Part shown: in pieces, positions 1 through 64,000 of the stretch
Layout: every line of letters starts with the position of its first letter
How positions within the stretch are numbered: the first letter of the stretch is position 1
Source: Candidatus Uhrbacteria bacterium RIFCSPLOWO2_01_FULL_47_25
GTDB lineage: Bacteria > Patescibacteriota > Patescibacteriia > GWA2-46-9
Length of the DNA: 64,000 bases
Reading direction: 5' to 3'
Assembly: GCA_001791325.1 (NCBI GenBank)
Contig: MGEK01000023.1
Location: forward strand, 4,405 to 68,404
Notes under the pieces: generated by a model
Databases searched by the model: none
What the model was told of the DNA's origin: nothing
Seen by the model: the letters and a program-made list of their open reading frames with translations, nothing else
Translations under genes and position numbers: made by a program

Positions 1-164
1 GTGCTTGGCAGTATTGAGCAAAGCGGCTTAATTAAAAACTGGACGGTTATTATTTTCAGAATAATGTACGCTGCCGCTTTTCTCTTTGTTTATCTTCTCA
101 TAACACAGCGTGAGATAGCGAATGAAAACTATCTGATTGAAGAAGGTAATACAATAAACGGGGA

Positions 165-222
165 GTGAAGCTCCTCGGCTTTACCCCGCTGCGGCGGGGC
201 GGAGTGGCATTCTCTAACGGGG
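165..222. repeat. GC-rich hairpin repeat module plus solo TIR half (GTGAAGCTCC-TCGG-CTTTACCCCGC-TGCG-GCGGGGCGG...TCTCTAACGGGG)
   Basis: Same core as 42423-42484 and 60002-60045; ends in CTAACGGGG, the terminal motif of the TIR elements. Confidence 0.7.
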
Positions 223-242
223 TAAAATTCTATTCTATATGC

Positions 243-929
243 TTACAAAGAATGCCCACCGACCACCCTGTTAATATCAATCCAATCTTGTAAATCATTT
301 TGAGTGCTAACATACCCTTTGATATTTATTGCCGCACCCTTGTGGATACCAAGGTGTAGATGCTTTCGTTCATGATCTGTCTCATTGCTATACGCATTAC
401 CCAAAGCAGCGATTTTCTCTCCGGCGATAACTTCTTGACCCACTGAAACTGCAACACTGGCTAGGCGTACATGGCCATAAATAACTGTCACGTCCTGATT
501 GTCAATAACACATCCCTGCACAACAACCCCGCCGTAACCTGAAGCCCACTTTTTCATCAACAACGCCCCATCACAAATCGCATAGACCGGCACATCCTTG
601 TTTTGTTCATCAAAAAATGTTTCAAAATCAACACCTGTATGATAACCACTAAAACGCTCCGGTTGTACCGGTGAATTCTCTGGTGAAATTTTAATGCCAA
701 ACAGCTTTTTTGTAATACGCTTCAAGGCATCTGGCAACGGCCACCCTGACAATGCAGGAACACGTTCAGTTGGAGCTAACTCTGTGTTTTGAGTTATCGG
801 TGGTGAAGTCGTGGACAAAAGGCTCACATCTTGATCCCTGATGATCTCTTTTGGCTGATGATATGAATAGTATATAACCGCCGCCACTACAACGAAGAAC
901 AGTCCGAAAAAGATAAAAGATTTATACAT
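243..929 (-). CDS. M23 family (LytM-type) metallopeptidase, membrane-anchored
   Basis: HTGVDF, YGHV and HLHLG zinc-binding motifs typical of Peptidase_M23; N-terminal TM helix. Confidence 0.8.
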   Translation of the reverse strand: MYKSFIFFGLFFVVVAAVIYYSYHQPKEIIRDQDVSLLSTTSPPITQNTELAPTERVPALSGWPLPDALKRITKKLFGIKISPENSPVQPERFSGYHTGVDFETFFDEQNKDVPVYAICDGALLMKKWASGYGGVVVQGCVIDNQDVTVIYGHVRLASVAVSVGQEVIAGEKIAALGNAYSNETDHERKHLHLGIHKGAAINIKGYVSTQNDLQDWIDINRVVGGHSL

Positions 930-979
930 ACCTTTTTGTACGCATTTATGGTACCACAGTATAATTACTGCCGGAAATG

Positions 980-1447
980 TTACTGACCTTGAACCGGCAA
1001 TAATGATCTTATTTGAATAGACTCGGCGGTAATGCTGCCGTCGCTATTGGCAGTACCGTTCACCATCACTTGTTTGCCAACTTCTAAATCACCGGCACTG
1101 CCCTCGACAGTTTTGCCAATGTTGGTACTGCCCGAAAGAAAAATAATTTTGGAGCCGCCATCACGAAGCTTTATCGTGACGCTCTGGTCGTCCTTGCCGA
1201 TTATTTCTCCGTTGATAAATTCTCCGCCCGCCACATCCCTCCGACCGTTTGGACTACCATTGCGAAATTGCTGTATCATTTGCTGACGTTGTTCGGCAGA
1301 CATATTTTGTAAATTCTGAGAAGCTCCTACTCCGCGGCCTTGCGGTCTTTTACTTTCGGCGTACCTCATTCCGCCATAAAAAGCGCCACCCCCTATGATA
1401 ATAAGAACGGCTCCCGTGATGAGTATTTTGTTCATATATAAACTCAA
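980..1447 (-). CDS. hypothetical membrane-anchored/secreted protein
   Basis: N-terminal TM helix, Gly/Asn-rich C-terminal domain; no recognisable motif. Confidence 0.45.
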   Translation of the reverse strand: MSLYMNKILITGAVLIIIGGGAFYGGMRYAESKRPQGRGVGASQNLQNMSAEQRQQMIQQFRNGSPNGRRDVAGGEFINGEIIGKDDQSVTIKLRDGGSKIIFLSGSTNIGKTVEGSAGDLEVGKQVMVNGTANSDGSITAESIQIRSLLPVQGQ

Positions 1448-1463
1448 TAATAATTAAAATATT

Positions 1464-2687
1464 TTATTCATACCGCAATGCGTCAATAGGGTTTAACTTT
1501 GAAGCTCGCCGTGCGGGGTAATAACCGAAAACAATGCCGATCGCGGCGGACACGCCAAAAGCGAGCGCCACCGAACTCAAAGAAATAGTTGTGGCGATAC
1601 CTGCAAATTGTGTCACGGCCGAGGCTAAAATCCAGCCCAAAAGAATACCAAGACCTCCACCAATAAGAGTGAGCGTAACCGCCTCCGACAAAAACTGCCG
1701 ATTAATATCGCCGCGATGCGCGCCAATGGCTTTCCTTAACCCAATCTCGCGCGTTCGTTCGGTGACCGTGGTCAGCATCATATTCATAATTCCTATACCG
1801 CCAACCAACAAAGAAATGCCGGCGATAGAGGCCAGAAGAATAGTGAAGATGCCGGTCACGCTAGAAGCGGCGGCAACAATATCTGATTGATTAATCACCT
1901 GAAAATCAGCAAGTTGCTGATTAGCAATATTATGACGAGCCATAAGTAACGCCGTAATCTGCTGCTGAATTGCGCTCATGGTACTGGCGTCCTCGGCCTC
2001 AACACTAATCGTTGTAACATAATTGTCGCCCGCTAAAAACCTCTGGGCCGTACTTAATGGCACATACACAGCATCGTCAGGATTACTAAATCCACTGCCA
2101 CCCTTGGATTTAGTAACGCCAATCACTTTGAAATCTACTTTATTAATGCGAATTGTTTGGCCAATAGGATCAACGCCAGCGCCAAATAAATCACTCACCG
2201 TGGTTGGCCCAAGCACTGCTACCTTGGACAGACTCCTCACACTCTGATCAGTAATGAACGAACCGCTCGCAGATTTCACATTACGCACTTCGGCATACGA
2301 CGCGACTGTGCCAATTACAGACGTGTTAGTATTTTTTCCGCGTACAGTGATTTGATAACGACGAGATATTTCTGGCGCCACTGCTTTAGCTAGTGTGACT
2401 TCCTTAATAATAGCGTCCGCGTCTTCTTGCGTCAGCGTCTGGGCGCTTCCCCGTCCGCCTGACACCTGGCTACCGGGGCCGCGCTGGAACCCCGGCGTCA
2501 CGAGCACAAGATTTGAGCCAATTGATTGGATGCTTGATTCAATAGAACCCTGTGCTCCTTGGCCGATTGACACCATGGCAATAACCGAGCCAATGCCAAT
2601 CACAATGCCAAGTATAGTAAGGCTTGATCGCACCTTATTGACGACGATTGCCGCGTATGTTTCTTCAAATAGGTCACTAATCTTCAT
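1464..2687 (-). CDS. ABC transporter permease, MacB/FtsX family (probable start at internal Met MKISDLFE)
   Basis: MacB-type periplasmic domain followed by a C-terminal FtsX 4-TM region; the ORF-table start at 2771 overlaps the upstream ATPase by 77 nt; the internal Met at ~2687 resolves this. Confidence 0.8.
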   Translation of the reverse strand: MKISDLFEETYAAIVVNKVRSSLTILGIVIGIGSVIAMVSIGQGAQGSIESSIQSIGSNLVLVTPGFQRGPGSQVSGGRGSAQTLTQEDADAIIKEVTLAKAVAPEISRRYQITVRGKNTNTSVIGTVASYAEVRNVKSASGSFITDQSVRSLSKVAVLGPTTVSDLFGAGVDPIGQTIRINKVDFKVIGVTKSKGGSGFSNPDDAVYVPLSTAQRFLAGDNYVTTISVEAEDASTMSAIQQQITALLMARHNIANQQLADFQVINQSDIVAAASSVTGIFTILLASIAGISLLVGGIGIMNMMLTTVTERTREIGLRKAIGAHRGDINRQFLSEAVTLTLIGGGLGILLGWILASAVTQFAGIATTISLSSVALAFGVSAAIGIVFGYYPARRASKLNPIDALRYE

Positions 2688-2694
2688 AATAATT

Positions 2695-3375
2695 TTACCT
2701 TGTTTTTTCGTCGTTAATAATCTGGCCGTCGCGAATGTGAATAATTCTTTTGGCGTGCGCGGCCACATCACGTTCGTGAGTAATGAGCACTATGGTTCGT
2801 CCTTGTTTGTTTAAAGATTCAAAAGTGGCAAGAACCGCCTCGCCAGTCTTTGTGTCCAAATTGCCAGTCGGCTCATCCGCCAAAATAATTGCCGGATTAT
2901 TGACGAGTGCTCGGGCAATGGCCACTCTCTGTATCTGACCGCCCGAGAGCTGGTTTGATAAATGATTGTAATGCGATTCTTCCAAGTTCACGGCCGCCAA
3001 AGACTTCTTAGCGACCTCCTCTCGTCCCGACCGACTAATGCCGGCGTAAACAAGCGGCAAAGCTACGTTTCGGAGCACTGTTGCGCGCGGCAGGAGGTTG
3101 AAGGCCTGAAACACGAAACCGATTTTTTCCCTACGAATGTCAGCAAGTGCATCATCAGAGAGCTCCGCCACATTATGGCCATTAAGCAGATACTGACCAC
3201 TCGTCGGCGAATCCAGACACCCCAAAATATGCATCAATGTTGATTTACCAGAGCCCGATGGACCCATGATGGCTACAAATTCGCCGTTGGCAATGTTGAA
3301 CGACACACTCCGCAAGACGGTCGTCTCCTGGCCGCCATTAAGGTAGATCTTTGTGATACTCCGACACTCAATCAT
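2695..3375 (-). CDS. ABC transporter ATP-binding protein (MacB/LolD/FtsE-like)
   Basis: Walker A GPSGSGKST, ABC signature LSGGQIQRVAIARAL, Walker B ILADEPTGNLD. Confidence 0.9.
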   Translation of the reverse strand: MIECRSITKIYLNGGQETTVLRSVSFNIANGEFVAIMGPSGSGKSTLMHILGCLDSPTSGQYLLNGHNVAELSDDALADIRREKIGFVFQAFNLLPRATVLRNVALPLVYAGISRSGREEVAKKSLAAVNLEESHYNHLSNQLSGGQIQRVAIARALVNNPAIILADEPTGNLDTKTGEAVLATFESLNKQGRTIVLITHERDVAAHAKRIIHIRDGQIINDEKTR

Positions 3376-4139
3376 ACGTCTAGGAATTTCAACACGGCGT
3401 CCGCTATACCCCGCGCGGCTATCCGGGGCTGGGCAACGATGACTCGCTGATCCACGGGGCTCGTCAAAAACCCTGTTTCCAGAATAGCCGCCACAGTCAT
3501 CGGATGAACCGCATGCTCATAACGGCGCCAGTTGAAGGCGTAATAACCTCTCATATTACGAGTAACGTTAAAATCGAGCCTAAGACCAGTAGAGCGAGCA
3601 TACTCCGCTTCAAGAGTATCGACGAGGCTTCCCGCTCGGCCTGTTAGATCACGATGCGGTGCGGCAACCTTAAATCCTGAAACCTCCGAATTTACATTGC
3701 CATCGGCGTGGATGGCGATAAAGACATCCGCCCAGTACGCTGGCGGAATAGTGGACGGCAAAATATCAACTATTACTCCCTTCGCCTCCAGAAACTCTTT
3801 CGTCTCCTCGGCGATAGCCAAGTTAATTTCCCACTCGGCCTTGCCGCCACCACTTGCTCCGCCACCACGCTCCCGAAGTCGTTTGAGCTCATCGGGGAGT
3901 TCTTCGCGTTTCCAGTGTCCAACCTGCAACCCCACACGTGGCGGTCCGACAGGTCTTCGCCATGTTTCTAAATCTCCAAATCGTGACGGAACAGCCACAT
4001 TGATGTCGTCGAATAATTCAAACTCAACTTCCGTCGTTGAAACAGATTCACTTATTGACCCGCTACGGTGCGCGGCAGTATAACTAACCACCGCGACGCC
4101 AACGATAAGTACCACCACGATTCCAAAAAACGCCCGCAT
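3372..4139 (-). CDS. N-acetylmuramoyl-L-alanine amidase (Amidase_3 family), membrane-anchored
   Basis: Amidase_3-like core (IAIHADG, ETGFL); N-terminal TM; 4-nt overlap with the downstream ABC ATPase. Confidence 0.75.
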   Translation of the reverse strand: MRAFFGIVVVLIVGVAVVSYTAAHRSGSISESVSTTEVEFELFDDINVAVPSRFGDLETWRRPVGPPRVGLQVGHWKREELPDELKRLRERGGGASGGGKAEWEINLAIAEETKEFLEAKGVIVDILPSTIPPAYWADVFIAIHADGNVNSEVSGFKVAAPHRDLTGRAGSLVDTLEAEYARSTGLRLDFNVTRNMRGYYAFNWRRYEHAVHPMTVAAILETGFLTSPVDQRVIVAQPRIAARGIADAVLKFLDV

Positions 4140-6044
4140 CTACCTACCCCCTCCAACTCGGAAACCGCCAACCGGGAAAAGACTACCGCCTGAACGCTGT
4201 TGCGTTGTAGTATTACTGCTCTCTGAAGTAATGGTTTGCGTTACCACCTCTTCGCCTTCACGGATGTCACCAGAAACTTCTGTCACTGAATCGTTAGAAA
4301 GACCAACTTCGACCGAGCGGCGTTCCGGTGTACCATCTTTGAGCATTTCAACGTAGGATCCTTGCCCGTTTTGAGACTTCACAGCGCTACCCGTCACCAT
4401 CAACACATCTTGCCTGACGTCAGTAATGATTGCCGCGGACACGCTCATGCCCGGTTTAATGCGTTCATCTTGTGTATCAAAACCAATTTTTACGTTATAC
4501 GAAACCACTCCCTGACTAACTGTTCCTATTGTTTCTATTTCTACAACGTCGCCCGTGATAGTCAATCCTTGGACAGCGTCAAATGTTAAGGTCGCTTTTT
4601 GCCCAACCTGCACTTTAGCAACATCCACCTCGTTTAATGACACTTCAGCAATCTTTTGCTTCGCTATCAAAGTAGCAACCGCGGTTGAGGAAGACGCGGG
4701 GTCGCCGAGCTTTACGTTAAGCTTGGCGACAACCCCGGCGAGCGGCGCGCGAACGGTATAATCGGCGAGCTTCTGCCGCGCGTCAGCCAACGCATTCTCT
4801 CTTTGACGGATTGCCAATTCTTGAGTTTGTATGTCAAGAGAATCAGCACCGGCTTTAAGTTTTAAAAGCGAGACCTCTTTCTCTTTAACCGCCTGTTCAG
4901 CCGCGGACAAATCCAGAGGATTATTTTGATCCATCGCTTTGAGATCTCTATCCGCGCTAACAACAGCGTCTTTGTTATCTTGCAATGTCCTCTGAACAGC
5001 AAGAAGATTTGATAAATGTCCATTCACCTGGCCATTGTAGGTAGTGAGATTGGCGCGATACTCTGCCACTTTGCTGGCGACCTGCTGATAATCAGTGGCG
5101 TTACGCAACGTCCGCAGATCGGTCCAAGTATCAAAAAGGGTGGTTTGGCTTTTGGCGGCTTCCGTAACGCGCTTTGTAGTTTCAATCGTCTCCGTCAGCA
5201 ATACTTCAGTGACCGAACGCTCCGAAAATCGACTGGCAGTTTGGTAGCTCAATAAATTAACATTGTAAGCACTGCGCGCCGCCGAATAATCGTTCTCCGC
5301 GTAATTGATAAATGGCTGAATTTTAGTTCTATCATCGGTAGTATTGCTCAAAGTGTTGATAAGAGTGCTTGTGTTGATGTAACCGGAGCCGATTGATTTA
5401 TCCGCCTTACCGATTTCTTGACCATGAAGGATATCATCCAGTTTTGTCATGATTGTCGGCAAATCAAGAAAGGAGTTGGAAATTTCATTGAAAGCGTCTT
5501 CATAGGCCTTAGTGATGTTATCAAGCGCTTTCTGTTTGGACTCCTGCGCTTTCTCATAATCTGTCGTTTGCGAGAGTTTTAACTTCTCCAAATTATCCTT
5601 GGCGCTCACCAGAGCGTTTTCGGACTGAAGAATTGAAAGCGTATCAGCGGACTGTTTAAGTTTATCCAAAGAAAGTTTCGCGCTTTCCAAGTTGACACTG
5701 GCGTCACGCACGGTTTTTAAAGCATCACTGTCGTCAAGCTCAATTAATACGGAATCGGCGGCAACTTCTTTGCCTGTCTGCACGGCTACCCTGACTACCG
5801 TACCAGAGGCTTTCGGCTTCACATCAATCTGGTTTGAACTTGCCACCTGCCCCGTGCCGCTCACTGAAACGATGAGCGTTCCTCTCTCAACTGGCGCGGT
5901 AATATACTGCGGCAAAACTTCTTTGGCAGTAAATTTTTGATAACCATAATAGCCGACGCCGGAAATAATCAAGAGAGCCACAAAAGTTTGTGCCTTATGA
6001 GCCCTAAGGTATGAAAAAAATTTTGTAGAAATTCTATTGTCCAT
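4140..6044 (-). CDS. HlyD-family periplasmic adaptor (membrane fusion protein, MacA-like) with very long coiled-coil
   Basis: N-terminal TM, about 300 aa of coiled-coil, C-terminal beta-barrel/lipoyl-like region; ORF-table start at 6119 overlaps the upstream gene, so the internal Met at ~6044 is more likely. Confidence 0.7.
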   Translation of the reverse strand: MDNRISTKFFSYLRAHKAQTFVALLIISGVGYYGYQKFTAKEVLPQYITAPVERGTLIVSVSGTGQVASSNQIDVKPKASGTVVRVAVQTGKEVAADSVLIELDDSDALKTVRDASVNLESAKLSLDKLKQSADTLSILQSENALVSAKDNLEKLKLSQTTDYEKAQESKQKALDNITKAYEDAFNEISNSFLDLPTIMTKLDDILHGQEIGKADKSIGSGYINTSTLINTLSNTTDDRTKIQPFINYAENDYSAARSAYNVNLLSYQTASRFSERSVTEVLLTETIETTKRVTEAAKSQTTLFDTWTDLRTLRNATDYQQVASKVAEYRANLTTYNGQVNGHLSNLLAVQRTLQDNKDAVVSADRDLKAMDQNNPLDLSAAEQAVKEKEVSLLKLKAGADSLDIQTQELAIRQRENALADARQKLADYTVRAPLAGVVAKLNVKLGDPASSSTAVATLIAKQKIAEVSLNEVDVAKVQVGQKATLTFDAVQGLTITGDVVEIETIGTVSQGVVSYNVKIGFDTQDERIKPGMSVSAAIITDVRQDVLMVTGSAVKSQNGQGSYVEMLKDGTPERRSVEVGLSNDSVTEVSGDIREGEEVVTQTITSESSNTTTQQRSGGSLFPVGGFRVGGGR

Positions 6045-6810
6045 TGTATTGATGAAAAAATGGAGGTGGCGCTGGGCGACGATTACCACGGACTCGCCAA
6101 GGGTTTTCTTCGGAATCAATTCTCTTAATACCTAGCGCTTGCACGGTATCGTCATCACGTTCTCCAAAGACGACCACTCGGTCGCCCGGCTGAAGATCTA
6201 ACCCGAACGGAAAACGGGTTTCTGGCGTTACCACAATCCTCAATACTTCGTCGCGACGAGTCTTAATCGCGAGCCCTTGCTCGGTCACTTCTGTCACTTC
6301 ACCAATATGAACGTTTCTAAAACGAGGCGCGCCATATTCACGGTAAAACGAACCAGCAAACGGCAGTCTATCGCGTTCAGCCCGCTCTAAGAGCCGTGAG
6401 TGGAAGGTGGTTTTTATAACCAAAAATCCGCCAAGCAAAGCAAGCGCAATTACCATCAGTGCTGAAATGAGAAGAGGGCGCCGGTAGGCGAAGGCATAGT
6501 GTCGCACCAAAAGCTCAAGGATAATTATAAAAACTATGGCGAGAAGAATGAGAAGCTTTGGCAAAGACCAGAGGAAAACGGCAAATCCGTGCCAGCCAAA
6601 GGCCGGCATAAACCACACCCCGCTTGCTCTCAAAGCAAACATGGCTAAGCTCACAACAAAGAGCAGAGTTAACCCAGCCAGGGCAATGCCGGCGACCACA
6701 AGCGTGGCTTTGAGCATAAAATGCCAACGCGGACGCATAGTCACTTCACCGCCCCGAATGCGTTCTAGCACGGCTTCGTGAATGGATTTTTTGTGTGGTT
6801 TATCATTCAT
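6034..6810 (-). CDS. putative anti-sigma factor / membrane protein
   Basis: 4 predicted TM helices; overlaps the 3' end of the ECF sigma gene by 8 nt (typical sigma/anti-sigma arrangement). Confidence 0.45.
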   Translation of the reverse strand: MNDKPHKKSIHEAVLERIRGGEVTMRPRWHFMLKATLVVAGIALAGLTLLFVVSLAMFALRASGVWFMPAFGWHGFAVFLWSLPKLLILLAIVFIIILELLVRHYAFAYRRPLLISALMVIALALLGGFLVIKTTFHSRLLERAERDRLPFAGSFYREYGAPRFRNVHIGEVTEVTEQGLAIKTRRDEVLRIVVTPETRFPFGLDLQPGDRVVVFGERDDDTVQALGIKRIDSEENPWRVRGNRRPAPPPFFHQYNGQ

Positions 6811-7372
6811 AAAACGGGTGTAATTTTTTATAAACTTTGCGAAGCATCTCTTTGCCTCGCTTTAATCTAACGCCAACGGTGGAGACTGGTAATTCCATAA
6901 TGTCGCTAATTTGCTGATAATTTAACTCCTCAAAAAAATATAAAACCAATGGTTCGCGATACTTTGGATCCAAGTCATGAAGACACTCCTCAAGCACTGC
7001 TCGTAGTTCCTTTTCATTAAAATCTCTATCAGCACGGTCGGAAGAAACGGGGTGAGGGAATATGGTATCAGGATCAAAGAAAAGCAGAGGCGCGTGGCGA
7101 CGTTTTTTGATGGCGTTCAAAAACTCGTTGTGCGCAATGCGGTATAGCCACGGCGAAAATCTGCGCCGCGTGTTGAATCCTTGAATGTTAATGTAGGCCT
7201 TTATAAAAACCTCCTGCACGAGATCTTCCGCGTCCTCAAAACCAAAAAGAAATCTTCGGGCATAACGCAACATCTTTTCCTCATATCGTTCCATTAGGAG
7301 GGAGAATGACTCGGTATCGCCGCCCTGCACACGCGCCGCTATTTCTTCATCGGTATCAGTCAAATTCGGCAT
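6803..7372 (-). CDS. RNA polymerase ECF-type sigma-70 factor
   Basis: Sigma70 region 2 (LVQEVFIKAY) and region 4 (LNYQQISDIMELPVSTVGVRL) motifs. Confidence 0.85.
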   Translation of the reverse strand: MPNLTDTDEEIAARVQGGDTESFSLLMERYEEKMLRYARRFLFGFEDAEDLVQEVFIKAYINIQGFNTRRRFSPWLYRIAHNEFLNAIKKRRHAPLLFFDPDTIFPHPVSSDRADRDFNEKELRAVLEECLHDLDPKYREPLVLYFFEELNYQQISDIMELPVSTVGVRLKRGKEMLRKVYKKLHPFYE

Positions 7373-7510
7373 ACCCCGTTAGAAGTCCTAAGAAGATAAA
7401 ATTCCTTTAAGAATTTTATCTTCTATGGCAGCAACGATGCTTAATAGATTCATAGACCGTATCATTGCCTAAGATACATTAATTATACTATGTCAGACTT
7501 CTAATGGGGT
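7373..7510. repeat. TIR element copy A (15-bp terminal inverted repeats CCCCGTTAGAAGTCC / GACTTCTAATGGGGT; internal hairpin AGAAGATAAAATTC-loop-GAATTTTATCTTCT)
   Basis: Seen directly; TIR ends 1 nt before the ATG of the sigma factor gene; distal TIR flanked by a 10-bp direct repeat AATTATACTA (7481-7490, 7511-7520). Confidence 0.8.
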
Positions 7511-7861
7511 AATTATACTACACTTTAACCATGTTTTTATTTCATCAAATGAAAGAGGCCGGCCGTTATCCAAACAACGGTCGGCCCCTGCTGTGTTTCA
7601 CAGCACCACTGCCAGCCCCTCGCTGATGGTAAGAGATAGCGCCCCTTGCACTTCATCAAACGCAGGTGATCGATCGAAAACAAACTCAAGCCGCACCACT
7701 CCTCCAACTCGGAACGACCTAAGAGAAGTAATGTTGATCCCCTTGGCAAGGAAAACACCGACTTTTAATTAATCCTTCAACCGTCTGCCGCTTTTATTCC
7801 ATTTCCGATAGAAACACGGGTGATAGCTATAATGACAACACCCCTTTCTTCTTTTGGGCTA

Positions 7862-8758
7862 CTACCTCCTGATCATCCTTGAAATTGGTATTTCAATGAC
7901 GTCTCTGGCGCCGCGCCGTAACACTTCAAGAAAAGTATCGTTTACTTCTCTCTTGGACACCACGGCACTGACAGACACGAATGCTCCTCCCGCCAGGCCT
8001 GCCACTGTTGGACTCTCTAGGGCCCGCAGACAGCCGGTGATTTCCTCAAGCTGCTGACGAGGAACATTCATCACTAGCATGACGTAACCGCGGGCCTCAA
8101 TCACTCCGAGAAGCAAACGCTTTAGATCCTGAGCCAATTTCGCCAACTTGGAATTTTTGACAATGTCGGTCTTGGCGATCATCACGGTTTGCGACTCCAT
8201 GATCACCCCAATGATCTTAAGGTTATTGGCCTGAAGCGAGGCACCTGTTTCAGTCAAGCACACTCCATACGGGGCAAGTTCCGGCACCATCGCCTCTGTT
8301 GAGCCAGCCGTAAAGCGCACCCGAACACGCTTGCCGCTTGTATCAAACAACTGCCGGGTGAGGTTAGGGTACTCGCTCAATACGAGAACATCATCTAGCA
8401 CATCCCCTACTCCACGACAAGGATTGTCAGCATACGTTACCAAAACAACGCGCGTCGGACCATCGGTAGATCTGCTGTATGACAACATTGTCAACTCCTC
8501 AACACGACCCCCACTCTCCCTGACGCAATCCTGTCCGCAAATGCCGAGGTCAAAACTACCTTGCTCTACCGCCCAGGGAATTTCCTGCGGGCGCATTAAA
8601 ACCACTTCTTCAATCATGGAACCACTAACGGTTCCGGTGCAACGGCGCGGCGATACGGTGATCGCCAAATCTGCCTGCGCGAACAACTCTAACGTCTTCT
8701 TTTCCAGGCTGCCGTTGGGTAGCGCGAGACGCAGCGCGTTTTCGTTCTTCTTGGTCAT
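7862..8758 (-). CDS. hisG: ATP phosphoribosyltransferase, long form (HisG)
   Basis: Collinear similarity to E. coli HisG (LRLALP.GSL, DLGI.G, ETGASL.AN.L, C-terminal regulatory domain); AAGGAGG SD 5 nt upstream of the ATG. Confidence 0.8.
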   Translation of the reverse strand: MTKKNENALRLALPNGSLEKKTLELFAQADLAITVSPRRCTGTVSGSMIEEVVLMRPQEIPWAVEQGSFDLGICGQDCVRESGGRVEELTMLSYSRSTDGPTRVVLVTYADNPCRGVGDVLDDVLVLSEYPNLTRQLFDTSGKRVRVRFTAGSTEAMVPELAPYGVCLTETGASLQANNLKIIGVIMESQTVMIAKTDIVKNSKLAKLAQDLKRLLLGVIEARGYVMLVMNVPRQQLEEITGCLRALESPTVAGLAGGAFVSVSAVVSKREVNDTFLEVLRRGARDVIEIPISRMIRR

Positions 8759-8887
8759 TTTTCCTCCTTTATGTTTTCTCTGTTGCTGCGGTTATACCAA
8801 TTAAACTAACCACCATTTTTATACCTGCCACTGTGCTTTTATGTTTGGCCGCCTCCTTTTTGTCAAAGAGCAAATTCTTCTCCAAGA

Positions 8888-8912
8888 AACAAAAAACCCT
8901 TCCGGAGAAGGG
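8888..8912 (-). terminator. Rho-independent terminator-like hairpin (CCCTTCCGGAGAAGGG + U-run on minus strand)
   Basis: Perfect 6-bp GC stem followed on the minus strand by UUUUUUGUUU; lies in a ~700 bp gap without credible ORFs. Confidence 0.5.
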
Positions 8913-9410
8913 ATCGATCGTGGTGTTGTTGATTTATGTAAAAAAGTAGATTCAAATAAAATTAACCACAGCCAATCTCTTCTCCGAAGAGGTTGCTGTG
9001 ATGATAAGTCTGATTTTGGACCAATGTAACCATAATGCAATCATTGTAATTTAATGATTATTTTCTGTCAAGCGGCGGCATATAACAGCCCTGCCACCTT
9101 CTGTCGCAATTGCGACAAAAGGTGGTGATAAAACCAGCCCCGCTTGGCGAGGCTGATAATCCTGCAACGCAGTGATGGAATGTTTGAACTCTAGCAAGCG
9201 TTAATTTGTCTTTTAACGTTCCAGCTCCTCGTTGGCGACGATCTGTACTTTAGCGTTAATGGTGGAGCCCCACGGGTTTACCCATGTCACCTCTCCACAC
9301 CTTCTCGCGCATTCATCTACCCCCCGCCGCGGCGGGGGGCTTTCTGCGAAGGAGGGTAAATTACTACAGTACTTTGCCATCGACAGCCCCCAGCACGATA
9401 ATAGACCATG

Positions 9411-9445
9411 CATAAAGCCCCCGCCATGGGCGGGGGCTTTATGGA
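9411..9445 (-). terminator. GC-rich hairpin 20 nt downstream of HU stop (AAAGCCCCCGCC-ATGG-GCGGGGGCTTT)
   Basis: 12-bp perfect stem; the U-tail is partly inside the stem, so an intrinsic-terminator function is uncertain. Confidence 0.4.
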
Positions 9446-9464
9446 GTTTTTAAAGCTTTAAAAA

Positions 9465-9746
9465 CTAAAGTACTGCCTCTTTGGCGGCCTTGGCCACACG
9501 GAATTTGACTACAGTTTTGGCTGGAATCTGAATTTCCGCCCCAGTAGCAGGATTTCGTCCCATGCGGGCTTTGCGGTTAACCTTGACAAGCTTACCAATA
9601 CCCGGAACCACAAACTCGCCGTTGCGCTTGACCTCTTGATAGGCAAGAGTGGTCATTTCCTCCATTAAGGTAGCTACCTCTTTCTTGGCCACACCCACCT
9701 TACTGGCCAGCGCCTCAATAATCTGCGCCTTTGTCATTTTAGCCAT
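9465..9746 (-). CDS. hup: DNA-binding protein HU
   Basis: Full-length HU/IHF family signature (GFGKF-like arm RNPATGAEIQIPA). Confidence 0.9.
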   Translation of the reverse strand: MAKMTKAQIIEALASKVGVAKKEVATLMEEMTTLAYQEVKRNGEFVVPGIGKLVKVNRKARMGRNPATGAEIQIPAKTVVKFRVAKAAKEAVL

Positions 9747-10130
9747 ACTATAAATTTAAAGAATTAAATGAAGCCACTGGCTTCACCCCGCCAAGGGCGG
9801 GGTTTATTAAATCCATATCGCTTCATCCCTACGCTCACGCGCAGGATATTCGCGGGGATTTAATAAAATGGTACGACCTTTATAATGTTAATAACATATT
9901 TAATACTAAGGAAAAGTATACACGAGAGCCACTAATAGGGCAACACCCCCCGGACAGGACCAAATTCTAAGCTCTAAGTACGAATTTCTAAACAAATTCC
10001 AAGTCCCAAATTCTAATAACTCCAATAAGTTTATAATTTGTGATTTCGGATTTGTGATTTGCTTAGCCTGCCTGCCGCGGGCAGGTATTTAGAGATTAGG
10101 CATTCGAAATTACAACAAAAACCAACATTC

Positions 10131-10817
10131 TCACTCTTTATAACTGCGCGGGGAAACCACTACCACATACTCACCCGGCGGAGGATTAGACGACAGCCGA
10201 GCGGCCAATGATATGGCCGAACCGCGATACAGGGTTTCAAATTGCTTGGTCAGCTCACGCGCGACGAGTATCAACCGCTCTGGATCGCGCTCGGACAAGG
10301 CCGTCAAGGCCTTGACTATGCGGTGCGGCGATTCATAAAAGACGACGCTACCTGAAGTCGCGGCAACTTGATTAAAAAAATTTTGGCGCCCCTTCTTATG
10401 CGGCGGAAATCCCATAAATGTAAATTCGTCCATCGGAAAACCGCTGACCGACGCGGCCACTACCAAAGCGCACGGCCCGGGAACGGGCACGACGCGCAGC
10501 TCTTCGCCAAAACGCCGCATGGCTTCGGCAACTAGTTTGCCGCCCGGATCGTTTATGCCGGGCGTGCCAGCGTCACTAACTAAGGCCATGTCATGTTTAA
10601 CCAATAAATCAAGAATGGACTTCAGGCGCGCCAACGAAGTATGGTGGTGATAAGAAATCAGTTGAGGCGAAATACCAAGATGGGACATCAAGATTCTTGT
10701 TCGTCTTGTATCTTCAGACAAAACAATAGGCACACTTGAAAGCACTTGCCGCGCTCGCTCGCTAATATCTTTTAAATTACCAATAGGAGTAGCAACGATG
10801 TAAAGCGTGAAAGCCAT
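10131..10817 (-). CDS. rsmI: 16S rRNA (cytidine1402-2'-O)-methyltransferase RsmI (tetrapyrrole methylase fold)
   Basis: LYIVATPIGNLKDIS N-terminal motif and overall length typical of RsmI. Confidence 0.8.
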   Translation of the reverse strand: MAFTLYIVATPIGNLKDISERARQVLSSVPIVLSEDTRRTRILMSHLGISPQLISYHHHTSLARLKSILDLLVKHDMALVSDAGTPGINDPGGKLVAEAMRRFGEELRVVPVPGPCALVVAASVSGFPMDEFTFMGFPPHKKGRQNFFNQVAATSGSVVFYESPHRIVKALTALSERDPERLILVARELTKQFETLYRGSAISLAARLSSNPPPGEYVVVVSPRSYKE

Positions 10818-10872
10818 AAGCTATAAGCCGTAAAACAATAAAATCAAAAAGGCAAAAGTACAAGTTCAAGGT

Positions 10873-10932
10873 CAAAAGCTTTTGAATTTTGCATTGTAAT
10901 TTTGACTTCTAACTTTTGAATTTTGACTTCAA
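10873..10932. repeat. 60-bp repeat copy 1 (CAAAAGCTTTTGAATTTTGCATTGTAATTTTGACTTCTAACTTTTGAATTTTGACTTCAA)
   Basis: Near-identical to 11448-11507; overlaps the stop codon and last 7 codons of gene 10909..11403. Confidence 0.85.
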
Positions 10933-11403
10933 CCGGCGCCTGTATATCTCTAGATAAGCCAACACCAGCAAACTGTAGTTGACTATCATAAATGTCGGAT
11001 CGGCCCAATTAATGGCGTTTACTTTCCATGATGAGAGGGGAAACAAGAAAGGTGTCGGAAAAAATTCGTAAGTGTGCGTACCAATATCAATCAAAATATG
11101 CAGACCCCAGGCGGCAAGCGGCCACCAAATTTTACCCGAACGCCATAGCGCCACTAAGCCAAAAACGACTAAAAAAATTACGGCACTATGTGTGTAATTG
11201 TATATAAAAGAAACGTACAATGGTATGGATTCTACCTCCGGACGGCCAACGCCAAAAGTTCCAAATAAAATTCTGGAGATCATAAACGGACCAAAAGAAA
11301 ATAAATCAGGGGCCACGCCAAAAAATATCGCCCACCACCGATCAGCCGCGCGCTGTCGCTGATAAATAACATTGGCCCAAAGTCCATGAGCGAGAGTGTC
11401 CAT
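10909..11403 (-). CDS. hypothetical polytopic membrane protein
   Basis: 4-5 TM helices; C-terminal LKSKFKS tail encoded by the 60-bp repeat. Confidence 0.5.
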   Translation of the reverse strand: MDTLAHGLWANVIYQRQRAADRWWAIFFGVAPDLFSFGPFMISRILFGTFGVGRPEVESIPLYVSFIYNYTHSAVIFLVVFGLVALWRSGKIWWPLAAWGLHILIDIGTHTYEFFPTPFLFPLSSWKVNAINWADPTFMIVNYSLLVLAYLEIYRRRLKSKFKS

Positions 11404-11447
11404 GACAATAATTCAAAAGTTAAAATGTAAAAGGCAAAAGTGTAAGT

Positions 11448-11507
11448 CAAAAGCTTTTAAATTTTGCATTGTAATTTTGACTTTTAACTTTTGAATTCTG
11501 ATTTCAA
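11448..11507. repeat. 60-bp repeat copy 2
   Basis: 55/60 identity with 10873-10932; overlaps the stop codon and last 7 codons of trxB. Confidence 0.85.
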
Positions 11508-12470
11508 ATTCTCAAGGTATTCTTCGGCTTCCATGGCCGCGGCACAGCCCCGACCGGCCGCAGTTACGGCCTGGCGGTATTTTTGATCCTCAACATCGCC
11601 AGCCACAAATACTCCGGCGATGTTCGTATGCACGCCGTCAGGACTGATAATATAGCCTGCTTCGTCAAGACCAAGCTCTCCACGAAATGGTTCAGTATTG
11701 GGTTTGTGTCCGATAGCGACGAAGACTCCTTGACAATTAATCGTTTTAATCTCGCCTGTTGTTATGTTTTTAAGACGCACCCCGGAAACCATGCTGGCGC
11801 CCAAAACTTCAGTAACTTCCATTGGCACACACCAAAATATCTTAGAGTTGGCTCGGGCCCTATCTTGAAGAATTTGCTGGGCGCGAAAGGACTCCCTCCG
11901 ATGAACTATCGTAACTTGACTGGCCAGCTTGGCTAAATAAATAGCCTCCCGCATAGAGCTGTCTCCCCCGCCCACCACAACCACTTCCTTATTCTTGAAA
12001 AAATAACCATCGCAAACAGCGCAACTGGATACGCCATGCCCTATTAGGCGCTGCTCTGATGGCAATCCTAACCAACGGGCGCTGGCGCCGGTGGCCACAA
12101 TAACGCTCTGCGCTTTCAGTTCCTGGTCGTGCATTGAAACAGTAAAAGGGCGCTCTTTGAAATTCACAGCCACAACACTATCACCAATAAAACTAGTACC
12201 AAATCGTTCCGCCTGACGCTTCATCCGGTCCATTAATTCAGGACCTTGCAATCCTTCAGGGAAGCCGGGGAAATCTTCAACATCAGTAGTCAATGTTAAT
12301 TGGCCACCCTCTTCATGTCCGGTAATGACCAGAGGCGACAAACTAGACCGCGCCGCATAAATAGCGGCGGTTAAGCCGGCGGGTCCAGAACCAATGATAA
12401 TTAATTTATAAACTTCGTTGACCATAATATTAACATACCACGAATATAGAGCCAGTCCATTATCAAACAA
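11484..12470 (-). CDS. trxB: thioredoxin-disulfide reductase
   Basis: FAD motif GSGPAGLTAAIYAAR, redox-active CAVCDG, NADPH GGGDSS motif. Confidence 0.9.
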   Translation of the reverse strand: MFDNGLALYSWYVNIMVNEVYKLIIIGSGPAGLTAAIYAARSSLSPLVITGHEEGGQLTLTTDVEDFPGFPEGLQGPELMDRMKRQAERFGTSFIGDSVVAVNFKERPFTVSMHDQELKAQSVIVATGASARWLGLPSEQRLIGHGVSSCAVCDGYFFKNKEVVVVGGGDSSMREAIYLAKLASQVTIVHRRESFRAQQILQDRARANSKIFWCVPMEVTEVLGASMVSGVRLKNITTGEIKTINCQGVFVAIGHKPNTEPFRGELGLDEAGYIISPDGVHTNIAGVFVAGDVEDQKYRQAVTAAGRGCAAAMEAEEYLENLKSEFKS

Positions 12471-12494
12471 GCTTACGTTCGGTCTTGATACTGA

Positions 12495-13556
12495 TCATCG
12501 CAACCCGCTCCGTATGAATGATGGCTCTAAAACCTTGAACACACTAACCGGTTTTAAAATTCGCCCCGTTGATTCCAAAAACTCTAACAGTCTTTCGCCG
12601 CTGCCATAAAGAGAAGTAATATCATTGCCGTAAGTGAAAGCAATGGCATTGCCGGCAAAATTCAGCAGCTCAATACCACGAAATTCATCTTCTAAATTAG
12701 CCAATGTTACCCCCGACGCAATGGCGGCAATGGCCATAACTTCCTGCCTTTCCGCTTCGCCGTGTTCAAAATAATCAATAACATCAAACCAAGCTCTCAA
12801 AAAAGCGGCAACTTTTTTCGGATGAGATAAAACATATTCTTCGCGAAAGGCGATGACGTTTGAAATGAGCCCCGGGGTTTCGGCTGAAGAGAAAAGAAGA
12901 TGACTTTGCCGCCGCGCGACAGCCAAACTCAAATAAGGTTCAACGCTCACTACGGCATCAACGCGATGAGCCAAAAAAGCGCGCACCGCGCCTAATGGTT
13001 CTTGCGGCACGATAATCACGTCATCTTCAGACAACGCGGCGCGTCTTAAGGCCTCTTGAAAAAGGAGGTGCCCAAAGCCTTGAACCGGAACAGCGACGCG
13101 ACGTCCTCGCAAATCCTGGAGCGATTGAATATCCGGCACCGCCACAATACCATCAGCCCCAGATGAATAATCAATACTGGCCACTACTTTTATTGGCAGC
13201 CCCTCCGCTGTCAAGCGCAATGGTTCAGATAGCACAAAAGATCCGCCATCAGCTTCTCCTTGACGCAATGCTTCAACGGCGCGCTCATAATTACCACCGA
13301 CATCAATAATTTTCACTTTAAGGCCATACTTTTTAAACAAACCCCTTGATTCAACCGCATAAATAAGTCGTGAGGCTGGCCAGGAAGTTACAACAAAATT
13401 CAAATCAACCGGTTCTAAACGACGATACAGGACTTGCCAACCAAAAACCAAGGTCAGTATCACGATGACGGCAACCGCGGCGATGTTAATCCGTTTGAGC
13501 ATGGACTTAGACAATATCTTCCCGTTGTTCGCGGAAAAAGCCGAGCACATCCTCAA
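12495..13556 (-). CDS. membrane-anchored substrate-binding protein, NMT1/SsuA-like family
   Basis: N-terminal TM plus periplasmic-binding-protein type II fold resemblance; weak. Confidence 0.5.
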   Translation of the reverse strand: MRMCSAFSANNGKILSKSMLKRINIAAVAVIVILTLVFGWQVLYRRLEPVDLNFVVTSWPASRLIYAVESRGLFKKYGLKVKIIDVGGNYERAVEALRQGEADGGSFVLSEPLRLTAEGLPIKVVASIDYSSGADGIVAVPDIQSLQDLRGRRVAVPVQGFGHLLFQEALRRAALSEDDVIIVPQEPLGAVRAFLAHRVDAVVSVEPYLSLAVARRQSHLLFSSAETPGLISNVIAFREEYVLSHPKKVAAFLRAWFDVIDYFEHGEAERQEVMAIAAIASGVTLANLEDEFRGIELLNFAGNAIAFTYGNDITSLYGSGERLLEFLESTGRILKPVSVFKVLEPSFIRSGLR

Positions 13557-15150
13557 ATACTATCAAAAACGATTTGAATGGCGCTTCCAATAAATAGTCA
13601 AATAAATACAGAAAGACATTGAATTTAGCTGAAGTTAAAGAAACAAACTGGCCGACTCGCAAGATAGGTAAAGAGAAAAAATTAATGAGCACCAATAAAA
13701 TATTTTCCCGCTGACTGCTCACAAAAAGATCGCGCACTGGTTGACGAATACGAATGGCAAAAAAAGAAACAACGGTTAAAAAGAGCAGAAAAAATCCTGT
13801 GCCAATAAAGGTGAAGTGTAAACGATGCAGGATTAAAATAATTCCGCCAAAAGTTATGGTGAAGGTAAGAAGATAAAAAAGCGAAAATACACTAACCAAA
13901 AAAACTGACGAACCGACCGGATTTTTAACTTTAGAAAATACCCGGCGTTCTCCTCCATAAAGCAGCTCTATCATTACCCTAACAACTTCTCGGGTATTTG
14001 TCCGACCCGGAAAACGGGTGGTCGCCGTCAATAAAAACATCAAGCTAGGAGGAAAAACCGTGTTAATAACTATGGGGGTAGCAAGCACGGCGCCATAGAT
14101 AAATTGTTCGGCCGGGGCTTCGGCTATTAAAGCCAAGATAATCTTGGTTAAAAAAATATATACGGTAGCACGAACGGCGCTACGGTACAAACGACGACGG
14201 GTGCCGCGATAATATTTTTGACAAATCTCCTCTAGCTCGGATCGTAATCTTGGTTCGTTCAATAAAAGCTCACGAGCTCCGCCGGGGTATTTCATGGCGA
14301 TATCTTTCAAGGCATGAAAAACAATGACGCGAGACTTTAAGGCGCGATATAGTTTTAAACCAGCGGGATGCCGCAAGGCCTGTTCAGTATTGAAATACTG
14401 CCGAGAAAGCGATGGCCATAAAGACGACATATCCTCGGCGCGTCGTGAGCGCCAATCCGGCATTTGCTTTAATAATAAAAAAAAGTGTAGTGTCTGAGGA
14501 TCAAAAGCAAACAAAGCACGATAACAAGCGATAAACACCTGTCTTTCTTTCTCTTCCGAACCCAACGACCAATCCATAAGCGGGTCGTCTTTAATGACGT
14601 AACTAACCATAAGATTCACTAGAGCCTGATGCTCTGGAGAAGGAGCGAGTTCGTCATCAAGCTCTGCCGAAAGTAAACCCAACAACCAAGCCTTAGCTGT
14701 CTTTTTTTCGTTCGATTTATCCTGCTCCATGAGATTGAAAAGAACAGCATAACGATCAAAGATGGTCTGCACTTTGGGCACAATCGCTTCGGGAATGGAA
14801 TCATTCCTTAAGTATTGCGCCTGCACTAGTTCAATTAAAAAAGGACGAGCGAACTCATGCCAGTCGCCACGGTCTTCAAGCTGACGTCTCACGATCCGTT
14901 CAATGGCATGCCGTCTTAATAGGTGCTCTTCACGATAATCCAGGCTATAACGTAATTTTTCATATAATGCCGCCGCTCCAGAAATCACGCTGGAAACGTG
15001 AATGTAAGAACCTTCCAATGTTGAGACTGAAGACTGTTTCTGCGAGAGATTGGCTAAAAACGCCTGAACCGGCGGCGTCAGTGTTTTGACTGAAATCGTT
15101 GCCTCTTTGGCACCTAAATTCTTTGGTTTGCTCAATGCGGAGATGGGCAT
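13507..15150 (-). CDS. hypothetical protein with soluble N-terminal half and polytopic C-terminal membrane half
   Basis: Long ORF; ATG lies 1 nt after TIR element B; 50-nt overlap with the downstream gene. Confidence 0.5.
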   Translation of the reverse strand: MPISALSKPKNLGAKEATISVKTLTPPVQAFLANLSQKQSSVSTLEGSYIHVSSVISGAAALYEKLRYSLDYREEHLLRRHAIERIVRRQLEDRGDWHEFARPFLIELVQAQYLRNDSIPEAIVPKVQTIFDRYAVLFNLMEQDKSNEKKTAKAWLLGLLSAELDDELAPSPEHQALVNLMVSYVIKDDPLMDWSLGSEEKERQVFIACYRALFAFDPQTLHFFLLLKQMPDWRSRRAEDMSSLWPSLSRQYFNTEQALRHPAGLKLYRALKSRVIVFHALKDIAMKYPGGARELLLNEPRLRSELEEICQKYYRGTRRRLYRSAVRATVYIFLTKIILALIAEAPAEQFIYGAVLATPIVINTVFPPSLMFLLTATTRFPGRTNTREVVRVMIELLYGGERRVFSKVKNPVGSSVFLVSVFSLFYLLTFTITFGGIILILHRLHFTFIGTGFFLLFLTVVSFFAIRIRQPVRDLFVSSQRENILLVLINFFSLPILRVGQFVSLTSAKFNVFLYLFDYLLEAPFKSFLIVFEDVLGFFREQREDIV

Positions 15151-15151
15151 A

Positions 15152-15308
15152 CCCCGTTAGAAGTCCCGCCCATTCGGCGGGCAGGCCTCAGAAGACAAAA
15201 TTCTCTTAAGAATTTTGTCTTCTATGGTAACTAGAATATTTAGTTGGTTGGTAGATTGTATCATATATAAAAGATTGGATATTGTGCTAAGTCAGACTTC
15301 TAACGGGG
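15152..15308. repeat. TIR element copy B (CCCCGTTAGAAGTCC ... GACTTCTAACGGGG)
   Basis: Perfect 14/15-bp TIRs; internal hairpin AGAAGACAAAATTC-loop-GAATTTTGTCTTCT; ends 1 nt before the ATG of gene 13507..15150. Confidence 0.85.
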
Positions 15309-15490
15309 CACAACATTGATGGAATATAGAATGTGGAATATGGAATATAGGTATTAATTGTTGGGGAATTCTGATTTTCATAAACTTGATTCTAAATTCT
15401 ATATTCAATATTCTGCATACAACACATAGTATATCATACCTTCACGCTTTCATTATACATCATAACATGGTCAAGACACTAAATGATTGA

Positions 15491-17416
15491 TTAATTTTCC
15501 CACCGATTTAGAGCCCACCACTGCAGGATATCTTTAGCGACCGGCACCGCGTAAGTACTCCCTTCTCCCGCATTTTCTAAAAGTATCGTCACAACAATTT
15601 GCGGTGAATCAAAAGGCGCAAAACCGGTAAACCAAGCGTGGGGCTGACGACTGCCGACCTCGGCTGTGCCAGTTTTACCAGCTATATCCAAGGTTAAGCT
15701 GGACAAGGCGCGGCCACTGCCGCTCTTTACTACCTGTCTCATTCCTTCACGCACTATTTTCAAATTTTTTTCTTCAACGAGCAGTTGGCGCTTGACCACC
15801 GGACGGAAACGCTGGCGGTTTCCATCTTCACTGGAAACAGTTTCCAAAAGAAAATGCGGCTGGTAAAGCACGCCATTATTGGCAATAGCGGAAGTATAGT
15901 TAGCGATCTGTAATGGCGTAACCAACACGTCTCCTTGACCAATCGCCACATGATAAGTATCTCCAATATACCAAGGCGTTTTTTTTGTCTCTAGCTTCCA
16001 GGCCGGTGTTGGCACCAAACCGGCGGCTTCATTTGGCAAATCCACACCGGTTTTATCCCCCAGCCCAAAAATATGGGCATATTTATTAATCCGCTCAATA
16101 CCCAATCCTTGATAATCGTTATAACCGCCGCCAATAATATAAAAAAATGTGTTAATGGACTCGGCTAGCGCCAGACGAACGTCTGCCCAACCATGACCGC
16201 CGGCTTTCCAATCAGGGAAAAAAGATTGCCCAATGCGGAATCCTCCAGTGCTAAGATATTTGGTAGAGGCTGTAATCAATCCTTCAGATAGGGCGGCGGC
16301 GGCGATTATTGGTTTGATAGTTGATCCTGAAGGGTAAAGTCCTTGAACTGCTCGATTGAATAATGGATCATCAGAATTTTTCTGCAAGGACTCATATTCC
16401 TCAACGCTCAAACCACGACTAAATTCATTGGCATTAAACGAAGGATGGCTCACCATAGCAATAACGCTCCCGTCCCGTGGATCCATCACGACGGCAACGC
16501 CGCGCCGCGCGCCAGCCCGCTTGAGACCAGCCGCAAGAGCGTCTTCAACCACCTGCTGTAAATCAAGATCAATGGTCAACCAAACATTCTGGCCGGGAGT
16601 GGGCGCTATTTCTGTCAGTAACTGCTGCTCTTGCCCCAGGGCATTGATTTCTACTTCGCGCCGAGCATTTTCTCCGCGAAGAATATCTTCATAAAATAAC
16701 TCCAATCCGTTTTTCCCAATAACACCAGACATGGAAGAGTTCTCTCTTGGCGACAATAAATCTTCCTCTGTCATAGGTCCAACATAGCCAAGAATATGAC
16801 TAAGTGAGTTTATCCCAGAACTGAACGCAGGATAAAAACGCAAAGGAGACGAGATAATCTCCACTCCCGGCCAGCTACTTGCTAAAATCCTTAAACGCGG
16901 ACCGTCTGCCAAAGGAATGTTTTTAATAATAGCATGAGCGTCAATTGAGGATCCCCTCTTTTTCAGTAAATCTTCCCACGACTCTCTAATTTGAACATCT
17001 GAGATATTAGTAGCGACGCTAATTTCCTGAATAATTCTGTCTTGCTCCCCGCGATCACGCGGTAAATTATAAGGGATTAAAGCGAGTGATAGAGCGGGTA
17101 CATTGTCAGCAAGCTGACGACCAAATCGGTCGTAAAACAAACCACGTGGCGCAAATACTGTTTCAACCTTAACTCGATTTCCGTCGGCCAATCTACGATA
17201 AGCATCTCCTTCCATGATCTGGAGACTAAAAACCCGACCAACAAGAATCATCAAACCCACGACCATGACAAGACCGGTTAACCACAATTGCCTAACCCCC
17301 AGGGAACGACCAAGAAAGGGGCTCCCCTCGTCGGCACCCGGCCCTTCTGCCTCGCCCCAATGACTGACGCGCCGGCGAAAAGATATATTGACCGATGGCT
17401 CCCAAAATGGATTCAT
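15491..17416 (-). CDS. mrdA: penicillin-binding protein 2 (peptidoglycan D,D-transpeptidase)
   Basis: SXXK (STIKP), SXN and KTGTA motifs; N-terminal TM; follows mreBCD. Confidence 0.9.
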   Translation of the reverse strand: MNPFWEPSVNISFRRRVSHWGEAEGPGADEGSPFLGRSLGVRQLWLTGLVMVVGLMILVGRVFSLQIMEGDAYRRLADGNRVKVETVFAPRGLFYDRFGRQLADNVPALSLALIPYNLPRDRGEQDRIIQEISVATNISDVQIRESWEDLLKKRGSSIDAHAIIKNIPLADGPRLRILASSWPGVEIISSPLRFYPAFSSGINSLSHILGYVGPMTEEDLLSPRENSSMSGVIGKNGLELFYEDILRGENARREVEINALGQEQQLLTEIAPTPGQNVWLTIDLDLQQVVEDALAAGLKRAGARRGVAVVMDPRDGSVIAMVSHPSFNANEFSRGLSVEEYESLQKNSDDPLFNRAVQGLYPSGSTIKPIIAAAALSEGLITASTKYLSTGGFRIGQSFFPDWKAGGHGWADVRLALAESINTFFYIIGGGYNDYQGLGIERINKYAHIFGLGDKTGVDLPNEAAGLVPTPAWKLETKKTPWYIGDTYHVAIGQGDVLVTPLQIANYTSAIANNGVLYQPHFLLETVSSEDGNRQRFRPVVKRQLLVEEKNLKIVREGMRQVVKSGSGRALSSLTLDIAGKTGTAEVGSRQPHAWFTGFAPFDSPQIVVTILLENAGEGSTYAVPVAKDILQWWALNRWEN

Positions 17417-17928
17417 GACAGCTTATAAAAATTATAATTTGTTACTGATGACTGGCGGCGGTGCCAAAGAAAAAAAATCACCATGACCAAAACAAAATTG
17501 ATAAAGAGAGGCCAAAACTTAAAATAATTTTCCAAATCACTGCCGTAGCCCCATCGTTCGGCAACCAAAGACGCTACAGCTTCCCCAAAAACAAAACTCG
17601 CATAAACGCTAAAAATTATTATTAAATGAGTAGGCAAAGAACGATTAGTTAAAATACGCGCCAAGAGCATAGAAACAGCCAAGCCCAAACCGACTCCCAA
17701 CATAGTTGAGGCATACGGCGCCAAAAGAACAATATCCCGCCACGCCGCCGCTGTCATCACTGCCGCCAGCACCCAGCGTCCGGGCAAAAGTAGCAACATC
17801 AACACGACAAGCGCCGCAAACAGCGAAATGCCGCGGAATACTTCCGGCAAAATCGCCGGCATGGCGGCTTCTAGTGTCGGCTCAAAAAATACTGCAAAAA
17901 ACAGCAATCCTGTCTGGTATTTTTTCAT
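17413..17928 (-). CDS. mreD: rod shape-determining protein MreD (putative)
   Basis: Small polytopic membrane protein between mreC and mrdA, overlapping both by 4 nt. Confidence 0.6.
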   Translation of the reverse strand: MKKYQTGLLFFAVFFEPTLEAAMPAILPEVFRGISLFAALVVLMLLLLPGRWVLAAVMTAAAWRDIVLLAPYASTMLGVGLGLAVSMLLARILTNRSLPTHLIIIFSVYASFVFGEAVASLVAERWGYGSDLENYFKFWPLFINFVLVMVIFFLWHRRQSSVTNYNFYKLS

Positions 17929-18722
17929 AAGGCGGTAATCACGGTCACAATATTCAATGTGTCGGGCTCAACTAATGGCGCAATGGTAGCCTCTTGCCAT
18001 AAACCTTGTGGATCATTCTTTCCCTCAAGTACCGTTCCAACCAATAAATCTGGCGGCACACTCTCACTAACAAAACTAGTAACAACGACGTCATTTGGTT
18101 TAATATCAGCGTCCTTAGGAATCTGCGTCATGCGCAAAGACAAACCACCAACGCTCTCTAAAAACCCAAAAGCTTGCTTTTTACCCAAAATGCGCACCGA
18201 CACCTGGGTAAGACGGTGCTCCAACAATCGCATTATACTTATTTCCTCTCCGACGTCAGATATCACGCCAACGAGCGCCCCTTCAGGACTAATAACCGCC
18301 GCGCCCGCCTTAATGCCGGCGCGCCTACCGGCAGCCAGACGAAATTGAGCTGGAGCTTTCGGGTCTTCACCGATCACTCGAGTGGTGACTGTAATCCGAG
18401 AGTGACTTTCCTGAAAATTTACCAAACGCCGCAAATTGTTATTTTCCTCTTGAAGCAAGGCGAGATATGATCGATCCAAAGAGAGCTCGGATAATCTTGA
18501 TTCAAGTTCAGACAAACGCGACGAAGCCTCTTGGCCAATGATTGTCTTTTCTATATAAAAACGCGACACCCGCGCAAAATTGAATAGCCCGCCCTCCAAA
18601 CGCGAACTGAAACGGAGAAACGGAGCCAGTGGACGCTGCGCTAATGGCGTCAACTCAATTAAAAGCAAAATAGCGACAAGCAAAATTAAACCTATAACTC
18701 GTCGTCTATTCAACAGAGCCAT
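17925..18722 (-). CDS. mreC: rod shape-determining protein MreC
   Basis: N-terminal TM, coiled-coil, C-terminal beta domain; position after mreB. Confidence 0.8.
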   Translation of the reverse strand: MALLNRRRVIGLILLVAILLLIELTPLAQRPLAPFLRFSSRLEGGLFNFARVSRFYIEKTIIGQEASSRLSELESRLSELSLDRSYLALLQEENNNLRRLVNFQESHSRITVTTRVIGEDPKAPAQFRLAAGRRAGIKAGAAVISPEGALVGVISDVGEEISIMRLLEHRLTQVSVRILGKKQAFGFLESVGGLSLRMTQIPKDADIKPNDVVVTSFVSESVPPDLLVGTVLEGKNDPQGLWQEATIAPLVEPDTLNIVTVITAL

Positions 18723-18729
18723 AGCATTG

Positions 18730-18832
18730 GAAGAATATAAAATATGGAATATTGAATATATTACTTGCTATGTAGAATCAATCGTTGTAGCTCACGTTCT
18801 ATATTCCAAATTCTATATTCAATATTCTAATC
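18730..18832. repeat. TATATTC(A/C)A(T/A)ATTCT repeat cluster upstream of mreC (inverted and direct copies)
   Basis: GGAATATTGAATATA at 18745-18759 and TTCTATATTCCAAATTCTATATTCAATATTCT at 18797-18828; same motif at 15321-15351, 15393-15414 and 52411-52446. Confidence 0.7.
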
Positions 18833-18855
18833 AAAGGCAATCTTCTAGCGGGGTT

Positions 18856-18991
18856 CCCCCGTTAGAGGGTCTGGGCGGAAAAAGTTTTAGCTAAAACTTT
18901 TTCCGCTAACTTAAACAGAACAGTATTAATAATAAGACGGCCAATGGTCATAATAGTAGGTAACCAAGATAATGACGACCCTCTAACGGGG
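18856..18991. repeat. TIR element copy F with co-varied termini (CCCCCGTTAGAGGGTC ... GACCCTCTAACGGGG) and internal 15-bp perfect hairpin GCGGAAAAAGTTTTA-GC-TAAAACTTTTTCCGC
   Basis: Termini differ from the consensus (AAGTCC to AGGGTC) but stay mutually complementary; the right TIR supplies the TAG stop and last 3 codons (EPR) of mreB. Confidence 0.75.
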
Positions 18992-20035
18992 TTCCTGCGC
19001 GGATGACACCACAATCTCCTTCAAAAGTTCGGGATTGTCTAACAGCAAGCCGGTGCCGCGCACTACGCAAGTCAGAGGATCGTCAGCTACCCGCACCGGT
19101 ATTTGCGTCGCCTCGGCAATGGCTACACTGATATTTCTCAAAAGTGCGCTACCGCCGGTAAGCACGATACCGCGTTCATAAATATCAGCCACTAATTCAG
19201 GTGGGGTTATTTCCAAAATATCCTTAATATGATCAATGATGGTTTTTACTGACCTAGTCATAGATTGACGAATTTGAGTATCATTCACAACCACTTCTTT
19301 GGGCAGTCCGGAAACAAGATCGCGCCCGCGCATAGTGGTTTCCAGTGGCGTCGCCAAAGGACTAGCTGAACCAATCTGAATTTTAATATCTTCGGCCACT
19401 CTTTCTCCCAAAAGCAAATTAAACTGTTCCCGAGCGTATTGCACGATATTCTGATTAAGTTCATCTCCCGCCAAACGCAAAGATTTGGCTGTCACAATAC
19501 CGCCCAAAGAAATAACAGCAATCTCGGTCGTGCCTCCGCCAATATCCACAACCATGCTGGCCGTCGGTTCCTGCACTGGCAAGCGCGTGCCAATGGCGGC
19601 AGCCATTGGTTCTTCAATCAAATAGACGGAGCGCGCCCCGGCTGAGCGCACCACATCTTCAACGGCTTTCTTTTCCACTTCCGTTATTTCTGTGGGGATC
19701 GCAATAATCACGCGCGGACGCGGCAAAAGAGTAAATGCCTCGCGATGCACCCGATCAATAAAATAGGTGAGCATCTTCTCGGTCACTTCAAAATCGGAAA
19801 TAATGCCATCTACCAGAGGACGCGTAGCCACAATATGGGGCGGTGTCTTGCCAATCATGCGCTCGGCTTCACGCCCCACGGCCACAATCTGATCCGTGCG
19901 GGTATTCACGGCCACGACTGATGGCTCGTTGATAACAATACCGCGATCTTTGACATAAATCAAAGTATTCGCTGTCCCCAAGTCAACGCCAATATCGCGA
20001 GAAACGCGACCAAATATATTCTTTAACACACTCAT
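18983..20035 (-). CDS. mreB: rod shape-determining protein MreB
   Basis: Actin-fold motifs DLGTANT, VVDIGGGTTE; full length. Confidence 0.95.
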   Translation of the reverse strand: MSVLKNIFGRVSRDIGVDLGTANTLIYVKDRGIVINEPSVVAVNTRTDQIVAVGREAERMIGKTPPHIVATRPLVDGIISDFEVTEKMLTYFIDRVHREAFTLLPRPRVIIAIPTEITEVEKKAVEDVVRSAGARSVYLIEEPMAAAIGTRLPVQEPTASMVVDIGGGTTEIAVISLGGIVTAKSLRLAGDELNQNIVQYAREQFNLLLGERVAEDIKIQIGSASPLATPLETTMRGRDLVSGLPKEVVVNDTQIRQSMTRSVKTIIDHIKDILEITPPELVADIYERGIVLTGGSALLRNISVAIAEATQIPVRVADDPLTCVVRGTGLLLDNPELLKEIVVSSAQEPR

Positions 20036-20086
20036 GATATATCAAGTCAAAAGTTATAATTCAAAAATAAAAATTACAATTCAAAA

Positions 20087-21367
20087 TTATAAAGTCTTGC
20101 CTATCGGCTGATTGATAAAAGTTTTATATTTGTCAATTTCGCCGATAATATCCTTGACCACTCTCGCGCGCGACGACATACGTTCTTTTAATTCATAAAC
20201 ACCATCCTTTACTGTTTTGTCGCTCACTACCAATCTTAAAGGAAGACCAATTAAATCCGCGTCTTTAAGTTTCACTCCGGCTGACGCATCGCGATCATCA
20301 TAAAGTACATCCAGACCAAGTTTGTTAATTTTTTCATAAAGCGCGTTGGCCTGTTTGACAATTTCTGGCTCGTCGCTAAGGCGCACTAAATGAACTTGAT
20401 AAGGCGCAACAGCAGACGGCCAGCAAATGCCTTCTTTGTCATGATGTACCTCTACAATCGTCCCCGTGACGCGCCCAAGCCCAATGCCGTAACATCCCAT
20501 TAGCACTGGCCTATCCTCCCCTTTCTCGTCTTTGTATGTCAGCTTGAATGGCTCGGAAAATTTTGTTTTCAATGGAAAAATGTTGCCAACCTCAATGGCC
20601 TTCTCAATCTTGAGATCATCTTTGGGGCGACCGCACTCTGGACAAACTTTTTGTTCATCAATAATCTCCCCGTTAACCGCCACACCGCAATGTTCGCACA
20701 AATATATAGTATCTTCCCCAGCTGACGTCAATGTCTGAAACTCGTGCGAATATTTGGAAAAAGTACCGCCTGAAGCAAAGGTAAAAACTGTGCGTTCACC
20801 AATGCCCGTGCGGTTAAAAATTTTTTTGTAAGCATCAGCGACTTTTTTGTAATAAGCATTAAAATCTTCCTCGTTAACATGAAAAGAATATAAATCTTTC
20901 ATCATAAACTCCCGACCGCGCAAAAGTCCGGATTTAGCCCGAAGCTCCATTCTAAATTTTGTCTGAAACTGATAAAGAGCCAACGGCAAATCTCGGTAAG
21001 ACGAAATATCGCGCTTGGCCAACGGCGTGATTATTTCTTCGTGCGTCGCGCCCAGAGCAAAGTCACGTCCGCTGGAATCGGTGAGCTTGTATAAATCATC
21101 AACCGTTTCCCAACGACCGGTTTGTTCCCAGGCCTCTCTCGGGTGAAGCGCTGGCAATAAAAGCTCCTGCCCGCCAATGACGTTTATCTCTTCGCGAATA
21201 ATATTTTCTATTTTATTGAGAACTCGGAGTCCCAGGGGCAAAAATGAATAAACCCCGGCCATTAATTTCTCCACATAACCAGCCTGAACCAACAGGCGAG
21301 CATTTATGCTCTGTTCGTCTTTAGGCGGGTCGCGAAGAGTTTTACCGAATAGTTTGGATTGAAACAT
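20087..21367 (-). CDS. proS: proline--tRNA ligase (archaeal/eukaryotic type, no editing domain)
   Basis: Class II aaRS motifs, C-terminal zinc-binding CEHCG...CPECG typical of ProRS type II. Confidence 0.85.
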   Translation of the reverse strand: MFQSKLFGKTLRDPPKDEQSINARLLVQAGYVEKLMAGVYSFLPLGLRVLNKIENIIREEINVIGGQELLLPALHPREAWEQTGRWETVDDLYKLTDSSGRDFALGATHEEIITPLAKRDISSYRDLPLALYQFQTKFRMELRAKSGLLRGREFMMKDLYSFHVNEEDFNAYYKKVADAYKKIFNRTGIGERTVFTFASGGTFSKYSHEFQTLTSAGEDTIYLCEHCGVAVNGEIIDEQKVCPECGRPKDDLKIEKAIEVGNIFPLKTKFSEPFKLTYKDEKGEDRPVLMGCYGIGLGRVTGTIVEVHHDKEGICWPSAVAPYQVHLVRLSDEPEIVKQANALYEKINKLGLDVLYDDRDASAGVKLKDADLIGLPLRLVVSDKTVKDGVYELKERMSSRARVVKDIIGEIDKYKTFINQPIGKTL

Positions 21368-21375
21368 AAGTTAGG

Positions 21376-21479
21376 AATACGAAATATTCTTACGAAAATA
21401 CGAAAATGTACGAAAAAATGGCTTTTTCTCACGTTGAAACGATATTTCGTATATTCGTAATATTTCGTACGTTCGTATG
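21376..21479. promoter_or_regulatory. array of direct and inverted TACGAAA / TTTCGTA heptamers immediately upstream of proS
   Basis: GAATACGAAATATTCTTACGAAAATACGAAAATGTACGAAAAA ... ATATTTCGTATATTCGTAATATTTCGTACG; same motif family upstream of three other genes. Confidence 0.5.
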
Positions 21480-21558
21480 TTTAAGCTTGTCAAGCTGCAT
21501 TATTGTACGCAAAAATAGAGGGTTTTGTCAAAAAACAAAAACTACAACTGTATCAGAA

Positions 21559-24500
21559 CTAAAAAACCACAATCTGCCCGATCACTGACAAACCGTTAAC
21601 GGTTGGGGCTAGACGCGAAGTGCGGCCCTCGGCCTTGACCAAAGAAAGAATTGACTGAATTGAATCGCCAGTGGCCGCGCCAGTGGCGTCCACCACCACA
21701 TTGAAAGTCAAAGCCTGGCCCGGCTTCAAAGTTGGCCCGCCAGTCAGCAGATTGCCGCCTACTCCCCCGACCGGACTGGCAACCGTACGGGAAACAGCCC
21801 GTCCGTTACTGGCGTCAGTCAGACGCAAATTCTTATACCCGCGCGTGACCGAAAGACCGCTTGATGACGATGTTTCAGTCACTGTTAATTCCGGCACAGC
21901 CACGTCCTCGGCGCTGTCAACAGTCATGGTAAAACTGCCAATGATTGTTGACGCGGTCTTGGCTGTTTGACCGCCAGTAAAATTATTGTTTAATCCAAAA
22001 CTGACTTTGCTTTTTTTGAAAATAATTGCCGGCGTTATGCTATTTTCAAGTTGCACCGGAACCTTGGTTTTGGAAACCGTACCCGTGGCCATCACGTCCT
22101 GCACCGTAAACTGGATAGTTTGACCGTCCACGGCGGTGGTGGTATCTATCACAAGATCAAATCCCGATTCACTGCCAGCGTTGATTTCAGTAGCCAAAGC
22201 AAATATGTGAGGATTGCCGTTCGGAGCAACGATCCCTTTGCCACCTAATTTTAAATTACTGTAGCCATCGCTAAATCTCACGGGAGTCGTGCCCACCGCG
22301 CTCAATGTCACTTGTTCAACTCTTACTCTCTCGCCGGCGCTCGGCTGGAATAAATAACGACCAATCTTGAAATTCTTTACGCCGGCCGGAGCCGATGAAG
22401 ATGGTTTAAAATTAGGATCATGGCGCACCCGCAAGGTTATTTCCTGCACGTCTCGCACTGCCGCTGTTACGGCCGCGGAAAAAGTCAAACGATCGGCGGT
22501 ACCCGGCACCACGAAGCTGGCATTAGACAATTCCACCTGATAACGATCGGCAGTGCTGGCGGCGGCGTCAACATTACCGACAATCTCAATGGTGATAACC
22601 TTGCCGCTCTGAATAGTGGGAGGGTTAGATAAATAAATTGTCTGAACTTGATTCATAACACTCGCGGCGCTGACCGAGCCAATGGCCGATCCTCCCTTAA
22701 TCTTGATGGTCACGCTCTCCGACAAAGGAGTGTAAGGAGCAGCCGTTAAAATCTTCACGCCTATTTTTTCAAACAGCAGCGCCTGCCCAAGCGCCTTAAT
22801 ATCAAAAGCGGCAAGTACGGCATCGCGGGCGCCGCGCGTGATCGCCCCGCTTGGGCTTTGCGCGTTAAGATCAACGAGCACCTTGCCGGGTTCAATGAAG
22901 ATAGCATTAAAGGCACCGTTGGAACGGCCGCCAACTGGGAAGTTCCCATCCGCCGGGCCGGCTCGCGCCGCCAGAGCGTAACCATTAGTCGCGCCCTTGG
23001 CAAAAATATCATAATCATTTTGAATGATAAATTGCGAGGTGTTGTTTGAACCGCCAACGATGTCGGCGCGCAGAGCGATTTCCTTACTCTCGCCGCGGCG
23101 CAGACGATAAGAATTTTTGCCAAAATCAATTAAAATACTGCGGCCGCGAATGGTCGCGTCTTTGGCAATTACTTTATTGGCATCGTCCACTAATTCATAT
23201 TGCCCAAAATCAGAAACCTGACCGTTGCCGAGCTGGGTAAAAATCAGGCGCTCTAAAAGCACATCCTCGGCGCCACCGGCCACAGAAAAACGCCACCGAT
23301 TTAAAATTTGATCAGCTGTGCCAATAACTATATTTCTAGGTGAACTGGCAATAACCACTGAATCAACTGACAATTGACCGATAATTGCCGTAGCCGGCAT
23401 AACGGTATGCGTAGCGCTCGCCAAAGGAAAACTACCGCGCACAACAGCGCTCGCTAAGACTGACGAGGCATCAATAATAGTCAGATAAAAAGTCTTCTGC
23501 GAAACGGCCGTCGTGGAAGCGAAATTAACCATGACGGTTAGAATTCTCGGTTGGCCCGGTACAACCACTACCGGATCGGCCAAGGTGAAACTCGCCACGC
23601 CGTCAGCGAATCTTTGTGGATTGGTCAGTAAAAATCCTTTCTCATCCAACAGGGCCACGCCATCAATCTCTGCATCGCTCATAAAACCGCGCTTGGTAAT
23701 CTTTAAAGAATTGAGCCGCACTAGAGCATCAACGGCGCTTAAATTAATAGTCCAGACGCGATTGCGTATGGTGCCGGCCGGAAAAATAGTGGCGGCAATA
23801 TCCGAACCGGCGCTAATGGTTAACGACGCACCGCCTGCTGGCGGCGAAACTGGCGTTGTCAACTCAAGGGGGCTCGTTATGGCATAACCTTCAAGCGCCG
23901 CCGCAGGTACTGTTAATATTTTAGACCACGAAAAACCTTTGGCCACGAAAATTTCCGGCGAGGGTATAGGCGCTCTGGTTTGCTTTTCTAGATCCAAATA
24001 AAAAACCTTTTGATCACTGGGAGCTCGCGCTAAGCTAGTGTTGGGGTACATGCGAGCATCGGAATTGCTGATTTCAAAAATGTTTTCCCACTTCTCGCCG
24101 CTGTTTATAAAACTCACTTCTGTAGGAAACCAAAATTTTTGACTGCTCGCCTTGTCCAATAAATAAACTCTCGACCCCAACGAAGATTTTATCAACCTAA
24201 CGTTTGGCAATTTGTCCAGCGCCTCGCTTGATATTGTTTCTATTTTTCCGCCCGCGTAACTATATGAACCAAATGAAGTCGGCGAGAGAAAAAGATATTT
24301 GTGCCCGCGTACAACCGCGTAAATACTGGGTGATCCCTTAACCTGCAACAATCGCACTGCCGCCCTATCTAAGAGCGAGGCCGCCCGAACACCGCTCGCC
24401 GTTGTGCCAAAAATAAATAAGGCAACGGCTAGAACTGACGCCGTTATGATAAATCCCGCACCTTTCCACCCCGCCGTTGCGGGGTGGAAATGATTGATTT

Positions 24501-24612
24501 GATATCCCATCGTCCCCGTGGCAACCTGCCTGCCGGTAGGCAGGGACACTTGGGGTATCCGAGAAAGGTGCGGGATAAACGACTTTAATTTTGACGAGTG
24601 GACGAAAAACAT
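21559..24612 (-). CDS. large (about 1000 aa) secreted/surface protein, beta-rich, N-terminal membrane anchor; true start probably the internal Met at ~24510
   Basis: Single N-terminal TM, Thr/Ser/Gly/Val-rich repetitive beta-like sequence; first 35 codons of the ORF-table model overlap a GC-rich repeat. Confidence 0.6.
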   Translation of the reverse strand: MFFVHSSKLKSFIPHLSRIPQVSLPTGRQVATGTMGYQINHFHPATAGWKGAGFIITASVLAVALFIFGTTASGVRAASLLDRAAVRLLQVKGSPSIYAVVRGHKYLFLSPTSFGSYSYAGGKIETISSEALDKLPNVRLIKSSLGSRVYLLDKASSQKFWFPTEVSFINSGEKWENIFEISNSDARMYPNTSLARAPSDQKVFYLDLEKQTRAPIPSPEIFVAKGFSWSKILTVPAAALEGYAITSPLELTTPVSPPAGGASLTISAGSDIAATIFPAGTIRNRVWTINLSAVDALVRLNSLKITKRGFMSDAEIDGVALLDEKGFLLTNPQRFADGVASFTLADPVVVVPGQPRILTVMVNFASTTAVSQKTFYLTIIDASSVLASAVVRGSFPLASATHTVMPATAIIGQLSVDSVVIASSPRNIVIGTADQILNRWRFSVAGGAEDVLLERLIFTQLGNGQVSDFGQYELVDDANKVIAKDATIRGRSILIDFGKNSYRLRRGESKEIALRADIVGGSNNTSQFIIQNDYDIFAKGATNGYALAARAGPADGNFPVGGRSNGAFNAIFIEPGKVLVDLNAQSPSGAITRGARDAVLAAFDIKALGQALLFEKIGVKILTAAPYTPLSESVTIKIKGGSAIGSVSAASVMNQVQTIYLSNPPTIQSGKVITIEIVGNVDAAASTADRYQVELSNASFVVPGTADRLTFSAAVTAAVRDVQEITLRVRHDPNFKPSSSAPAGVKNFKIGRYLFQPSAGERVRVEQVTLSAVGTTPVRFSDGYSNLKLGGKGIVAPNGNPHIFALATEINAGSESGFDLVIDTTTAVDGQTIQFTVQDVMATGTVSKTKVPVQLENSITPAIIFKKSKVSFGLNNNFTGGQTAKTASTIIGSFTMTVDSAEDVAVPELTVTETSSSSGLSVTRGYKNLRLTDASNGRAVSRTVASPVGGVGGNLLTGGPTLKPGQALTFNVVVDATGAATGDSIQSILSLVKAEGRTSRLAPTVNGLSVIGQIVVF

Positions 24613-24680
24613 AACAAACCCCGCACCATAACTTTCTGGCTCATTGCTTTTTTAAAAAGTTTTGTCATAGCACATTCTTA

Positions 24681-25799
24681 TCAAGAAACCAAACGGCGCA
24701 GACTCATTAGCCAGCCGCTAAACGCGCCACCAAAACGCTTTAAGTCAAAATAAGTAACAACCACTACTAAAATAATCAAGACGGTAAAACCCAAACTATG
24801 AATGCGACCCTCTAATTCCGCCGATACTGGCCGGCGTCTAATGATCTCAATAAAAATAAAAAGAAGGCGACCACCATCAAGCGCCGGAAAGGGCAATAAA
24901 TTAATAAAGGCTAAATTTAATGACAATATGGCGACAAACTGTAAAATGTAAATCCAGCCAAGGCTGGAAACTTTGCCAGAAAGAACGGCGATACCAACCG
25001 GACCAGTCACGTCTATCGACGCCGGCGCGCCTCGAAATAACCCAACGACTAATTCACCTAACGTAGTGGCGATCAGGCTGAAAAGTCTGGCCGTCAACCG
25101 TGTTGCTTCCACTGGTGCTTTGTACCAAGGATAAGAAACCGTGGCCGTTGTAAACAAACTAACGCCTATACCATAAACTTCTTGATCGCGAAATTTGAGA
25201 AGTGTTGGCTGAATTGTGACTGTGCGGTATTCTAAGTTGCGCTTAATAACCAGATCAAGTTTGGAATTGGCATGATCGCGAATATATGACTGTAAATCAG
25301 ACAACGAAGCAAAAATCTGTCCATCAATTGACACAATTGCATCTCCGCTCTCCAGAATGCCATCCGCCGGGCTCTGGGGCAGGGTAGCGGCAATATAATG
25401 CTGAACGTCGCTTAAACGCGCTCCAGCCGGCAATGATTCACCTAACTCTTGCGGTAAACCGACAGCGTAACCAATAGTAAATAAAAATACCACCACCGCT
25501 AAATTCATCACGATGCCGGCAACAATTATAACCGCCCGGCGCCAGGGTGACTGAGAAGAAAAGCTGTCGGGTCCGACGACTGTTCGTTCTTCGCCCCGAA
25601 TCCGCACAAACCCCCCCAAAGGAATCCAATTGAAAGAATAAACAGTTTGGCCTAGCCGCTTTTTGAAAATTGCTGGCGGAAAACCAAAGCCAAATTCGTC
25701 CACCGCCACGCCAAACCAACGAGCCGCCCCAAAGTGTCCAAACTCATGCACCAGCACGAGAATGAGTAAAGTAATAATGAAAGTCAAAACTCCAATCAT
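24681..25799 (-). CDS. rseP: RIP metalloprotease RseP (site-2 protease); start probably at internal Met (MIGVLTF)
   Basis: HEFGHF zinc motif, PDZ domain, LDGG motif; the N-terminal 14 codons of the ORF-table model translate an intergenic repeat. Confidence 0.85.
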   Translation of the reverse strand: MIGVLTFIITLLILVLVHEFGHFGAARWFGVAVDEFGFGFPPAIFKKRLGQTVYSFNWIPLGGFVRIRGEERTVVGPDSFSSQSPWRRAVIIVAGIVMNLAVVVFLFTIGYAVGLPQELGESLPAGARLSDVQHYIAATLPQSPADGILESGDAIVSIDGQIFASLSDLQSYIRDHANSKLDLVIKRNLEYRTVTIQPTLLKFRDQEVYGIGVSLFTTATVSYPWYKAPVEATRLTARLFSLIATTLGELVVGLFRGAPASIDVTGPVGIAVLSGKVSSLGWIYILQFVAILSLNLAFINLLPFPALDGGRLLFIFIEIIRRRPVSAELEGRIHSLGFTVLIILVVVVTYFDLKRFGGAFSGWLMSLRRLVS

Positions 25800-25932
25800 G
25801 GATATAAAATTCAAAAAGCAAAAGTCAAAATGGCAAGTCAAAAGTTCTAAGTTCTATGTTCTGGGTTCAAAGCACCACATATATATTAAAGATTATATAT
25901 TGGAGACTAGAGACTGTGGTAGCAGTGGCAGA

Positions 25933-26487
25933 TCAAACTGTTAGAATTTCTTCTTCCTTGCGCTCTCCTAAAACACCAATTTGATCAATATAGTCTTTGA
26001 CCAACTCGTCTAAATCTTTTTGCGCTCGGAAACGATCGTCCTCAGTTATGGTTTTTTCTTTCTCCGCCTTAATTATTTGTTCGCGCGCCTTCTCGCGTAT
26101 CTGGCGCACCTGAATTCTAGCGGCTTCCAATTTTTGATTCATAACCTTAAGCAGCGCCTGCCTGGTTTCAGCAGTCAAAGGAGGAAAGGTGAGCCGAATT
26201 ACCGTACCGTCATTGGCTATGCCCACACTAAGATCAGCTTTCACCAAACTGCGCTCAATATCTTTGATGATTGTTTTATCCCACGGTTGAACAATAATAG
26301 TGCGCGCCTCAGGCACGGTCATACTCGCAAGTTCCTTAAGGCGCATCTCCGAGCCATAGGCCTCAATTTTGATGTCTTCAACCAAACTGGGCGTAGCGCG
26401 ATTGCTACGCACACTCGCGAACTCTGTTTTTAGATGCTCAATGGCTCTATCAAATTCCGACTTGTGTTCTATGATAATCTGCATCAT
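25933..26487 (-). CDS. frr: ribosome recycling factor
   Basis: Full-length RRF signature. Confidence 0.95.
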   Translation of the reverse strand: MMQIIIEHKSEFDRAIEHLKTEFASVRSNRATPSLVEDIKIEAYGSEMRLKELASMTVPEARTIIVQPWDKTIIKDIERSLVKADLSVGIANDGTVIRLTFPPLTAETRQALLKVMNQKLEAARIQVRQIREKAREQIIKAEKEKTITEDDRFRAQKDLDELVKDYIDQIGVLGERKEEEILTV

Positions 26488-26725
26488 AAGTAGAGTAATG
26501 AATTAAAAATACTGAATCGTAAATCATGAATTGAGTTTGATGGTTTTTACTATTCATTATTCTGATTGATAATTCATCATTAATTATTATTTAGAGATTA
26601 GATATTTCCGCCCGAGGCACCGCGCCAGCCGGCGGGCAGGGATCTCAACCCGAGGCTGATATGGGCCTCGGGCCCAAACTTTGAGCTAAAGAGATTAGAT
26701 GTTGGGAATTACGAATAGTATGATT

Positions 26726-27832
26726 TTACTTCTTGCCCGTCCGGGCAACCCCAAGATATTGTGTGGTGGGCACCTTAGGATCAACTAACAATATAGTATG
26801 CGCTCCCGGCACCGGCAAGGTCTTGGTTTCCCAAGTTTTCCCCGCATCCTGTGAACGATAAAGCGTCCTATCCGTAGTGTAATAAAGCTCCGTGGAATTA
26901 TTGGGATTAAGAGCGACCGCGAAAATATCAACAGAAGATGGAGGGGTCAACAACGGCAAGGCCGACCAAGTAGACCCTCCGTCCGTTGTCCTCACAAGAC
27001 CATACTTTGAAGCAGTAATAACCGTATCGGGTCGCATAGGATCCACTACCAAGTCGTTGATGGACAACGCCCCGGGAAATTTTTTTAGATCTTCACTCAT
27101 GTCCTGCCAGGTAGCGCCGCTGTCTTCGCTACGCCAAAATCCACGTCCTTCTATGATGAGATAAATGGTACTCGCCTTTAAAGCATGTTTCACAATACGA
27201 TTAATACGCCCTTGTAATCGGGCTATCGTTTCCCAACTTTTGCCGGCATCAGAACTTTTAAGCACCTCTCCAGTAGTCAGACCAGCATAAATCATCGCCG
27301 GATTCTCCTGATTGATGGCTAAGGTTAACACTTTCTCCTGCAATCGTGTGTCATAATACAACTGATCCCAAAACCGTCCACAATCAGTGGTACGTAAAAT
27401 ACGATTTGCTGTGGCAATATAAATAGTGCAACGCATGCTCGGAGCGCTGGACACGGCTATGGCATTGATATCGCCCTGGCGAATTGGACCAGACGGCCAC
27501 CAACTATCACCTCCATCATAGGAATAGTAAAGACCCTGCCCTTGACTTCCCAAATAAAGGGTACGGCTGTCCGTCGGGTCTAAAATTAATGTCTGCACGT
27601 TAATATTATCAAGGGTCGGACGAGCGGCGGGATTGGCAGATAGAATGCTGTTTCTGGTCACCCAATTATCACCACGATCTATGGATTTATAAATACCGAC
27701 CGGCGGTGGCGGTGGACCTTGTTTCTGACCACCAAATCCAATAAAGTCCGTGATAGAACATCCGCTAAGAAACAAGGTAAGGGGCAAAGCGGCGAATATA
27801 AGGCCCCGATGAATGGTTGTTTTAGTAATCAT
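26726..27832 (-). CDS. BNR/Asp-box repeat lipoprotein (Ycf48-like beta-propeller)
   Basis: Lipobox LSGC; six S-x-D-x-G-x-T/S-W repeats. Confidence 0.7.
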   Translation of the reverse strand: MITKTTIHRGLIFAALPLTLFLSGCSITDFIGFGGQKQGPPPPPVGIYKSIDRGDNWVTRNSILSANPAARPTLDNINVQTLILDPTDSRTLYLGSQGQGLYYSYDGGDSWWPSGPIRQGDINAIAVSSAPSMRCTIYIATANRILRTTDCGRFWDQLYYDTRLQEKVLTLAINQENPAMIYAGLTTGEVLKSSDAGKSWETIARLQGRINRIVKHALKASTIYLIIEGRGFWRSEDSGATWQDMSEDLKKFPGALSINDLVVDPMRPDTVITASKYGLVRTTDGGSTWSALPLLTPPSSVDIFAVALNPNNSTELYYTTDRTLYRSQDAGKTWETKTLPVPGAHTILLVDPKVPTTQYLGVARTGKK

Positions 27833-27857
27833 AAGGGTAAATCTTAAATCCTAAACC

Positions 27858-27940
27858 CATACGAAAGTACGAAATCGGAACGGGCAACTTTCGTACCTTT
27901 CGTATTGTTTCGTAATTTCGTAAGAATATTTCGTTAAGCA
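27858..27940. promoter_or_regulatory. TACGAAA / TTTCGTA heptamer array upstream of the BNR-lipoprotein gene
   Basis: CATACGAAAGTACGAAATCGG...TTTCGTACCTTTCGTATTGTTTCGTAATTTCGTAAGAATATTTCGT. Confidence 0.5.
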
Positions 27941-27999
27941 TAATTGATCGTTGTATTATTTAAAAATTAGAAATTATATTTATGGATTTTCTAACGGGG

Positions 28000-28986
28000 T
28001 TATAAGGTTATAAAAAAATTGTTTAAAGCAAGACGACGGTTGGCATTGCGATCTAGCGCCCATCCTAGCCATTCAAGCATTTGATATCTTGCCAGCCAAT
28101 CTCTCGCCTGCAGTGTTTTAGCCACCTCATCCAAACGGGAACGTAAAAAAGTATGACTGATTAAGCCCGGCTCGCCAATAGACAGTAAAAGCAAGTCACG
28201 CAATAACAATTGCCAATGCGACAAAATACCGTGCCAGTCAGCTAATGACAAATCGTCGTTTTTGGCAATATCTTCAGTGAAAGAAAAACGCGTTTTGAGC
28301 GAACCTTCAAAAAGATCAAAAAATTGTTGACCAGCCGCCTCATAAGCTTTAAGATCAGCTGGCTGTGATCGCCAGCGCAAGGCCAATCCCGGCAACCCAT
28401 TGGACAAAGACGCAAGTTCAGTTGACCGCGAACGATCCAGCCCACTCTCCTGTAAAGCCTTCATGATCAAAGAGCTTGACACCGGCGTGAAGGCACAATG
28501 CTGTAATCGCGAACGAACAGTGGGGAGTAAAGTTTCAACGACTTCCGCAACTAAAAATATTACGGACGCCGACGACGGTTCTTCTAATGTTTTTAACAAG
28601 GCATTGAAACCTGCCTTGGTCAAATAGCTAAGGTCTTCAATAACGGCTATTCGCTCCCGAGCCGTAAACGGCGTTTGGGCAATGGCCGCGATAAAATCGC
28701 GCACCTCTTGAACTCCAATAGAGGAGGCGCCAGCAACTAACCTTAGACGTAATAAATCTGGATGTTCATTACCCTGCCAAGAACGACATGAAACACATTG
28801 ACCACAAGCACCCTTGACGGTAATGTTATGACAAAGCATAGCCCGGCTTAACATCCGTAAGAACGTTCTTTTCCCTATGTGCCGCGGCCCGGAGAATAAG
28901 TAAGCATGGGCACAACGTCCTTCTTTAGCCAGAGAAGCGAAATATCTTTGCCAATGCGGCTGTCCAATAAAACCGTCAAAAATCAT
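28000..28986 (-). CDS. holB: DNA polymerase III delta-prime subunit (HolB)-like AAA+ protein
   Basis: Degenerate Walker A GPRHIGKRT, zinc module CGQCVSCR, clamp-loader fold length. Confidence 0.7.
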   Translation of the reverse strand: MIFDGFIGQPHWQRYFASLAKEGRCAHAYLFSGPRHIGKRTFLRMLSRAMLCHNITVKGACGQCVSCRSWQGNEHPDLLRLRLVAGASSIGVQEVRDFIAAIAQTPFTARERIAVIEDLSYLTKAGFNALLKTLEEPSSASVIFLVAEVVETLLPTVRSRLQHCAFTPVSSSLIMKALQESGLDRSRSTELASLSNGLPGLALRWRSQPADLKAYEAAGQQFFDLFEGSLKTRFSFTEDIAKNDDLSLADWHGILSHWQLLLRDLLLLSIGEPGLISHTFLRSRLDEVAKTLQARDWLARYQMLEWLGWALDRNANRRLALNNFFITL

Positions 28987-29003
28987 GGCTACAGTATAGC
29001 ATA

Positions 29004-29050
29004 TGAATATTCTTACGAAAATACGAAAAGATACGAAAGTACGAAAGAAT
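29004..29050. promoter_or_regulatory. TACGAAA heptamer array in the divergent holB / archease-rtcB promoter region
   Basis: GAATATTCTTACGAAAATACGAAAAGATACGAAAGTACGAAAGAA; same ATTCTTACGAAAATACGAAAA core as upstream of proS. Confidence 0.5.
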
Positions 29051-29124
29051 TTACAACCTTGCGCCTTACGACCTTACGGCTCTATGGCTAAATCCTGATT
29101 CCTGACGCCTAATTCCTATAGGAT

Positions 29125-29532
29125 ATGCCTCACCAAATACTACCACATACTGCCGATGTTAGACTGCTCGTGGAAAACGAAACTGTAGAGGGACTTTTTA
29201 TTGAAGCACTTCAGGGCATGACAGAGATAATGAAGCCTATTGAAGAGATCAATGCCCGGCCGGCGAGCCGCCGCATTTCCCTTAAGGCTGCTGATAGCAC
29301 TGCCCTACTCGTTGACTTTCTTAATGAAGTGCTTTCAATGACTGAAATAAATCATGAAACTTACACTGATATTGTTTGGCAACACTTTTCAGAGCGTCGC
29401 TTAACGGTAAAACTAATCGGCAGAAGCGTCGCTGGTTTTGCCAAAAATATCAAGGCCGCCACCTATCACGAAGCGGACATCAGAAAAAACCCAAAGGGAA
29501 ATTTTGAAACGGTTATTATTTTTGATATTTAA
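29125..29532 (+). CDS. archease (RtcB activator)
   Basis: N-terminal PHTADV motif and about 135 aa length; immediately upstream of rtcB. Confidence 0.8.
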   Translation: MPHQILPHTADVRLLVENETVEGLFIEALQGMTEIMKPIEEINARPASRRISLKAADSTALLVDFLNEVLSMTEINHETYTDIVWQHFSERRLTVKLIGRSVAGFAKNIKAATYHEADIRKNPKGNFETVIIFDI

Positions 29533-29670
29533 CCCCGTTAGAAGTCCGACTTAATATCACCTTAAGAATCTCTTATCTATACCACAATCCATGAATACAC
29601 TAAACACCATAATTACCACCGCAGATAAAATTCTCTTAAGAATTTTATCTGCCAAGGACTTCTAACGGGG
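29533..29670. repeat. TIR element copy C, filling the entire archease-rtcB intergenic space
   Basis: Left TIR starts the nt after the archease TAA; right TIR GGACTTCTAACGGGG ends 1 nt before the rtcB ATG; internal hairpin GCAGATAAAATTC-loop-GAATTTTATCTGC. Confidence 0.85.
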
Positions 29671-29671
29671 T

Positions 29672-31117
29672 ATGATCCCTAAACAATCCTTAGTAAAAAT
29701 TCACGACTGGCTTTGGGAAATTCCTAAAAGTTATCGCCACGACATGCGCGTGCCGGCGCGGGTTTGGACTTCGGAAAAAATGCTTGAAGACATATTGGGC
29801 GATAGATCGCTTGAACAAGCGGTTAACGTGACCACCCTGCCTGGCATTGCCAAAGCCGCTTTAGTGATGCCAGACGTGCACGAAGGGTATGGTTTTCCCA
29901 TTGGCGGCGTCGCCGCCATGCGCTGGCCAGATGGTGTAATTTCTCCGGGCGGCATTGGTTATGACATTAATTGCGGCGTGCGCCTTTTGAAATCAGAGCT
30001 GTCGTTTAATGATGTGGCCGCTCATCTTTCTTCCTTAGCTCGTGAGCTTTATCATGAAGTGCCTTCAGGCGTTGGTCGCGGCGGCACTATTAGACTCAAT
30101 ATCATTGAACTTGATCGCGTGCTCAAAGATGGGGTTGGCTGGGCTATCAAACATGGCTACGGCGAGGATCAAGACGCGCGCTACTTGGAATCATCAGGCG
30201 CGCTCGCTGATGCCGATCCATCTGCTGTTTCTGAACACGCTAAAAACCGCGGCCGCGATCAACTGGGCACCATGGGCGCGGGCAATCATTTTGTGGAAGT
30301 GGACAAGGTAACACAGATATTTGATTCGTCCACGGCAAAAACCTTCGGCTTATGGCAAAATCAAATTGTAATTCTCATTCACTGCGGCTCTCGGGGTCTG
30401 GGTCATCAAGTGGCCACCGACTATATTCGCCTAATGCAGAAAATAATGCCGCGCTACCACATTAGTTTGCCCGACAGAGAACTTGCCTGCACTCCCCTTT
30501 CTTCTCTGGAAGGGAAAAATTATTTTAACGCCATGGCCGCGGCCGCTAATTTTGCCTGGGCCAATCGCCAACTAATCACGCATGAGATCAGGAATAGCTG
30601 GCGCAAAGAATTTGGCGCAAGCGCCAGCCAATTATCCATTCTTTATGATGTCGCCCATAATATAGCCAAAATTGAAGAACACATTATTGACGATAAGCCG
30701 CAAAAACTTATAATGCATCGCAAAGGCGCGACGCGCGCCTTTGGGCCCGGGCATCCAGAAGTGATTGAAGAATATCGCGCCGTGGGACAGCCAGTAATAA
30801 TCCCGGGCTCTATGGGTACGGCTTCTTATGTTCTCGCGGGCACCAAGCAAGCCATGAAAGAATCATTTGGCTCTTCCTGCCACGGCGCCGGTCGCCGTAT
30901 GTCGCGCCATGCGGCCAAACGAGCCGTGCAAGGAGGGGCTCTCCGAGACCAACTGGCGAAACAGGGCATCCATATTCAAACCGGCTCGCTCTCTGGTTTA
31001 GCCGAAGAAGCGCCACTGGCTTATAAAAATATTGACGATGTGGTGGACGTAGTATCCAAAGCCGGCCTTGCCAAAAAAGTAGCCCGCCTAGAGCCGCTGG
31101 TGGTAGTCAAAGGTTAA
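29672..31117 (+). CDS. rtcB: RNA-splicing ligase RtcB
   Basis: Conserved RtcB motifs (GNHF, SCHGAGR, metal-binding His/Cys); 481 aa. Confidence 0.95.
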   Translation: MIPKQSLVKIHDWLWEIPKSYRHDMRVPARVWTSEKMLEDILGDRSLEQAVNVTTLPGIAKAALVMPDVHEGYGFPIGGVAAMRWPDGVISPGGIGYDINCGVRLLKSELSFNDVAAHLSSLARELYHEVPSGVGRGGTIRLNIIELDRVLKDGVGWAIKHGYGEDQDARYLESSGALADADPSAVSEHAKNRGRDQLGTMGAGNHFVEVDKVTQIFDSSTAKTFGLWQNQIVILIHCGSRGLGHQVATDYIRLMQKIMPRYHISLPDRELACTPLSSLEGKNYFNAMAAAANFAWANRQLITHEIRNSWRKEFGASASQLSILYDVAHNIAKIEEHIIDDKPQKLIMHRKGATRAFGPGHPEVIEEYRAVGQPVIIPGSMGTASYVLAGTKQAMKESFGSSCHGAGRRMSRHAAKRAVQGGALRDQLAKQGIHIQTGSLSGLAEEAPLAYKNIDDVVDVVSKAGLAKKVARLEPLVVVKG

Positions 31118-31119
31118 AA

Positions 31120-31410
31120 ATATTTACCCTCCTCCGCGAGCGAAAGCGAGCGGAGAAAGCCCCGCCTGTTAAGGCGGGGATGAATGAGGGTACCCTGCGT
31201 AGTCCCGCCGAGCGGGACGAAGCAGGGTACGCTTCGGAGGGTTCCGCTGCTACTCTGCGAAGTAGCTTCGCTACGTAGCACGAGCCGACGAAGCGTGTGG
31301 AGAGGAGCCACGGCTGTAAAGCCGTGGGGCTCCACAAAAAGAAACGGAGGCGGCCTGACAGATATCAAACCGCCCCTAACATGACCATCGTCTTCCTGAA
31401 CGCTTAGCGC
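31120..31410. ncRNA. GC-rich, densely structured non-coding region downstream of rtcB (candidate structured RNA or cluster of palindromic repeat modules)
   Basis: About 62% GC versus AT-rich surroundings; nested perfect hairpins (CCCCGCC-TGTTAA-GGCGGGG; GGTACCCTGC...GTCCCGCCGAGCGGGAC...GCAGGGTAC; GAGCCACGGCT-GTAAA-GCCGTGGGGCTC); no RNase P, SRP, tmRNA or tRNA consensus found. Confidence 0.3.
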
Positions 31411-31411
31411 C

Positions 31412-31654
31412 TCACTGAGAGGCGCTATGTTTCTGTTCATAGGCGCAAAGCGCTAACTTGACGCCGACCAGAACGAATTTGGTAGCCAGCTCATACGACT
31501 CTTCTGGCGCGAGGCCGTCGCCAATCATGCACTCTGCTAACTTCCTCCTTTCTCTCTCAAGGTGAACCTTAGTAACGGCTCCTACCCCGCGCACCATGAT
31601 GGCCTCATTTTCACGAAACTCCTGACTGTCAACAACTAAAACCGACGTGCTCAT
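31412..31654 (-). CDS. hypothetical small protein (80 aa)
   Basis: Canonical SD GAAAGAAGGAGG 5 nt upstream of the ATG; preceded by a 9-bp stem hairpin in the leader. Confidence 0.55.
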   Translation of the reverse strand: MSTSVLVVDSQEFRENEAIMVRGVGAVTKVHLERERRKLAECMIGDGLAPEESYELATKFVLVGVKLALCAYEQKHSASQ

Positions 31655-31761
31655 CGCGCCCTCCTTCTTTCAAACTTTGGGAGAAGCGACCCGCAACGTT
31701 TCGCTTCTCTGGTTTCCATAGTTCACTGTTGCGGACGGGTATTTATAGCACAGGTTATGTA

Positions 31762-32976
31762 TCAAGTCAAGGCTGAATGAAACACCTGCCATGTTGCTTG
31801 TGCTGTACTCTGCCAACTAAATCCGCTTGCTCTCGCTAAGCCAGCAGTACGAAGACTGCTCGCCAAACTTTCATCTGTTGAAATTGTACGCATAGCGTGG
31901 CTAATCGCTGCAACGTCACGCGGATTAACCAACAAAGCGGCACTGCCCGCCACTTCTGCCATGGCGCCATCCCTACTAGTAATCACTGGCGTGCCAGTAG
32001 CCATGGCTTCAAGAATGGGAATGCCAAAACCTTCATAGAGCGAGGGAAATACTAATGCGGCCGCTCCAGCCATAAGCGCGGGAATATCTGACTCGGGAAT
32101 CCAATTTAGGATTTTTACCTGATCATTCAATTTGTGCTTCTTCATGAGCGTGTCCGCTTCCACAAAACCGTACCCGCACGGTCCCACCAAGACTAAACTC
32201 CATCTATCACCGGCCTTACTTTCATCATGACCAAAACTATCATACTCTATAGTATGATAGTTTTGACCAGAAGGGCCGTAACGAGAAGCAGTACCCAAAG
32301 AAGAAGCCGCGCCTAAAAAAATCGCAAACGCTTCAATCAAACGCTCTATATTCTTTTTCTTCTCCAGACGACCAACGAAGAAAAAATACGGCGGCTGAAT
32401 TTTATACCGTTTCTGCGCCACAAGCCGATCGTCAAGAGAAATATGGTTGTGATAGAATCTTTCGTCATGGGCTAAGGGTGTCACAAATATCGGTGCCCGA
32501 GTATTCTTAAAAACCGACTGAAGCTCTTTTTTTGACCACTCAGAAATGGTAATAATCGCACTAGAACGTTTAAGTGCACGACGTACTACATAACGGTGAT
32601 ACCATAAAGCGCGGCGGCGATATAGTTCCGGAAATCTTTCAAAGCCAATATCATGAATTGTCGCGACTGTTCGCTTTGGCAGAATGAGCGGTAAACCGTG
32701 CGCTGGAACAAAAAGCAAATCGGGCGGATAAAGAAACATCTCCCAAGACAATCTCACAAGCGTCCAGAGATATTTTGGCGGCCATTTGAGCACGCGCTCC
32801 TCCCAATTGGCGGGCAAGATAGCGAGTTCCCCACTTAATGGCTCACCAGCATAAAGTAGCACTGTGACATCCGTCGGAATAATTTTCTTTAAATGCTCAA
32901 TCAATAAGTATGAATACCATTCTGTGCCGGTTTTTCTTTCTTTATTGGCGCGTGAAGCGTCTATACCTATAATCAT
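31762..32976 (-). CDS. glycosyltransferase family 1 (GT4-like)
   Basis: C-terminal GT1 motif EGFGIPILEAMATGTPVI. Confidence 0.85.
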   Translation of the reverse strand: MIIGIDASRANKERKTGTEWYSYLLIEHLKKIIPTDVTVLLYAGEPLSGELAILPANWEERVLKWPPKYLWTLVRLSWEMFLYPPDLLFVPAHGLPLILPKRTVATIHDIGFERFPELYRRRALWYHRYVVRRALKRSSAIITISEWSKKELQSVFKNTRAPIFVTPLAHDERFYHNHISLDDRLVAQKRYKIQPPYFFFVGRLEKKKNIERLIEAFAIFLGAASSLGTASRYGPSGQNYHTIEYDSFGHDESKAGDRWSLVLVGPCGYGFVEADTLMKKHKLNDQVKILNWIPESDIPALMAGAAALVFPSLYEGFGIPILEAMATGTPVITSRDGAMAEVAGSAALLVNPRDVAAISHAMRTISTDESLASSLRTAGLARASGFSWQSTAQATWQVFHSALT

Positions 32977-33848
32977 AATCCGACCACTAAGGACAAAATA
33001 ATTATTCCGGATAATGATAAGGCGACTCCTGCTACTTGATGAGAGTGCAATTTTTCGCGACCGATAACTACACCTAAAAACGTGGCCAGAGCAATATAAC
33101 CTTCACTAATTGTTGTCACGATAGCGATAGGCACAAAAGTAGTCGCCATGGCGTAAGAAACCCATCCGATATTGTTAAAAATACAAGCCGAGGAAATAAT
33201 TTTTTTGTTCTCCCAAAATATATTTTGCAGGTGGCGCAACTCGCCAAGAGCCACCAAAACACCTGACGATATAAGCAACAAAACGGCGGAGGTAAACCAC
33301 ACCGTCAATAAGGGAGAAGTCGCTTGGCTGGATAGACCAACTAAAAAATTTGTCAGGGCCAATCCAACCGCCGCCAATAATCCCAGAACCGCGCCTCGCT
33401 CAAATAAAAAGTTGTATTTCTGCCCGAGCATTTCAAATTCAACCGTGGCTAAAACAATTCCCACAAAAACGACTAGAGACAAAAAGAACTCTACGGCACT
33501 CAATTTTTCCCCATGAACAATCACTCCCAAAGCAACTGTCAGTGGCAACTCAAGTCCCAAAATTGGAGCGACGATAGCCAACTTGCCCAAACGAAAAGCT
33601 TCAAGACTGACGACGGCGGTGAATGTTACCACTATGGCCAAAGCCACGAATCTCCATGAATGAGCCGAACTGAAAATTTGTCCTAATTGGCCCATGGCTA
33701 CAGGCCAAAACACAATCGCGCCGAACAAACCAAAAAAGAAAAGTGACCTCCATGTTCCCGCCTGACGCGCTGATCGCTGGGTGAGAAAATCACCAACTCC
33801 CCAACCGAGCAGGGCAAGAAAAGCCAGAGCAATTCCCGCCATTGCCAT
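32973..33848 (-). CDS. EamA/DMT-family transporter
   Basis: 10 TM helices in two EamA-like halves. Confidence 0.75.
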   Translation of the reverse strand: MAMAGIALAFLALLGWGVGDFLTQRSARQAGTWRSLFFFGLFGAIVFWPVAMGQLGQIFSSAHSWRFVALAIVVTFTAVVSLEAFRLGKLAIVAPILGLELPLTVALGVIVHGEKLSAVEFFLSLVVFVGIVLATVEFEMLGQKYNFLFERGAVLGLLAAVGLALTNFLVGLSSQATSPLLTVWFTSAVLLLISSGVLVALGELRHLQNIFWENKKIISSACIFNNIGWVSYAMATTFVPIAIVTTISEGYIALATFLGVVIGREKLHSHQVAGVALSLSGIIILSLVVGL

Positions 33849-33874
33849 AATGTTCCTACCTTTAAACTAACGGC

Positions 33875-34666
33875 CTAAAGCAAATTCGGATCAAGACCGT
33901 TATTTGATGGAGTAATCTCAAAAAGTTTGTCCACATACGCCCAAAACCCATCGTTGCCCCCAAGCTCGGCCGCGCACTCGCTGGCTTCTGCCTCTTTGCG
34001 CGCTTTAGAGTGAAGAGAGTCAAGGGGAAAATGCCGGTATACCCAAGCCACTTGGCCGGAATACTCTGACATGACTTGCTGCATTGTGCGGTGGAAATTC
34101 TTGCAGAAGGGACACTCCAGATCGGAAAATTCCACAACCTTCACGGTCGCTTTCGGGTCGCCGCGCAAATGATCTCTGTCGGTCAACTCTCCCACATTGT
34201 CAGACTCTTGTTTGGTTTTGGGTAGCGGAGCATTGGCAGAAACAGCCAAGGCTTGATCAATAATGGATTTTACGTCTTCAAAAGGAAAAGCGCCGCTAAT
34301 GGGAAATGTTTGCCCATTGGCAGCAACAACTATGCTATAGGGAGTTCCCTGACCGCCAGACTGGACCGCGTTTTGATAGTCTTGCTCCACGCGATCGGCA
34401 TGACGCCCGCTCTTCAGACAGCTCTGAAAATCATCCTGTTTTAAGCCAATGGATGTTGAAATTGGCGTACCGGCTAGAGCCCCCTCAGGGGGCGTCTTAG
34501 ATACCACTGGTTTGCCTTTTTCTAAACTGGGGAATTGGATATTGCCCCCGCCAAGCAAAACGACGAGCAGGATAATAAACCCAACCGTGCAAAGCGCCAT
34601 AATGCCGCCGACAAAACCCATGATAAATGAGGTTTTGGGAGAAAAATTTTTTAACAAATCATTCAT
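33875..34666 (-). CDS. DsbA-like thiol:disulfide oxidoreductase (thioredoxin fold, CPFC)
   Basis: N-terminal TM; CxxC motif DLECPFCKNFH. Confidence 0.8.
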   Translation of the reverse strand: MNDLLKNFSPKTSFIMGFVGGIMALCTVGFIILLVVLLGGGNIQFPSLEKGKPVVSKTPPEGALAGTPISTSIGLKQDDFQSCLKSGRHADRVEQDYQNAVQSGGQGTPYSIVVAANGQTFPISGAFPFEDVKSIIDQALAVSANAPLPKTKQESDNVGELTDRDHLRGDPKATVKVVEFSDLECPFCKNFHRTMQQVMSEYSGQVAWVYRHFPLDSLHSKARKEAEASECAAELGGNDGFWAYVDKLFEITPSNNGLDPNLL

Positions 34667-34745
34667 ATTGTATTAATTAAAATGATAACTCAACAATGTT
34701 AACACGATCACCATCTAAGAGCAACCCGCGCCAATATCATCCCTG

Positions 34746-36977
34746 CTAGGTTAAACGAACCCGTCTTAAGCGCAAGGCATTTAATACCACGGATACGCTG
34801 GAAAGCGCCATGGCCGCGGCGCTGAATTCCGGATTTAAAAAACCCAGAGCGGCCACGGGCACGCCGACGGTATTATAGATAAAAGCCCAAAAAAGATTTT
34901 GTTTAATGTTGCGTAAGGTTGCTTCAGAGAGACTAATCGCTTCAGCCGCTTTGGATAAATCACCTTTCACTAAAACTACATCCCCCGCCTCCATGGCGAC
35001 ATCCGTGCCTGTGCCCATGGCTATGCCCACATTGGCCGCGGCCAGGGCCGGCGAATCGTTAATGCCGTCGCCGACCATGGCCACGAAGTTGCCCTCTTCC
35101 TGCAACCGTTTAATTATCGCCACTTTATCGGCTGGCATCACTTCGGCCTGCACTTCATCAATGCCTACTTGTCTGGCAATCTCCCGCGCCACGAATGAAT
35201 TATCACCCGTAAGCATAACGGTTTTGATGCCTCGATGTTTCAAATGCTTAATCGCTTCGGCTGAAGATTCTTTGAGACCGTCTTGCACGGCAAAAAATCC
35301 AAGTAATTTTTGGTTTCTGGAAAACCCAATAATAGTAAACCCCTTGCTCCCGTATTCTTCTATTTTATCTCTCTGCTCTTCCATATTTACTCCCTCCTCC
35401 CTTAAAAATCTAACACTGCCAATTCTGTATTTCGCGCCTTGATACTCTCCGCTCATGCCTCGTCCGGTAACGGCCTGAACCGCCGTTAAAGGAACACTTG
35501 AAGCGGCATGACGTTTTTCTTTTAACCACTCAACTATGCTTTTAGCCAACGGATGTTCCGAGCGCGACTCCAAAGTATAGGCCTCAAAAAAATACGCTTC
35601 GCTCTCGTCGTTTGACGCCGCTACCCATTCTTGCACTTCCGGATGTCCTTTGGTAATAGTGCCGGTTTTGTCAAACGCCACGGCGGTAATTTTTTTCATT
35701 TTTTCCAAGGCCTCAGCTTTTTTGATAAGAATACCCATAACGGCGCCGCGTCCAGTGCCAACGACAATTGATATGGGCGTCGCCAACCCCAAGGCACAAG
35801 GGCAGGCAATAATAAGAACGGCTACGGCGCGCACCAAAGCCAAACCAAAATCACCGGTCCACCATGACCAAGCAAGAATGGTAATTAAAGCAATAAGCAT
35901 CACAATCCAAACAAAATAACTGGACACCTGATCAACCAACTTTTGAATCGGCGCCTTGGACATCTGCGCCTCCTCCACCAGTTTAATAATCTGCGCGAGC
36001 ATTGTCGCGGCCCCTACTTTTTCCGTCCGCACGGTCAAAGAGCCGTTACCATTCAGGGTCGCGCCAATCACTTGGTCGCCCACTGTTTTGTCAACTGGAA
36101 TACTTTCCCCAGTAACCATAGACTCATCAATGGCTGATGCTCCCTCAATAATCACGCCGTCGGTTGGTATTTTCTCGCCGGGTTTAATCAATAGTTTATC
36201 GCCAACTTGAACCGCCTCTATGAGTACGTCTTCAATTCCGCCCGATTCGGTCAAACGATGAGCTGTTTTGGCGGAAAGTTTAAGGAGTTTTTTTATGGCC
36301 TCTGAAGCCCGCCCTTTGGCCCGTGCCTCTAGATATCGTCCCAACAATATAAAGGTTGCAATAATGGCGACATCCAAAAAATATTGACTAGCTTCCGGTT
36401 GCCAAAGCGTTGTATATGACGAATACAAAAACGCCGCCCCGACACCAAGGGCGACAAGGGTATCCATGTTTGGCCTAAGGCGCGCGAGGCCGGGCAATCC
36501 TAAAGAGAAAAACTCTCGTCCGAAATAAAGTACGCCGAGTGACAAGAGAAGCATTAAAAATCGTTCGTTGGGGATATCCAGCCAAAATTCCACCAAAACC
36601 ACAACGACACTCAAGACTGCCGCGGCTACGAATTTTTGCCAACGATCTGAAATTGCCCGGTCAGATTCTGCGGAGGCGTGCGCCGCGTGGTCTTCTGGCT
36701 GACCGGACGCTTCATGATGCCCAGCGTGATCATGGTGTCCGCCTCCCGCTACTGGCGAGGTAATTGGCTCTGCCGAATAACCAGCGTGCTTTATGGTTGT
36801 TACTATATCTGGCACGCCGACCACTGATTCATCGTATTCAACTTCCCCGCGATTAAGAGCAAAATTAACTCGCGCGTCTTTGACGCCCTTAAGCTTTTTT
36901 AAATCACCTTCAATGTGCATGACGCAAGACGCACAGTTCATACCCACAATATCCAGTTGAATTTTTTTAAATGACAT
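34746..36977 (-). CDS. copA: copper-translocating P1B-type ATPase
   Basis: N-terminal HMA domain GMNCASCV, His-rich linker, [18 protein letters not shown]. Confidence 0.95.
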
Positions 36978-37406
36978 AATACATAATAAACACTAAACTC
37001 TAAGCACGAATTTCTTCAGCCCAAGGCTGATCCGCCTCGGGCGGAAAACTCTAAATTACAAACATCAGTGATTTGGGTCATTGAGATTTCGAACTTAATC
37101 ATTGTTTAGAGATTAGAAATTATTTGAATGTAACAATGTAACTATGAATAGAAAAGCATCACGAGCAAAATAATAAATCCTATTGTCCCCAATGTCAGCA
37201 TAGACGAGATTAAACCAACAACAAAGGCCTGCTTAGACGTTAAGCCGAATCTAGAGTTATCATTTGATACGATCATTTCAACGTGATCGGCCTCATCAAA
37301 ATCCGGATCAAATGGAATTTGCTGTTCTAAATTGGGAGAATGGTGAATCATGAATTATGAATTATTCTTACGAAATATTATGGCCATACAGCTTATGGCT
37401 TACAAC

Positions 37407-39101
37407 CTAGCTTACCACTTTTATTTCTCCCCAGTACATCCCCATGGAACAACTAAAAGCAAAAGTGCCAGTTTCTTTGGGCGTAAATTCAATAACGTTT
37501 TGACCGGGAGATAAGCGCTCACGAATACCGAGCTGGGGCGCTTGAATCACCGATAGGCAGCCTCCCAAATTATTGGCTTGAATTTCCCACCGTGTCGGTA
37601 CGCCCTGGCGCAAGGTGAAACGATCAGGACTGTATCCTTGATTACTGACTGCCATCTTGACGGTTTGCTGCTTCCCGTTAAAAATCACGTTCGCATCTTC
37701 CAAATCGGAAACTATAGCCCCGGCCGAAGAATTAAAAGCAAATAAATGCGACAATCTAATCGGATAGCCGGTCATGGCCATGCCATTTTGAATATTCCAA
37801 AGACCGAGAATTATAACAGTTGCTCCAGAAAAACGAAAAAACCATTGTCCAACTCTCCCCTTAAATGATCCGGAAGCCCACCCCAGAGCCAGCAGCGCCG
37901 GCGCCGTACCTAAAGCAAAAATAAACAAGGTCATTGCGCTTGTCCAAAAACTCCCCGTGGTTAAAGCGTAAAGCTGTAATGACTGAGTAAATCCGCAGGG
38001 CAAAAAAAATGTGCCGGCTCCCAATAAAAAAGGCACAAACGGATGTGTCTGCGCTTCGGCGTCAACGACTCGGTGTGACAACCATTTTGGCAGACGTGGT
38101 AAAAAACTTTTCATCCAGCGCGGAGCGATATGCAACATCTCTAACCCCATTACGAACATATAAAGAGCCGCCATTATGGTGATGACGCCGGTAATTAATG
38201 GCGATGGCGACAAGGCCACGCCAATTAAACCAATAATTCCACCTAGTACGAAATAAGACAAAAGCCGTCCGCCCACAAACAGCAACACCGGTCTAAAGCG
38301 CGCTATAGGAGAAACGCTTTTGTAGCGTTCATTAAAACGAGCGGCTGACGAAAGCAGAAGTCCGCCAGATACTGCGAGGCAAGAGGAGCTGGCAGCCACA
38401 AGACCAATCAGGAAAATCGCCCCGAAGCTGGTGGGAGTTCCTATATTGACCGCGGCATTGAGCAGACCTAACCGCGACAACATTGATCCTGCAACAAAAA
38501 CTATGGCAAACAAACTAACTAACTTCCAGAACGACAATCTCTCGTTATTAACAACCTCTTCATCCTTATCTCTCTTGGCTTTATTGATTTTAGATGAATT
38601 GTGCAACAAACCAAGCACGCGATATCCATACTCACTGACAGCTTCCTGCAAAGATTCAACCTTGGGCGGTTCTCCCGAATAAACAATATGAACTAACCCC
38701 TTATCCGCGTTCACTTCAACTTTGTCCACCCCCGGAAGCTCGCGAAATTTGCGCTCAATGGTAATTTCGCAACTGCGGCAATGCATGCCTTCAATATTCA
38801 CTTGAACAAACCTCTTTTTTTCATCCCCTAAATCAGATGACGACACACGACTGTCGGCTGAAATATGACTAGCTGGAACAAGCTTAATTCCGCACTGCTC
38901 GGCCATAGATTCAAGCTCGGAGAGCTTCATAAAACGCTTTGATATAATCCTGACTAATTGCTTGCCTGTGCTAATGTCCACCCGTTCAATGTCAGCCAGA
39001 TTTTCTAGCTCACTTTTCAAACGCAACGCCTGCTGATACTCGCTAGGGCCAACCAAGCGACATTTCAAGATAAATAGATTTTGCTTATTGTTTTCAATCA
39101 T
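37407..39101 (-). CDS. HMA-domain membrane protein with thiol-containing polytopic core and C-terminal cupredoxin-like domain (putative copper handling)
   Basis: HMA motif GMHCRSCE; TM Cys residues (SSCLAV, FLPCGF); C-terminal FSCSMGMYWGEIKV resembling a type-1 copper site. Confidence 0.55.
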   Translation of the reverse strand: MIENNKQNLFILKCRLVGPSEYQQALRLKSELENLADIERVDISTGKQLVRIISKRFMKLSELESMAEQCGIKLVPASHISADSRVSSSDLGDEKKRFVQVNIEGMHCRSCEITIERKFRELPGVDKVEVNADKGLVHIVYSGEPPKVESLQEAVSEYGYRVLGLLHNSSKINKAKRDKDEEVVNNERLSFWKLVSLFAIVFVAGSMLSRLGLLNAAVNIGTPTSFGAIFLIGLVAASSSCLAVSGGLLLSSAARFNERYKSVSPIARFRPVLLFVGGRLLSYFVLGGIIGLIGVALSPSPLITGVITIMAALYMFVMGLEMLHIAPRWMKSFLPRLPKWLSHRVVDAEAQTHPFVPFLLGAGTFFLPCGFTQSLQLYALTTGSFWTSAMTLFIFALGTAPALLALGWASGSFKGRVGQWFFRFSGATVIILGLWNIQNGMAMTGYPIRLSHLFAFNSSAGAIVSDLEDANVIFNGKQQTVKMAVSNQGYSPDRFTLRQGVPTRWEIQANNLGGCLSVIQAPQLGIRERLSPGQNVIEFTPKETGTFAFSCSMGMYWGEIKVVS

Positions 39102-39462
39102 TATATTTACAGAATTGTTCTTAATAGCTTCCGAGGCCTAATTAGCCATTACTTTGGGTAGTGACCAAACTTGTATTGTGCATCCAGACCATATACCAAG
39201 CAAAAATCCAGGCAAAAACAAATACATAAACAGCGCCGAGAATTATACTGCCGAAACTCCCCCAAACAAAACCCGGCAAAGTCTCAAACAAAGCGTGATG
39301 AAGTTCAATTCCTCTGGCCGTGCGCCAAGGCAAATAGCCGCCGACTAAACAAATGACATACGCGACTTCACCTCCAAGCACACAAAGCCAACCATATCTT
39401 TTAAGTGAAAGCATATAATTAAAATTAAATATCCAAAACTTTTATTCTTTCATTTTTTATTA

Positions 39463-40146
39463 TTAACTAAGATCTTGTTTCTTTGCCTCAAACTCTTCTT
39501 TATTAATTTCTCCTTTGGCATAGCGTTCCTTCAATATATCAAAAGCATGATTACTACGTCCACTCCCCTGACTTTGAACGATTAACCAGCGAATTAGAGC
39601 CACGATAGCTACAATCACTAGTACCCAGAAAATAATCATGATTAACATACCAAAAAATCCAAAGAAACTTGATCCATATCCATACGCTCCAAAATTCCCC
39701 ATCATATTGCTATCACCTCCTTTCCCTAAAGTTTGCCATCCCATCATTCCTGCCATCATTGGCATAAAGCCAAGCGCGTTGGAGGGATAGGCCGTAGCCG
39801 TATCACAACCACTAAAACGCTTGCCCATCACGACGTGCATTTGTTCTTCGCCGTCTTCGCCCATCATTCTTGTCATCATGGCGTTCATCGCCGCGTGCGA
39901 CGCGCCAGCCATTTGCCCCATAAAATATTCGCCTAATACGGCAAAATTTTCGTCCGTTAAGTCAAGGCAAGGATTTTCTTTGATCCGAATTTGCTGCCAC
40001 AGAGCTTTACCTTCCTGCTCTTCGCGCGCCGTGTGGTCATCGGTAATCGCGCCATTGACCGAAAGGTCCATCATCGCCGCACGCGTTGATATACTAACTA
40101 GAAAAACCAGTATTACCGCTAGCGTAACGTAGGATATTTTTTTCAT
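39463..40146 (-). CDS. Met-rich secreted/membrane protein with C-terminal SHOCT domain (putative copper binding)
   Basis: Signal peptide, multiple MxxM/MMxM clusters, TM, C-terminal SHOCT-like ILKERYAKGEINKEEFEAKKQDL. Confidence 0.55.
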   Translation of the reverse strand: MKKISYVTLAVILVFLVSISTRAAMMDLSVNGAITDDHTAREEQEGKALWQQIRIKENPCLDLTDENFAVLGEYFMGQMAGASHAAMNAMMTRMMGEDGEEQMHVVMGKRFSGCDTATAYPSNALGFMPMMAGMMGWQTLGKGGDSNMMGNFGAYGYGSSFFGFFGMLIMIIFWVLVIVAIVALIRWLIVQSQGSGRSNHAFDILKERYAKGEINKEEFEAKKQDLS

Positions 40147-40175
40147 ATAATTTACATTCGGGAGCTATTCCCCTG

Positions 40176-40445
40176 TCAATGACGACGACAAAGACGATAT
40201 ACCTCCATCAATTCCTTTTTAGATCTCTGTTCTTTCCCGCTTTTGATCTGTTCTATAACATGCGTCGCGATATGATGCTCAAGAATTAAATCTTCAATGG
40301 CGCACAACGCTTCTTTAATGGCTGACGATTGATGCAGTATTTGAATACAGTATGTATCATTCTCCACCATTCGCTGTAGGCCACGAACCTGCCCCTCCAG
40401 AATTTTTAAACGGCGAATGGCTGTTAATCTCGTCTTTTTATTCAT
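40176..40445 (-). CDS. csoR: CsoR/RcnR-family metal-sensing transcriptional repressor
   Basis: DUF156 length and Cys-His-Cys ligand arrangement. Confidence 0.8.
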   Translation of the reverse strand: MNKKTRLTAIRRLKILEGQVRGLQRMVENDTYCIQILHQSSAIKEALCAIEDLILEHHIATHVIEQIKSGKEQRSKKELMEVYRLCRRH

Positions 40446-40508
40446 AAATCTATGATACCCCCTAGGGGTATTTATGTCAATGCTAGTAACTTACCCGCCG
40501 TTCGCCGG

Positions 40509-41063
40509 TCAATCATACTTAATCTCAATCTTATCATTGTCCTGCATAATGTAGTTCTCAAATGCATCATTCGTCTGGCCATTCACATACATCTTAACGG
40601 TGCCGTCCGGGCCGTTTGAGTAATCAAGAATCCGTTCCCGGCTGAACATCTTGCCCCAATTATTAAAGAACCCTCCAACTGTTAAATCATCTTTCTTCAC
40701 AAGGTTAGAAAACTCCAAATGCACAACCCCATCTGCCTCATGGGTATGGATCGGCTGATGGACAAGTCCAAGGCCAATAGCTTCAGGAATATCCTGTCTG
40801 ACACCCTTAATGTAAATCGCCATTTCCGGGTGCCAATGGAGACCATTGCGCGACACAATGTCTGCTTCGGTTAACGGTGGCTGTTTAGCGGCGTATCTGG
40901 CAATTGCTATAATGCCAGCCGCTAATACGAGAAAGATGCCGATGAGGATAGCGGCTTTATTCAGCCACTGGCGCCGACGGAGACTGGCTGTCTCGCCTGC
41001 GCGGCTCTGCCGCCTCAACTCTCGCCTGGCACGTTTTGTTGGTGGTTGATAAGAAATATCCAT
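40509..41063 (-). CDS. hypothetical membrane-anchored protein with His-rich segment
   Basis: N-terminal TM; LVHQPIHTHEADGVVH. Confidence 0.45.
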   Translation of the reverse strand: MDISYQPPTKRARRELRRQSRAGETASLRRRQWLNKAAILIGIFLVLAAGIIAIARYAAKQPPLTEADIVSRNGLHWHPEMAIYIKGVRQDIPEAIGLGLVHQPIHTHEADGVVHLEFSNLVKKDDLTVGGFFNNWGKMFSRERILDYSNGPDGTVKMYVNGQTNDAFENYIMQDNDKIEIKYD

Positions 41064-41129
41064 TTAATTTAAGGTTAGCTGAAAATAAAATAATATAACT
41101 AACTACGTGCTCAACTTCGTTCCTATATA

Positions 41130-41183
41130 CCCCGCTAGAAGTCCTCGGAAGATAAAATTCTTGAGGGGATTTTATCTTCGGCG
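41130..41183. repeat. truncated TIR element D (one terminus CCCCGCTAGAAGTCC plus canonical internal hairpin)
   Basis: CGGAAGATAAAAT-loop-ATTTTATCTTCG adjacent to the TIR; no partner TIR found; 66 nt upstream of gene 40509..41063. Confidence 0.6.
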
Positions 41184-41247
41184 GTAATTATAGTAATGAA
41201 CCTCCGCGCAGCAAGACCGCGGGGAATAATCAAGTTTAAAATCCCGA

Positions 41248-42372
41248 TTACCTAATAAGTATATACCCGCCAGGCACTCCTTTTTTAGATAAAACAATCT
41301 GCCACAATTGATTTTTTCTGGCCCGAAACGATCCGGCGCAAGCCAATAGATAATATCTCCACATCCGATAAAATCTTTCGTCATAATTTGATTTTATGCT
41401 ATCCCAATTGTCTTCAAAATTTTTATGCCAAGCCATAAGGGTCTTATCATAATCAGCCCCAAAATTGTGCCAATCCTCCATCACGAACAATCCCTCAATT
41501 GCTTTGCTGATCTGTCGAATTGAGGGAAGCATGGAGTTTGGAAATATATATTTTTCAATCCACGGATCTGTGCCGCGCACCGAACGGTTGACTCCTATCG
41601 TTTGCAATAAAAATAAACCATCGTCTTTAAGCACATTGTGCACGACCTTCATAAATGTACGATAATTTTTATATCCTACGTGCTCAAACATTCCTAAAGA
41701 CACCACATGGTTAAACTTTTCATTGATATCCCGATAATCCTGAAGCCGCGTTTCTGCGGAAAGATTTTTGTACAATGTATCAGCCAATTCTTTTTGCTCT
41801 TTTGAGACAGTAATTCCAAGCGCGCTGACTCCGTATTTTTCGGCGACATACCCGATAAAGCTTCCCCAGCCGGAACCGATATCAAGTATTTTCTGTCCGC
41901 GTTTTAGACCAATTTTTCTGCAAACGAGACCTAATTTTGCTTCTTGCGCATCATCGAGTCCACCAGCCGGTGGATTACCGCCCCAATATCCGCAGGTATA
42001 AGTTAAACGCTTATCAAGCATCGTGCGATATAGATCGTTGCCAATGTCATAATGCCGCTTCCCTATCTCAAAGGATTTTGATTTTCTTCCAGCATTCAAG
42101 ATGGAATTCCAAACAAATTCGGATATTACGTTCCAATTGTATCTAACTCGACTGTCAATATCGGCTCCGAGAACCTTATCGAAAAACTGATCAAGCCTTT
42201 CGCAATCCCACCAGCCGTCCATATACGACTCTCCAAGCCCCAATGATCCCTGTCGTAATATGCGGCTGTAAAAATCCGCGTTGTGTATCTGAAGATCGTA
42301 CGGATTATTTCCGTTTATTGTAATGCCTACGCTTGCAAGCAACGACTTGATAATTTCTTTACTCTTCTTCAT
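41248..42372 (-). CDS. cfa: cyclopropane-fatty-acyl-phospholipid synthase
   Basis: SAM-binding ILDIGSGWG motif and CFA synthase length. Confidence 0.9.
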   Translation of the reverse strand: MKKSKEIIKSLLASVGITINGNNPYDLQIHNADFYSRILRQGSLGLGESYMDGWWDCERLDQFFDKVLGADIDSRVRYNWNVISEFVWNSILNAGRKSKSFEIGKRHYDIGNDLYRTMLDKRLTYTCGYWGGNPPAGGLDDAQEAKLGLVCRKIGLKRGQKILDIGSGWGSFIGYVAEKYGVSALGITVSKEQKELADTLYKNLSAETRLQDYRDINEKFNHVVSLGMFEHVGYKNYRTFMKVVHNVLKDDGLFLLQTIGVNRSVRGTDPWIEKYIFPNSMLPSIRQISKAIEGLFVMEDWHNFGADYDKTLMAWHKNFEDNWDSIKSNYDERFYRMWRYYLLACAGSFRARKNQLWQIVLSKKGVPGGYILIR

Positions 42373-42422
42373 ACTAATAAATCTCCAAAATTCCTTATTA
42401 TTGTTTTTTGTTTTCCGATAAT

Positions 42423-42515
42423 GGAGCTTCCCTGCTTTACCCCGCCGCGGCGGGGCGGCGGGATGGCATCTTGACGGACGGGGTTTTGTGGAGCGCTTGC
42501 CTGCCGGCAGGCAAG
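42423..42515. repeat. GC-rich hairpin repeat module upstream of cfa (…CTTTACCCCGCCGCGGCGGGGCGG… then CTTGCCTGCCGGCAGGCAAG)
   Basis: Core shared with 165-222 and 60002-60150; a second perfect 8-bp hairpin follows. Confidence 0.7.
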
Positions 42516-42547
42516 ATGGTTTTCTAAAATTTAATCTTCAACGCCAA

Positions 42548-43618
42548 TTATACTCCACAGCCGCCTCCACCGCCACCTTGCCTCTCCGGCGGCGTAACTT
42601 GATTGAGTACCTGCTTGTATCCTGAAGCACTGGAAAGATTCACGCCCAAAATCTCTCGCGGATCAGCTTGTTCCCAAGTCGTTCCGTTTGTTTGAAGAAA
42701 TTTAGCAATGGTTAAATAAGTGTCGGGGAACCAATAGGCATTAACCGCCAGGGCGGCTCTATACATATCTTCTTCACTGACCCCTTGCGAGGCCATAATC
42801 TCCAAAAGACCGAGCATGGCCATGCCATGATTACAGTCTGGAAAATATGTTGAATTGCCGCAACAGGGGCGATAGATGCCCTGCGATACCTTCTCAACCA
42901 ACTTCTGCTGTTCTACGGTCAACGTCACAAAAGCGTGCTTGCTATAATGGTTCATCGCATCTCCTTTGGCGAGCGTCCATCCGCCGGTTGAAGCAAAACC
43001 GCCGGCGCCACCATATGCCGCATCCTGCATCGGACCTTTATCCAAAATCTCGTTTTTATTGCCAAGGCCAAAGGCCCAAAGCAAATTCAACAGCACCCCC
43101 GAATTCTGCGCAGTAATTTTCAATCTTCCGTTGCTTGAATCTGCCAACAACCGCCCTGTTTCAACATCAAGACCGCCGCGTTCGGCATAAAGCGACTCAA
43201 ATTTCTGTCCATCAACGACTCCGGCGGCTGTCATTTTGACACCCAAATCACCCCAAACCACGGGTAAATCAACACCCGCTGACGGCAAAACAACCCTTTC
43301 TAAATCACTAGAAGCCACATCCACATTAGCACTGTGCTGTTTAGTTGCATCAGCGCCACTGAGTCCGTTCACGGCGTTGCCTGACGACTTCGCCCCAAGC
43401 ATTCTATTCAACAATGGCTTTCTGCCGACTGTGATATCAACACTGAAAAATAATCCAAGCAAATTAATCACTAAAACAGCTAAACCAATTACGCCAATGA
43501 CATCAAGCGGACGGTACTTTTTCCAATTCCACCTGTTCCAATTCCACTTGCGTCGTGGCTTGATATTAGAAGCCTCTAAACTTTCCGTAGTCTCTATATT
43601 CTCATGTTGTGTTTCCAT
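42548..43618 (-). CDS. hypothetical membrane-anchored protein with Cys-rich C-terminal domain
   Basis: N-terminal TM; CCGNSTYFPDCNHG cluster. Confidence 0.45.
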   Translation of the reverse strand: METQHENIETTESLEASNIKPRRKWNWNRWNWKKYRPLDVIGVIGLAVLVINLLGLFFSVDITVGRKPLLNRMLGAKSSGNAVNGLSGADATKQHSANVDVASSDLERVVLPSAGVDLPVVWGDLGVKMTAAGVVDGQKFESLYAERGGLDVETGRLLADSSNGRLKITAQNSGVLLNLLWAFGLGNKNEILDKGPMQDAAYGGAGGFASTGGWTLAKGDAMNHYSKHAFVTLTVEQQKLVEKVSQGIYRPCCGNSTYFPDCNHGMAMLGLLEIMASQGVSEEDMYRAALAVNAYWFPDTYLTIAKFLQTNGTTWEQADPREILGVNLSSASGYKQVLNQVTPPERQGGGGGGCGV

Positions 43619-43630
43619 AAGATAAATGAA

Positions 43631-44068
43631 TTAAGAATTAATTAAGTTAGTTTTTCTAATCATCATTATTAAGTAAGCAATGCCAGCCAAGTTAAATAAG
43701 ACGCTCGCGGCCAATAAATAAACCTGATACTTTATGAGCGCAGCGGCAAACAGAGTAAGACCCAAGAAAGGAAGGAAGTCCACTAAGCGATGAGCGCAGC
43801 AGGCAACCATGGCTATGGTTGAACCAGCACCGCCGCCAGCTACAACTCCAGCTGAAGGATGGTTGTGGCTACCGCGCAAATACGCAAACAAACCAACCTC
43901 AACGCCAAAACCAACTATTAGCGCTGCCATCCAATACCATAAACTGCTAAACTGGCGCCAGGCAAAATCAGCACCGGAAACTAAACTGGTCACGCCGAAT
44001 GATAGACCAAAAAGAGCCAGGCTAGCAACTGCTCCGATGAGAATAGAACGAGGCACTAACGCAGCCAT
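43631..44068 (-). CDS. hypothetical 4-TM membrane protein (Cys-Cys-x-His motif)
   Basis: Hydropathy; MVACCAHR. Confidence 0.4.
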   Translation of the reverse strand: MAALVPRSILIGAVASLALFGLSFGVTSLVSGADFAWRQFSSLWYWMAALIVGFGVEVGLFAYLRGSHNHPSAGVVAGGGAGSTIAMVACCAHRLVDFLPFLGLTLFAAALIKYQVYLLAASVLFNLAGIAYLIMMIRKTNLINS

Positions 44069-44559
44069 ACAATTTCCCTTCTTGGCACACCCGCAAGATC
44101 GCGCACCACTAAACGAACATTCCCTTTAACTTTGGAAAAATATAGGGTGAACTCTTGATGATGTCCACTGCCCGAAGATTCAACGCGCTCGGCCGGGATA
44201 GCTATACCATCATCGCTCTCCAAGTTGATCTGCGTGTTTGGGTTAAAAGCAGATAAGTCAACGGAATGCGTATCAATAGCAACGTTGAATACCAGCTTTC
44301 CTTCAAATTCGCTAAACTCCGCTATCACAGTAACTCCCCTCTCGCCATTATCGCTTTTTGATTCGCCCCGCACAACAGGAAGCTCTTTCCTCAAGGCGGA
44401 TGAAGCCGCGATGCGGGGTTCGCCGCGCAACGTGGATTTTGACTCTTGAACAGCATCACTGTACGGACGCGACATTAGCAACCCAAAACCAAAAAGAATA
44501 GCTATTGGAAGAAAAATTAGAACGGCCACTTTGACTACGCGCATCATATTCAGCAACAC
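44056..44559 (-). CDS. hypothetical membrane-anchored protein
   Basis: N-terminal TM, beta-rich. Confidence 0.4.
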   Translation of the reverse strand: MLLNMMRVVKVAVLIFLPIAILFGFGLLMSRPYSDAVQESKSTLRGEPRIAASSALRKELPVVRGESKSDNGERGVTVIAEFSEFEGKLVFNVAIDTHSVDLSAFNPNTQINLESDDGIAIPAERVESSGSGHHQEFTLYFSKVKGNVRLVVRDLAGVPRREIVWLR

Positions 44560-45008
44560 TTATCCATTTCCCGCTCAAGTTCCAACACCTGTTTGTCATC
44601 ATGACCCTTCCCTAATCTACTGCTCCCAAGGAAAAAAAATCCAGTAATAATGGCTAGAGCAACTAAAGTTGAGAAGAATCCAACCCACTGCCAAGACAGC
44701 AGATAAAGAACGGTCATGAAACCAGCTGGAATAAAAAGCGTCTTCCAAAGAAGCGGCGAGCGGTGCCGCGGCAATTTTGTTTCTAGCTGATAAGCCAACC
44801 CCACAACCGAGCCGCCCATAAGCACGGCCGGAACAAGCAAGTCAATGTTATAACTTAATATCCGCGCTCCAATCATCCACAACCACGTGCCGCTGACTCC
44901 GGCGCAGATGGCGCAAACGCGCCACGGGAAAAATCGGTTAAGAAACCAAATAATTCCCGTGAGCGCAAAGATTGAAATTACGGCGATGAAGGAAAGCGTC
45001 AGAGCCAT
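44550..45008 (-). CDS. hypothetical 4-TM membrane protein
   Basis: Hydropathy; operon position. Confidence 0.4.
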   Translation of the reverse strand: MALTLSFIAVISIFALTGIIWFLNRFFPWRVCAICAGVSGTWLWMIGARILSYNIDLLVPAVLMGGSVVGLAYQLETKLPRHRSPLLWKTLFIPAGFMTVLYLLSWQWVGFFSTLVALAIITGFFFLGSSRLGKGHDDKQVLELEREMDKCC

Positions 45009-45781
45009 AAAATTATAATCCCCAAGGCAATCATAGCGAGCCCGCCACCCAATCGCATCACACTGCGTTCGCTTTTCTGCCAGGCCTCAACTTTATTAAG
45101 CAAGTTCTTGTCGCTCGCCAGCAATAGCAAGATTACCAAAGGTGAAACAAAGATAAGGTTATAGAGAATCAGGTAACCAAAACCCAATAAGTAAGTGGCT
45201 TGATCATGCAATAATCCGAGAGCCGTCAAATACGGCCCGCCCGTGCAAGGGAATTCGCATATACCGACCAACGCACCGAGCAAAAAGGCCGTGGGTATTG
45301 AAGCTTGCTCCATCAGTATGGCCATCCGACGATGTGCGGCATGCGGAATCTTTAGCTTAATTGGGAAACTTGGCCAGATTTCGTTAATCACATTGATGAA
45401 GCCAAGCACGATTAACAGTATCGCACCGATCCTAGCCATAAAGTGTGGGGTGCTGAATAGATGGAGCGTTCCCAATATCCCCAGACCAATCAATAGATAA
45501 ACCAGAAAGAGACCGGCAACATAGGCTCCGCCAATAGTTAAGATTCTGGAGCGCAACTGGCCAATGCTAAAGAGAAAAGCAACCGTTAAAAGCAACACGG
45601 AAAAGGCGCAGGGATTAACACTGTCAAGAAGCGCTGAAGTTATAATTAATGGTAGCAACCATTTGCCGCCATCGCTCCACGTCCAAAGCGTAGCCGTAAC
45701 CGCGCTGCCAGAACGAAGCAATAGCACTGCCGCAATAAGAACTGCCGCCAGTGACAAGAGCGTAATTATTCTTTTGTTCAT
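44999..45781 (-). CDS. ccdA: cytochrome c biogenesis/thiol-disulfide transporter CcdA (DsbD family)
   Basis: Two TM cysteines in conserved contexts (SVNPCAF, CEFPCTGGPY). Confidence 0.8.
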   Translation of the reverse strand: MNKRIITLLSLAAVLIAAVLLLRSGSAVTATLWTWSDGGKWLLPLIITSALLDSVNPCAFSVLLLTVAFLFSIGQLRSRILTIGGAYVAGLFLVYLLIGLGILGTLHLFSTPHFMARIGAILLIVLGFINVINEIWPSFPIKLKIPHAAHRRMAILMEQASIPTAFLLGALVGICEFPCTGGPYLTALGLLHDQATYLLGFGYLILYNLIFVSPLVILLLLASDKNLLNKVEAWQKSERSVMRLGGGLAMIALGIIILWL

Positions 45782-45787
45782 AATAAG

Positions 45788-46303
45788 CTACGGCGTTACG
45801 TTAGCCGAGAAGCGAAACTCAAGAGGTAAACCAGCATCATTCTCAAGAGAAACCATGCGATCAATTCTCCCTACCCCAGCCGGCCCGTGCGCTGTTGGGT
45901 CAAAAGTAACCTCAACGTCAGTAGATTGACCAGGATTCAATGTTTCACTAATGGACGGAACTATTCCATGCCCGGGCATGCCAAAAGGGCCCACTCGCCG
46001 ATCGCCGATGAGCAAGGCCGCTTTCGTGCACATGCAAGAAGTATAAAGCTTGGTCAGCGTGACGGGACGATCAGTGGGATTTTTCACAAGGAAGCGACGA
46101 CTCACGTTACCTGTGGCCATGGAAACAGTGCCAAAGTCGTAGTTTGTTTCTTCGGCGGCCAAAACGATTTGACTAGATTTATTGGTTTTGCCGCCGCCTG
46201 ATGTTCCGGGCTGACTCAACCAAACAAACCCCACAAAAACAACCAGCACTACTGCAAAACCTATTAACATATTTTTTTGTTCAACGATGAATTGTTTAAG
46301 CAT
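45788..46303 (-). CDS. DUF1573-domain protein (start probably at internal Met MLKQF)
   Basis: YDFGTV and TSCMCT motifs; the N-terminal 10 codons of the ORF-table model lie in a terminator hairpin. Confidence 0.55.
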   Translation of the reverse strand: MLKQFIVEQKNMLIGFAVVLVVFVGFVWLSQPGTSGGGKTNKSSQIVLAAEETNYDFGTVSMATGNVSRRFLVKNPTDRPVTLTKLYTSCMCTKAALLIGDRRVGPFGMPGHGIVPSISETLNPGQSTDVEVTFDPTAHGPAGVGRIDRMVSLENDAGLPLEFRFSANVTP

Positions 46304-46307
46304 AACA

Positions 46308-46335
46308 ATAAGCACCCCGTTTGCGGGGTGCATAA
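46308..46335 (-). terminator. intrinsic terminator hairpin GCACCCCG-CAAA-CGGGGTGC followed by UUAUUGUUAU on the minus strand
   Basis: 8-bp GC-rich stem with downstream U-rich tract; downstream of gene 46407..46847. Confidence 0.6.
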
Positions 46336-46406
46336 TCTAATAATTAACTTGAAACTAAATAATAACCAACAAGTCAATACATCGCAAGGTTATAACCTTG
46401 ATAAGA

Positions 46407-46847
46407 TTAACGCACCCATAACGCCGCGACCGGATCACGCTTCTCATGCAAGGCGAGCCATTGCCGTAAATTTGCTTCTAGCGGCGTAACAGATTGCTCA
46501 ACATTTGTATATCCTGCTGCCATTAAACGACCAATAGATAGAATGCTACCGCGCCACAAAAATTTCAACCGCACGAGTGCCACTAGGACGAGCATCAGCA
46601 ACAGTGCGGTTATAACACTAAGAAAATCAGGCGAAGCGGCAAATATTTTTAAAACCTCCAGATGAAAAGATAAAAAGTCCGCGGGAACTGAACCGGCCTC
46701 CTCCGGGCACGGCGCCACCCTGCCGACGGAAGCAACACAACCGCCCACCTCATGTCCTGCGACATGCTCCATCATCGTAAACCCAAACAGAGCTACGCCA
46801 AAAACACTAATGGTTAACAAAATCACCGATAAAGACTTCAATTTCAT
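46407..46847 (-). CDS. hypothetical secreted protein with Cys pairs
   Basis: Signal/TM segment; HEVGGCVASVGRVAPCPEE. Confidence 0.4.
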   Translation of the reverse strand: MKLKSLSVILLTISVFGVALFGFTMMEHVAGHEVGGCVASVGRVAPCPEEAGSVPADFLSFHLEVLKIFAASPDFLSVITALLLMLVLVALVRLKFLWRGSILSIGRLMAAGYTNVEQSVTPLEANLRQWLALHEKRDPVAALWVR

Positions 46848-46893
46848 ATATACCTTGATAATAAGGTACTCTATTTGATTTAATAAGTCAATA

Positions 46894-47736
46894 TCAAACT
46901 GGCGACACTACTGGTTCTTCCGATTTGGCCGTAAAATTGATAATCGTAATAATAACCGTAATTATCGTAAACGAAAATGGCGGTACAAGTGAGGGAAAAG
47001 GATTTAACAGCATACCAATAACGCCAATAAGAGCAAAGGGCATAGTGGATGCATGAATCGCCATCTGGTAGGCGCGTTTAAAAGGCAAACTATTTTTTTT
47101 CAAACGGTAAAAAATCCATATAAACAGAGAGGCTAAGATAATACGTACAAAAAATGAAGTATAGATAAACAAACCGCCGATAAACAGACCAAAAAACATA
47201 ATGGGCATGATCCAGCCCAAAAAAGGTTGAATAGTGTTAATCCATGATACTATTTGGCGTCTATCAATTGTAACATTGGGTACATTCTTCAAGGACGTTA
47301 TCTTTCCTTGCCCTTTATTTTCATAAGATATAAGGCTGTCTTTGGTCAGAATGAATGGCGCGTCATACTCTTCAATTTTATTTAGTGAAAAAGAATTTTT
47401 TGTGTCTACAACGACCGCATTGCGCCAAGGCATATTTGAACCGAGCGGGAACGGAATCGTTACCGGCTCTTCTTTGTTATGCGTGGCCTGCCCGTTTTTA
47501 ATTTCAATAACCAAATCTTCGGGAAATGATTTTATAATTAACGGGCCGGCTGTCTGTACAAGATTGTTGACTGTTGGCAATAAACTAATCCCTATAATAC
47601 TAGTAAAGATAACCGAAGCAAAAAGAATAAGTACGAAATAATAGCTGACAGAACTAGACAATGTCTGGTTGGACAAATTTCGGTAAAATTCTTTGGAGTA
47701 AATACTGTTCCAGAATGTCTGGATAAAAATTTTCAT
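46894..47736 (-). CDS. hypothetical polytopic membrane protein
   Basis: Hydropathy. Confidence 0.45.
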   Translation of the reverse strand: MKIFIQTFWNSIYSKEFYRNLSNQTLSSSVSYYFVLILFASVIFTSIIGISLLPTVNNLVQTAGPLIIKSFPEDLVIEIKNGQATHNKEEPVTIPFPLGSNMPWRNAVVVDTKNSFSLNKIEEYDAPFILTKDSLISYENKGQGKITSLKNVPNVTIDRRQIVSWINTIQPFLGWIMPIMFFGLFIGGLFIYTSFFVRIILASLFIWIFYRLKKNSLPFKRAYQMAIHASTMPFALIGVIGMLLNPFPSLVPPFSFTIITVIITIINFTAKSEEPVVSPV

Positions 47737-47765
47737 AGTTTTAAAACCTATTTAAATCATTTTAT

Positions 47766-48659
47766 TTATACTTTTATTCCACGAATGGCCTGAATTCTTT
47801 CTTCCACCGGTGGGTGGGTCATAAACAGTTTATGCCAAAATGATGTTTGCCCAGCGGTGCGGAAAGGATTTTCAAACCACAAATGCGCGGTTGAATTGTT
47901 AGCCACCTGCAGAGGAGTTGGATCTCGCGAAATTTTCTCCAGTGCCCGCGCCAAGCCCTCGGGATAGCGCGTAAGAAGCGCGCCTGATGCGTCAGCTAGA
48001 AACTCGCGCTTGCGGGAAATTGCGAGCTGCATCAAGGTCGCGGCCAATGGCGCAAGAAAAGAAAGAACAATGGCAATTAGAATGAAAATCCCATTGCCTC
48101 CCCGATCGCGGCCGCGCCGACCCCAAAAGAATGAGCGCATAAAAAAATCCGACAAAATGGAAATAAATCCTACCAAGATAACGGCCACTGTGGACACTAA
48201 AATATCGCGATTGCCTATATGCGATAATTCATGCGCCAATACTCCTTCAAGTTCAGAACGATCTAGACGCTCCATGAGCCCTGTCGTGACAGCGACCACG
48301 GCGTGCTCGGGATTACGGCCAGTGGCAAAAGCGTTCGGGGCCGGGTCTTCAATCATGTATATTTTTGGCACAGGCAGGCCGGCGGTAATGCATAAATTTT
48401 CTACGACATTATAAAGCTCACGGGCATTTTCTCGTGTGACGGGAACGGCGTGCGTCATCTGAAGGACAATTTTGTCTGAATACCAATAAGAAACAATGCT
48501 CATTATAGAGCTAAAAAGAACGGCAATATACAGAATGCTTGAGCTCCCGTAAGCTTGAGAAAACAGCCATCCAATACCGATGATAATGCCAAAGAAAAAT
48601 GTAAAAAGAAGCCAAGTCTTTCTGATGTTGGCGTCTCTATTGGTATAAAGAGTCGGCAT
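47766..48659 (-). CDS. htpX: zinc metalloprotease HtpX (M48)
   Basis: HELSHI zinc motif, 4 TM. Confidence 0.9.
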   Translation of the reverse strand: MPTLYTNRDANIRKTWLLFTFFFGIIIGIGWLFSQAYGSSSILYIAVLFSSIMSIVSYWYSDKIVLQMTHAVPVTRENARELYNVVENLCITAGLPVPKIYMIEDPAPNAFATGRNPEHAVVAVTTGLMERLDRSELEGVLAHELSHIGNRDILVSTVAVILVGFISILSDFFMRSFFWGRRGRDRGGNGIFILIAIVLSFLAPLAATLMQLAISRKREFLADASGALLTRYPEGLARALEKISRDPTPLQVANNSTAHLWFENPFRTAGQTSFWHKLFMTHPPVEERIQAIRGIKV

Positions 48660-48673
48660 TTTTACTTAATTTG

Positions 48674-49303
48674 CTAAAACGATACTTTTACTGGTTCAGC
48701 TTCTGGAGATCCATCCGGCAAATCAAAAAAATCTTCGTGAGAAAAATGAAATAAACCGGCGATGATATTTGAAGGGAACGTATCCATGGCCGTATTCAAA
48801 GCCATAATATTGCCATTGTAAAACCGACGACTGGCTTGAATTTTATTTTCTGTATCCGCCAATTCTCTTTGCAAATCCAAAAAGTTGGCGTTGGCCTTAA
48901 GATCGGGGTAACTTTCAGACACGGCGAACAAAGTCTTTAGGGTGTTAGAGAGCATATTTTCTTTTTCTGCTTTTTCCGCTAACCCTTTAGCGCCCATGGC
49001 CTCGGTACGCGCCTTGGTCACGTTTTCAAAAACTTGACTCTCGTGCTTAGCATAACCTTTAACTGTTTCAACGACATTGGGAATAAGATCGTATCGTCTC
49101 TTTAATTGCACATCTATGTCAGATAGCGCTTCTTTGACGCGGTAGCGAAGCTGTACAAAACCGTTATAAATGCTAACCACCCAAACCAACGCCACGATTA
49201 TTATGGCCGGGATATTGAAAGCCCAGCTGATTTTATCAAACAGGCCGCTAATAACGAGAATGATAATAAGCCCCCCGAGAATTGTTGTCCAAAATTTGGT
49301 CAT
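48674..49303 (-). CDS. lemA: LemA family protein
   Basis: N-terminal TM and conserved LemA core ([24 protein letters not shown]). Confidence 0.85.
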
Positions 49304-49410
49304 ATATTTGTACTTAATAATTAAGTATTAATAACAGCATTATCGCACGAAAGGGGGTTTTTTACCAGATGTCCTATACTCCACCAATTTACACTAATAT
49401 TTAACTAATG

Positions 49411-49449
49411 GACACCAAAATAAAACCGCCCCGCAAAGCGGGGGCGGCT
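49411..49449 (-). terminator. strong Rho-independent terminator of the major pilin gene
   Basis: GCCGCCCCCGC-UUUG-CGGGGCGG stem followed by UUUUAUUUU on the minus strand, 24 nt after the pilin stop. Confidence 0.8.
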
Positions 49450-49472
49450 TGGTGACAAAATTAATCTCACCC

Positions 49473-50018
49473 TTAACGGGAGGACTTAATCTCCGCAACG
49501 TTTTCTGCATCACATGCTTGAATAGTAATAATACCTGCGGCGCTCTTGGTTAATACATAACCAGTTTTGGCTGCCGTATATGTTGTTGCCGCGGGCGGTG
49601 CTATAGGAATACTGCCGAGATAACCTTTGCCTACCAACCCATTTGCACCGTCGTCTAAATTAATGCAATCTGCGTCTGCGGCAATAGTAACATCTGTACA
49701 CGCTATAGCATTTGCCCCCACATCATCGCAACCCGTAGCGGACGTCCCAATCATATAAGCAGTGTTATCCAATTTAAGTGGATCAGCAATAGCGGCTAAA
49801 TAAGTCCCACCATTATCAACCTGATTGACTTTAATTGCGCTCAAAACTGCCGATATATCTGTTCGCCTTCTGGCATCACGCGCGTCTTGAAAGCGTGTTA
49901 ACGGATTCAAAGCCACAAAGGTGGCGGCCGCGAGAACGGCGATAATACCGATGACAATCAAGAGTTCAATTAATGTAAATCCTTGAAGTCGCGACCTTAT
50001 TTTTTTGACTACTCCCAT
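49473..50018 (-). CDS. pilA: type IV major pilin (start at internal Met MGVVKK)
   Basis: Class III signal RLQG/FTLIELLIVIGIIAVLAA; small secreted protein. Confidence 0.8.
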   Translation of the reverse strand: MGVVKKIRSRLQGFTLIELLIVIGIIAVLAAATFVALNPLTRFQDARDARRRTDISAVLSAIKVNQVDNGGTYLAAIADPLKLDNTAYMIGTSATGCDDVGANAIACTDVTIAADADCINLDDGANGLVGKGYLGSIPIAPPAATTYTAAKTGYVLTKSAAGIITIQACDAENVAEIKSSR

Positions 50019-50059
50019 ATTTTTAAAAAAATTAAGTAATAAAATTGTGAAAATTTTTG

Positions 50060-51805
50060 TTATTGTTTGGCGGCATATTGACGTGCCACCCACCCCTCGC
50101 TCTTATTATTGACCGGCAGTATGTTATCCACGCTCCCATTATCTAGTTGTATTTTATACCATTTTTCCCCTTCCTGCAACAGGGGATAACTTTTATTGGG
50201 GTAAACCTTAGTAATTATTGGATAATTTGTGCCTGGCCCAGAACGAACATTCAACCAGCCGGTGGGAGTATCTAAAATAAGCACTTTTTGCAGCTCTGGA
50301 TTAACCACTGCTCCAGACGGCTCTTCCAGCCCTGCGGTATCTGGTTCCTGATTACTTAATTCAGGCTCTGCACCTGGTGAGGGTTCTTCACCGACATCTG
50401 CATCAATGCCTAAATTAGAATCTAAATTTTTTAGTGGCCTTTCCGGAAAAACCAGCGAGGAAACATCTCTATTATCAGTAGCTAAGGGCTTATCCGCGGC
50501 TTCGTATTGATTAGTTGATTTATAAAACAAATACCAATAGCCAATTAGACCAGCAACAATCAAGCAAACTACTGCAAAACCCGCCAGCCAGTTCTTATGA
50601 GACCATACGCGTTTTGCCACGTTTTCAACCATAATCCCTTCTTTTCCAATTGTACGCTCAATCTTCGCCAAAACATTTTTAGAGGACGTAACTTCATGAA
50701 CTTCAGCTAAATTTAGAGACGGATCTATACTCTCCCACCATCCTGGGAACGCCCGTCGCGCGAGTCCAATCGCTTCAAGATAATAAAAATCAATGTCTTG
50801 GTCACTTGCTTCTGTTTTGATACCACGTTTTGTGGTCTGGCTAGGTGACTTTTTACGACGAGCAACTTTAACAGCCGGGTCTCCCAAGCGCACTGGCACA
50901 TCAAGGTTGGCGGTAAAATAATCTACTAGACCTTTGAGCCTGCTGGTGCCGCCCACAAAGACCACTTCTGCCACCGGCCGACCAAAATTTTGTTTGTAAT
51001 AATCAAGGGCTGTTTTTATTTCATTGCCGAGCGGCTCTAAGATTTTAACAAGGGTGGCCAAAATGTTGTCACCATCTTTAGTTAGGCCAACTCGTATTTT
51101 TAGCTCCTCGGCTTTTTCCCAAGAAGTTTTGGTAATCTTAGCTATTTCATGCGTCAAAGTATCACCGGCAATAAGAACTGAGTAAGTATAGCGCAAACCT
51201 TTATCGTCAAAAATATCTATGCCGCTTGTGACAGCCCCAATATCAACAACACAAACAGGAGCAGAAAGAGATTCTAAAAATAATCCTCTCCGAATAGCCA
51301 ATGGCTCAACATCAAACGTCTTAGCTACATTAAGCCCTACGCTTTCAAAAAAACTTTGCCAGTCCGAAACAATTGTCCGACTAGCCGCGATCAATAAAAT
51401 GTTAACCTTTTGCGTCTCTTCAGAAAGAACTGTGTAAGAATACAATAAATCATTTGCCGGAAGCGGTATGCTCATTAACGCCGCCTCAAGCACCAAATGC
51501 TCCCGCTCTTCTACTTGATGAGCGGGGAGATCAAAAAGATGAAAGTATATCTGACTCTCCGGCAAGCCAAAAACTACCTCACTTTGAGTGGCAAACGGAT
51601 CAAGAGCAGCCTGGGTAAAAACCTCATGCAGAGCGGCCGCTAACTTTTTTGCATCTTTGATTCTGCCTCGTTCAACGATGCCCGGCGGTAAGATTAGATG
51701 ACCGCGGTTAATGACCTCACAGCTATCATTTGTTTGCACCAGCTCTACCACGGCAATAGAGCGATCGGCGATATCTAGGCCGATGGACTTTCTTTTTAAT
51801 AACAT
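50060..51805 (-). CDS. pilM: type IV pilus assembly protein PilM (actin-like ATPase) fused to TM segment and C-terminal SH3b domain
   Basis: IGLDIADRSIAVVEL PilM N-terminus; TM helix; C-terminal WLNVRSGPGTNYPII...WYKI...GWV SH3_3 pattern. Confidence 0.7.
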   Translation of the reverse strand: MLLKRKSIGLDIADRSIAVVELVQTNDSCEVINRGHLILPPGIVERGRIKDAKKLAAALHEVFTQAALDPFATQSEVVFGLPESQIYFHLFDLPAHQVEEREHLVLEAALMSIPLPANDLLYSYTVLSEETQKVNILLIAASRTIVSDWQSFFESVGLNVAKTFDVEPLAIRRGLFLESLSAPVCVVDIGAVTSGIDIFDDKGLRYTYSVLIAGDTLTHEIAKITKTSWEKAEELKIRVGLTKDGDNILATLVKILEPLGNEIKTALDYYKQNFGRPVAEVVFVGGTSRLKGLVDYFTANLDVPVRLGDPAVKVARRKKSPSQTTKRGIKTEASDQDIDFYYLEAIGLARRAFPGWWESIDPSLNLAEVHEVTSSKNVLAKIERTIGKEGIMVENVAKRVWSHKNWLAGFAVVCLIVAGLIGYWYLFYKSTNQYEAADKPLATDNRDVSSLVFPERPLKNLDSNLGIDADVGEEPSPGAEPELSNQEPDTAGLEEPSGAVVNPELQKVLILDTPTGWLNVRSGPGTNYPIITKVYPNKSYPLLQEGEKWYKIQLDNGSVDNILPVNNKSEGWVARQYAAKQ

Positions 51806-51961
51806 AACTCAATAATTTCTAAATCCTAAGCTCTAATTTTTAAACAAATCACAATATCTAAATCACAAATAACAAACAGTTTGGAACATTGGGATTTCGT
51901 GCTTAGTTATTGTTTAGAGATTAGAAATTAGATATTAGAGATTACCATGGTGGGGTGTTAT

Positions 51962-52438
51962 TTAATCGCTTCTTTCTTCCCAAGAATTAATGGTGACAAT
52001 ATTTAAACTGCCTGGAATCTGTGCGACCACGGTTATAACGGCCTGAATTTTTTTATAATAACTGCCGCTCTGCCCAAGTATTGTCAGGCGGCGCTGGTTG
52101 CCCCCTAAATCCACAACACTTATTGTACACGAACCATTGACAACTGGAAAACTCGGGGATCCTGTATAGCCCGCATCTAAACGCAAACGCCGCATAGCCT
52201 CTTCCAGACACCCATCCGCGACGGAAAATGCTTCACCGCCCTTTTGATATGTATAACCAAGCTCAAGCTCGCCCAAGCCAAGCAGTGAAGCGCTAGTAGC
52301 CATAGTTAAAGCAACCACGCCAATGATTAAAACCGTTAAGAGGGCAGAGAAGCCAACAGGGTGTTCAGGCGTTAGCTTATTAGCTTGTAGCTTTTTAGAC
52401 CCTGACCGATTTTCTATATTCAATATTCTATATTCCAT
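51962..52438 (-). CDS. pseudopilin-like protein
   Basis: PVG/FSALLTVLIIGVVAL prepilin-like hydrophobic N-terminus; N-terminal codons of the model lie in a TATATTC repeat. Confidence 0.5.
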   Translation of the reverse strand: MEYRILNIENRSGSKKLQANKLTPEHPVGFSALLTVLIIGVVALTMATSASLLGLGELELGYTYQKGGEAFSVADGCLEEAMRRLRLDAGYTGSPSFPVVNGSCTISVVDLGGNQRRLTILGQSGSYYKKIQAVITVVAQIPGSLNIVTINSWEERSD

Positions 52439-52444
52439 ATTCTT

Positions 52445-53044
52445 TCACTGCCTAACACTCACGGCCATACGCAGACTTTGTGAATAATTATATTCTACAT
52501 CATTGGAATCATTTTTGTAGGCCACGGTAATTTCCACTCCGATATTTTCGCGCGCATTACCGCCGCCGTAATTACGAAACACCAAATTAGTAGCTTCAAC
52601 CCTACTGCCGGTAATAGACACGGGCTGACTGGCGCCTTCGCTAATTTGAATCGCGCCGTTTGCGTCTACATCAATCACTGTTGGATTTTTTAGAACATCC
52701 GCCATGACGAGCGACAACCTGCCTGGACTGCTGTCAAAAACCGAATCACCGGCATTAACTCCCGTGGCCGCCTTAATGCGCTGGCTAATAATCTCAACAG
52801 CTATACGAGCATTGGCCTGCACTTCCTGCGCCACATAAGTTTTATTGCGCACCCCGGCCACAGACAAACTATATGAGATAAAAGTCACGGCCACGCCGCC
52901 AATAACGACAATATAAATGAGCAGCTCTATGAGAGTGAAGGCTCTAGGCATTAGCTTATTAGCTTGCTCGCCCCGTGCAGTCCCGCCTGGCGGGACGAAG
53001 CGGGGTAGCTTTTTAGATAAAAATTTAAATGTTTTATCAATCAT
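52445..53044 (-). CDS. type IV pilin-like protein
   Basis: AFTLIELLIYIVVIG prepilin N-terminus preceded by a 40-aa extension containing a GC-rich hairpin insertion. Confidence 0.6.
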   Translation of the reverse strand: MIDKTFKFLSKKLPRFVPPGGTARGEQANKLMPRAFTLIELLIYIVVIGGVAVTFISYSLSVAGVRNKTYVAQEVQANARIAVEIISQRIKAATGVNAGDSVFDSSPGRLSLVMADVLKNPTVIDVDANGAIQISEGASQPVSITGSRVEATNLVFRNYGGGNARENIGVEITVAYKNDSNDVEYNYSQSLRMAVSVRQ

Positions 53045-53085
53045 AAATGCAAAATGTAAAAAGCTAAGAAGCTAATGCCTAATTC

Positions 53086-55194
53086 CTATCTATAGTTGAT
53101 CCTTAATTCATTCAAGATCGGCGTGGCCGTACCGTCGCCGATCAGTTCCACCCGATACTGCGCCCAGCGATTGTTATTAAGGGCGATTGGCGCTAAGGCT
53201 CCGCGAGGAATCGTAAAATATGTGCCTGCTCCAGTAGCGCCGTACCATGACGCGGTTGAGAGTGCCGCTAAATCCAAAGTGGTACGAATCTGAAGCTTGA
53301 CAGCACAGCCAACACAACCTCCTGGTGTTTCATCCCACTCAACAATTTGCCAAACTCTATTAACGCTAGCGTCAAAAGCTGATGAGCGTAACCAGCCGCT
53401 TGAGGCGAATGGTCCTCCGGAACCCTGAACCTCGCAATCAACAATTACCTCATCAAGAATCACCTGTTGTGTTCCACTGCCAACAAGAAACGCGCGAAAC
53501 TTCAGCCCGTCAGCGGTCACTGGAAATTCGGAAATATTACTATTGACCACCACGGCGGTATTATAATTTGTTGAACCTGCTACTACCCAGCCACTATTCC
53601 AATATTGCCACGATGCACCATTATCCTTGGAAAGCTGGTAATAAATCTGACCACCGTTTTTTGTAGCTACTTCATTGAAGCTTGTCCAACTATCTATCGG
53701 TGAAGGCTGATAGGCCGCATTTGGAGTGACCCATGGACCATCATTGGCATACGGCTGACCATGCGGCGAGTTGGGCGGTGTAAAAGGAGCAATCCAGCGA
53801 GCAACGCTGGAAACTCGCACTTCATCAAGGCGTCCATAAAAACTTGAGGTACCACCTTCGCTTAACCGAAACGGCGCATTGCCATTTTGAATACCAGCGC
53901 TATAGGAGACACGGGCTGCTGCAGACACCCCTCCGACAAACAAATATAAAAACGATCCATCATACACAGCGGCTACATGGCGCCACTGGTTCAATGGAAT
54001 GATCCCGGCACTGGATGTGATAGACCCCAGATTCAAGCCATTCCTAACCTCAAAACTTAATGAACCATTAATATTGACATACAAACGATAAGATCTGCTT
54101 GCCCCACTGGTCCACTTAGTAACAATAAAATCGCTTCCCGAAGAATAGGCCGTCTTGTTCACCCACGCATCAATAGTTAATGGCCCCATAATATCAAGAC
54201 CTTGCTGTGAGTTGTCTAAAATAGATCCAAAATCCGCACTGCTTTTAAATCGCACGGCGGTACCGAATTTGCCAGCTTGCCCATACAGCGGAGTGCCGTT
54301 CACTGTCAGATTGTTGTTATGGCCGGAGGCATCAATAAAATTTCCGCTCGCCTCGTCTAAGTGCCAAAGACCACGCGTGGTGGCTGGATTAATCAACTGC
54401 CCACCCATATCTTTAAGACGGGCTACGTTGTTATTGCCAGCGTCAACCTCAATCTTAGCAGGATCGCTCAAAGTGTAATCTGAAGCAGTGCTAAAATCCC
54501 AAGTTTTTGATGGACAAACTGGCGGTGGCCCAATGGACTTCAGCTTTACTTCACCGGCTGTTGATACGTCAATATTACCATCGTCAGCTTCATAACGCCT
54601 TGAGTCAGACCATATTGCCTGACCTGATCCGCCTGACCAATCGGTCTGGGTCCACTCGCGCGAATCCCAATTTGTAAGATAAGACGTGCGCTCAACATAA
54701 TTAGCCGCGCCTTGGCCGGGTGACCAATTAACTTTGACCTTAACCTGTTTGCTATGCACATCAATATATGAACTAGGGCAATCAGCAATGTCATTGCTCG
54801 CGTTTCGGCAAACATCGCTAAAAGTAATAGTGCGTGTGTACTTATTTTCTATTAACTCCGACGAAGCCGAACTCAACTCCCACTGGCCAGCATTGACAGA
54901 AACTTTGGCTGGAGAGTATATCAATTTATTCCAAGCCCGATTGGCAATAGCTTTAACCGCTTCTATGCCCTCCTCCGCCAGCGCTCCGGCCTGCGTCTGC
55001 TCGCCGCCGCGGCTTAAGCCCATAAAACTTCCAGCCGCTAAAGTTACCACAGCCGTGGCGAGTAGCGCGAAAATACCCAGAGCCACCACTACCTCTAAAA
55101 GACTCTGACCGCGATTGTCAAAAATTAGTTTATTGGGCATTGGCTGATTAGACCACGCGCAGAAATTGTGATAACGCCTTCGTTTATTCAACAT
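53086..55194 (-). CDS. large (about 700 aa) minor pilin with concanavalin/LamG-like domain (putative tip adhesin)
   Basis: Pseudopilin signal NRG/QSLLEVVVALGIFALLA; large beta-rich C-terminal region. Confidence 0.6.
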   Translation of the reverse strand: MLNKRRRYHNFCAWSNQPMPNKLIFDNRGQSLLEVVVALGIFALLATAVVTLAAGSFMGLSRGGEQTQAGALAEEGIEAVKAIANRAWNKLIYSPAKVSVNAGQWELSSASSELIENKYTRTITFSDVCRNASNDIADCPSSYIDVHSKQVKVKVNWSPGQGAANYVERTSYLTNWDSREWTQTDWSGGSGQAIWSDSRRYEADDGNIDVSTAGEVKLKSIGPPPVCPSKTWDFSTASDYTLSDPAKIEVDAGNNNVARLKDMGGQLINPATTRGLWHLDEASGNFIDASGHNNNLTVNGTPLYGQAGKFGTAVRFKSSADFGSILDNSQQGLDIMGPLTIDAWVNKTAYSSGSDFIVTKWTSGASRSYRLYVNINGSLSFEVRNGLNLGSITSSAGIIPLNQWRHVAAVYDGSFLYLFVGGVSAAARVSYSAGIQNGNAPFRLSEGGTSSFYGRLDEVRVSSVARWIAPFTPPNSPHGQPYANDGPWVTPNAAYQPSPIDSWTSFNEVATKNGGQIYYQLSKDNGASWQYWNSGWVVAGSTNYNTAVVVNSNISEFPVTADGLKFRAFLVGSGTQQVILDEVIVDCEVQGSGGPFASSGWLRSSAFDASVNRVWQIVEWDETPGGCVGCAVKLQIRTTLDLAALSTASWYGATGAGTYFTIPRGALAPIALNNNRWAQYRVELIGDGTATPILNELRINYR

Positions 55195-55227
55195 ATCCTA
55201 ATAAGCTAAGAAGCTAACGCCTAATTC

Positions 55228-55734
55228 CTAGTCAGTGACCATGCCTAATGAATTAATGGTAATGACAGTACTTTTGCCAAGAGCATTGGTTAAAGTAATA
55301 TCTCCTGTCGTACTCGGCTCGCCCAGGCCTCGAGAAAAATTAATATCATCGCCCGTGAGAGTTGTTAACAAAGACAGTGAATCTTCCAAAGTGACCGTGC
55401 GATCAAAATCGGTGTCTTCAGCGCCGCGACCTAAATAAGCGGGCCCTTGATATAAAATAAATCTATCCGGACCATTTGGGTCAATATCAAAAAATACGCC
55501 ATGCGGCTTGTTATTCACTCTGGCCAGACTGCGCGCCTGAGCCGTGCGAACCGTTTGAACGATTTCCGCTGTCCGTTCGTTCAAATAACTTGAAGATTGA
55601 AAATTTCCATAAATAGGAATGGCGACGGCCATTAGTAAAAGCGTAATACTAACAACAATTAGTAACTCAATGATTGAGAAGCCGGTTTTGTTTTGAAAAA
55701 GCCGATCGTGATATCTTATGAGTAGCTGCCTCAT
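55228..55734 (-). CDS. pseudopilin (GspH/FimT-like), start at internal Met
   Basis: KTG/FSIIELLIVVSITL prepilin signal. Confidence 0.6.
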   Translation of the reverse strand: MRQLLIRYHDRLFQNKTGFSIIELLIVVSITLLLMAVAIPIYGNFQSSSYLNERTAEIVQTVRTAQARSLARVNNKPHGVFFDIDPNGPDRFILYQGPAYLGRGAEDTDFDRTVTLEDSLSLLTTLTGDDINFSRGLGEPSTTGDITLTNALGKSTVITINSLGMVTD

Positions 55735-55741
55735 CAAACCG

Positions 55742-56830
55742 CTAGCGGCCAATTCTACCGGTAATGTCATATATCGGAGTAATAATAGAAATGGCTAAAA
55801 ATCCAACCGCCAAACCCATCACCAAAAGCAAGGCTGGTTCAATGGCCGCCGACAATGATTTTGTCGCAGTATCTACCTCAACCTCATAAAAATTGGCAAG
55901 ATAAAAAAGAGTTTCCTCATAGCGCCCTGATTCTTCGCCAACTTTAATCATTCTCGTCACTAACGGCGGAAATATATGGCCTACACGTTCTAGGCTCTCG
56001 GAAAGTTTCGCCCCCCGGCCAACGTCTCGGCTAATCTGTTCAAGAGCACGCCGATAATAATAGTTGCGAGTTGTTTCGGCGGTAATATGAAGAGCTGAAT
56101 CAATGGTTACACCGCTTTTTAAAAGCATTCCCAAGGTGCGGCAGAAACGAGCTAAATTCACATTGCGGCTAATTTTTTTAACTATTGGCGTATGGAGTAA
56201 TAAATAATGAGTGAATGGTTGCGTGAATGTTCGGCGAGATAGCCAGCTCGTCAAAATTATGAATAGCGCCAAACTGACCAAAGCAATTTCTCCCCGCTGT
56301 TCCATAAAACGCGAGAATTTAATCAGCATTCTGGTGGAGAAAGGTAGGTCGGCTTTCAAGCCCTCAAAAAGAGGAATGATTTTGGGCAAAACCATAAATG
56401 ACATCACTGCTCCTAAAATCACGGCCACCACCAGAACAATGGCCGGATAAACCATGGCTCCGCGCACTTTGCCAATAAGCTCTTTTTCTTTTTCCAATTG
56501 CTCCGCCACGTTCTCCAGACTTTCAGAGAGCGTTCCGGAAGTCTCGCCGGCATAAACGGCATTAACAAAAAAACCGGAAAAAACTTTAGGATATTCGGCC
56601 AGAGATGAAGAAAGAGTGTGACCAGACTCAACTGATTTTAAAATGTTTGCCAACACTCTACTCAATTTCCCATCGGCTGAATCACGCGCCACGGACAAAG
56701 CCTCGGTAATAGAAAGACCCGATTTCAGCATCACCGCCAGATGTTTAGCCGTGACTGCCTTGGCGGTAAGACCAACGCCTCCGATGGTCAGCGTAGCTCC
56801 TAATAATTTCTTCCCAGATAGTCTGGTCAT
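55742..56830 (-). CDS. pilC: type IV pilus inner-membrane platform protein PilC (T2SSF)
   Basis: Two T2SSF-domain repeats, 3 TM. Confidence 0.85.
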   Translation of the reverse strand: MTRLSGKKLLGATLTIGGVGLTAKAVTAKHLAVMLKSGLSITEALSVARDSADGKLSRVLANILKSVESGHTLSSSLAEYPKVFSGFFVNAVYAGETSGTLSESLENVAEQLEKEKELIGKVRGAMVYPAIVLVVAVILGAVMSFMVLPKIIPLFEGLKADLPFSTRMLIKFSRFMEQRGEIALVSLALFIILTSWLSRRTFTQPFTHYLLLHTPIVKKISRNVNLARFCRTLGMLLKSGVTIDSALHITAETTRNYYYRRALEQISRDVGRGAKLSESLERVGHIFPPLVTRMIKVGEESGRYEETLFYLANFYEVEVDTATKSLSAAIEPALLLVMGLAVGFLAISIITPIYDITGRIGR

Positions 56831-56844
56831 ATATTGACCATTCT

Positions 56845-57261
56845 TTATGAACGCGCCGCGCCAATGTCCTCCTGTTTCTTTTGTTTCATAGCCAAATATT
56901 TACGTACTTCCACGCCAAGTTTTGTGATAGGAAAATCGGTTTTGACTAAATAACCGACGGCTCCGAGGTCCAAACCTGTTTTGATATCTGAATCCTGACC
57001 TAAATTGGTTAAAATAACTACCGGAATATTCTTGGTATGAGCGTGAAGTTTCATTTCACTTAAAATATCAAAGCCGTTTTTGTGCGGCAGAACGATATCA
57101 AGAATAACTAAATCCGGCTTCTCGTTCATAACCTTATTCAATCCTTCATCACCGGAAATCGCCATGCTAACCTCAAACCCCTCGCGTCGCAACTGGTCAG
57201 TATATAATTTATTCAGGAATTTATCGTCTTCAATAACTAAAATTTTGGCCGTATTTTCCAT
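56845..57261 (-). CDS. single-domain response regulator (CheY-like receiver)
   Basis: Receiver-domain signature (KILVIEDD... conserved Asp and Lys); ATG 1 nt after TIR element E. Confidence 0.85.
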   Translation of the reverse strand: MENTAKILVIEDDKFLNKLYTDQLRREGFEVSMAISGDEGLNKVMNEKPDLVILDIVLPHKNGFDILSEMKLHAHTKNIPVVILTNLGQDSDIKTGLDLGAVGYLVKTDFPITKLGVEVRKYLAMKQKKQEDIGAARS

Positions 57262-57262
57262 A

Positions 57263-57389
57263 CCCCATTAGAAGGCCTTCCCAGCCCCGCCTAGCGGGAC
57301 TGATAAGATAAGCGGTTGAATGAATAATAATAGTTACGTTGGCGGTTTATAGAGAGTGGATTAATCATAAAGACGGCCTTCTAACGGGG
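57263..57389. repeat. TIR element copy E with co-varied termini (CCCCATTAGAAGGCC ... GGCCTTCTAACGGGG), filling the HK-RR intergenic space
   Basis: Termini changed AAGTCC to AAGGCC on both arms, keeping complementarity; ends 1 nt before the response-regulator ATG and starts 7 nt after the kinase stop. Confidence 0.8.
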
Positions 57390-57396
57390 CATATCC

Positions 57397-58137
57397 TCAC
57401 TTTTGCTTCTTTAATTGTACAGGTAAAAAGAAGTAAAAGGTAGAGCCATCTCCGAGGTTGCTCTCAAACCAAATTTTACCGCCGCTTTGTTCAATAATGG
57501 CCTTAGTGATAAATAGTCCTAATCCGGACCCAGTCGGCAGTAATTCAATGGCTTTGCGGCCTCTGTAGAATTTTGAAAAAATTTTCTTTTGCTCCTCCTT
57601 GGAAATTCCAATTCCGTTATCTTGACAAGAAAAAATAATCTTTTGCCCAACCTTCTTTAATCTTATTATTATTTCACCACGACCTTGTTCATAGCGCATG
57701 GCGTTATCAATAATATTATTGACGGCTTGCTGAATTTTAGTCGCATCAACACTAACGAGAGGGATTTCTCCCTCGGGCATAAAAGAAATAGAAGCATTGG
57801 TCGCGCGGGCAAACGTCGCGACATTATCAATTGTGTCTTTGATGAGTTTAACTAAATCGGTCGGCTGTATATTAAGTTTCAGTTCTTTTTGGTCAATTCT
57901 CGCGGCATCCAATAAATCTTTCACTAAAGATACCATTCTATCCACCTCGTCTAAGGCTATGTGCAAATATTCCTGCTGATTTTTAGTTAAAGCACCTAGC
58001 TGGCCGGATAATATTACTTCAAGAGATGATTTAATGCCAGCTAATGGAGATTTTAATTGATGGGCTATGATTGAGGTTACCTCAGATCTGATATCATGCT
58101 CCGGGGTACTTCTTTTTTTATGTTGATGGTGTGGCAT
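57397..58137 (-). CDS. sensorless cytoplasmic histidine kinase (HisKA + HATPase_c)
   Basis: H-box IAHQLKSPL; N, G1, G2 boxes; no TM or sensor domain. Confidence 0.85.
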   Translation of the reverse strand: MPHHQHKKRSTPEHDIRSEVTSIIAHQLKSPLAGIKSSLEVILSGQLGALTKNQQEYLHIALDEVDRMVSLVKDLLDAARIDQKELKLNIQPTDLVKLIKDTIDNVATFARATNASISFMPEGEIPLVSVDATKIQQAVNNIIDNAMRYEQGRGEIIIRLKKVGQKIIFSCQDNGIGISKEEQKKIFSKFYRGRKAIELLPTGSGLGLFITKAIIEQSGGKIWFESNLGDGSTFYFFLPVQLKKQK

Positions 58138-58138
58138 T

Positions 58139-59827
58139 CTACTCTTTGGTTACACGAATTACTTCAGTGAGGGTGGTAATGCCATTCAAAACCTTAACGA
58201 CCCCGTCTTCCAACATAGTAGTCATTCCCTGACGACGCGCCGCCGCCATAATCACATCACTAGACGCCCGTTCAATAATTAACGGCCTGATATTTTCATT
58301 CATTTCTAAAACTTCAAAAATTCCAATCCGGCCTTGATAACCGGTACGACCGCACACCTTACAGCCCGGGCCGCGGTAAAGACGCAAAGAAGAAAGATTC
58401 TTCGTTTTTTTACGAATGCATTCATTCAGGGACGGCTCGGCCGCGATAAGTTTTTTCTCCTCATTAGTTAAGATGTATGAAGCGCGACAGGCGGAGCAAA
58501 TTTTTCTGACCAACCTTTGAGCAATTGCCACATTGACCGTTGAGGCCAATAGAAACGGCTCAATACCCATATCTAATAATCGCGGTAAAGTAGTAGCGGC
58601 ATCATTGGCGTGCAAGGTGGAAAGGACGAGATGCCCGGTCATGGCGGAATTCACCGCGATACCCGCTGTTTCCTCGTCCCTGATTTCACCAACCATAATA
58701 ATATCCGGATCTTGCCTCACAATAGACCGCAATCCCTTAGCGAAAGTCAGATTGGTTTTTAGATTCACCTGAATCTGACTGACGCCCTCAATATCGTACT
58801 CAACAGGATCTTCAATGGTGGCGATATTAACGCCTCTGGTGTTCAAAATTTTCAAAACCGCGTACACCGTAGTCGTTTTGCCGGAACCGGTTGGACCGGT
58901 AACCAACGCCATACCATGCGGTTTTTTAATGGCTCGCTTCACTTTTTCCAAATCACTATCCGATAACCCCAAATCAGATAAACCGAATTGCCGACTATTC
59001 GCGGAAAGAATGCGCATCACCACATTTTCTCCGTGACTAACCGGCACAATAGAAACTCTAACATCTACTCCCTCCTGATCCGCCTTAAACTGAAACCTGC
59101 CATCTTGTGCCGCTCGATGTTCGTCAGTTGGCAAACGGGAAAGAATTTTAATCCGAATCAGAATTAATTCAAATAAATCGCGCGGTAAATGCAAGACGTC
59201 GTGTAAAATACCATCAATGCGAAAACGGCAAAGCGCCTCTTTGGCGTAAGGTTCAAGGTGAATATCTGAAGCCCTGTTTTGATAGGCATAATTAAGCAAG
59301 AGATCAACCGTTTCAACCACTAGCTGATCATACTGCTCACGCGACAGGGCGGTGGCCTGAGCCCTCTCAAGCAAACCCGCAAAGGCATCGGACAAACTTG
59401 GACGATATCTATCCAGAGCGATTTCCAAATCGCGTCTAGTCACATAATAAGGAATGACTGGCTCTCCCAATCTCTTTTCAATAAGATGCTTCGTTTCAAT
59501 GTTGTCCGGATGCACCATGGCCAAACGGATACCTTCGGCGGTTCTGTCAATAGCAGCTACGCCCTGTGATTTTGCCACCAATTCAGGAATCAGGCGTACA
59601 ATATCATCGTCAATACGCTCTTGGCTAAGATTCATAAAAGTCCAGCCCGAAGCCTCGGCGATAACCTCTCCCAATTGCTCGTCTTTTATTAAATCCTTAT
59701 CAATTAGTACCTCCTCTACATCACGATTTTTATCCTTGGCTTCGCTTAAGGCCGCTGTAAAATCCGCTTCTGATACATAGCCCGGTGGAACCAGTAATTG
59801 CCGCAATTTTTCTGGAGTGATGGTCAT
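58139..59827 (-). CDS. pilB: type IV pilus assembly ATPase PilB (GspE family)
   Basis: Walker A GPTGSGKTTT, Asp box, His box, tetracysteine motif CSAC...CKVCG. Confidence 0.95.
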   Translation of the reverse strand: MTITPEKLRQLLVPPGYVSEADFTAALSEAKDKNRDVEEVLIDKDLIKDEQLGEVIAEASGWTFMNLSQERIDDDIVRLIPELVAKSQGVAAIDRTAEGIRLAMVHPDNIETKHLIEKRLGEPVIPYYVTRRDLEIALDRYRPSLSDAFAGLLERAQATALSREQYDQLVVETVDLLLNYAYQNRASDIHLEPYAKEALCRFRIDGILHDVLHLPRDLFELILIRIKILSRLPTDEHRAAQDGRFQFKADQEGVDVRVSIVPVSHGENVVMRILSANSRQFGLSDLGLSDSDLEKVKRAIKKPHGMALVTGPTGSGKTTTVYAVLKILNTRGVNIATIEDPVEYDIEGVSQIQVNLKTNLTFAKGLRSIVRQDPDIIMVGEIRDEETAGIAVNSAMTGHLVLSTLHANDAATTLPRLLDMGIEPFLLASTVNVAIAQRLVRKICSACRASYILTNEEKKLIAAEPSLNECIRKKTKNLSSLRLYRGPGCKVCGRTGYQGRIGIFEVLEMNENIRPLIIERASSDVIMAAARRQGMTTMLEDGVVKVLNGITTLTEVIRVTKE

Positions 59828-60001
59828 AAATACTATTGATATTTTATCACACGATCTTAGTAATTCAAAATCAATGGCTGCTGCCCATGCGAACGCCCTA
59901 GCCTAACACAAATCTCCACGCCCGTCAATGGCATGGCACCCCATTGCCTAGATGATATATTTTTCAATAATTCGTCTGTTACTATACTTGAAAGTATGAT
60001 A

Positions 60002-60150
60002 GTGAAGCTCCACGACTTTACCCCGCACCGCGGGGTGGCCTCCCCAAAAATTTGGGGTGGAGCGAAACCCCGCACCGTCCGCCCGGGGCGGACTGGTGCG
60101 TTGGGTAAAACTCCATGGACTTAATCCCTGCCCGACGGCTAACACGACCC
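60002..60150. repeat. GC-rich hairpin repeat module (GTGAAGCTCC...CTTTACCCCGC-ACCGCGGGGTGG...) upstream of pilB
   Basis: Shares a roughly 45-nt core with 165-222 and 42423-42484. Confidence 0.7.
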
Positions 60151-60263
60151 CGAGGCATATAGCCTCTTTCCACGCACTTCGTCTAAGGCCTGCTTGCCAC
60201 GAAAAAAGCTCCCTATACATATCTCAGCAACCTTTTCCTAATTATTCTCTTTTGAAAAATATT

Positions 60264-61523
60264 TTATATAAAAATGGTAGAAATTAAGGCAAGGCCAGCA
60301 ACCGCCATAATCACGGCCGCCAAAGAGCCCATAACATTTGAAAACCGCGAATTTACGTAATGCCCCATAATATCTCGCCTCTTGGCAATCAGTATTATCA
60401 ATACCATAAGAGGCGGAGCGATTAAGCCGTTAAGAACCGCCGTATAATATAACATCTTAAACGGCGGCACTGATAAAAAATTGACCAAGAGACCAGCGAC
60501 CGTCGCAATAATGATGACGCCATAAAAACCATGAGCTTTTACTAATTTGCGGTAAAGACCAGAACGCCAGCCCAACGCTTCAGATACCGCATATGACGCT
60601 GAACCAGCCAAAATCGGAATAGCCAAAAGGCCGGTACCAATAATCCCCAGAGCAAAAAGCACAAAAGTGAAATCGCCGGCCAATGGCCTGAGCGCCTCAG
60701 CGGCCTCCGCCGCCGTGGCTATATCTGTAATTCCTTGTCCACCCAAAGTAGCGGCCGTAGTCAGAATAATGAAAAACATAACTAAGTTTGAAAAAAACAT
60801 TCCCATCACTGTATCAAGACGCATATCTTTAATATCTTTAAAACCCACTCGCGGCCTGCCTTGATCCATTTCTTTAAGTTTATGATGAGCAACTTCTTCT
60901 TCTACTTCTTCACTCGCCTGCCAAAAGAAAAGGTAAGGCGAAATGGTTGTGCCTAAAATAGCAACGATATTCAAGAGATACTGCTCATTAAAAACAATAT
61001 GTGGAATAACCGTGGCGTACAGCGCTGCCCCCCAATCTTGTTTGACAATAATAGCGGTGATAAAATAAGCAAACAATGAAAAGGTGAGATATTTTAAAAA
61101 CCGAGCATACACTTGATAGGAAACGAAAATCTCAAGCAAGACCGTCAAAATGGTAATGATAAGAAGCCATAGCACGAACGGCAAACCAAACACCAACTGC
61201 ACAACAGCCGCCATGGCACCCAAATCGGCGCCAATATTGATAACATTAGCAATAAGCAACAGACCAACAGTAAAATATAAAACTTTTTTGGAATAATGTT
61301 GCTTAATGATAGCGGCTAGGCCACGGCCGGTCACAAGGCCAATTCTCCCGACCATCTCCTGAATCACTGCCATAAATGGAAAAGAGAATGGCGCGGTCCA
61401 AAGCTGTTGATAGCCAAACTGCGCTCCTGTTTGTGAATAGGTGGCGATACCAGACGGATCATCGTCAGAAGCTCCAGTGATGAATCCGGGGCCGAGTTTT
61501 CTATAAAGCACGGTTAACCTCAT
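60264..61523 (-). CDS. mntH: NRAMP-family divalent metal transporter
   Basis: GPGFITGASDDDPSGIATYSQTGAQFGY signature, 11 TM. Confidence 0.9.
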   Translation of the reverse strand: MRLTVLYRKLGPGFITGASDDDPSGIATYSQTGAQFGYQQLWTAPFSFPFMAVIQEMVGRIGLVTGRGLAAIIKQHYSKKVLYFTVGLLLIANVINIGADLGAMAAVVQLVFGLPFVLWLLIITILTVLLEIFVSYQVYARFLKYLTFSLFAYFITAIIVKQDWGAALYATVIPHIVFNEQYLLNIVAILGTTISPYLFFWQASEEVEEEVAHHKLKEMDQGRPRVGFKDIKDMRLDTVMGMFFSNLVMFFIILTTAATLGGQGITDIATAAEAAEALRPLAGDFTFVLFALGIIGTGLLAIPILAGSASYAVSEALGWRSGLYRKLVKAHGFYGVIIIATVAGLLVNFLSVPPFKMLYYTAVLNGLIAPPLMVLIILIAKRRDIMGHYVNSRFSNVMGSLAAVIMAVAGLALISTIFI

Positions 61524-61606
61524 ATCGCACTAGGTTCTAGATTTTAACACCGCTGAATCCGTATGCTTCTAATATCTTAACGGCACACGAACTAATTTGT
61601 GTTAGA

Positions 61607-62062
61607 TTATTCCTGCAGTATCCCCTCCGACCCAACTCCATGGTGCCCGCGATGGCGGGCGCGCTTAGCAACCTTGAGGCGCGCCATAGATTTTTCAAGT
61701 TCAGCCACTGCATCGGCAAATGCTTCTTCATCGCGACGCTTGCCATTCATGAGTTGCCGCGCTCTCGCACGGGCTTCTTCGGCGCGTTTAATATCAATTT
61801 CTTCCGCTTTTTCAGCGCTATCAGCCAACACCACTACTTCATTGTTTTTTCTCACTTCAATAAAACCGCCGGAGACAGCCATATGTGTTATGTCATTGCC
61901 GCGCTTCACAACCAACGCCCCAGGGACAAGCTGACTCACTAGTGAAATATGATTTGGCAAAATGGTAATCTCGCCCATGCTGGTCGGCACGGTCACTTGA
62001 TCTACCTCTTCTTTATAAACTGTTCTTTCGGGAGTTGTGATTTCGAAATGGAGTTGAGCCAT
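61607..62062 (-). CDS. atpC: ATP synthase epsilon chain
   Basis: N-terminal beta-sandwich and C-terminal helical hairpin, conserved LPNH context. Confidence 0.9.
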   Translation of the reverse strand: MAQLHFEITTPERTVYKEEVDQVTVPTSMGEITILPNHISLVSQLVPGALVVKRGNDITHMAVSGGFIEVRKNNEVVVLADSAEKAEEIDIKRAEEARARARQLMNGKRRDEEAFADAVAELEKSMARLKVAKRARHRGHHGVGSEGILQE

Positions 62063-62108
62063 AAGCCATTAATGATATTGCCGCATCTACAAGCTTAAGG
62101 CTTATAGC

Positions 62109-63811
<1,703 letters not shown>

Positions 63812-63840
63812 ACAATGCTACTTTAACACAATATAGACTA

Positions 63841-64000
<160 letters not shown>

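Follow-up and report, generated by a model that had tools for sequence, protein, structure and literature searches.

Why do two unrelated, neighboring proteins end in nearly the same seven residues? Within the window (the whole 64-kb stretch of DNA that was analyzed), this question is raised by two adjacent genes on the minus strand: trxB, coding for thioredoxin-disulfide reductase (11484 to 12425, in an ORF spanning 11484 to 12470; Pfam PF07992), whose 313-aa form has the same sequence as database protein P0001, and an ORF coding for a membrane protein of 164 aa (10909 to 11403), for which no Pfam hit was obtained. TrxB ends in ...LENLKSEFKS-TAA and the membrane protein in ...RRRLKSKFKS-TAG. 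An initial annotation had ascribed both ends to a 60-bp repeat and had proposed either a mobile or recombining module or a terminator/promoter cassette.

Results

The 60-bp repeat is part of two palindromes built of 7-nt units

Positions 10873 to 10932 and 11448 to 11507 were identical at 56 of 60 nucleotides (93%) in an ungapped alignment, in agreement with the ~92% stated initially. No other pair of AT-rich 60-mers across the window attained 40/60, and the 22-mer core shared by both copies would be expected to occur 0.01 times by chance. The likeness extended beyond the 60 bp to ~100 nt, with one 7-nt indel and 76/88 identical positions over the whole element. Each copy is an imperfect palindrome of ~100 bp composed of degenerate 7-nt units, and the reported repeat is the best-conserved portion of these two palindromes. 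On the transcribed (minus) strand, an arm of GTCAAAA-type heptamers comes first and is followed by an arm of TTTTGAC/TTTTGCC-type heptamers. Tandem repeats finder (TRF) detected the heptamer build in copy 1 (period 7, 6.9 copies at 10880 to 10926), and autocorrelation peaked at lag 7 (0.57 to 0.59) and also at lag 14. The spacers of the two copies have a G+C content of 24 to 29%.

Copy 1 (10832 to 10932, minus strand; nhmmer match at 10832 to 10929, E 1e-20) takes up most of the spacer between the membrane-protein gene and a downstream rsmI-like methyltransferase gene (spacer, 10818 to 10908; gene, 10131 to 10817, minus strand, PF00590), plus 24 nt of the membrane-protein ORF. Its first (5') arm lies at 10879 to 10932, with the 22-mer core at 10885 to 10906, and its second (3') arm, at 10832 to 10878, is degenerate towards the 3' end. 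Copy 2 (11404 to 11507, minus strand; nhmmer match at 11404 to 11503, E 1e-20) fills the whole spacer between trxB and the membrane-protein gene, which is thus flanked by both copies. The first arm of copy 2 extends from 11454 to 11507 (22-mer core at 11460 to 11481) and the second from 11404 to 11453, ending 6 nt ahead of the membrane-protein gene ATG; the palindromic part spans 11410 to 11497 (arms 11410 to 11453 and 11454 to 11497) and is centered on AAAGCTTT. The outer ends of copy 2, like those of many other family members (see below), form the terminal inverted repeats AATTCAAAAG ... CTTTTGAATT, and the heptamer that carries its stop, GTTAAAA, is exactly complementary to TTTTAAC, a heptamer of the second arm.

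An nhmmer profile built from 20 copies, all from other organisms, recovered exactly two full matches in the 64-kb window (both E 1e-20) and two half copies. One of the latter (25798 to 25861, minus strand; model positions 64 to 127, E 1.8e-8) is of the second-arm type only and immediately precedes the start codon of rseP (ATG 25799 to 25797); the third related segment initially suspected ahead of rseP, at 25811 to 25840, is therefore a genuine partial copy (E 2e-8 when rounded). The other (20036 to 20094, plus strand; E 1e-7), which the initial annotation did not list, is of the first-arm type, runs antisense to the genes, and fills the spacer between an aminoacyl-tRNA synthetase (aaRS) gene and mreB, upstream of mreB.

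The shared tail is a by-product of ORFs running into the first arm

As initially described, both ORFs end within the repeat. Their last seven codons and stop codons lie inside the first arms (LKSKFKS and TAG at 10909 to 10932 in copy 1, LKSEFKS and TAA at 11484 to 11507 in copy 2; both minus strand), and the stops fall in the core as annotated, within GTTAGAAGTC and GTTAAAAGTC, respectively, on the minus strand. The same 10-mer had been said to occur at the terminus of a TIR element; this held exactly for copy 1, but copy 2 has the family-typical GTTAAAAGTC. Since the match is one substitution off the family consensus, kinship with the ACCCCGTTAGAAGTC TIR elements was rejected as a probable coincidence.

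The same tail in relatives would, according to the initial annotation, have spoken for a coding-driven similarity. The closest TrxB orthologues end differently, namely in ...ESFKP (90% identity), ...ESLTLLAK (78%), and, for several proteins at ~70%, ...ESLTLSAK. Orthologues of the membrane protein end in ...RRKISN and ...RKRQGRRREVNLEC. Moreover, the likeness of the copies runs 60 to 80 nt beyond both stop codons, into noncoding DNA. The persistence past the stops and the deviating tails of close orthologues together support a derivation of the tails from the repeat and not from coding constraint, and the refuting condition set initially did not arise. Among TrxB proteins of more distant CPR, many have ...EEYLENLK(S) as their native end, so that an ancestor could already have had the L of the TrxB tail, or perhaps its LKS; the element-derived part of this tail is certain only from ...KSEFKS* onwards.

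Over the core, every frame of the first arm is free of stop codons, whereas no frame is open through the second arm. Consequently, an ORF abutting the element runs on for 0, 7, or 28 to 30 codons, depending on the frame. The two genes of the window both join it in the frame that allows 7 codons, hence LKS(K/E)FKS*. Since the first arm is open in all frames, and since relatives carry other hairpins together with other tails, the shared tail is a by-product of the ORF running into the first arm until a stop is reached. The odd coincidence of two unrelated proteins with one tail is thereby accounted for as a neutral by-product of the repeat.

Relatives carry other hairpins in the same spacers

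The gene order trxB-membrane protein-rsmI is conserved in two relatives. In relatives at 78 to 90% TrxB identity, these spacers are occupied by other heptamer hairpins, and L001 and L002 lack the element at the syntenic spacers. Likewise, the partial copy between the aaRS gene and mreB is absent in L002, where both genes overlap. Between the window and the relative with 78% TrxB identity, hairpins of a different type (TTCTATA) were >90% conserved at syntenic spacers, indicating that heptamer hairpins can be kept vertically. Part of the pattern, including the presence of hairpins at these sites in relatives and the vertical conservation of the TTCTATA type, could thus have arisen by in situ evolution combined with gene conversion. 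An independent assembly (L003) represents the same population, with 1 SNP over ~7.9 kb (4560 to 12460, elements included), and thus carries no polymorphism information.

Similar elements are found in many uncultivated phyla

Among the loci retrieved from public genomes and metagenomes, the 22-nt core was counted 148 times. The exact 22-mer had 43 matches in GTDB species representatives, where a naive expectation under uniform composition is about 0.3, and was present in 105 stretches from metagenomes. Hosts of the 148 copies include CPR, NPL-UPA2, Omnitrophota, Bacteroidales, and others, as judged from the titles of MAG records, in which misbinned contigs are possible. As the family was gathered by the exact 22-mer, the apparent conservation of the first arm is inflated; the second arm, which is outside the search pattern, is likewise conserved. 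Element sequence was present at 80 to 89% identity in other phyla, with copy 2 and an NPL-UPA2 copy agreeing at 80 of 90 positions (89%). Against misbinning, NPL-UPA2 harbors at least 11 copies, located on long contigs, and the Bacteroidales copy sits in a nuo operon.

With respect to the flanking genes, both orientations were seen among family copies, and some copies lie inside ORFs. Among the 148, 40 were hairpins only, with the arms joined as short hairpins in spacers between codirectional genes, 40 lay in open frames, and 10 had an ORF of the PF05635 family (23S-rRNA-intervening-sequence/four-helix-bundle) directly downstream. Three of these ORFs matched PF05635 with Pfam E values of 1e-23 to 1e-25. 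In these larger copies, the first arm leads into the ORF, the second arm followed it in 5/5 inspected cases, and the start and stop codons of the ORF fall within the arms. No PF05635 gene was found in the 64-kb window, and both window copies are without an ORF.

Inside housekeeping genes, first-arm tracts are read in frame. Compared to solved structures, a DHFR had an in-frame insert of 9 extra residues, and TsaD had inserts of 39, 9, and 11 residues; in the same loops, TsaD orthologues showed hypervariable inserts or none. In pairs of PolX and Mur ligase orthologues, inserts at the same site were 80 to 87% alike versus 62 to 65% for the flanks, but this likeness fell to the family background once the forced 22-mer was removed, and these inserts therefore cannot separate recent insertion from constraint.

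A phage or plasmid vector was rejected, since the 22-mer had 0 matches in IMG/VR and blastn of copy 2 (low-complexity filter on) gave no match in the INPHARED phage and PLSDB plasmid collections. An alignment of 18 copies displayed no conserved flanking duplication, and no transposase was found as cargo of family copies or among the 19 of ~62 window ORFs that were scanned against Pfam. As neither an empty-site/filled-site pair nor a target-site duplication or transposase was found for the window copies, their mobility is deduced from distribution. The mobile or recombining module proposed initially is thus borne out as far as membership of a family in many phyla, absence from the corresponding spacers in two relatives, and in-frame occurrence inside genes are concerned, but not with respect to a target duplication, an empty site, or a transposase. 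A search of the literature, incomplete in its coverage and directed at CPR repeats, PF05635 flanks, and the NPL-UPA2 genome paper, retrieved no published description of this heptamer-hairpin family, and an earlier one is possible.

Single copies are predicted to fold stably, but pairing is not conserved in register

Copy 2 had a predicted folding energy of -17.5 kcal/mol (z -3.0), and 0/200 shuffles were as stable. For copy 1 (-19.3 kcal/mol, z -1.8), the fold was only marginally better than in shuffles. Of 10 trimmed family members, 8 were matched in stability by at most 1 of 200 shuffles, and z-scores across the family reached -5.3. In contrast, RNAalifold on 19 hairpins returned just 7 consensus pairs and no compensatory changes, which indicates that the pairing register is not conserved. 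Rfam yielded no match at gathering thresholds and no rRNA in the whole window; within 10780 to 11560, there were only sub-threshold chance matches to MIR1888 and DicF (E ~0.05).

Discussion

The element is an ORF-less member of an intervening-sequence (IVS)-like family of heptamer hairpins that appears to spread horizontally. A horizontally acquired GTCAAAA-type element may have replaced or converted older heptamer hairpins at two adjacent spacers in this lineage. The replacement would have rewritten the last codons of both upstream genes, and the tail peptide itself would be functionless. On the polycistronic mRNA, the element is predicted to fold into an imperfect, AU-rich hairpin of 35 to 40 bp, which would sequester both the stop codon of the upstream gene and the nucleotides immediately preceding the next start codon. 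We infer a function as RNase III site, stabilizer, or in translational coupling. By analogy with the stems of 23S rRNA IVS, activity as an RNase III processing or stabilizing site is most likely; as a side effect, downstream initiation might become coupled to upstream translation, because ribosomes at the stop codon would melt the stem. Taken as a whole, we consider this account of the element to be probable.

Alternatively, the element could be a resident cis-regulatory cassette, i.e., an intercistronic terminator or attenuator with an internal promoter or translation-initiation leader, which is under selection and was homogenized between the adjacent spacers by gene conversion. The vertical conservation of TTCTATA-type hairpins would fit, as would TTCAAA-N16-TACAAT on the coding strand in both copies and the fact that second arms stop 6 to 25 nt ahead of start codons, with an SD-like motif in just 6 of 62 genes. 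This motif was found irrespective of a heptamer array upstream, and since it is rare with or without one, there is no specific link between arrays and SD-less genes. The promoter scan returned 8 promoter-like sites versus 6.1 expected from shuffles. Neither copy was called by the terminator scan, owing to the lack of a G+C-rich stem: the stems are A-U/G-U rich, and the window element thereby differs from intrinsic (Rho-independent) terminators, in which a U tract comes after a short, G+C-rich stem. The terminator/promoter cassette suggested initially was thus supported by neither scan. A resident cassette is also at odds with an element sequence that recurs at such high identity in other phyla, is lacking in L001 and L002 at the syntenic spacers, and occurs in both orientations and inside ORFs. 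On balance, we regard it as unlikely.

The heptamers might also serve as an array of protein-binding sites in the DNA itself (for a four-helix-bundle protein, a nucleoid protein, or a recombinase, for instance), in which case the symmetry would stem from dimeric binding or from the making of the array and not from RNA folding. Both arms are conserved in sequence, including the mismatch positions of the stem and without covariation, the heptamer periodicity is strict, and the family is associated with PF05635 genes. However, no binding protein was identified, the window lacks a PF05635 gene, and single-sequence folds are significantly stable; moreover, many copies are single translated arms inside genes, which is hard to square with a binding function. 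This makes DNA-level action improbable. An identity as integron-type attC recombination sites, which separate gene cassettes, would fit the copies in that these are ~100-bp imperfect palindromes between codirectional ORFs and overlap the upstream stop, as is frequent for attC sites, but the genes concerned are housekeeping genes whose order is kept in two relatives, the termini AATTCAAAAG/CTTTTGAATT are not RYYYAAC/GTTRRRY, and no integrase was among the annotated ORFs, so that we deem this very improbable. Chance, low complexity, or a common need for the same peptide, for which the AT-rich, low-complexity sequences and the ...ENLK(S) ends frequent in distant CPR TrxB proteins could be cited, is refuted by the 56/60 identity (with other 60-mer pairs below 40/60 and a 22-mer expected 0.01 times), the extension well past the stop codons into noncoding DNA, and the different tails of close orthologues, and has a practically negligible probability.

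Among the closest known counterparts of the hairpin family are the 23S rRNA IVS with S23p/PF05635 ORFs (Coxiella, Leptospira, Brucella, and Xanthomonas-type S23p). The Coxiella IVS has a stem of terminal inverted repeats and tandem heptamers upstream of the S23p ORF and is excised by RNase III (PMC4990558). Terminal inverted repeats forming a long stem, tandem heptamers ahead of the ORF, a PF05635 ORF in the loop, the existence of ORF-less hairpin versions, and a sporadic distribution suggestive of horizontal transfer (PMC4990558) are common to both. In contrast to IVS, family copies reside in mRNA spacers or inside protein genes and not in a 23S rRNA helix (25 or 45), and their arms are AT-rich heptamer arrays of ~45 nt with regular mismatches instead of a near-perfect 28-bp stem. 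A true rRNA-resident IVS was rejected for the window element, as the window contains no rRNA and conserved 16S/23S rRNA probe sequences were absent near the 148 family copies; for the same reason, the link to IVS is one of architecture and cargo.

Head-to-tail 7-nt units in intergenic DNA also connect the window element with cyanobacterial STRR, with TAACTGA repeats (Beggiatoaceae/cyanobacteria/Bacteroidetes), and with GGGAATC inverted pairs (Xanthomonas). Its units are GTCAAAA/TTTTGAC, however, and not the STRR units CCCCAGT, TTGGTCA, and CAACAGT, nor TAACTGA or GGGAATC, and a defined composite of ~100 nt, not the unit alone, is conserved across phyla here. Such arrays have a period of 7 and occupy spacers, frequently right before a start codon or across the 3' end of the preceding ORF; they form convergent (inverted) pairs and show a distribution across phyla for which "no mechanism is evident" (PMC4679880; PMC4692102); neither article mentions PF05635 or S23. 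No report of frequent in-frame coding heptamer copies was found in the literature.

With respect to behavior, the occurrence of 40/148 family copies in open frames recalls Rickettsia palindromic elements (RPE) and the enterobacterial RU and ERIC. RPE, as Ogata et al. reportedly described in 2000, are small palindromic repeats tolerated in frame, where they can supply new peptide segments or C-termini. In the present family, the copies inside ORFs are mostly single arms, since the other arm has no open frame, and the family spans phyla and not a single genus or family. Enterobacterial RU (PMC2759123) and ERIC are small mobile palindromic sequences likewise tolerated inside ORFs.

As dispersed extragenic palindromes in operon spacers, with an associated gene between inverted repeats, the family members also resemble REP/BIME/REPIN and their RAYT (Y1 transposase) genes. 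REP, BIME, and REPIN have an influence on mRNA stability, and ribosomes are said to stall where a REP is no more than about 15 nt away from a stop codon, a finding attributed to Liang, Rudd & Deutscher in 2015. REPs are 20 to 40 nt long, G+C-rich, and GTAG/CGTC-tagged (PMC3733652); the present elements differ in their 24 to 29% G+C, heptamer build, and termini, and the gene they flank codes for a four-helix-bundle PF05635 protein for which neither a nuclease nor a transposase fold is known. MITEs such as Correia/NEMIS are comparable in being short, noncoding, dispersed, bounded by terminal inverted repeats, and able to fuse to gene ends; for the window element, neither a target-site duplication nor a parent IS with a transposase was found.

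More broadly, the heptamer-array hairpin, with or without a PF05635 loop gene, might constitute a previously unrecognized class of horizontally mobile selfish elements, of which the classical 23S rRNA IVS would be just the rRNA-resident subset. It would settle in the spacers of operons and, in the form of half elements, in the C-termini and surface loops of housekeeping proteins, with hosts among CPR, Omnitrophota, NPL-UPA2, Bacteroidota, and other lineages, and would persist at fixed sites with turnover of sequence. We advance this tentatively, as a possibility that falls somewhat short of being probable. If true, it would explain the origin of IVS/S23p as well as the so far unexplained heptamer repeats shared across phyla. 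The present results tie together three phenomena so far treated separately: 23S rRNA IVS with their enigmatic S23p/four-helix-bundle ORFs, intergenic heptamer arrays, and palindromes translated inside genes. A sequence of ~100 nt that is 80 to 89% identical between phyla and brackets PF05635 genes offers a concrete handle on function and spread. In genome annotation, it should be borne in mind that a repeat can be the source of the final codons, and of certain internal loops, of CPR proteins.

Two adjacent genes end inside a palindromic heptamer array

The segments at 10873-10932 and 11448-11507, described in the initial annotation as a repeat pair of ~92% identity, align gap-free with 56 identities in 60, and all other pairs of AT-rich 60-mers in the window stayed below 40/60. 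Both contain the 22-mer GTCAAAATTACAATGCAAAATT (minus strand), for which 0.01 occurrences are expected in shuffled sequence. The likeness spans ~100 nt (76/88 identical, allowing one 7-nt indel), with copy 1 at 10832-10932 and copy 2 at 11404-11507, both on the minus strand. Each copy is an imperfect palindrome centered on AAAGCTTT (I11 in copy 1; I9 in copy 2, with arms at 11410-11453 and 11454-11497). Degenerate heptamers (GTCAAAA, TTCAAAA, GTTAAAA, TTACAAT, and GCAAAAT) make up the first arm on the transcribed strand, and their approximate complements (CTTTTGA, CTTTTGC, and ATTTTAA) the second. Tandem Repeats Finder (TRF) reported 6.9 copies of period 7 at 10880-10926, and autocorrelation showed peaks at lags 7 and 14. 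Folded as arms only, copy 2 reached -17.5 kcal/mol (z, -3.0; equal stability in 0 of 200 shuffles) and copy 1, the second arm of which is degenerate, -19.3 kcal/mol (z, -1.8). Copy 2 takes up the entire spacer between trxB and the membrane-protein gene, while copy 1 fills most of that between the membrane-protein gene and rsmI (10818-10908), the final ~14 nt before the rsmI ATG being an AAGCCAT-type array.

The stop codons of both upstream genes lie within the hairpin stem. The 164-aa membrane protein (10909-11403, minus strand; no Pfam match) ends in ...RRRLKSKFKS-TAG, and TrxB (11484-12470, minus strand; 313-aa form identical to database protein P0001) in ...LENLKSEFKS-TAA, so that two adjacent minus-strand genes do terminate in LKS(K/E)FKS inside the repeat, as first noticed. 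In copy 2, the stop-bearing GTTAAAA exactly complements the second-arm heptamer TTTTAAC. Depending on its frame, an ORF entering the element at the first base closes at once, after 7 codons, or after 28 to 30; use of the 7-codon frame by both genes is thus a 1-in-3 coincidence that requires no special explanation.

TrxB orthologues are conserved through ...EEYLE(N/S) and divergent beyond, and the close ones lack the window's tail: the 90%-identical protein ends in SFKP, the 78%-identical protein in SLTLLAK, and several at about 70% in SLTLSAK, probably the ancestral tail of the clade. In the syntenic contigs of these two closest relatives (L001 and L002, respectively), the order trxB-membrane protein-rsmI is kept, and the membrane proteins end in ...RRKISN and ...RKRQGRRREVNLEC. 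The shared tails therefore derive from the repeat: the outcome named in advance as refuting this, the same tail in relatives that lack the repeat, was not seen, and the proposal of a repeat module rewriting gene 3' ends was essentially right. Many distant CPR TrxB proteins (P0027-P0060; ~60 to 63% identity) natively end in ...EEYLENLK or ...ENLKS, so the window's tail may have inherited its leucine, and perhaps LKS, from an ancestor, whereas a repeat origin is secure from AAATCA... onward; the resemblance of ...ENLK(S) to the start of the repeat-encoded tail is a coincidence. The connection once drawn to the terminus of the window's TIR elements, a 10-mer recurring at the stop codon, is probably chance.

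The hairpins belong to a family found across phyla

Exact matches to the core pattern GTCAAAATTACAATNCAAAATT numbered 43 in the genomes of GTDB species representatives, and JGI metagenomes supplied 105 matching stretches, against a naive chance expectation (uniform composition, not simulated) of about 0.3 in 596 Gb; IMG/VR yielded zero matches. According to record titles, the copies come from many CPR classes, NPL-UPA2 (at least 11 copies in a single genome), Omnitrophota, Bacteroidales (inside a nuo operon), Deltaproteobacteria, Dehalococcoidales, Latescibacterota, and others. Conservation extends to the flanks: many copies continue into a second arm, ...AACTTTTAACTTGCACTTTTGCCTTTTGACTTTTAACTTTTGAATT, which was outside the search pattern and yet matches the second arms of the window. 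Copy 2 was identical to an NPL-UPA2 copy at 80 of 90 positions, equaling its full-length closeness to copy 1. A profile built from 20 foreign hairpins only found exactly four matches in the window: copy 2 (11404-11503) and copy 1 (10832-10929), each with an E value of 1e-20; a lone second arm immediately upstream of rseP (25798-25861; E = 2e-8), bearing out the earlier report of a third related segment there; and an antisense first arm upstream of mreB (20044-20130; E = 1e-7).

Forty of the 148 copies were short hairpins in spacers of co-directional genes, in either orientation; hairpin pairs surrounded single genes in a Bacteroidales contig (nuoI) and a Dehalococcoidales contig (rplS). In 10 copies, an ORF of ~120 to 134 aa with the PF05635 domain begins directly after the first arm (Pfam E values of 1e-23 to 1e-25 for the three ORFs scored). 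PF05635 denotes the 23S rRNA intervening-sequence (IVS) protein, a four-helix-bundle S23p/Avd-like family. The second arm follows this ORF and carries its stop, ...K(K/N)F-stop encoded by AAAACTTTTGA, in the five loci inspected (L038, L039, L028, L008, and L019 at 4773). Further PF05635 genes in these loci are bracketed by inverted heptamer or octamer arrays of other units. The window element is an ORF-less member of a cross-phylum, PF05635-associated family of heptamer-array hairpins. Each window copy contains a mini-ORF (10844-10893 and 11416-11472, minus strand) with its ATG within ACAATGCAAAAT, encoding MQNSKAFDLELVLLPF and MQNLKAFDLHFCLLHFNF, respectively, followed by a stop. Since the PF05635 gene of L038 starts at the equivalent ATG, within first-arm ACAATGCAAAATTC, these look like leftovers of a deleted ORF.

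Another 40 copies lay within reading frames uninterrupted for 75 nt or more to either side, with the first arm always as sense strand and all three frames represented (...KSQNYNSKFK..., ...SKLQFKIQ..., and ...VKITIQN...). Their host proteins include TsaD, PolX, a UvrD-like helicase, RecJ, RecX, DHFR, CCA-adding enzyme, Mur ligase, and Fmt. Second arms contain stops in every frame, so only first arms are translatable and elements inside genes are half elements; for the same reason, a full hairpin at a gene 3' end necessarily provides the stop. An ORF of 100 aa or more on the same strand terminated near 45 copies; its stop fell within the arm in 6 (including the two of the window) and at most 15 nt upstream of it in 16 more. 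The remaining copies were first-arm tracts in noncoding or ambiguous settings (40), matches lacking family-like flanks by a crude test, which may be chance matches (14), and copies cut by contig ends (4).

Compared with solved structures, DHFR carries a 9-residue insert and one TsaD inserts of 39, 9, and 11 residues; at these three loops, 50 TsaD orthologues have hypervariable low-complexity peptides of variable length or no insert. Parcubacteria-type TsaD (L005, Patescibacteria MAG REEB69; P0122-P0171) has 373 to 473 aa versus the usual ~340, with K/S/Q/N/F-rich hypervariable peptides at three fixed loops and, in a few orthologues, a short canonical loop. The loop peptides are apparently encoded by heptamer arrays; judged from protein, some look palindromic on back-translation (..NSKFLILNS..). 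Identically placed first-arm inserts occur in PolX (L007 versus L016) and Mur ligase (L117 versus L126), where flanking coding DNA is 62 to 65% identical; ancient retention, site preference, or conversion could account for them. The interest of the element rests on this family-level pattern and not on the shared heptapeptide.

Arrays turn over at fixed spacers

In L001 and L002, both spacers also hold heptamer palindromes, of other units (AAGCC/GCTTATA and CTACAAG types in L001; CAAATGT/GCCAAAT types in L002), and the SFKP-stop tail of L001 TrxB is encoded by its own array. The GTCAAAA-family profile gave no match in L001 and none that was significant in L002. Together with ~15 period-7 arrays found in the window by TRF, these arrays indicate that heptamer hairpins are a standing feature of the lineage's spacers. 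TTCTATA-type hairpins in the mreB-mreC and PBP2-next-gene spacers are >90% conserved between the window and L002, while the aaRS-mreB spacer holds a 51-nt half copy in the window versus overlapping genes in L002. Some hairpins are thus vertically retained and others replaced, and at the two spacers that hold copies 1 and 2, the GTCAAAA type is a newcomer in the window lineage. A 25-nt AAGCC-type arm piece, ACGGCTTATAGCTTATGGCTTTCA, adjoins copy 1 at the rsmI start and matches the arm before the L001 membrane-protein gene at 24 of 25 positions; its occurrence at a different spacer is further evidence of modules moving between spacers.

RsmI begins with MAFTLY... in the window versus MTLY... in relatives (10805-10833, minus strand). 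The ancestral ATG position is now TTC, and the start has moved two codons upstream into an AAGCCAT-type array (GGCTTAT AGCTTAT GGCTTTC), so a repeat has also supplied a start codon.

Relation to known elements, origin, and function

The family is not a separate category but is akin to IVS-like hairpins, heptamer arrays, and in-frame palindromic repeats. Rickettsia RPEs are palindromic repeats translated within genes. The same holds for enterobacterial RU/ERIC elements (PMC2759123). Heptamer arrays between genes have been described as STRR in Calothrix and Nostoc, as GGGAATC arrays in Xanthomonas (70 to 75 as convergent pairs), and as TAACTGA arrays common to Beggiatoaceae, cyanobacteria, and Bacteroidetes, for which horizontal transfer was suggested "but no mechanism is evident" (PMC4692102, PMC4679880); neither paper mentions PF05635 or S23. 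[quoted passage not shown] RNase III excises this IVS, which is viewed as a selfish element whose origin is unknown (PMC4990558). PF05635-bearing copies share IVS architecture, but rRNA is near none of the 148 copies and absent from the window, so the window elements resemble ORF-less IVS hairpins at most, and membership in the 23S rRNA IVS class was rejected. The element departs from the definitions of REP/BIME, attC, and intrinsic terminator in at least one tested feature each. Like a MITE it has terminal inverted repeats; no conserved flanking duplication was visible among 18 aligned copies, and no transposase cargo was found. The suggested terminator/promoter cassette is unsupported. In the part of the literature covered, including the NPL-UPA2 genome paper, we found no description of the GTCAAAA family.

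Insertion, or conversion between arrays, would have put the GTCAAAA-type element in place of older heptamer hairpins at the two neighboring spacers; the element presumably has an ultimately horizontal source. A zero-length loop, AAAAGCTTTTGA, and a GTTA(A/G)AA unit are specific to both window copies, which suggests that one was made from the other. In the transcript, the hairpin may serve as an RNase III processing or stabilizing site. By holding the stop codon and the bases that precede the next ATG in one stem, it would also couple translation. Neither a conserved pairing register nor covariation was detected among 19 hairpins, which, with the marginal stability of copy 1, argues against a strict RNA-structure role. 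The element may instead bind protein at the DNA level, or it may be purely selfish, with no cellular role.

Other features of the window

Many spacers consist of degenerate tandem units of 7 or 8 nt arranged as inverted pairs. The units are of several unrelated types (TTCTATA, TTAGAGA, ATTTGTG, AAGCTTA, TACGAAAA...), with period 7 at 10036, 10811, 15319, 15389, 18732, 18797, 25842, 37344, 51844, 51914, 52372, 52412, and 62091 and period 8 at 21391, 21446, 27908, and 29014. Types other than TTCTATA had no match in ~1 Mb of foreign loci. Stretches of 320 to 700 nt (7373-7861, 8759-9464, 9747-10130, 31441-31761, 36978-37406, and 40147-40508) contained neither an ORF of at least 90 aa nor an Rfam match at gathering thresholds; in some of them, small G+C-rich hairpins occur that belong to recurring types (CCTGCCCGCGGCAGGCAGG; CCCCGCC..GGCGGGG). 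Sixty of 62 putative genes are on the minus strand, and only about 6 of the 62 have an upstream SD-like motif. Archease and the RNA ligase RtcB (29125-31117) are the sole plus-strand genes among ORFs taken as genes (at least 90 aa).

A separate MITE-like family of ~135 to 140 bp has terminal inverted repeats ACCCCGTTAGAAGTC...GACTTCTAACGGGGT and often includes a hairpin, GAAGATAAAATTC...GAATTTTATCTTC (7373-7509, 15151-15308, 18842-18991, 27988-27999, 29533-29671, 41130-41143, and 57262-57396). The element at 29533-29671 lies exactly between archease and RtcB, and two others, in the mreB-mreC and PBP2-next-gene spacers, are precise insertions relative to syntenic L002. Several abut a start codon (...AACGGGGT-ATG).

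Follow-up and report, generated by a model that had tools for sequence, protein, structure and literature searches.

A 39-nt nested hairpin at a pilin locus of Candidatus Uhrbacteria is probably one copy of a REP-like palindromic element with relatives in many phyla

At the 5′ end of a pilin gene in the window, i.e. the whole 64-kb stretch of Candidatus Uhrbacteria DNA analysed here, a GC-rich module stands within an AT-rich sequence that recurs uninterrupted at the next pilin-like gene. The locus raises the question whether this module is an inserted element, an RNA signal or a part of the pilin itself.

52967..53005, minus strand: 39-nt GC-rich nested-hairpin module, family member W, defined as an indel compared to the paralogous site
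52980..52996, no strand assigned: inner 7-bp stem and 3-nt loop of module W, GTCCCGC-CTG-GCGGGAC (pattern match, fold and family covariation)
53006..53017, minus strand: AT-rich flank 5′ of the module in coding-strand sense, TCTAAAAAGCTA (reading and alignment)
52946..52966, minus strand: AT-rich flank 3′ of the module in coding-strand sense, CAAGCTAATAAGCTAATGCCT (reading and alignment)
52367..52399, minus strand: paralogous site that has the flanks but no insert ("empty"), 5′ end of the next PilX-like (pilin-like) gene
53010..53052, minus strand: AT-rich block of 43 nt directly upstream of the module, 42/43 identical to the ortholog in another Uhrbacteria species
53061..53082, minus strand: 5′ arm of a long AT-rich inverted repeat with its partner at 52944-52965 (RNA fold)

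On the minus strand, TCTAAAAAGCTA followed by CAAGCTAATAAGCTAA[C/T]GCCT is found both at 52399..52367 and at 53017..52946, the latter being split by 39 nt. Direct reading and alignment agree that 53017..52946 equals 52399..52367 plus 39 extra bases, with 12 + 20 nt of homologous flanks and one mismatch. The placement of the indel is uncertain by 1 nt because of a shared base, and the junction of the empty site lies between 52387 and 52388. The flank motif is confined to this pilin operon. With the minus-strand sequence CCCCG-CTTCG-TCCCGCC-AG-GCGGGA-CTGCA-CGGGG-CGAG the module folds such that an outer stem of 5 bp leads through a 4x4 internal loop to an inner stem of 7 bp, which is capped by a loop of 3 nt. 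The original prediction, a GC-rich hairpin within a hairpin that had been inserted into repeated AT-rich sequence at a pilin gene, could be confirmed for the indel, for the homology of the flanks and for the nested fold. The proposed 40-mer is a real module of 39 nt, to which one flank base had been added. The pair of sites regarded as the states before and after an insertion has homologous flanks, and the edges of the indel are those of a family unit (see below), but the two sites are paralogous and do not represent one locus.

A search for the inner-hairpin pattern gave six strand-matches at three sites of the window, compared to 0.04 expected. With a covariance model of the family exactly two full copies were found in the 64 kb (46 and 49 bits, both copies having been part of the model). 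Module W, as one of these model copies, is matched at 52962-53009 on the minus strand with 46.3 bits.

31184..31231, minus strand: second full family member A, 49.1 bits (copy A was in the model), fold z = −6.2
57283..57300, no strand assigned: partial relative, inner hairpin only, GCCCCGC-CTA-GCGGGAC, 16.5 bits, E = 0.012

Copy A combines the canonical core CTTCGTCCCGCTCGGCGGGACTACG with an outer stem of 9 bp. Downstream of rtcB and of a small minus-strand ORF (31412..31654), it lies within 644 nt of GC-rich sequence between convergent genes; this region is missing in relatives with the same gene order and represents a lineage-specific gain. Modules W and A are 84% identical over 37 nt (31193-31229), with a compensatory T-A vs C-G difference in the outer stem, so that copy A is a member of the family as predicted, although the term "nearly identical" was slightly generous. 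The partial relative is nested in a 139-nt inverted repeat (57257-57395, −51.7 kcal/mol, z = −3.9), the 3′ arm of which holds the start codon of a response-regulator gene. A tRNA/tmRNA search of the window gave no hits.

The sequence is by no means restricted to these sites. In species-representative genomes a pattern scan revealed the module at at least 119 loci, compared to about two chance matches expected. Among the matches listed, the 25-nt core occurs at 46 loci of Verrucomicrobiota/PVC, 28 of Patescibacteria, 16 of Desulfobacterota and the "delta" groups, 13 of Gammaproteobacteria and five of Bacteroidota, as well as in Myxococcota, Bdellovibrionota, Acidobacteriota and others, at least 10 phyla in all. 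The host loci of the listed copies span 30 to 73% GC. In 122 copies the conserved unit extends from −5 to about +34 around the core CTTCG-TCCCGC-NNN-GCGGGA-CTACG, and no conserved information was found in these copies beyond −5 or +35. The edges obtained independently from the 122 copies coincide with the edges of the 39-nt indel at the pilin gene. The module is a discrete unit and a member of a family with a covarying structure. In this family the outer stem has 5–6 bp and frequently a single bulged base. It encloses a 3x3 internal loop that is conserved (C-TTC-G / C-TAC-G) and a G...C-closed inner hairpin, most often TCCCGC-NNN-GCGGGA, and a CA(A/G)G(C/T) tail follows. In some variants the inner hairpin is swapped and the surrounding frame is kept. 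The inner-stem pair at columns 16-30 covaries (UA 93, CG 21, UG 4, CA 3; Fisher p = 1e-16), and in the outer stem 5.82 of 7 pairs are formed compared to 4.81 ± 0.06 with shuffled partners. The conserved mismatches differ by strand, being Y-Y on one and G-A on the other.

Most copies are intergenic (88/122), and copies were observed in every context type and in both orientations, divergent spacers included; some abut tRNA genes. Of the two strands of the element, the one with CTTCG coincides with the G-rich strand in 53 loci vs 26 (p = 0.003), and within open frames the sense strand is preferred by 28:6. About 25 additional copies outside the seed set were detected in 695 kb of family loci, corresponding to roughly one per 28 kb. 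Copies within one genome have identical extended flanks and form genome-specific subfamilies, a sign that they proliferated within genomes. No gene family was enriched near the copies when 936 ORFs were compared all against all. A YchF cluster among the neighbours turned out to be a coincidence; the other YchF copies lack the insert. A viral origin was likewise discarded, with two matches only in IMG/VR.

Insertion polymorphism of related hairpin modules was found in conserved genes. In YchF of a Roizmanbacteria MAG the module is in frame and adds 14 aa relative to PDB 1jal. The rtcB gene of a close relative (L139) contains a clean in-frame insert of 96 nt (32 aa), which is absent from the window as well as from L138 and L140; this variant has no GTAG at all. 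In three Verrucomicrobia a module lies in frame in an M20-like peptidase, as judged by translation only. The copies in YchF and the peptidase are translated in a common F-[VA]-P...G-[TA] frame. In the two empty/filled comparisons (C)AAGC follows the insert, a hint of a target, and no sequence is duplicated; a CA[AG]G tail occurs in 59/121 copies vs 7/121 controls.

At the pilin locus itself the module must be old, since another Uhrbacteria species carries one at the same site. The comparison of orthologous pilin loci proposed along with the original prediction yielded this second filled site, but no empty allele: a flank-anchored metagenome scan returned filled alleles and AT-rich chance matches only. 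The two species differ at 12/42 positions of the module and at 2/66 of the flanks, a contrast that simple vertical inheritance does not predict. The AT-rich block at 53010..53052 is a candidate promoter or leader element, for which a sigma-70 scan called no promoter; consensus terminator and promoter scans gave no call at the site of module W. In the RNA fold the AT block and the module are both enclosed by the inverted repeat 53061..53082/52944-52965, which also sequesters the AUG. With −61.3 kcal/mol and z = −7.2 the fold of 53090..52935 (minus strand) was not equalled by any of 200 shuffles.

The module comprises 13 codons and lies in frame within the annotated 199-aa ORF 52445..53044, upstream of AFTLIELL, as originally described, but the N-terminal extension that contains it is probably not translated. 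The 67 pilin homologues are mostly 167-176 aa long and start 3-9 residues before G/FTLIE. A probable start codon, ATG 52951..52949, falls within the CAAGCTAATAAGCTAATGCCT flank, and the short ORF from 52951, MPRA/FTLIELL, has the leader of a type IV prepilin, i.e. short, positively charged and with G/A before FTLIE. This leader and the homologue lengths argue for a position of the module outside the protein, most likely in the 5′ leader. Alternatively, the long ORF could be real and encode a pilin with a 35-aa leader, MIDKTFKFLSKKL-PRFVPPGGTARGE-QANKLMPRA/FTLIELL, in which the module would be a tolerated in-frame insertion similar to those of Rickettsia palindromic elements (RPE) in genes. We consider this improbable. 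Admittedly, the frame is open from the ATG at 53044 through the module in both species, the insert measuring 39 or 42 nt, and the two species share MIDKTFKFLSKK unchanged, the sole nucleotide difference there being synonymous. The empty-site sequence is part of the sole canonical-start ORF of the PilX-like gene, as ...SKKLQANKLTPEHPVG/FSALL; this neighbour has to translate AAGCTAA-type sequence because it offers no later start codon, which counts for the long ORF. The L005 orthologue needs a long leader too, and the common frame of the YchF and peptidase examples points in the same direction. These observations are opposed by the leaders of 3-9 residues in most of the homologues and by the ATG found exactly there in both species. 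Moreover, only six of the 13 module-encoded residues are conserved whereas the base pairing is kept, the conservation of the AT block reaches upstream of the ATG at 53044, and neither ATG is preceded by a Shine-Dalgarno sequence.

Two further explanations consider the module as a signal in RNA. It might be a functional structured motif, i.e. a cis hairpin to which a conserved factor binds, for example an RNA-binding protein or a double-strand RNase. Such a motif would act in mRNA processing, stability or translation and recur as something useful and not as something mobile; at the pilin locus it would help to fold the intercistronic leader that hides the start codon. The conserved bases and closing pairs of the internal loop around an inner hairpin of varying length and sequence, the covariation of both stems and the sense-strand bias are consistent with such a motif, as are the copies that abut tRNA genes. 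The module was also kept at the orthologous pilin site of the second species with a compensatory T-A to C-G change, the whole leader forms a single stem-loop (z = −7.2) whose stem contains the AUG, and a similar architecture is found at 57257-57395. However, Rfam 15 gave no match for the whole window at the gathering threshold, and for both module regions nothing meaningful at E up to 10 (for copy A, HgcC with 20 bits vs 50 needed and anti-hemB with 22 vs 49.5). Copies in both orientations and in every context, including divergent spacers, are not expected of such a motif, and within YchF, rtcB and the peptidase a processing or termination signal would do harm. A wobble signature specific to RNA is missing in the covarying pair, U-G being no more frequent (4) than C-A (3). 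The loop on the usually transcribed strand is pyrimidine-rich (UUC/UAC) and does not correspond to a known RNA module, and the genome-specific subfamilies with identical long flanks resemble proliferation. Overall we regard an RNA motif as unlikely, though less so than the long ORF. It is hardly credible that the hairpin is simply a terminator or attenuator between cistrons of the pilus operon and that its likeness to the other copies is a convergence among GC-rich hairpins in AT-rich spacers. The hairpin does lie between two cistrons, the plus strand continues with TAGCTTTTTAG after it, and the weak Rfam similarities near copy A belong to terminator-containing RNAs. The coding strand, in contrast, continues with CGAGCAAGCUAAUAAG, which is not a U-tract, and the terminator scan gave no call. 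Convergence cannot explain why at least 119 unrelated loci share an identical core of 25 nt together with covarying outer stems, and copies occur inside genes.

We conclude that the module is probably one copy of a non-autonomous, REP-like palindromic insertion element of about 40 nt, in support of the miniature palindromic insertion proposed originally. An enzyme acting in trans, most plausibly an HUH/Y1 transposase of the RAYT/IS200 type, would copy or move the unit in the form of single-stranded hairpin DNA, and the unit would land beside a short AAGC-like sequence without target duplication. It may persist where little harm is done, mostly between genes; with few stop codons and a length divisible by three (39 or 42 nt), it could at times survive in frame inside genes as well. 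An ancestor of the two Uhrbacteria species would have gained the module between the conserved AT-rich leader block and the pilin start codon, where it is presumably transcribed within the intercistronic leader. Located at the inner base of the long AUG-occluding AT-rich stem, it may by now play a part in the folding, processing or stability of the mRNA. The low copy number, two in 64 kb, and the lack of recent mobility at the pilin locus speak against a REP-like element, and the sense-strand bias and conserved loop bases would also fit a function at the RNA level. The hairpin behaves like a small selfish element of this kind, and the cross-phylum family is apparently undescribed. Literature searches by exact sequence (11-mers of the element) revealed unrelated primers only; apart from the REP papers, the searches on palindromic elements of CPR or Verrucomicrobia turned up no specific match. 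A bolder and rather doubtful extension would be an unrecognised pan-bacterial class of hairpins of about 40 nt with a core near-identical from CPR to Verrucomicrobia, delta- and gammaproteobacteria. The core would have been preserved through recognition by one horizontally spreading single-strand DNA or RNA-templated machinery. Such elements would insert beside AAGC-like sites without duplication; their length of 39 or 42 nt would open essential genes to them, and host operons, the pilus operon among them, would have recruited copies into long AT-rich stems that gate start codons.

REP-type elements count as lineage-specific and as companions of the domesticated transposases of well-studied Proteobacteria. 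This picture would be extended by a REP-like hairpin core common to many phyla, among them the CPR with their tiny, transposase-poor genomes, and such a core raises the question of what mobilises the hairpin and how phylum boundaries are crossed. In practice, the modules distort gene calls, as seen in a false 31-aa N-terminal extension of the pilin and in spurious ORFs such as 31114..31440, and they add inserts of 13-32 residues to conserved proteins (YchF, RtcB) in metagenome-assembled genomes. They can also serve as easily scored insertion-polymorphism markers between close relatives. The strand-differing mismatches (Y-Y vs G-A) would permit tests of strand-specific hairpin recognition in a tractable system.

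Several known structures were compared with the element. An outer stem formed as an inverted target duplication was rejected because neither of its arms is present in the empty site. Integron attC sites, CRISPR repeats, K-turns, loop E and BHB introns were considered and dropped; the element is without a GTTRRRY box, its loops are variable, its internal loop is symmetric and the transcribed strand has no tandem G-A. With MITEs (Correia/NEMIS, ERIC, RUP) the element shares the character of small non-autonomous intergenic repeats that are co-transcribed with their neighbours as RNA hairpins able to affect them, and the 132-nt structure 53082..52944 with inverted arms of 19-22 bp has MITE-like dimensions. 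The 40-nt unit, however, has no terminal inverted repeats beyond its own stem and no target duplication, and the long AT-rich arms, which the other genomes do not share as a unit, consist of AAGCTAA repeats belonging to the operon itself. Yeast mitochondrial GC clusters and "byp" elements are likewise short GC-rich palindromic mobile modules in AT-rich sequence, some of them coding, but belong to a different domain of life and differ in sequence; byp is bypassed in translation, whereas the coding copies of the element are in frame and presumably translated.

The subterminal hairpins of IS200/IS605 and of their non-autonomous derivatives (PATEs) are, like the element, imperfect with conserved mismatches. 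Also similar to the element, they show no target-site duplication (in two empty/filled comparisons here), a short specific neighbour, (C)AAGC in our case, and an orientation bias relative to the G-rich strand; the target preference of the element is suggested by these two comparisons and a tail motif in 49% of the copies. In contrast to them, the element is a single 40-nt hairpin instead of two different ends around a body, and no tnpA or tnpB occurs near it. RPEs are also GC-richer palindromes that lie between genes as well as in frame in conserved genes, where they add a short peptide without destroying the protein, comparable to the 14 aa in YchF and the 32 aa in rtcB. With about 100-150 nt and an occurrence in Rickettsia only they differ from an element of about 40 nt in many phyla, and for RPEs a CGTC tag is reported (PMC3733652) instead of GTAG.

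A close similarity is found to REP/BIME sequences of the GTAG-tagged REP superfamily and their RAYTs (TnpA-REP Y1 transposases). According to PMC6006769 and PMC3733652, REPs carry GTAG (or GTGG) 0-2 nt 5′ of the hairpin foot and a loop of 2-5 nt. Some differences are evident. REPs are described as species-specific (PMC6006769), with sequences particular to a species or genus, whereas the 25-nt core of the element is common to at least 10 phyla. Its GTAG lies in the internal loop inside a covarying outer stem instead of at the outer foot or end, and it occurs mostly as singletons and not as inverted pairs (REPINs). A RAYT association was not observed: tblastn with four RAYT/TIRYT sequences (Y1 proteins of E. 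coli, Stenotrophomonas, Geobacter and Koribacter) gave RAYT-like genes in 3/119 8-kb loci, none of them element-flanked and none in the window. The text and the examined supplements of PMC3733652 contain neither the element sequence nor its encoded peptides (FVP..GTT, VVP..GTK and others). Both are short, GC-rich, imperfect palindromes, with a 7-bp inner stem, a 3-nt loop and about 40 nt for the element and a basal stem of about 6-20 bp and 20-40 nt for REPs. Both are mostly extragenic with a minority in ORFs and form genome-specific subfamilies; REPs occur in many copies per genome, and the element may do so too. GTAG-3 and GTAG-14 likewise have nested stems that are separated by unpaired bases (PMC3733652). 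On its complementary strand the family core reads C-GTAG-TCCCGC-NNN-GCGGGA-C, i.e. on this one strand GTAG is followed immediately by a stem of 6-7 bp and its loop of 3 nt. The core search pattern allowed A or G at the tag position; GTAG is found in 111/122 copies (91%) and GCAG in the remainder. In the window, copy A carries GTAG and the module at the pilin gene GCAG.

The intact and the split flank described in the original prediction were aligned, and the two loci agree. On the minus strand, which carries nearly all genes of the window, positions 52399..52367 read TCTAAAAAGCTA|CAAGCTAATAAGCTAACGCCT without interruption and positions 53017..52946 read TCTAAAAAGCTA[CCCCGCTTCGTCCCGCCAGGCGGGACTGCACGGGGCGAG]CAAGCTAATAAGCTAATGCCT, the bracketed part being the extra piece. 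Its length is 39 nt, i.e. 13 codons, instead of the 40 nt first proposed, with the placement ambiguous by one base. Folding gave the expected hairpin within a hairpin, in which a 4x4 internal loop separates an outer stem of 5 bp from an inner stem of 7 bp that is capped by a loop of 3 nt. Since the flank motif AAGCTAA-N-AAGCTAA has exactly four matches in 64 kb and all of them fall within the pilus operon, the flanks are paralogous and not alike by chance. The features concerned are:

52967-53005, minus strand: the 39-nt module (copy W), in front of the pilin motif AFTLIELL
31184-31231: copy A, the second full family member, downstream of rtcB
52951..52949, minus strand: ATG, giving MPRA|FTLIELL
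53090..52935, minus strand: intercistronic region around the module
57257-57395: 139-nt inverted repeat between the histidine-kinase and response-regulator genes

We conclude that the module represents one copy of a discrete palindromic insertion element. The strongest support is that the edges of the conserved unit of its family and those of the indel in the window, determined independently, agree. The original interpretation was essentially right, except that the two sites are paralogous and hence no true before-and-after pair; the insertion is old. Copy A shares 84% identity with the module over 37 nt, and the outer stems of the two differ by a compensatory change, T-A versus C-G.

The comparison of orthologous pilin loci in relatives revealed a filled site in a second species, Uhrbacteria RIFCSPLOWO2_02_FULL_48_12 (L001-L003 and L135; L numbers denote loci from other genomes). 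There, a pilin of about 60% identity has a homologous module of 42 nt in precisely the position seen in the window, and the two align without a gap. Judged by sequence comparison, the insertion at this site is therefore ancient. The inner stem reads GCCCCGC/GCGGGGC compared to GTCCCGC/GCGGGAC in the window, again a compensatory change, and the outer stem is degraded. The module differs at 12/42 positions and its flanks far less (Fisher p = 1.8e-4), with one difference in 43 nt upstream (53010-53052) and one in 23 nt downstream; replacement by another family copy and template-switch mutation in the palindrome are both possibilities. L005, which is closer by coding sequence (67% aa identity), lacks the module as well as the conserved block. 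No empty orthologous allele was found, a flank-anchored metagenome scan returning filled alleles of the second species only. In two relatives, L004 (3680-4069) and L005 (952-1134), a four-helix-bundle gene (Pfam bAvd / 23S_rRNA_IVP) lies between the pilin and the PilX-like gene, with inverted AT-rich heptamer repeats on either side (TGAAGCA TGAATAA ... TTCATAC TTCATGA).

The genes at this locus form a type IV pilus operon in the order PilB, histidine kinase and response regulator, PilC, minor pilin, 702-aa LamG-bearing pilin-like protein, module-associated pilin, PilX-like, PilM-like fusion and major pilin. The 199-aa ORF and RtcB are each 100% identical to proteins of Candidatus Uhrbacteria bacterium RIFCSPLOWO2_12_FULL_46_10. 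As pilin homologues (n=67, mostly 167-176 aa) start 3-9 residues before G|FTLIE and an ATG is available at 52951..52949, the annotated 31-residue extension holding the module is probably an open-frame artefact. Alternatively, a long leader would be translated and the module would lie inside the protein. This reading is retained as a rival because both species keep the frame open, the neighboring PilX-like gene cannot avoid translating the same AAGCTAA-type sequence for want of a later start codon, and the L005 orthologue needs a long leader too. Most likely, the module is located in the 5' leader of the pilin, 15 nt upstream of the real start.

A role at the RNA level is also possible and would be compatible with the mobile-element reading. 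The intercistronic region is predicted to fold into a single stem-loop (-61.3 kcal/mol, z = -7.2), in which a 22-bp AT-rich stem is formed by inverted AAGCTAA repeats with the AUG inside and the module stacks at its inner base. The equivalent fold in RIFCSPLOWO2_02_FULL_48_12 is weak (z = -1.7). A structure comparable to the pilin leader is found at 57257-57395 (-51.7 kcal/mol, z = -3.9): its 19-bp arms (ATACCCCATTAGAAGGCC / GGCCTTCTAACGGGGCAT) contain the response-regulator start codon and enclose a partial hairpin (57283-57300) that shares the inner type of the module.

For the search for further copies, the pattern CTTYGYCCCGCNNNGCGGGRCTRCR was built from the three copies known then. With its 39 bits, the pattern should match about 2 times by chance in 596 Gb if base composition is even, and more often in GC-rich genomes. 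Scanning one genome per species revealed at least 119 loci. By record title, 46 belong to Verrucomicrobiota/PVC, 28 to Patescibacteria (CPR), 16 to Desulfobacterota or 'delta' groups, 13 to Gammaproteobacteria and 5 to Bacteroidota, the remainder to Myxococcota, Bdellovibrionota, Acidobacteriota, Fibrobacterota, Hydrogenedentes and Chloroflexota. Among the 119 matches listed, none is titled Firmicutes, Actinobacteria, Alphaproteobacteria, Cyanobacteria or Archaea. The GC content of the host loci ranges from 30 to 73%, and 2.9 million viral contigs contained only 2 matches. Five copies in a Pseudomonadales MAG and four in a Methylacidiphilum MAG share identical extended flanks, as expected from proliferation within the genome.

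Information content around the 25-nt core is nil beyond -6, increases steeply at -5 (CCC-N-C) and tapers off past about +34, which delimits a conserved unit of about 40 nt with the edges of the 39-nt indel. The only inner-stem pair left free by the pattern covaries (UA 93, CG 21, UG 4, CA 3; p = 1e-16). The outer stem varies among copies and yet is paired, with 5.82/7 pairs compared to 4.81 +/- 0.06 when partners are shuffled among copies; one bulged base is common in its 3' arm. This arm is followed by a CA[AG]G tail, then usually C or T, in 59/121 copies vs 7/121 control windows. A covariance model, trained on sequences that included both copies of the window, found exactly these two full copies there and about 25 additional ones in 695 kb of other loci. 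In the latter, outer stem, C-TTC-G / C-TAC-G loop and tail are preserved, and their inner hairpin is swapped for other G...C-closed hairpins of 3 to >9 bp. What stays invariant is therefore the structure's base, where a 3x3 loop lies between a C-G pair and a G-C pair. Within this loop the middle T-A is pairable and the outer bases are mismatched, as T-C and C-T on one strand and as G-A and A-G on its complement.

Open-frame analysis placed 88 of 122 copies in intergenic regions, with flanking genes co-directional in 19 and 10 cases and convergent more often than divergent (11 vs 8). Copies inside open frames favor the sense strand by 28:6, an orientation that is biased and not fixed. The CTTCG strand coincides with the G-rich strand in 53 loci vs 26 (p = 0.003), and both copies of the window follow the trend. 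For five or six of the 122 copies a tRNA gene is at most 40 nt away, and two copies abut a tRNA end; L008:7163-7284, L037:961-1073, L077:103-331, L088:4963-5096 and L102:5318-5466 represent such copies. Two of them begin at most 2 nt from the tRNA end, and one copy is located between two tRNAs.

The family also invades genes in frame. In YchF of a Roizmanbacteria MAG, a 14-residue insert (SPFAPQSGATEGQA) absent from the other YchF genes of the data set lies between the P-loop helix and switch I (compared to solved YchF 1jal), and three Verrucomicrobia have the insert NPAFVPQSGTAARQA in common, close to the N-terminus of an M20-type peptidase-like ORF, as judged by translation only. About 1.1 kb upstream of a peptidase gene with the in-frame element, a Verrucomicrobiae MAG (L124:579-2363) encodes a 594-aa helicase-like ORF with an embedded Y1/HUH transposase-like segment (…TTYFVTFRL…VVMPNHVHVLV…YIRQNPAKAGL…).

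Presence of the module also differs around rtcB. The relatives L138, L139 and L140 (RtcB 81-88% identical) have no module downstream of the gene; in L139 the same convergent glycosyltransferase-like gene follows after 117 nt, compared to 644 nt in the window. L139 contains a clean 96-nt (32-residue) in-frame insert within this conserved RNA ligase gene itself (1072-1167, Logan SRR22387949), absent from rtcB of the window, L138 and L140. Two GC-rich hairpin modules make up this insert; the second, CCCTC-CGAAG-CCCCAC-TTG-GTGGGG-CGAAG-GAGGG-C, has the outer frame and tail of the family with a GAA/GAA loop (CGAAG/CGAAG). In both empty/filled comparisons, pilin paralogues and rtcB, target duplication is absent and the insert ends with GC followed by AAGC. 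Together with the tail statistic, these two sequence comparisons hint at a target preference next to AAGC.

Further repeats were observed in the window:

7368-7423, 15146-15222, 29588-29674, 41124-41194, 57257-57277, minus strand: repeated cassette GAAGATAAAATTC...GAATTTTATCTTC-TTAGGACTTCTAACGGGGTATG
166-230, 42422-42490, 60003-60070: motif roughly 65 nt long, TGAAGCTCC-N-CGGCTTTACCCCGC-loop-GCGGGG...GGCAT...ACGGGGT; each copy lies in a spacer flanked by minus-strand genes, in one case upstream of pilB
10828-10932, 11410-11507, 15319-15428, 18724-18828, 20035-20094, 25801-25857, 51814-51938, 52398-52443: examples of AT-rich repeat spacers
10066-10086, 24525-24545, 42497-42517: separate GC hairpin (C)CTGCCTGCC-NNNN-GGCAGG(CAGG) in AT-rich spacers
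31118-31761: 644-nt convergent spacer, 52% GC, dense in GC hairpins

The final ATG of the cassette is the start codon of three genes (7372, 15150, 57261). The cassette may be a shared terminator and leader/translation-start module; it contains no obvious GGAGG. A consensus hairpin is predicted for the 65-nt motif from three copies, too few to judge, and Rfam holds no match to it. Many intergenic regions are AT-rich repeats with a period of 7-8 nt (GAATATN, TTAGAGA/TTAGAAA, AAAAGTC, AAGCTAA), frequently in inverted pairs that would give long AT-rich stems. Similar short-period repeats accompany the hairpin element in unrelated phyla, and in the Pseudomonadales MAG (L053, L094) CAAGCTACAAGCTA adjoins element copies and matches the flank in the window. 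The CAGGCAGG words of the separate GC hairpin resemble the CAGGC tail of the main family. Within the 644-nt spacer, 31412..31654 on the minus strand is a small ORF of 80 aa that has a strong AAGGAGGG ribosome-binding site. The reading frames 31114..31440 and 31107..31337 run through the hairpins and for this reason look spurious.

The conserved mismatches, unlike on the two strands, point towards recognition of a folded single strand, which the covarying stems, the lack of target duplication, the possible short target and the moderate strand bias would also suggest. The most economical mechanism, we infer, would be mobilization as single-stranded DNA by a Y1/HUH transposase supplied in trans. 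Genes similar to RAYT, the TnpA-REP Y1 transposase, occurred in 3/119 8-kb loci, where they are not flanked by the element, and the window has none; no gene family enriched near the copies was found. Rfam contains no family for the element, and neither its sequence nor the encoded peptides had a match in the part of the literature searched. The element belongs to a large, cross-phylum family of REP-like type, apparently undescribed so far, whose copies also enter essential genes in frame.

The element is filed as REP-like because its complementary strand, C-GTAG-TCCCGC-NNN-GCGGGA-CGAAG, with GTAG directly 5' of a GC-rich stem of 6-7 bp and a 3-nt loop, fits the published definition of repetitive extragenic palindromes, and because of their reported habits. 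By definition, a REP has a hairpin whose loop measures 2-5 nt and, 0-2 nt away from it, a GTAG/GTGG guide (PMC6006769); GTAG-tagged REPs are 20-40 bp long, their stems measuring 6-13 bp and their loops 2-3 nt (PMC3733652). Most REPs follow a gene and lie in a unidirectional or convergent spacer; some supply amino acids within ORFs, notably in the verrucomicrobium Opitutus terrae, and some are nested with unpaired bases between the stems (PMC6006769, PMC3733652). In contrast to REPs, which are described as species-specific, the core of this element is common to several phyla, its GTAG is enclosed by an outer stem, its copies are mostly singletons and one variant lacks GTAG. The proposed recognition of a folded single strand is similar to that of IS200/IS605 ends, REP/RAYT and attC sites, and the behavior inside genes resembles that of the Rickettsia palindromic elements.
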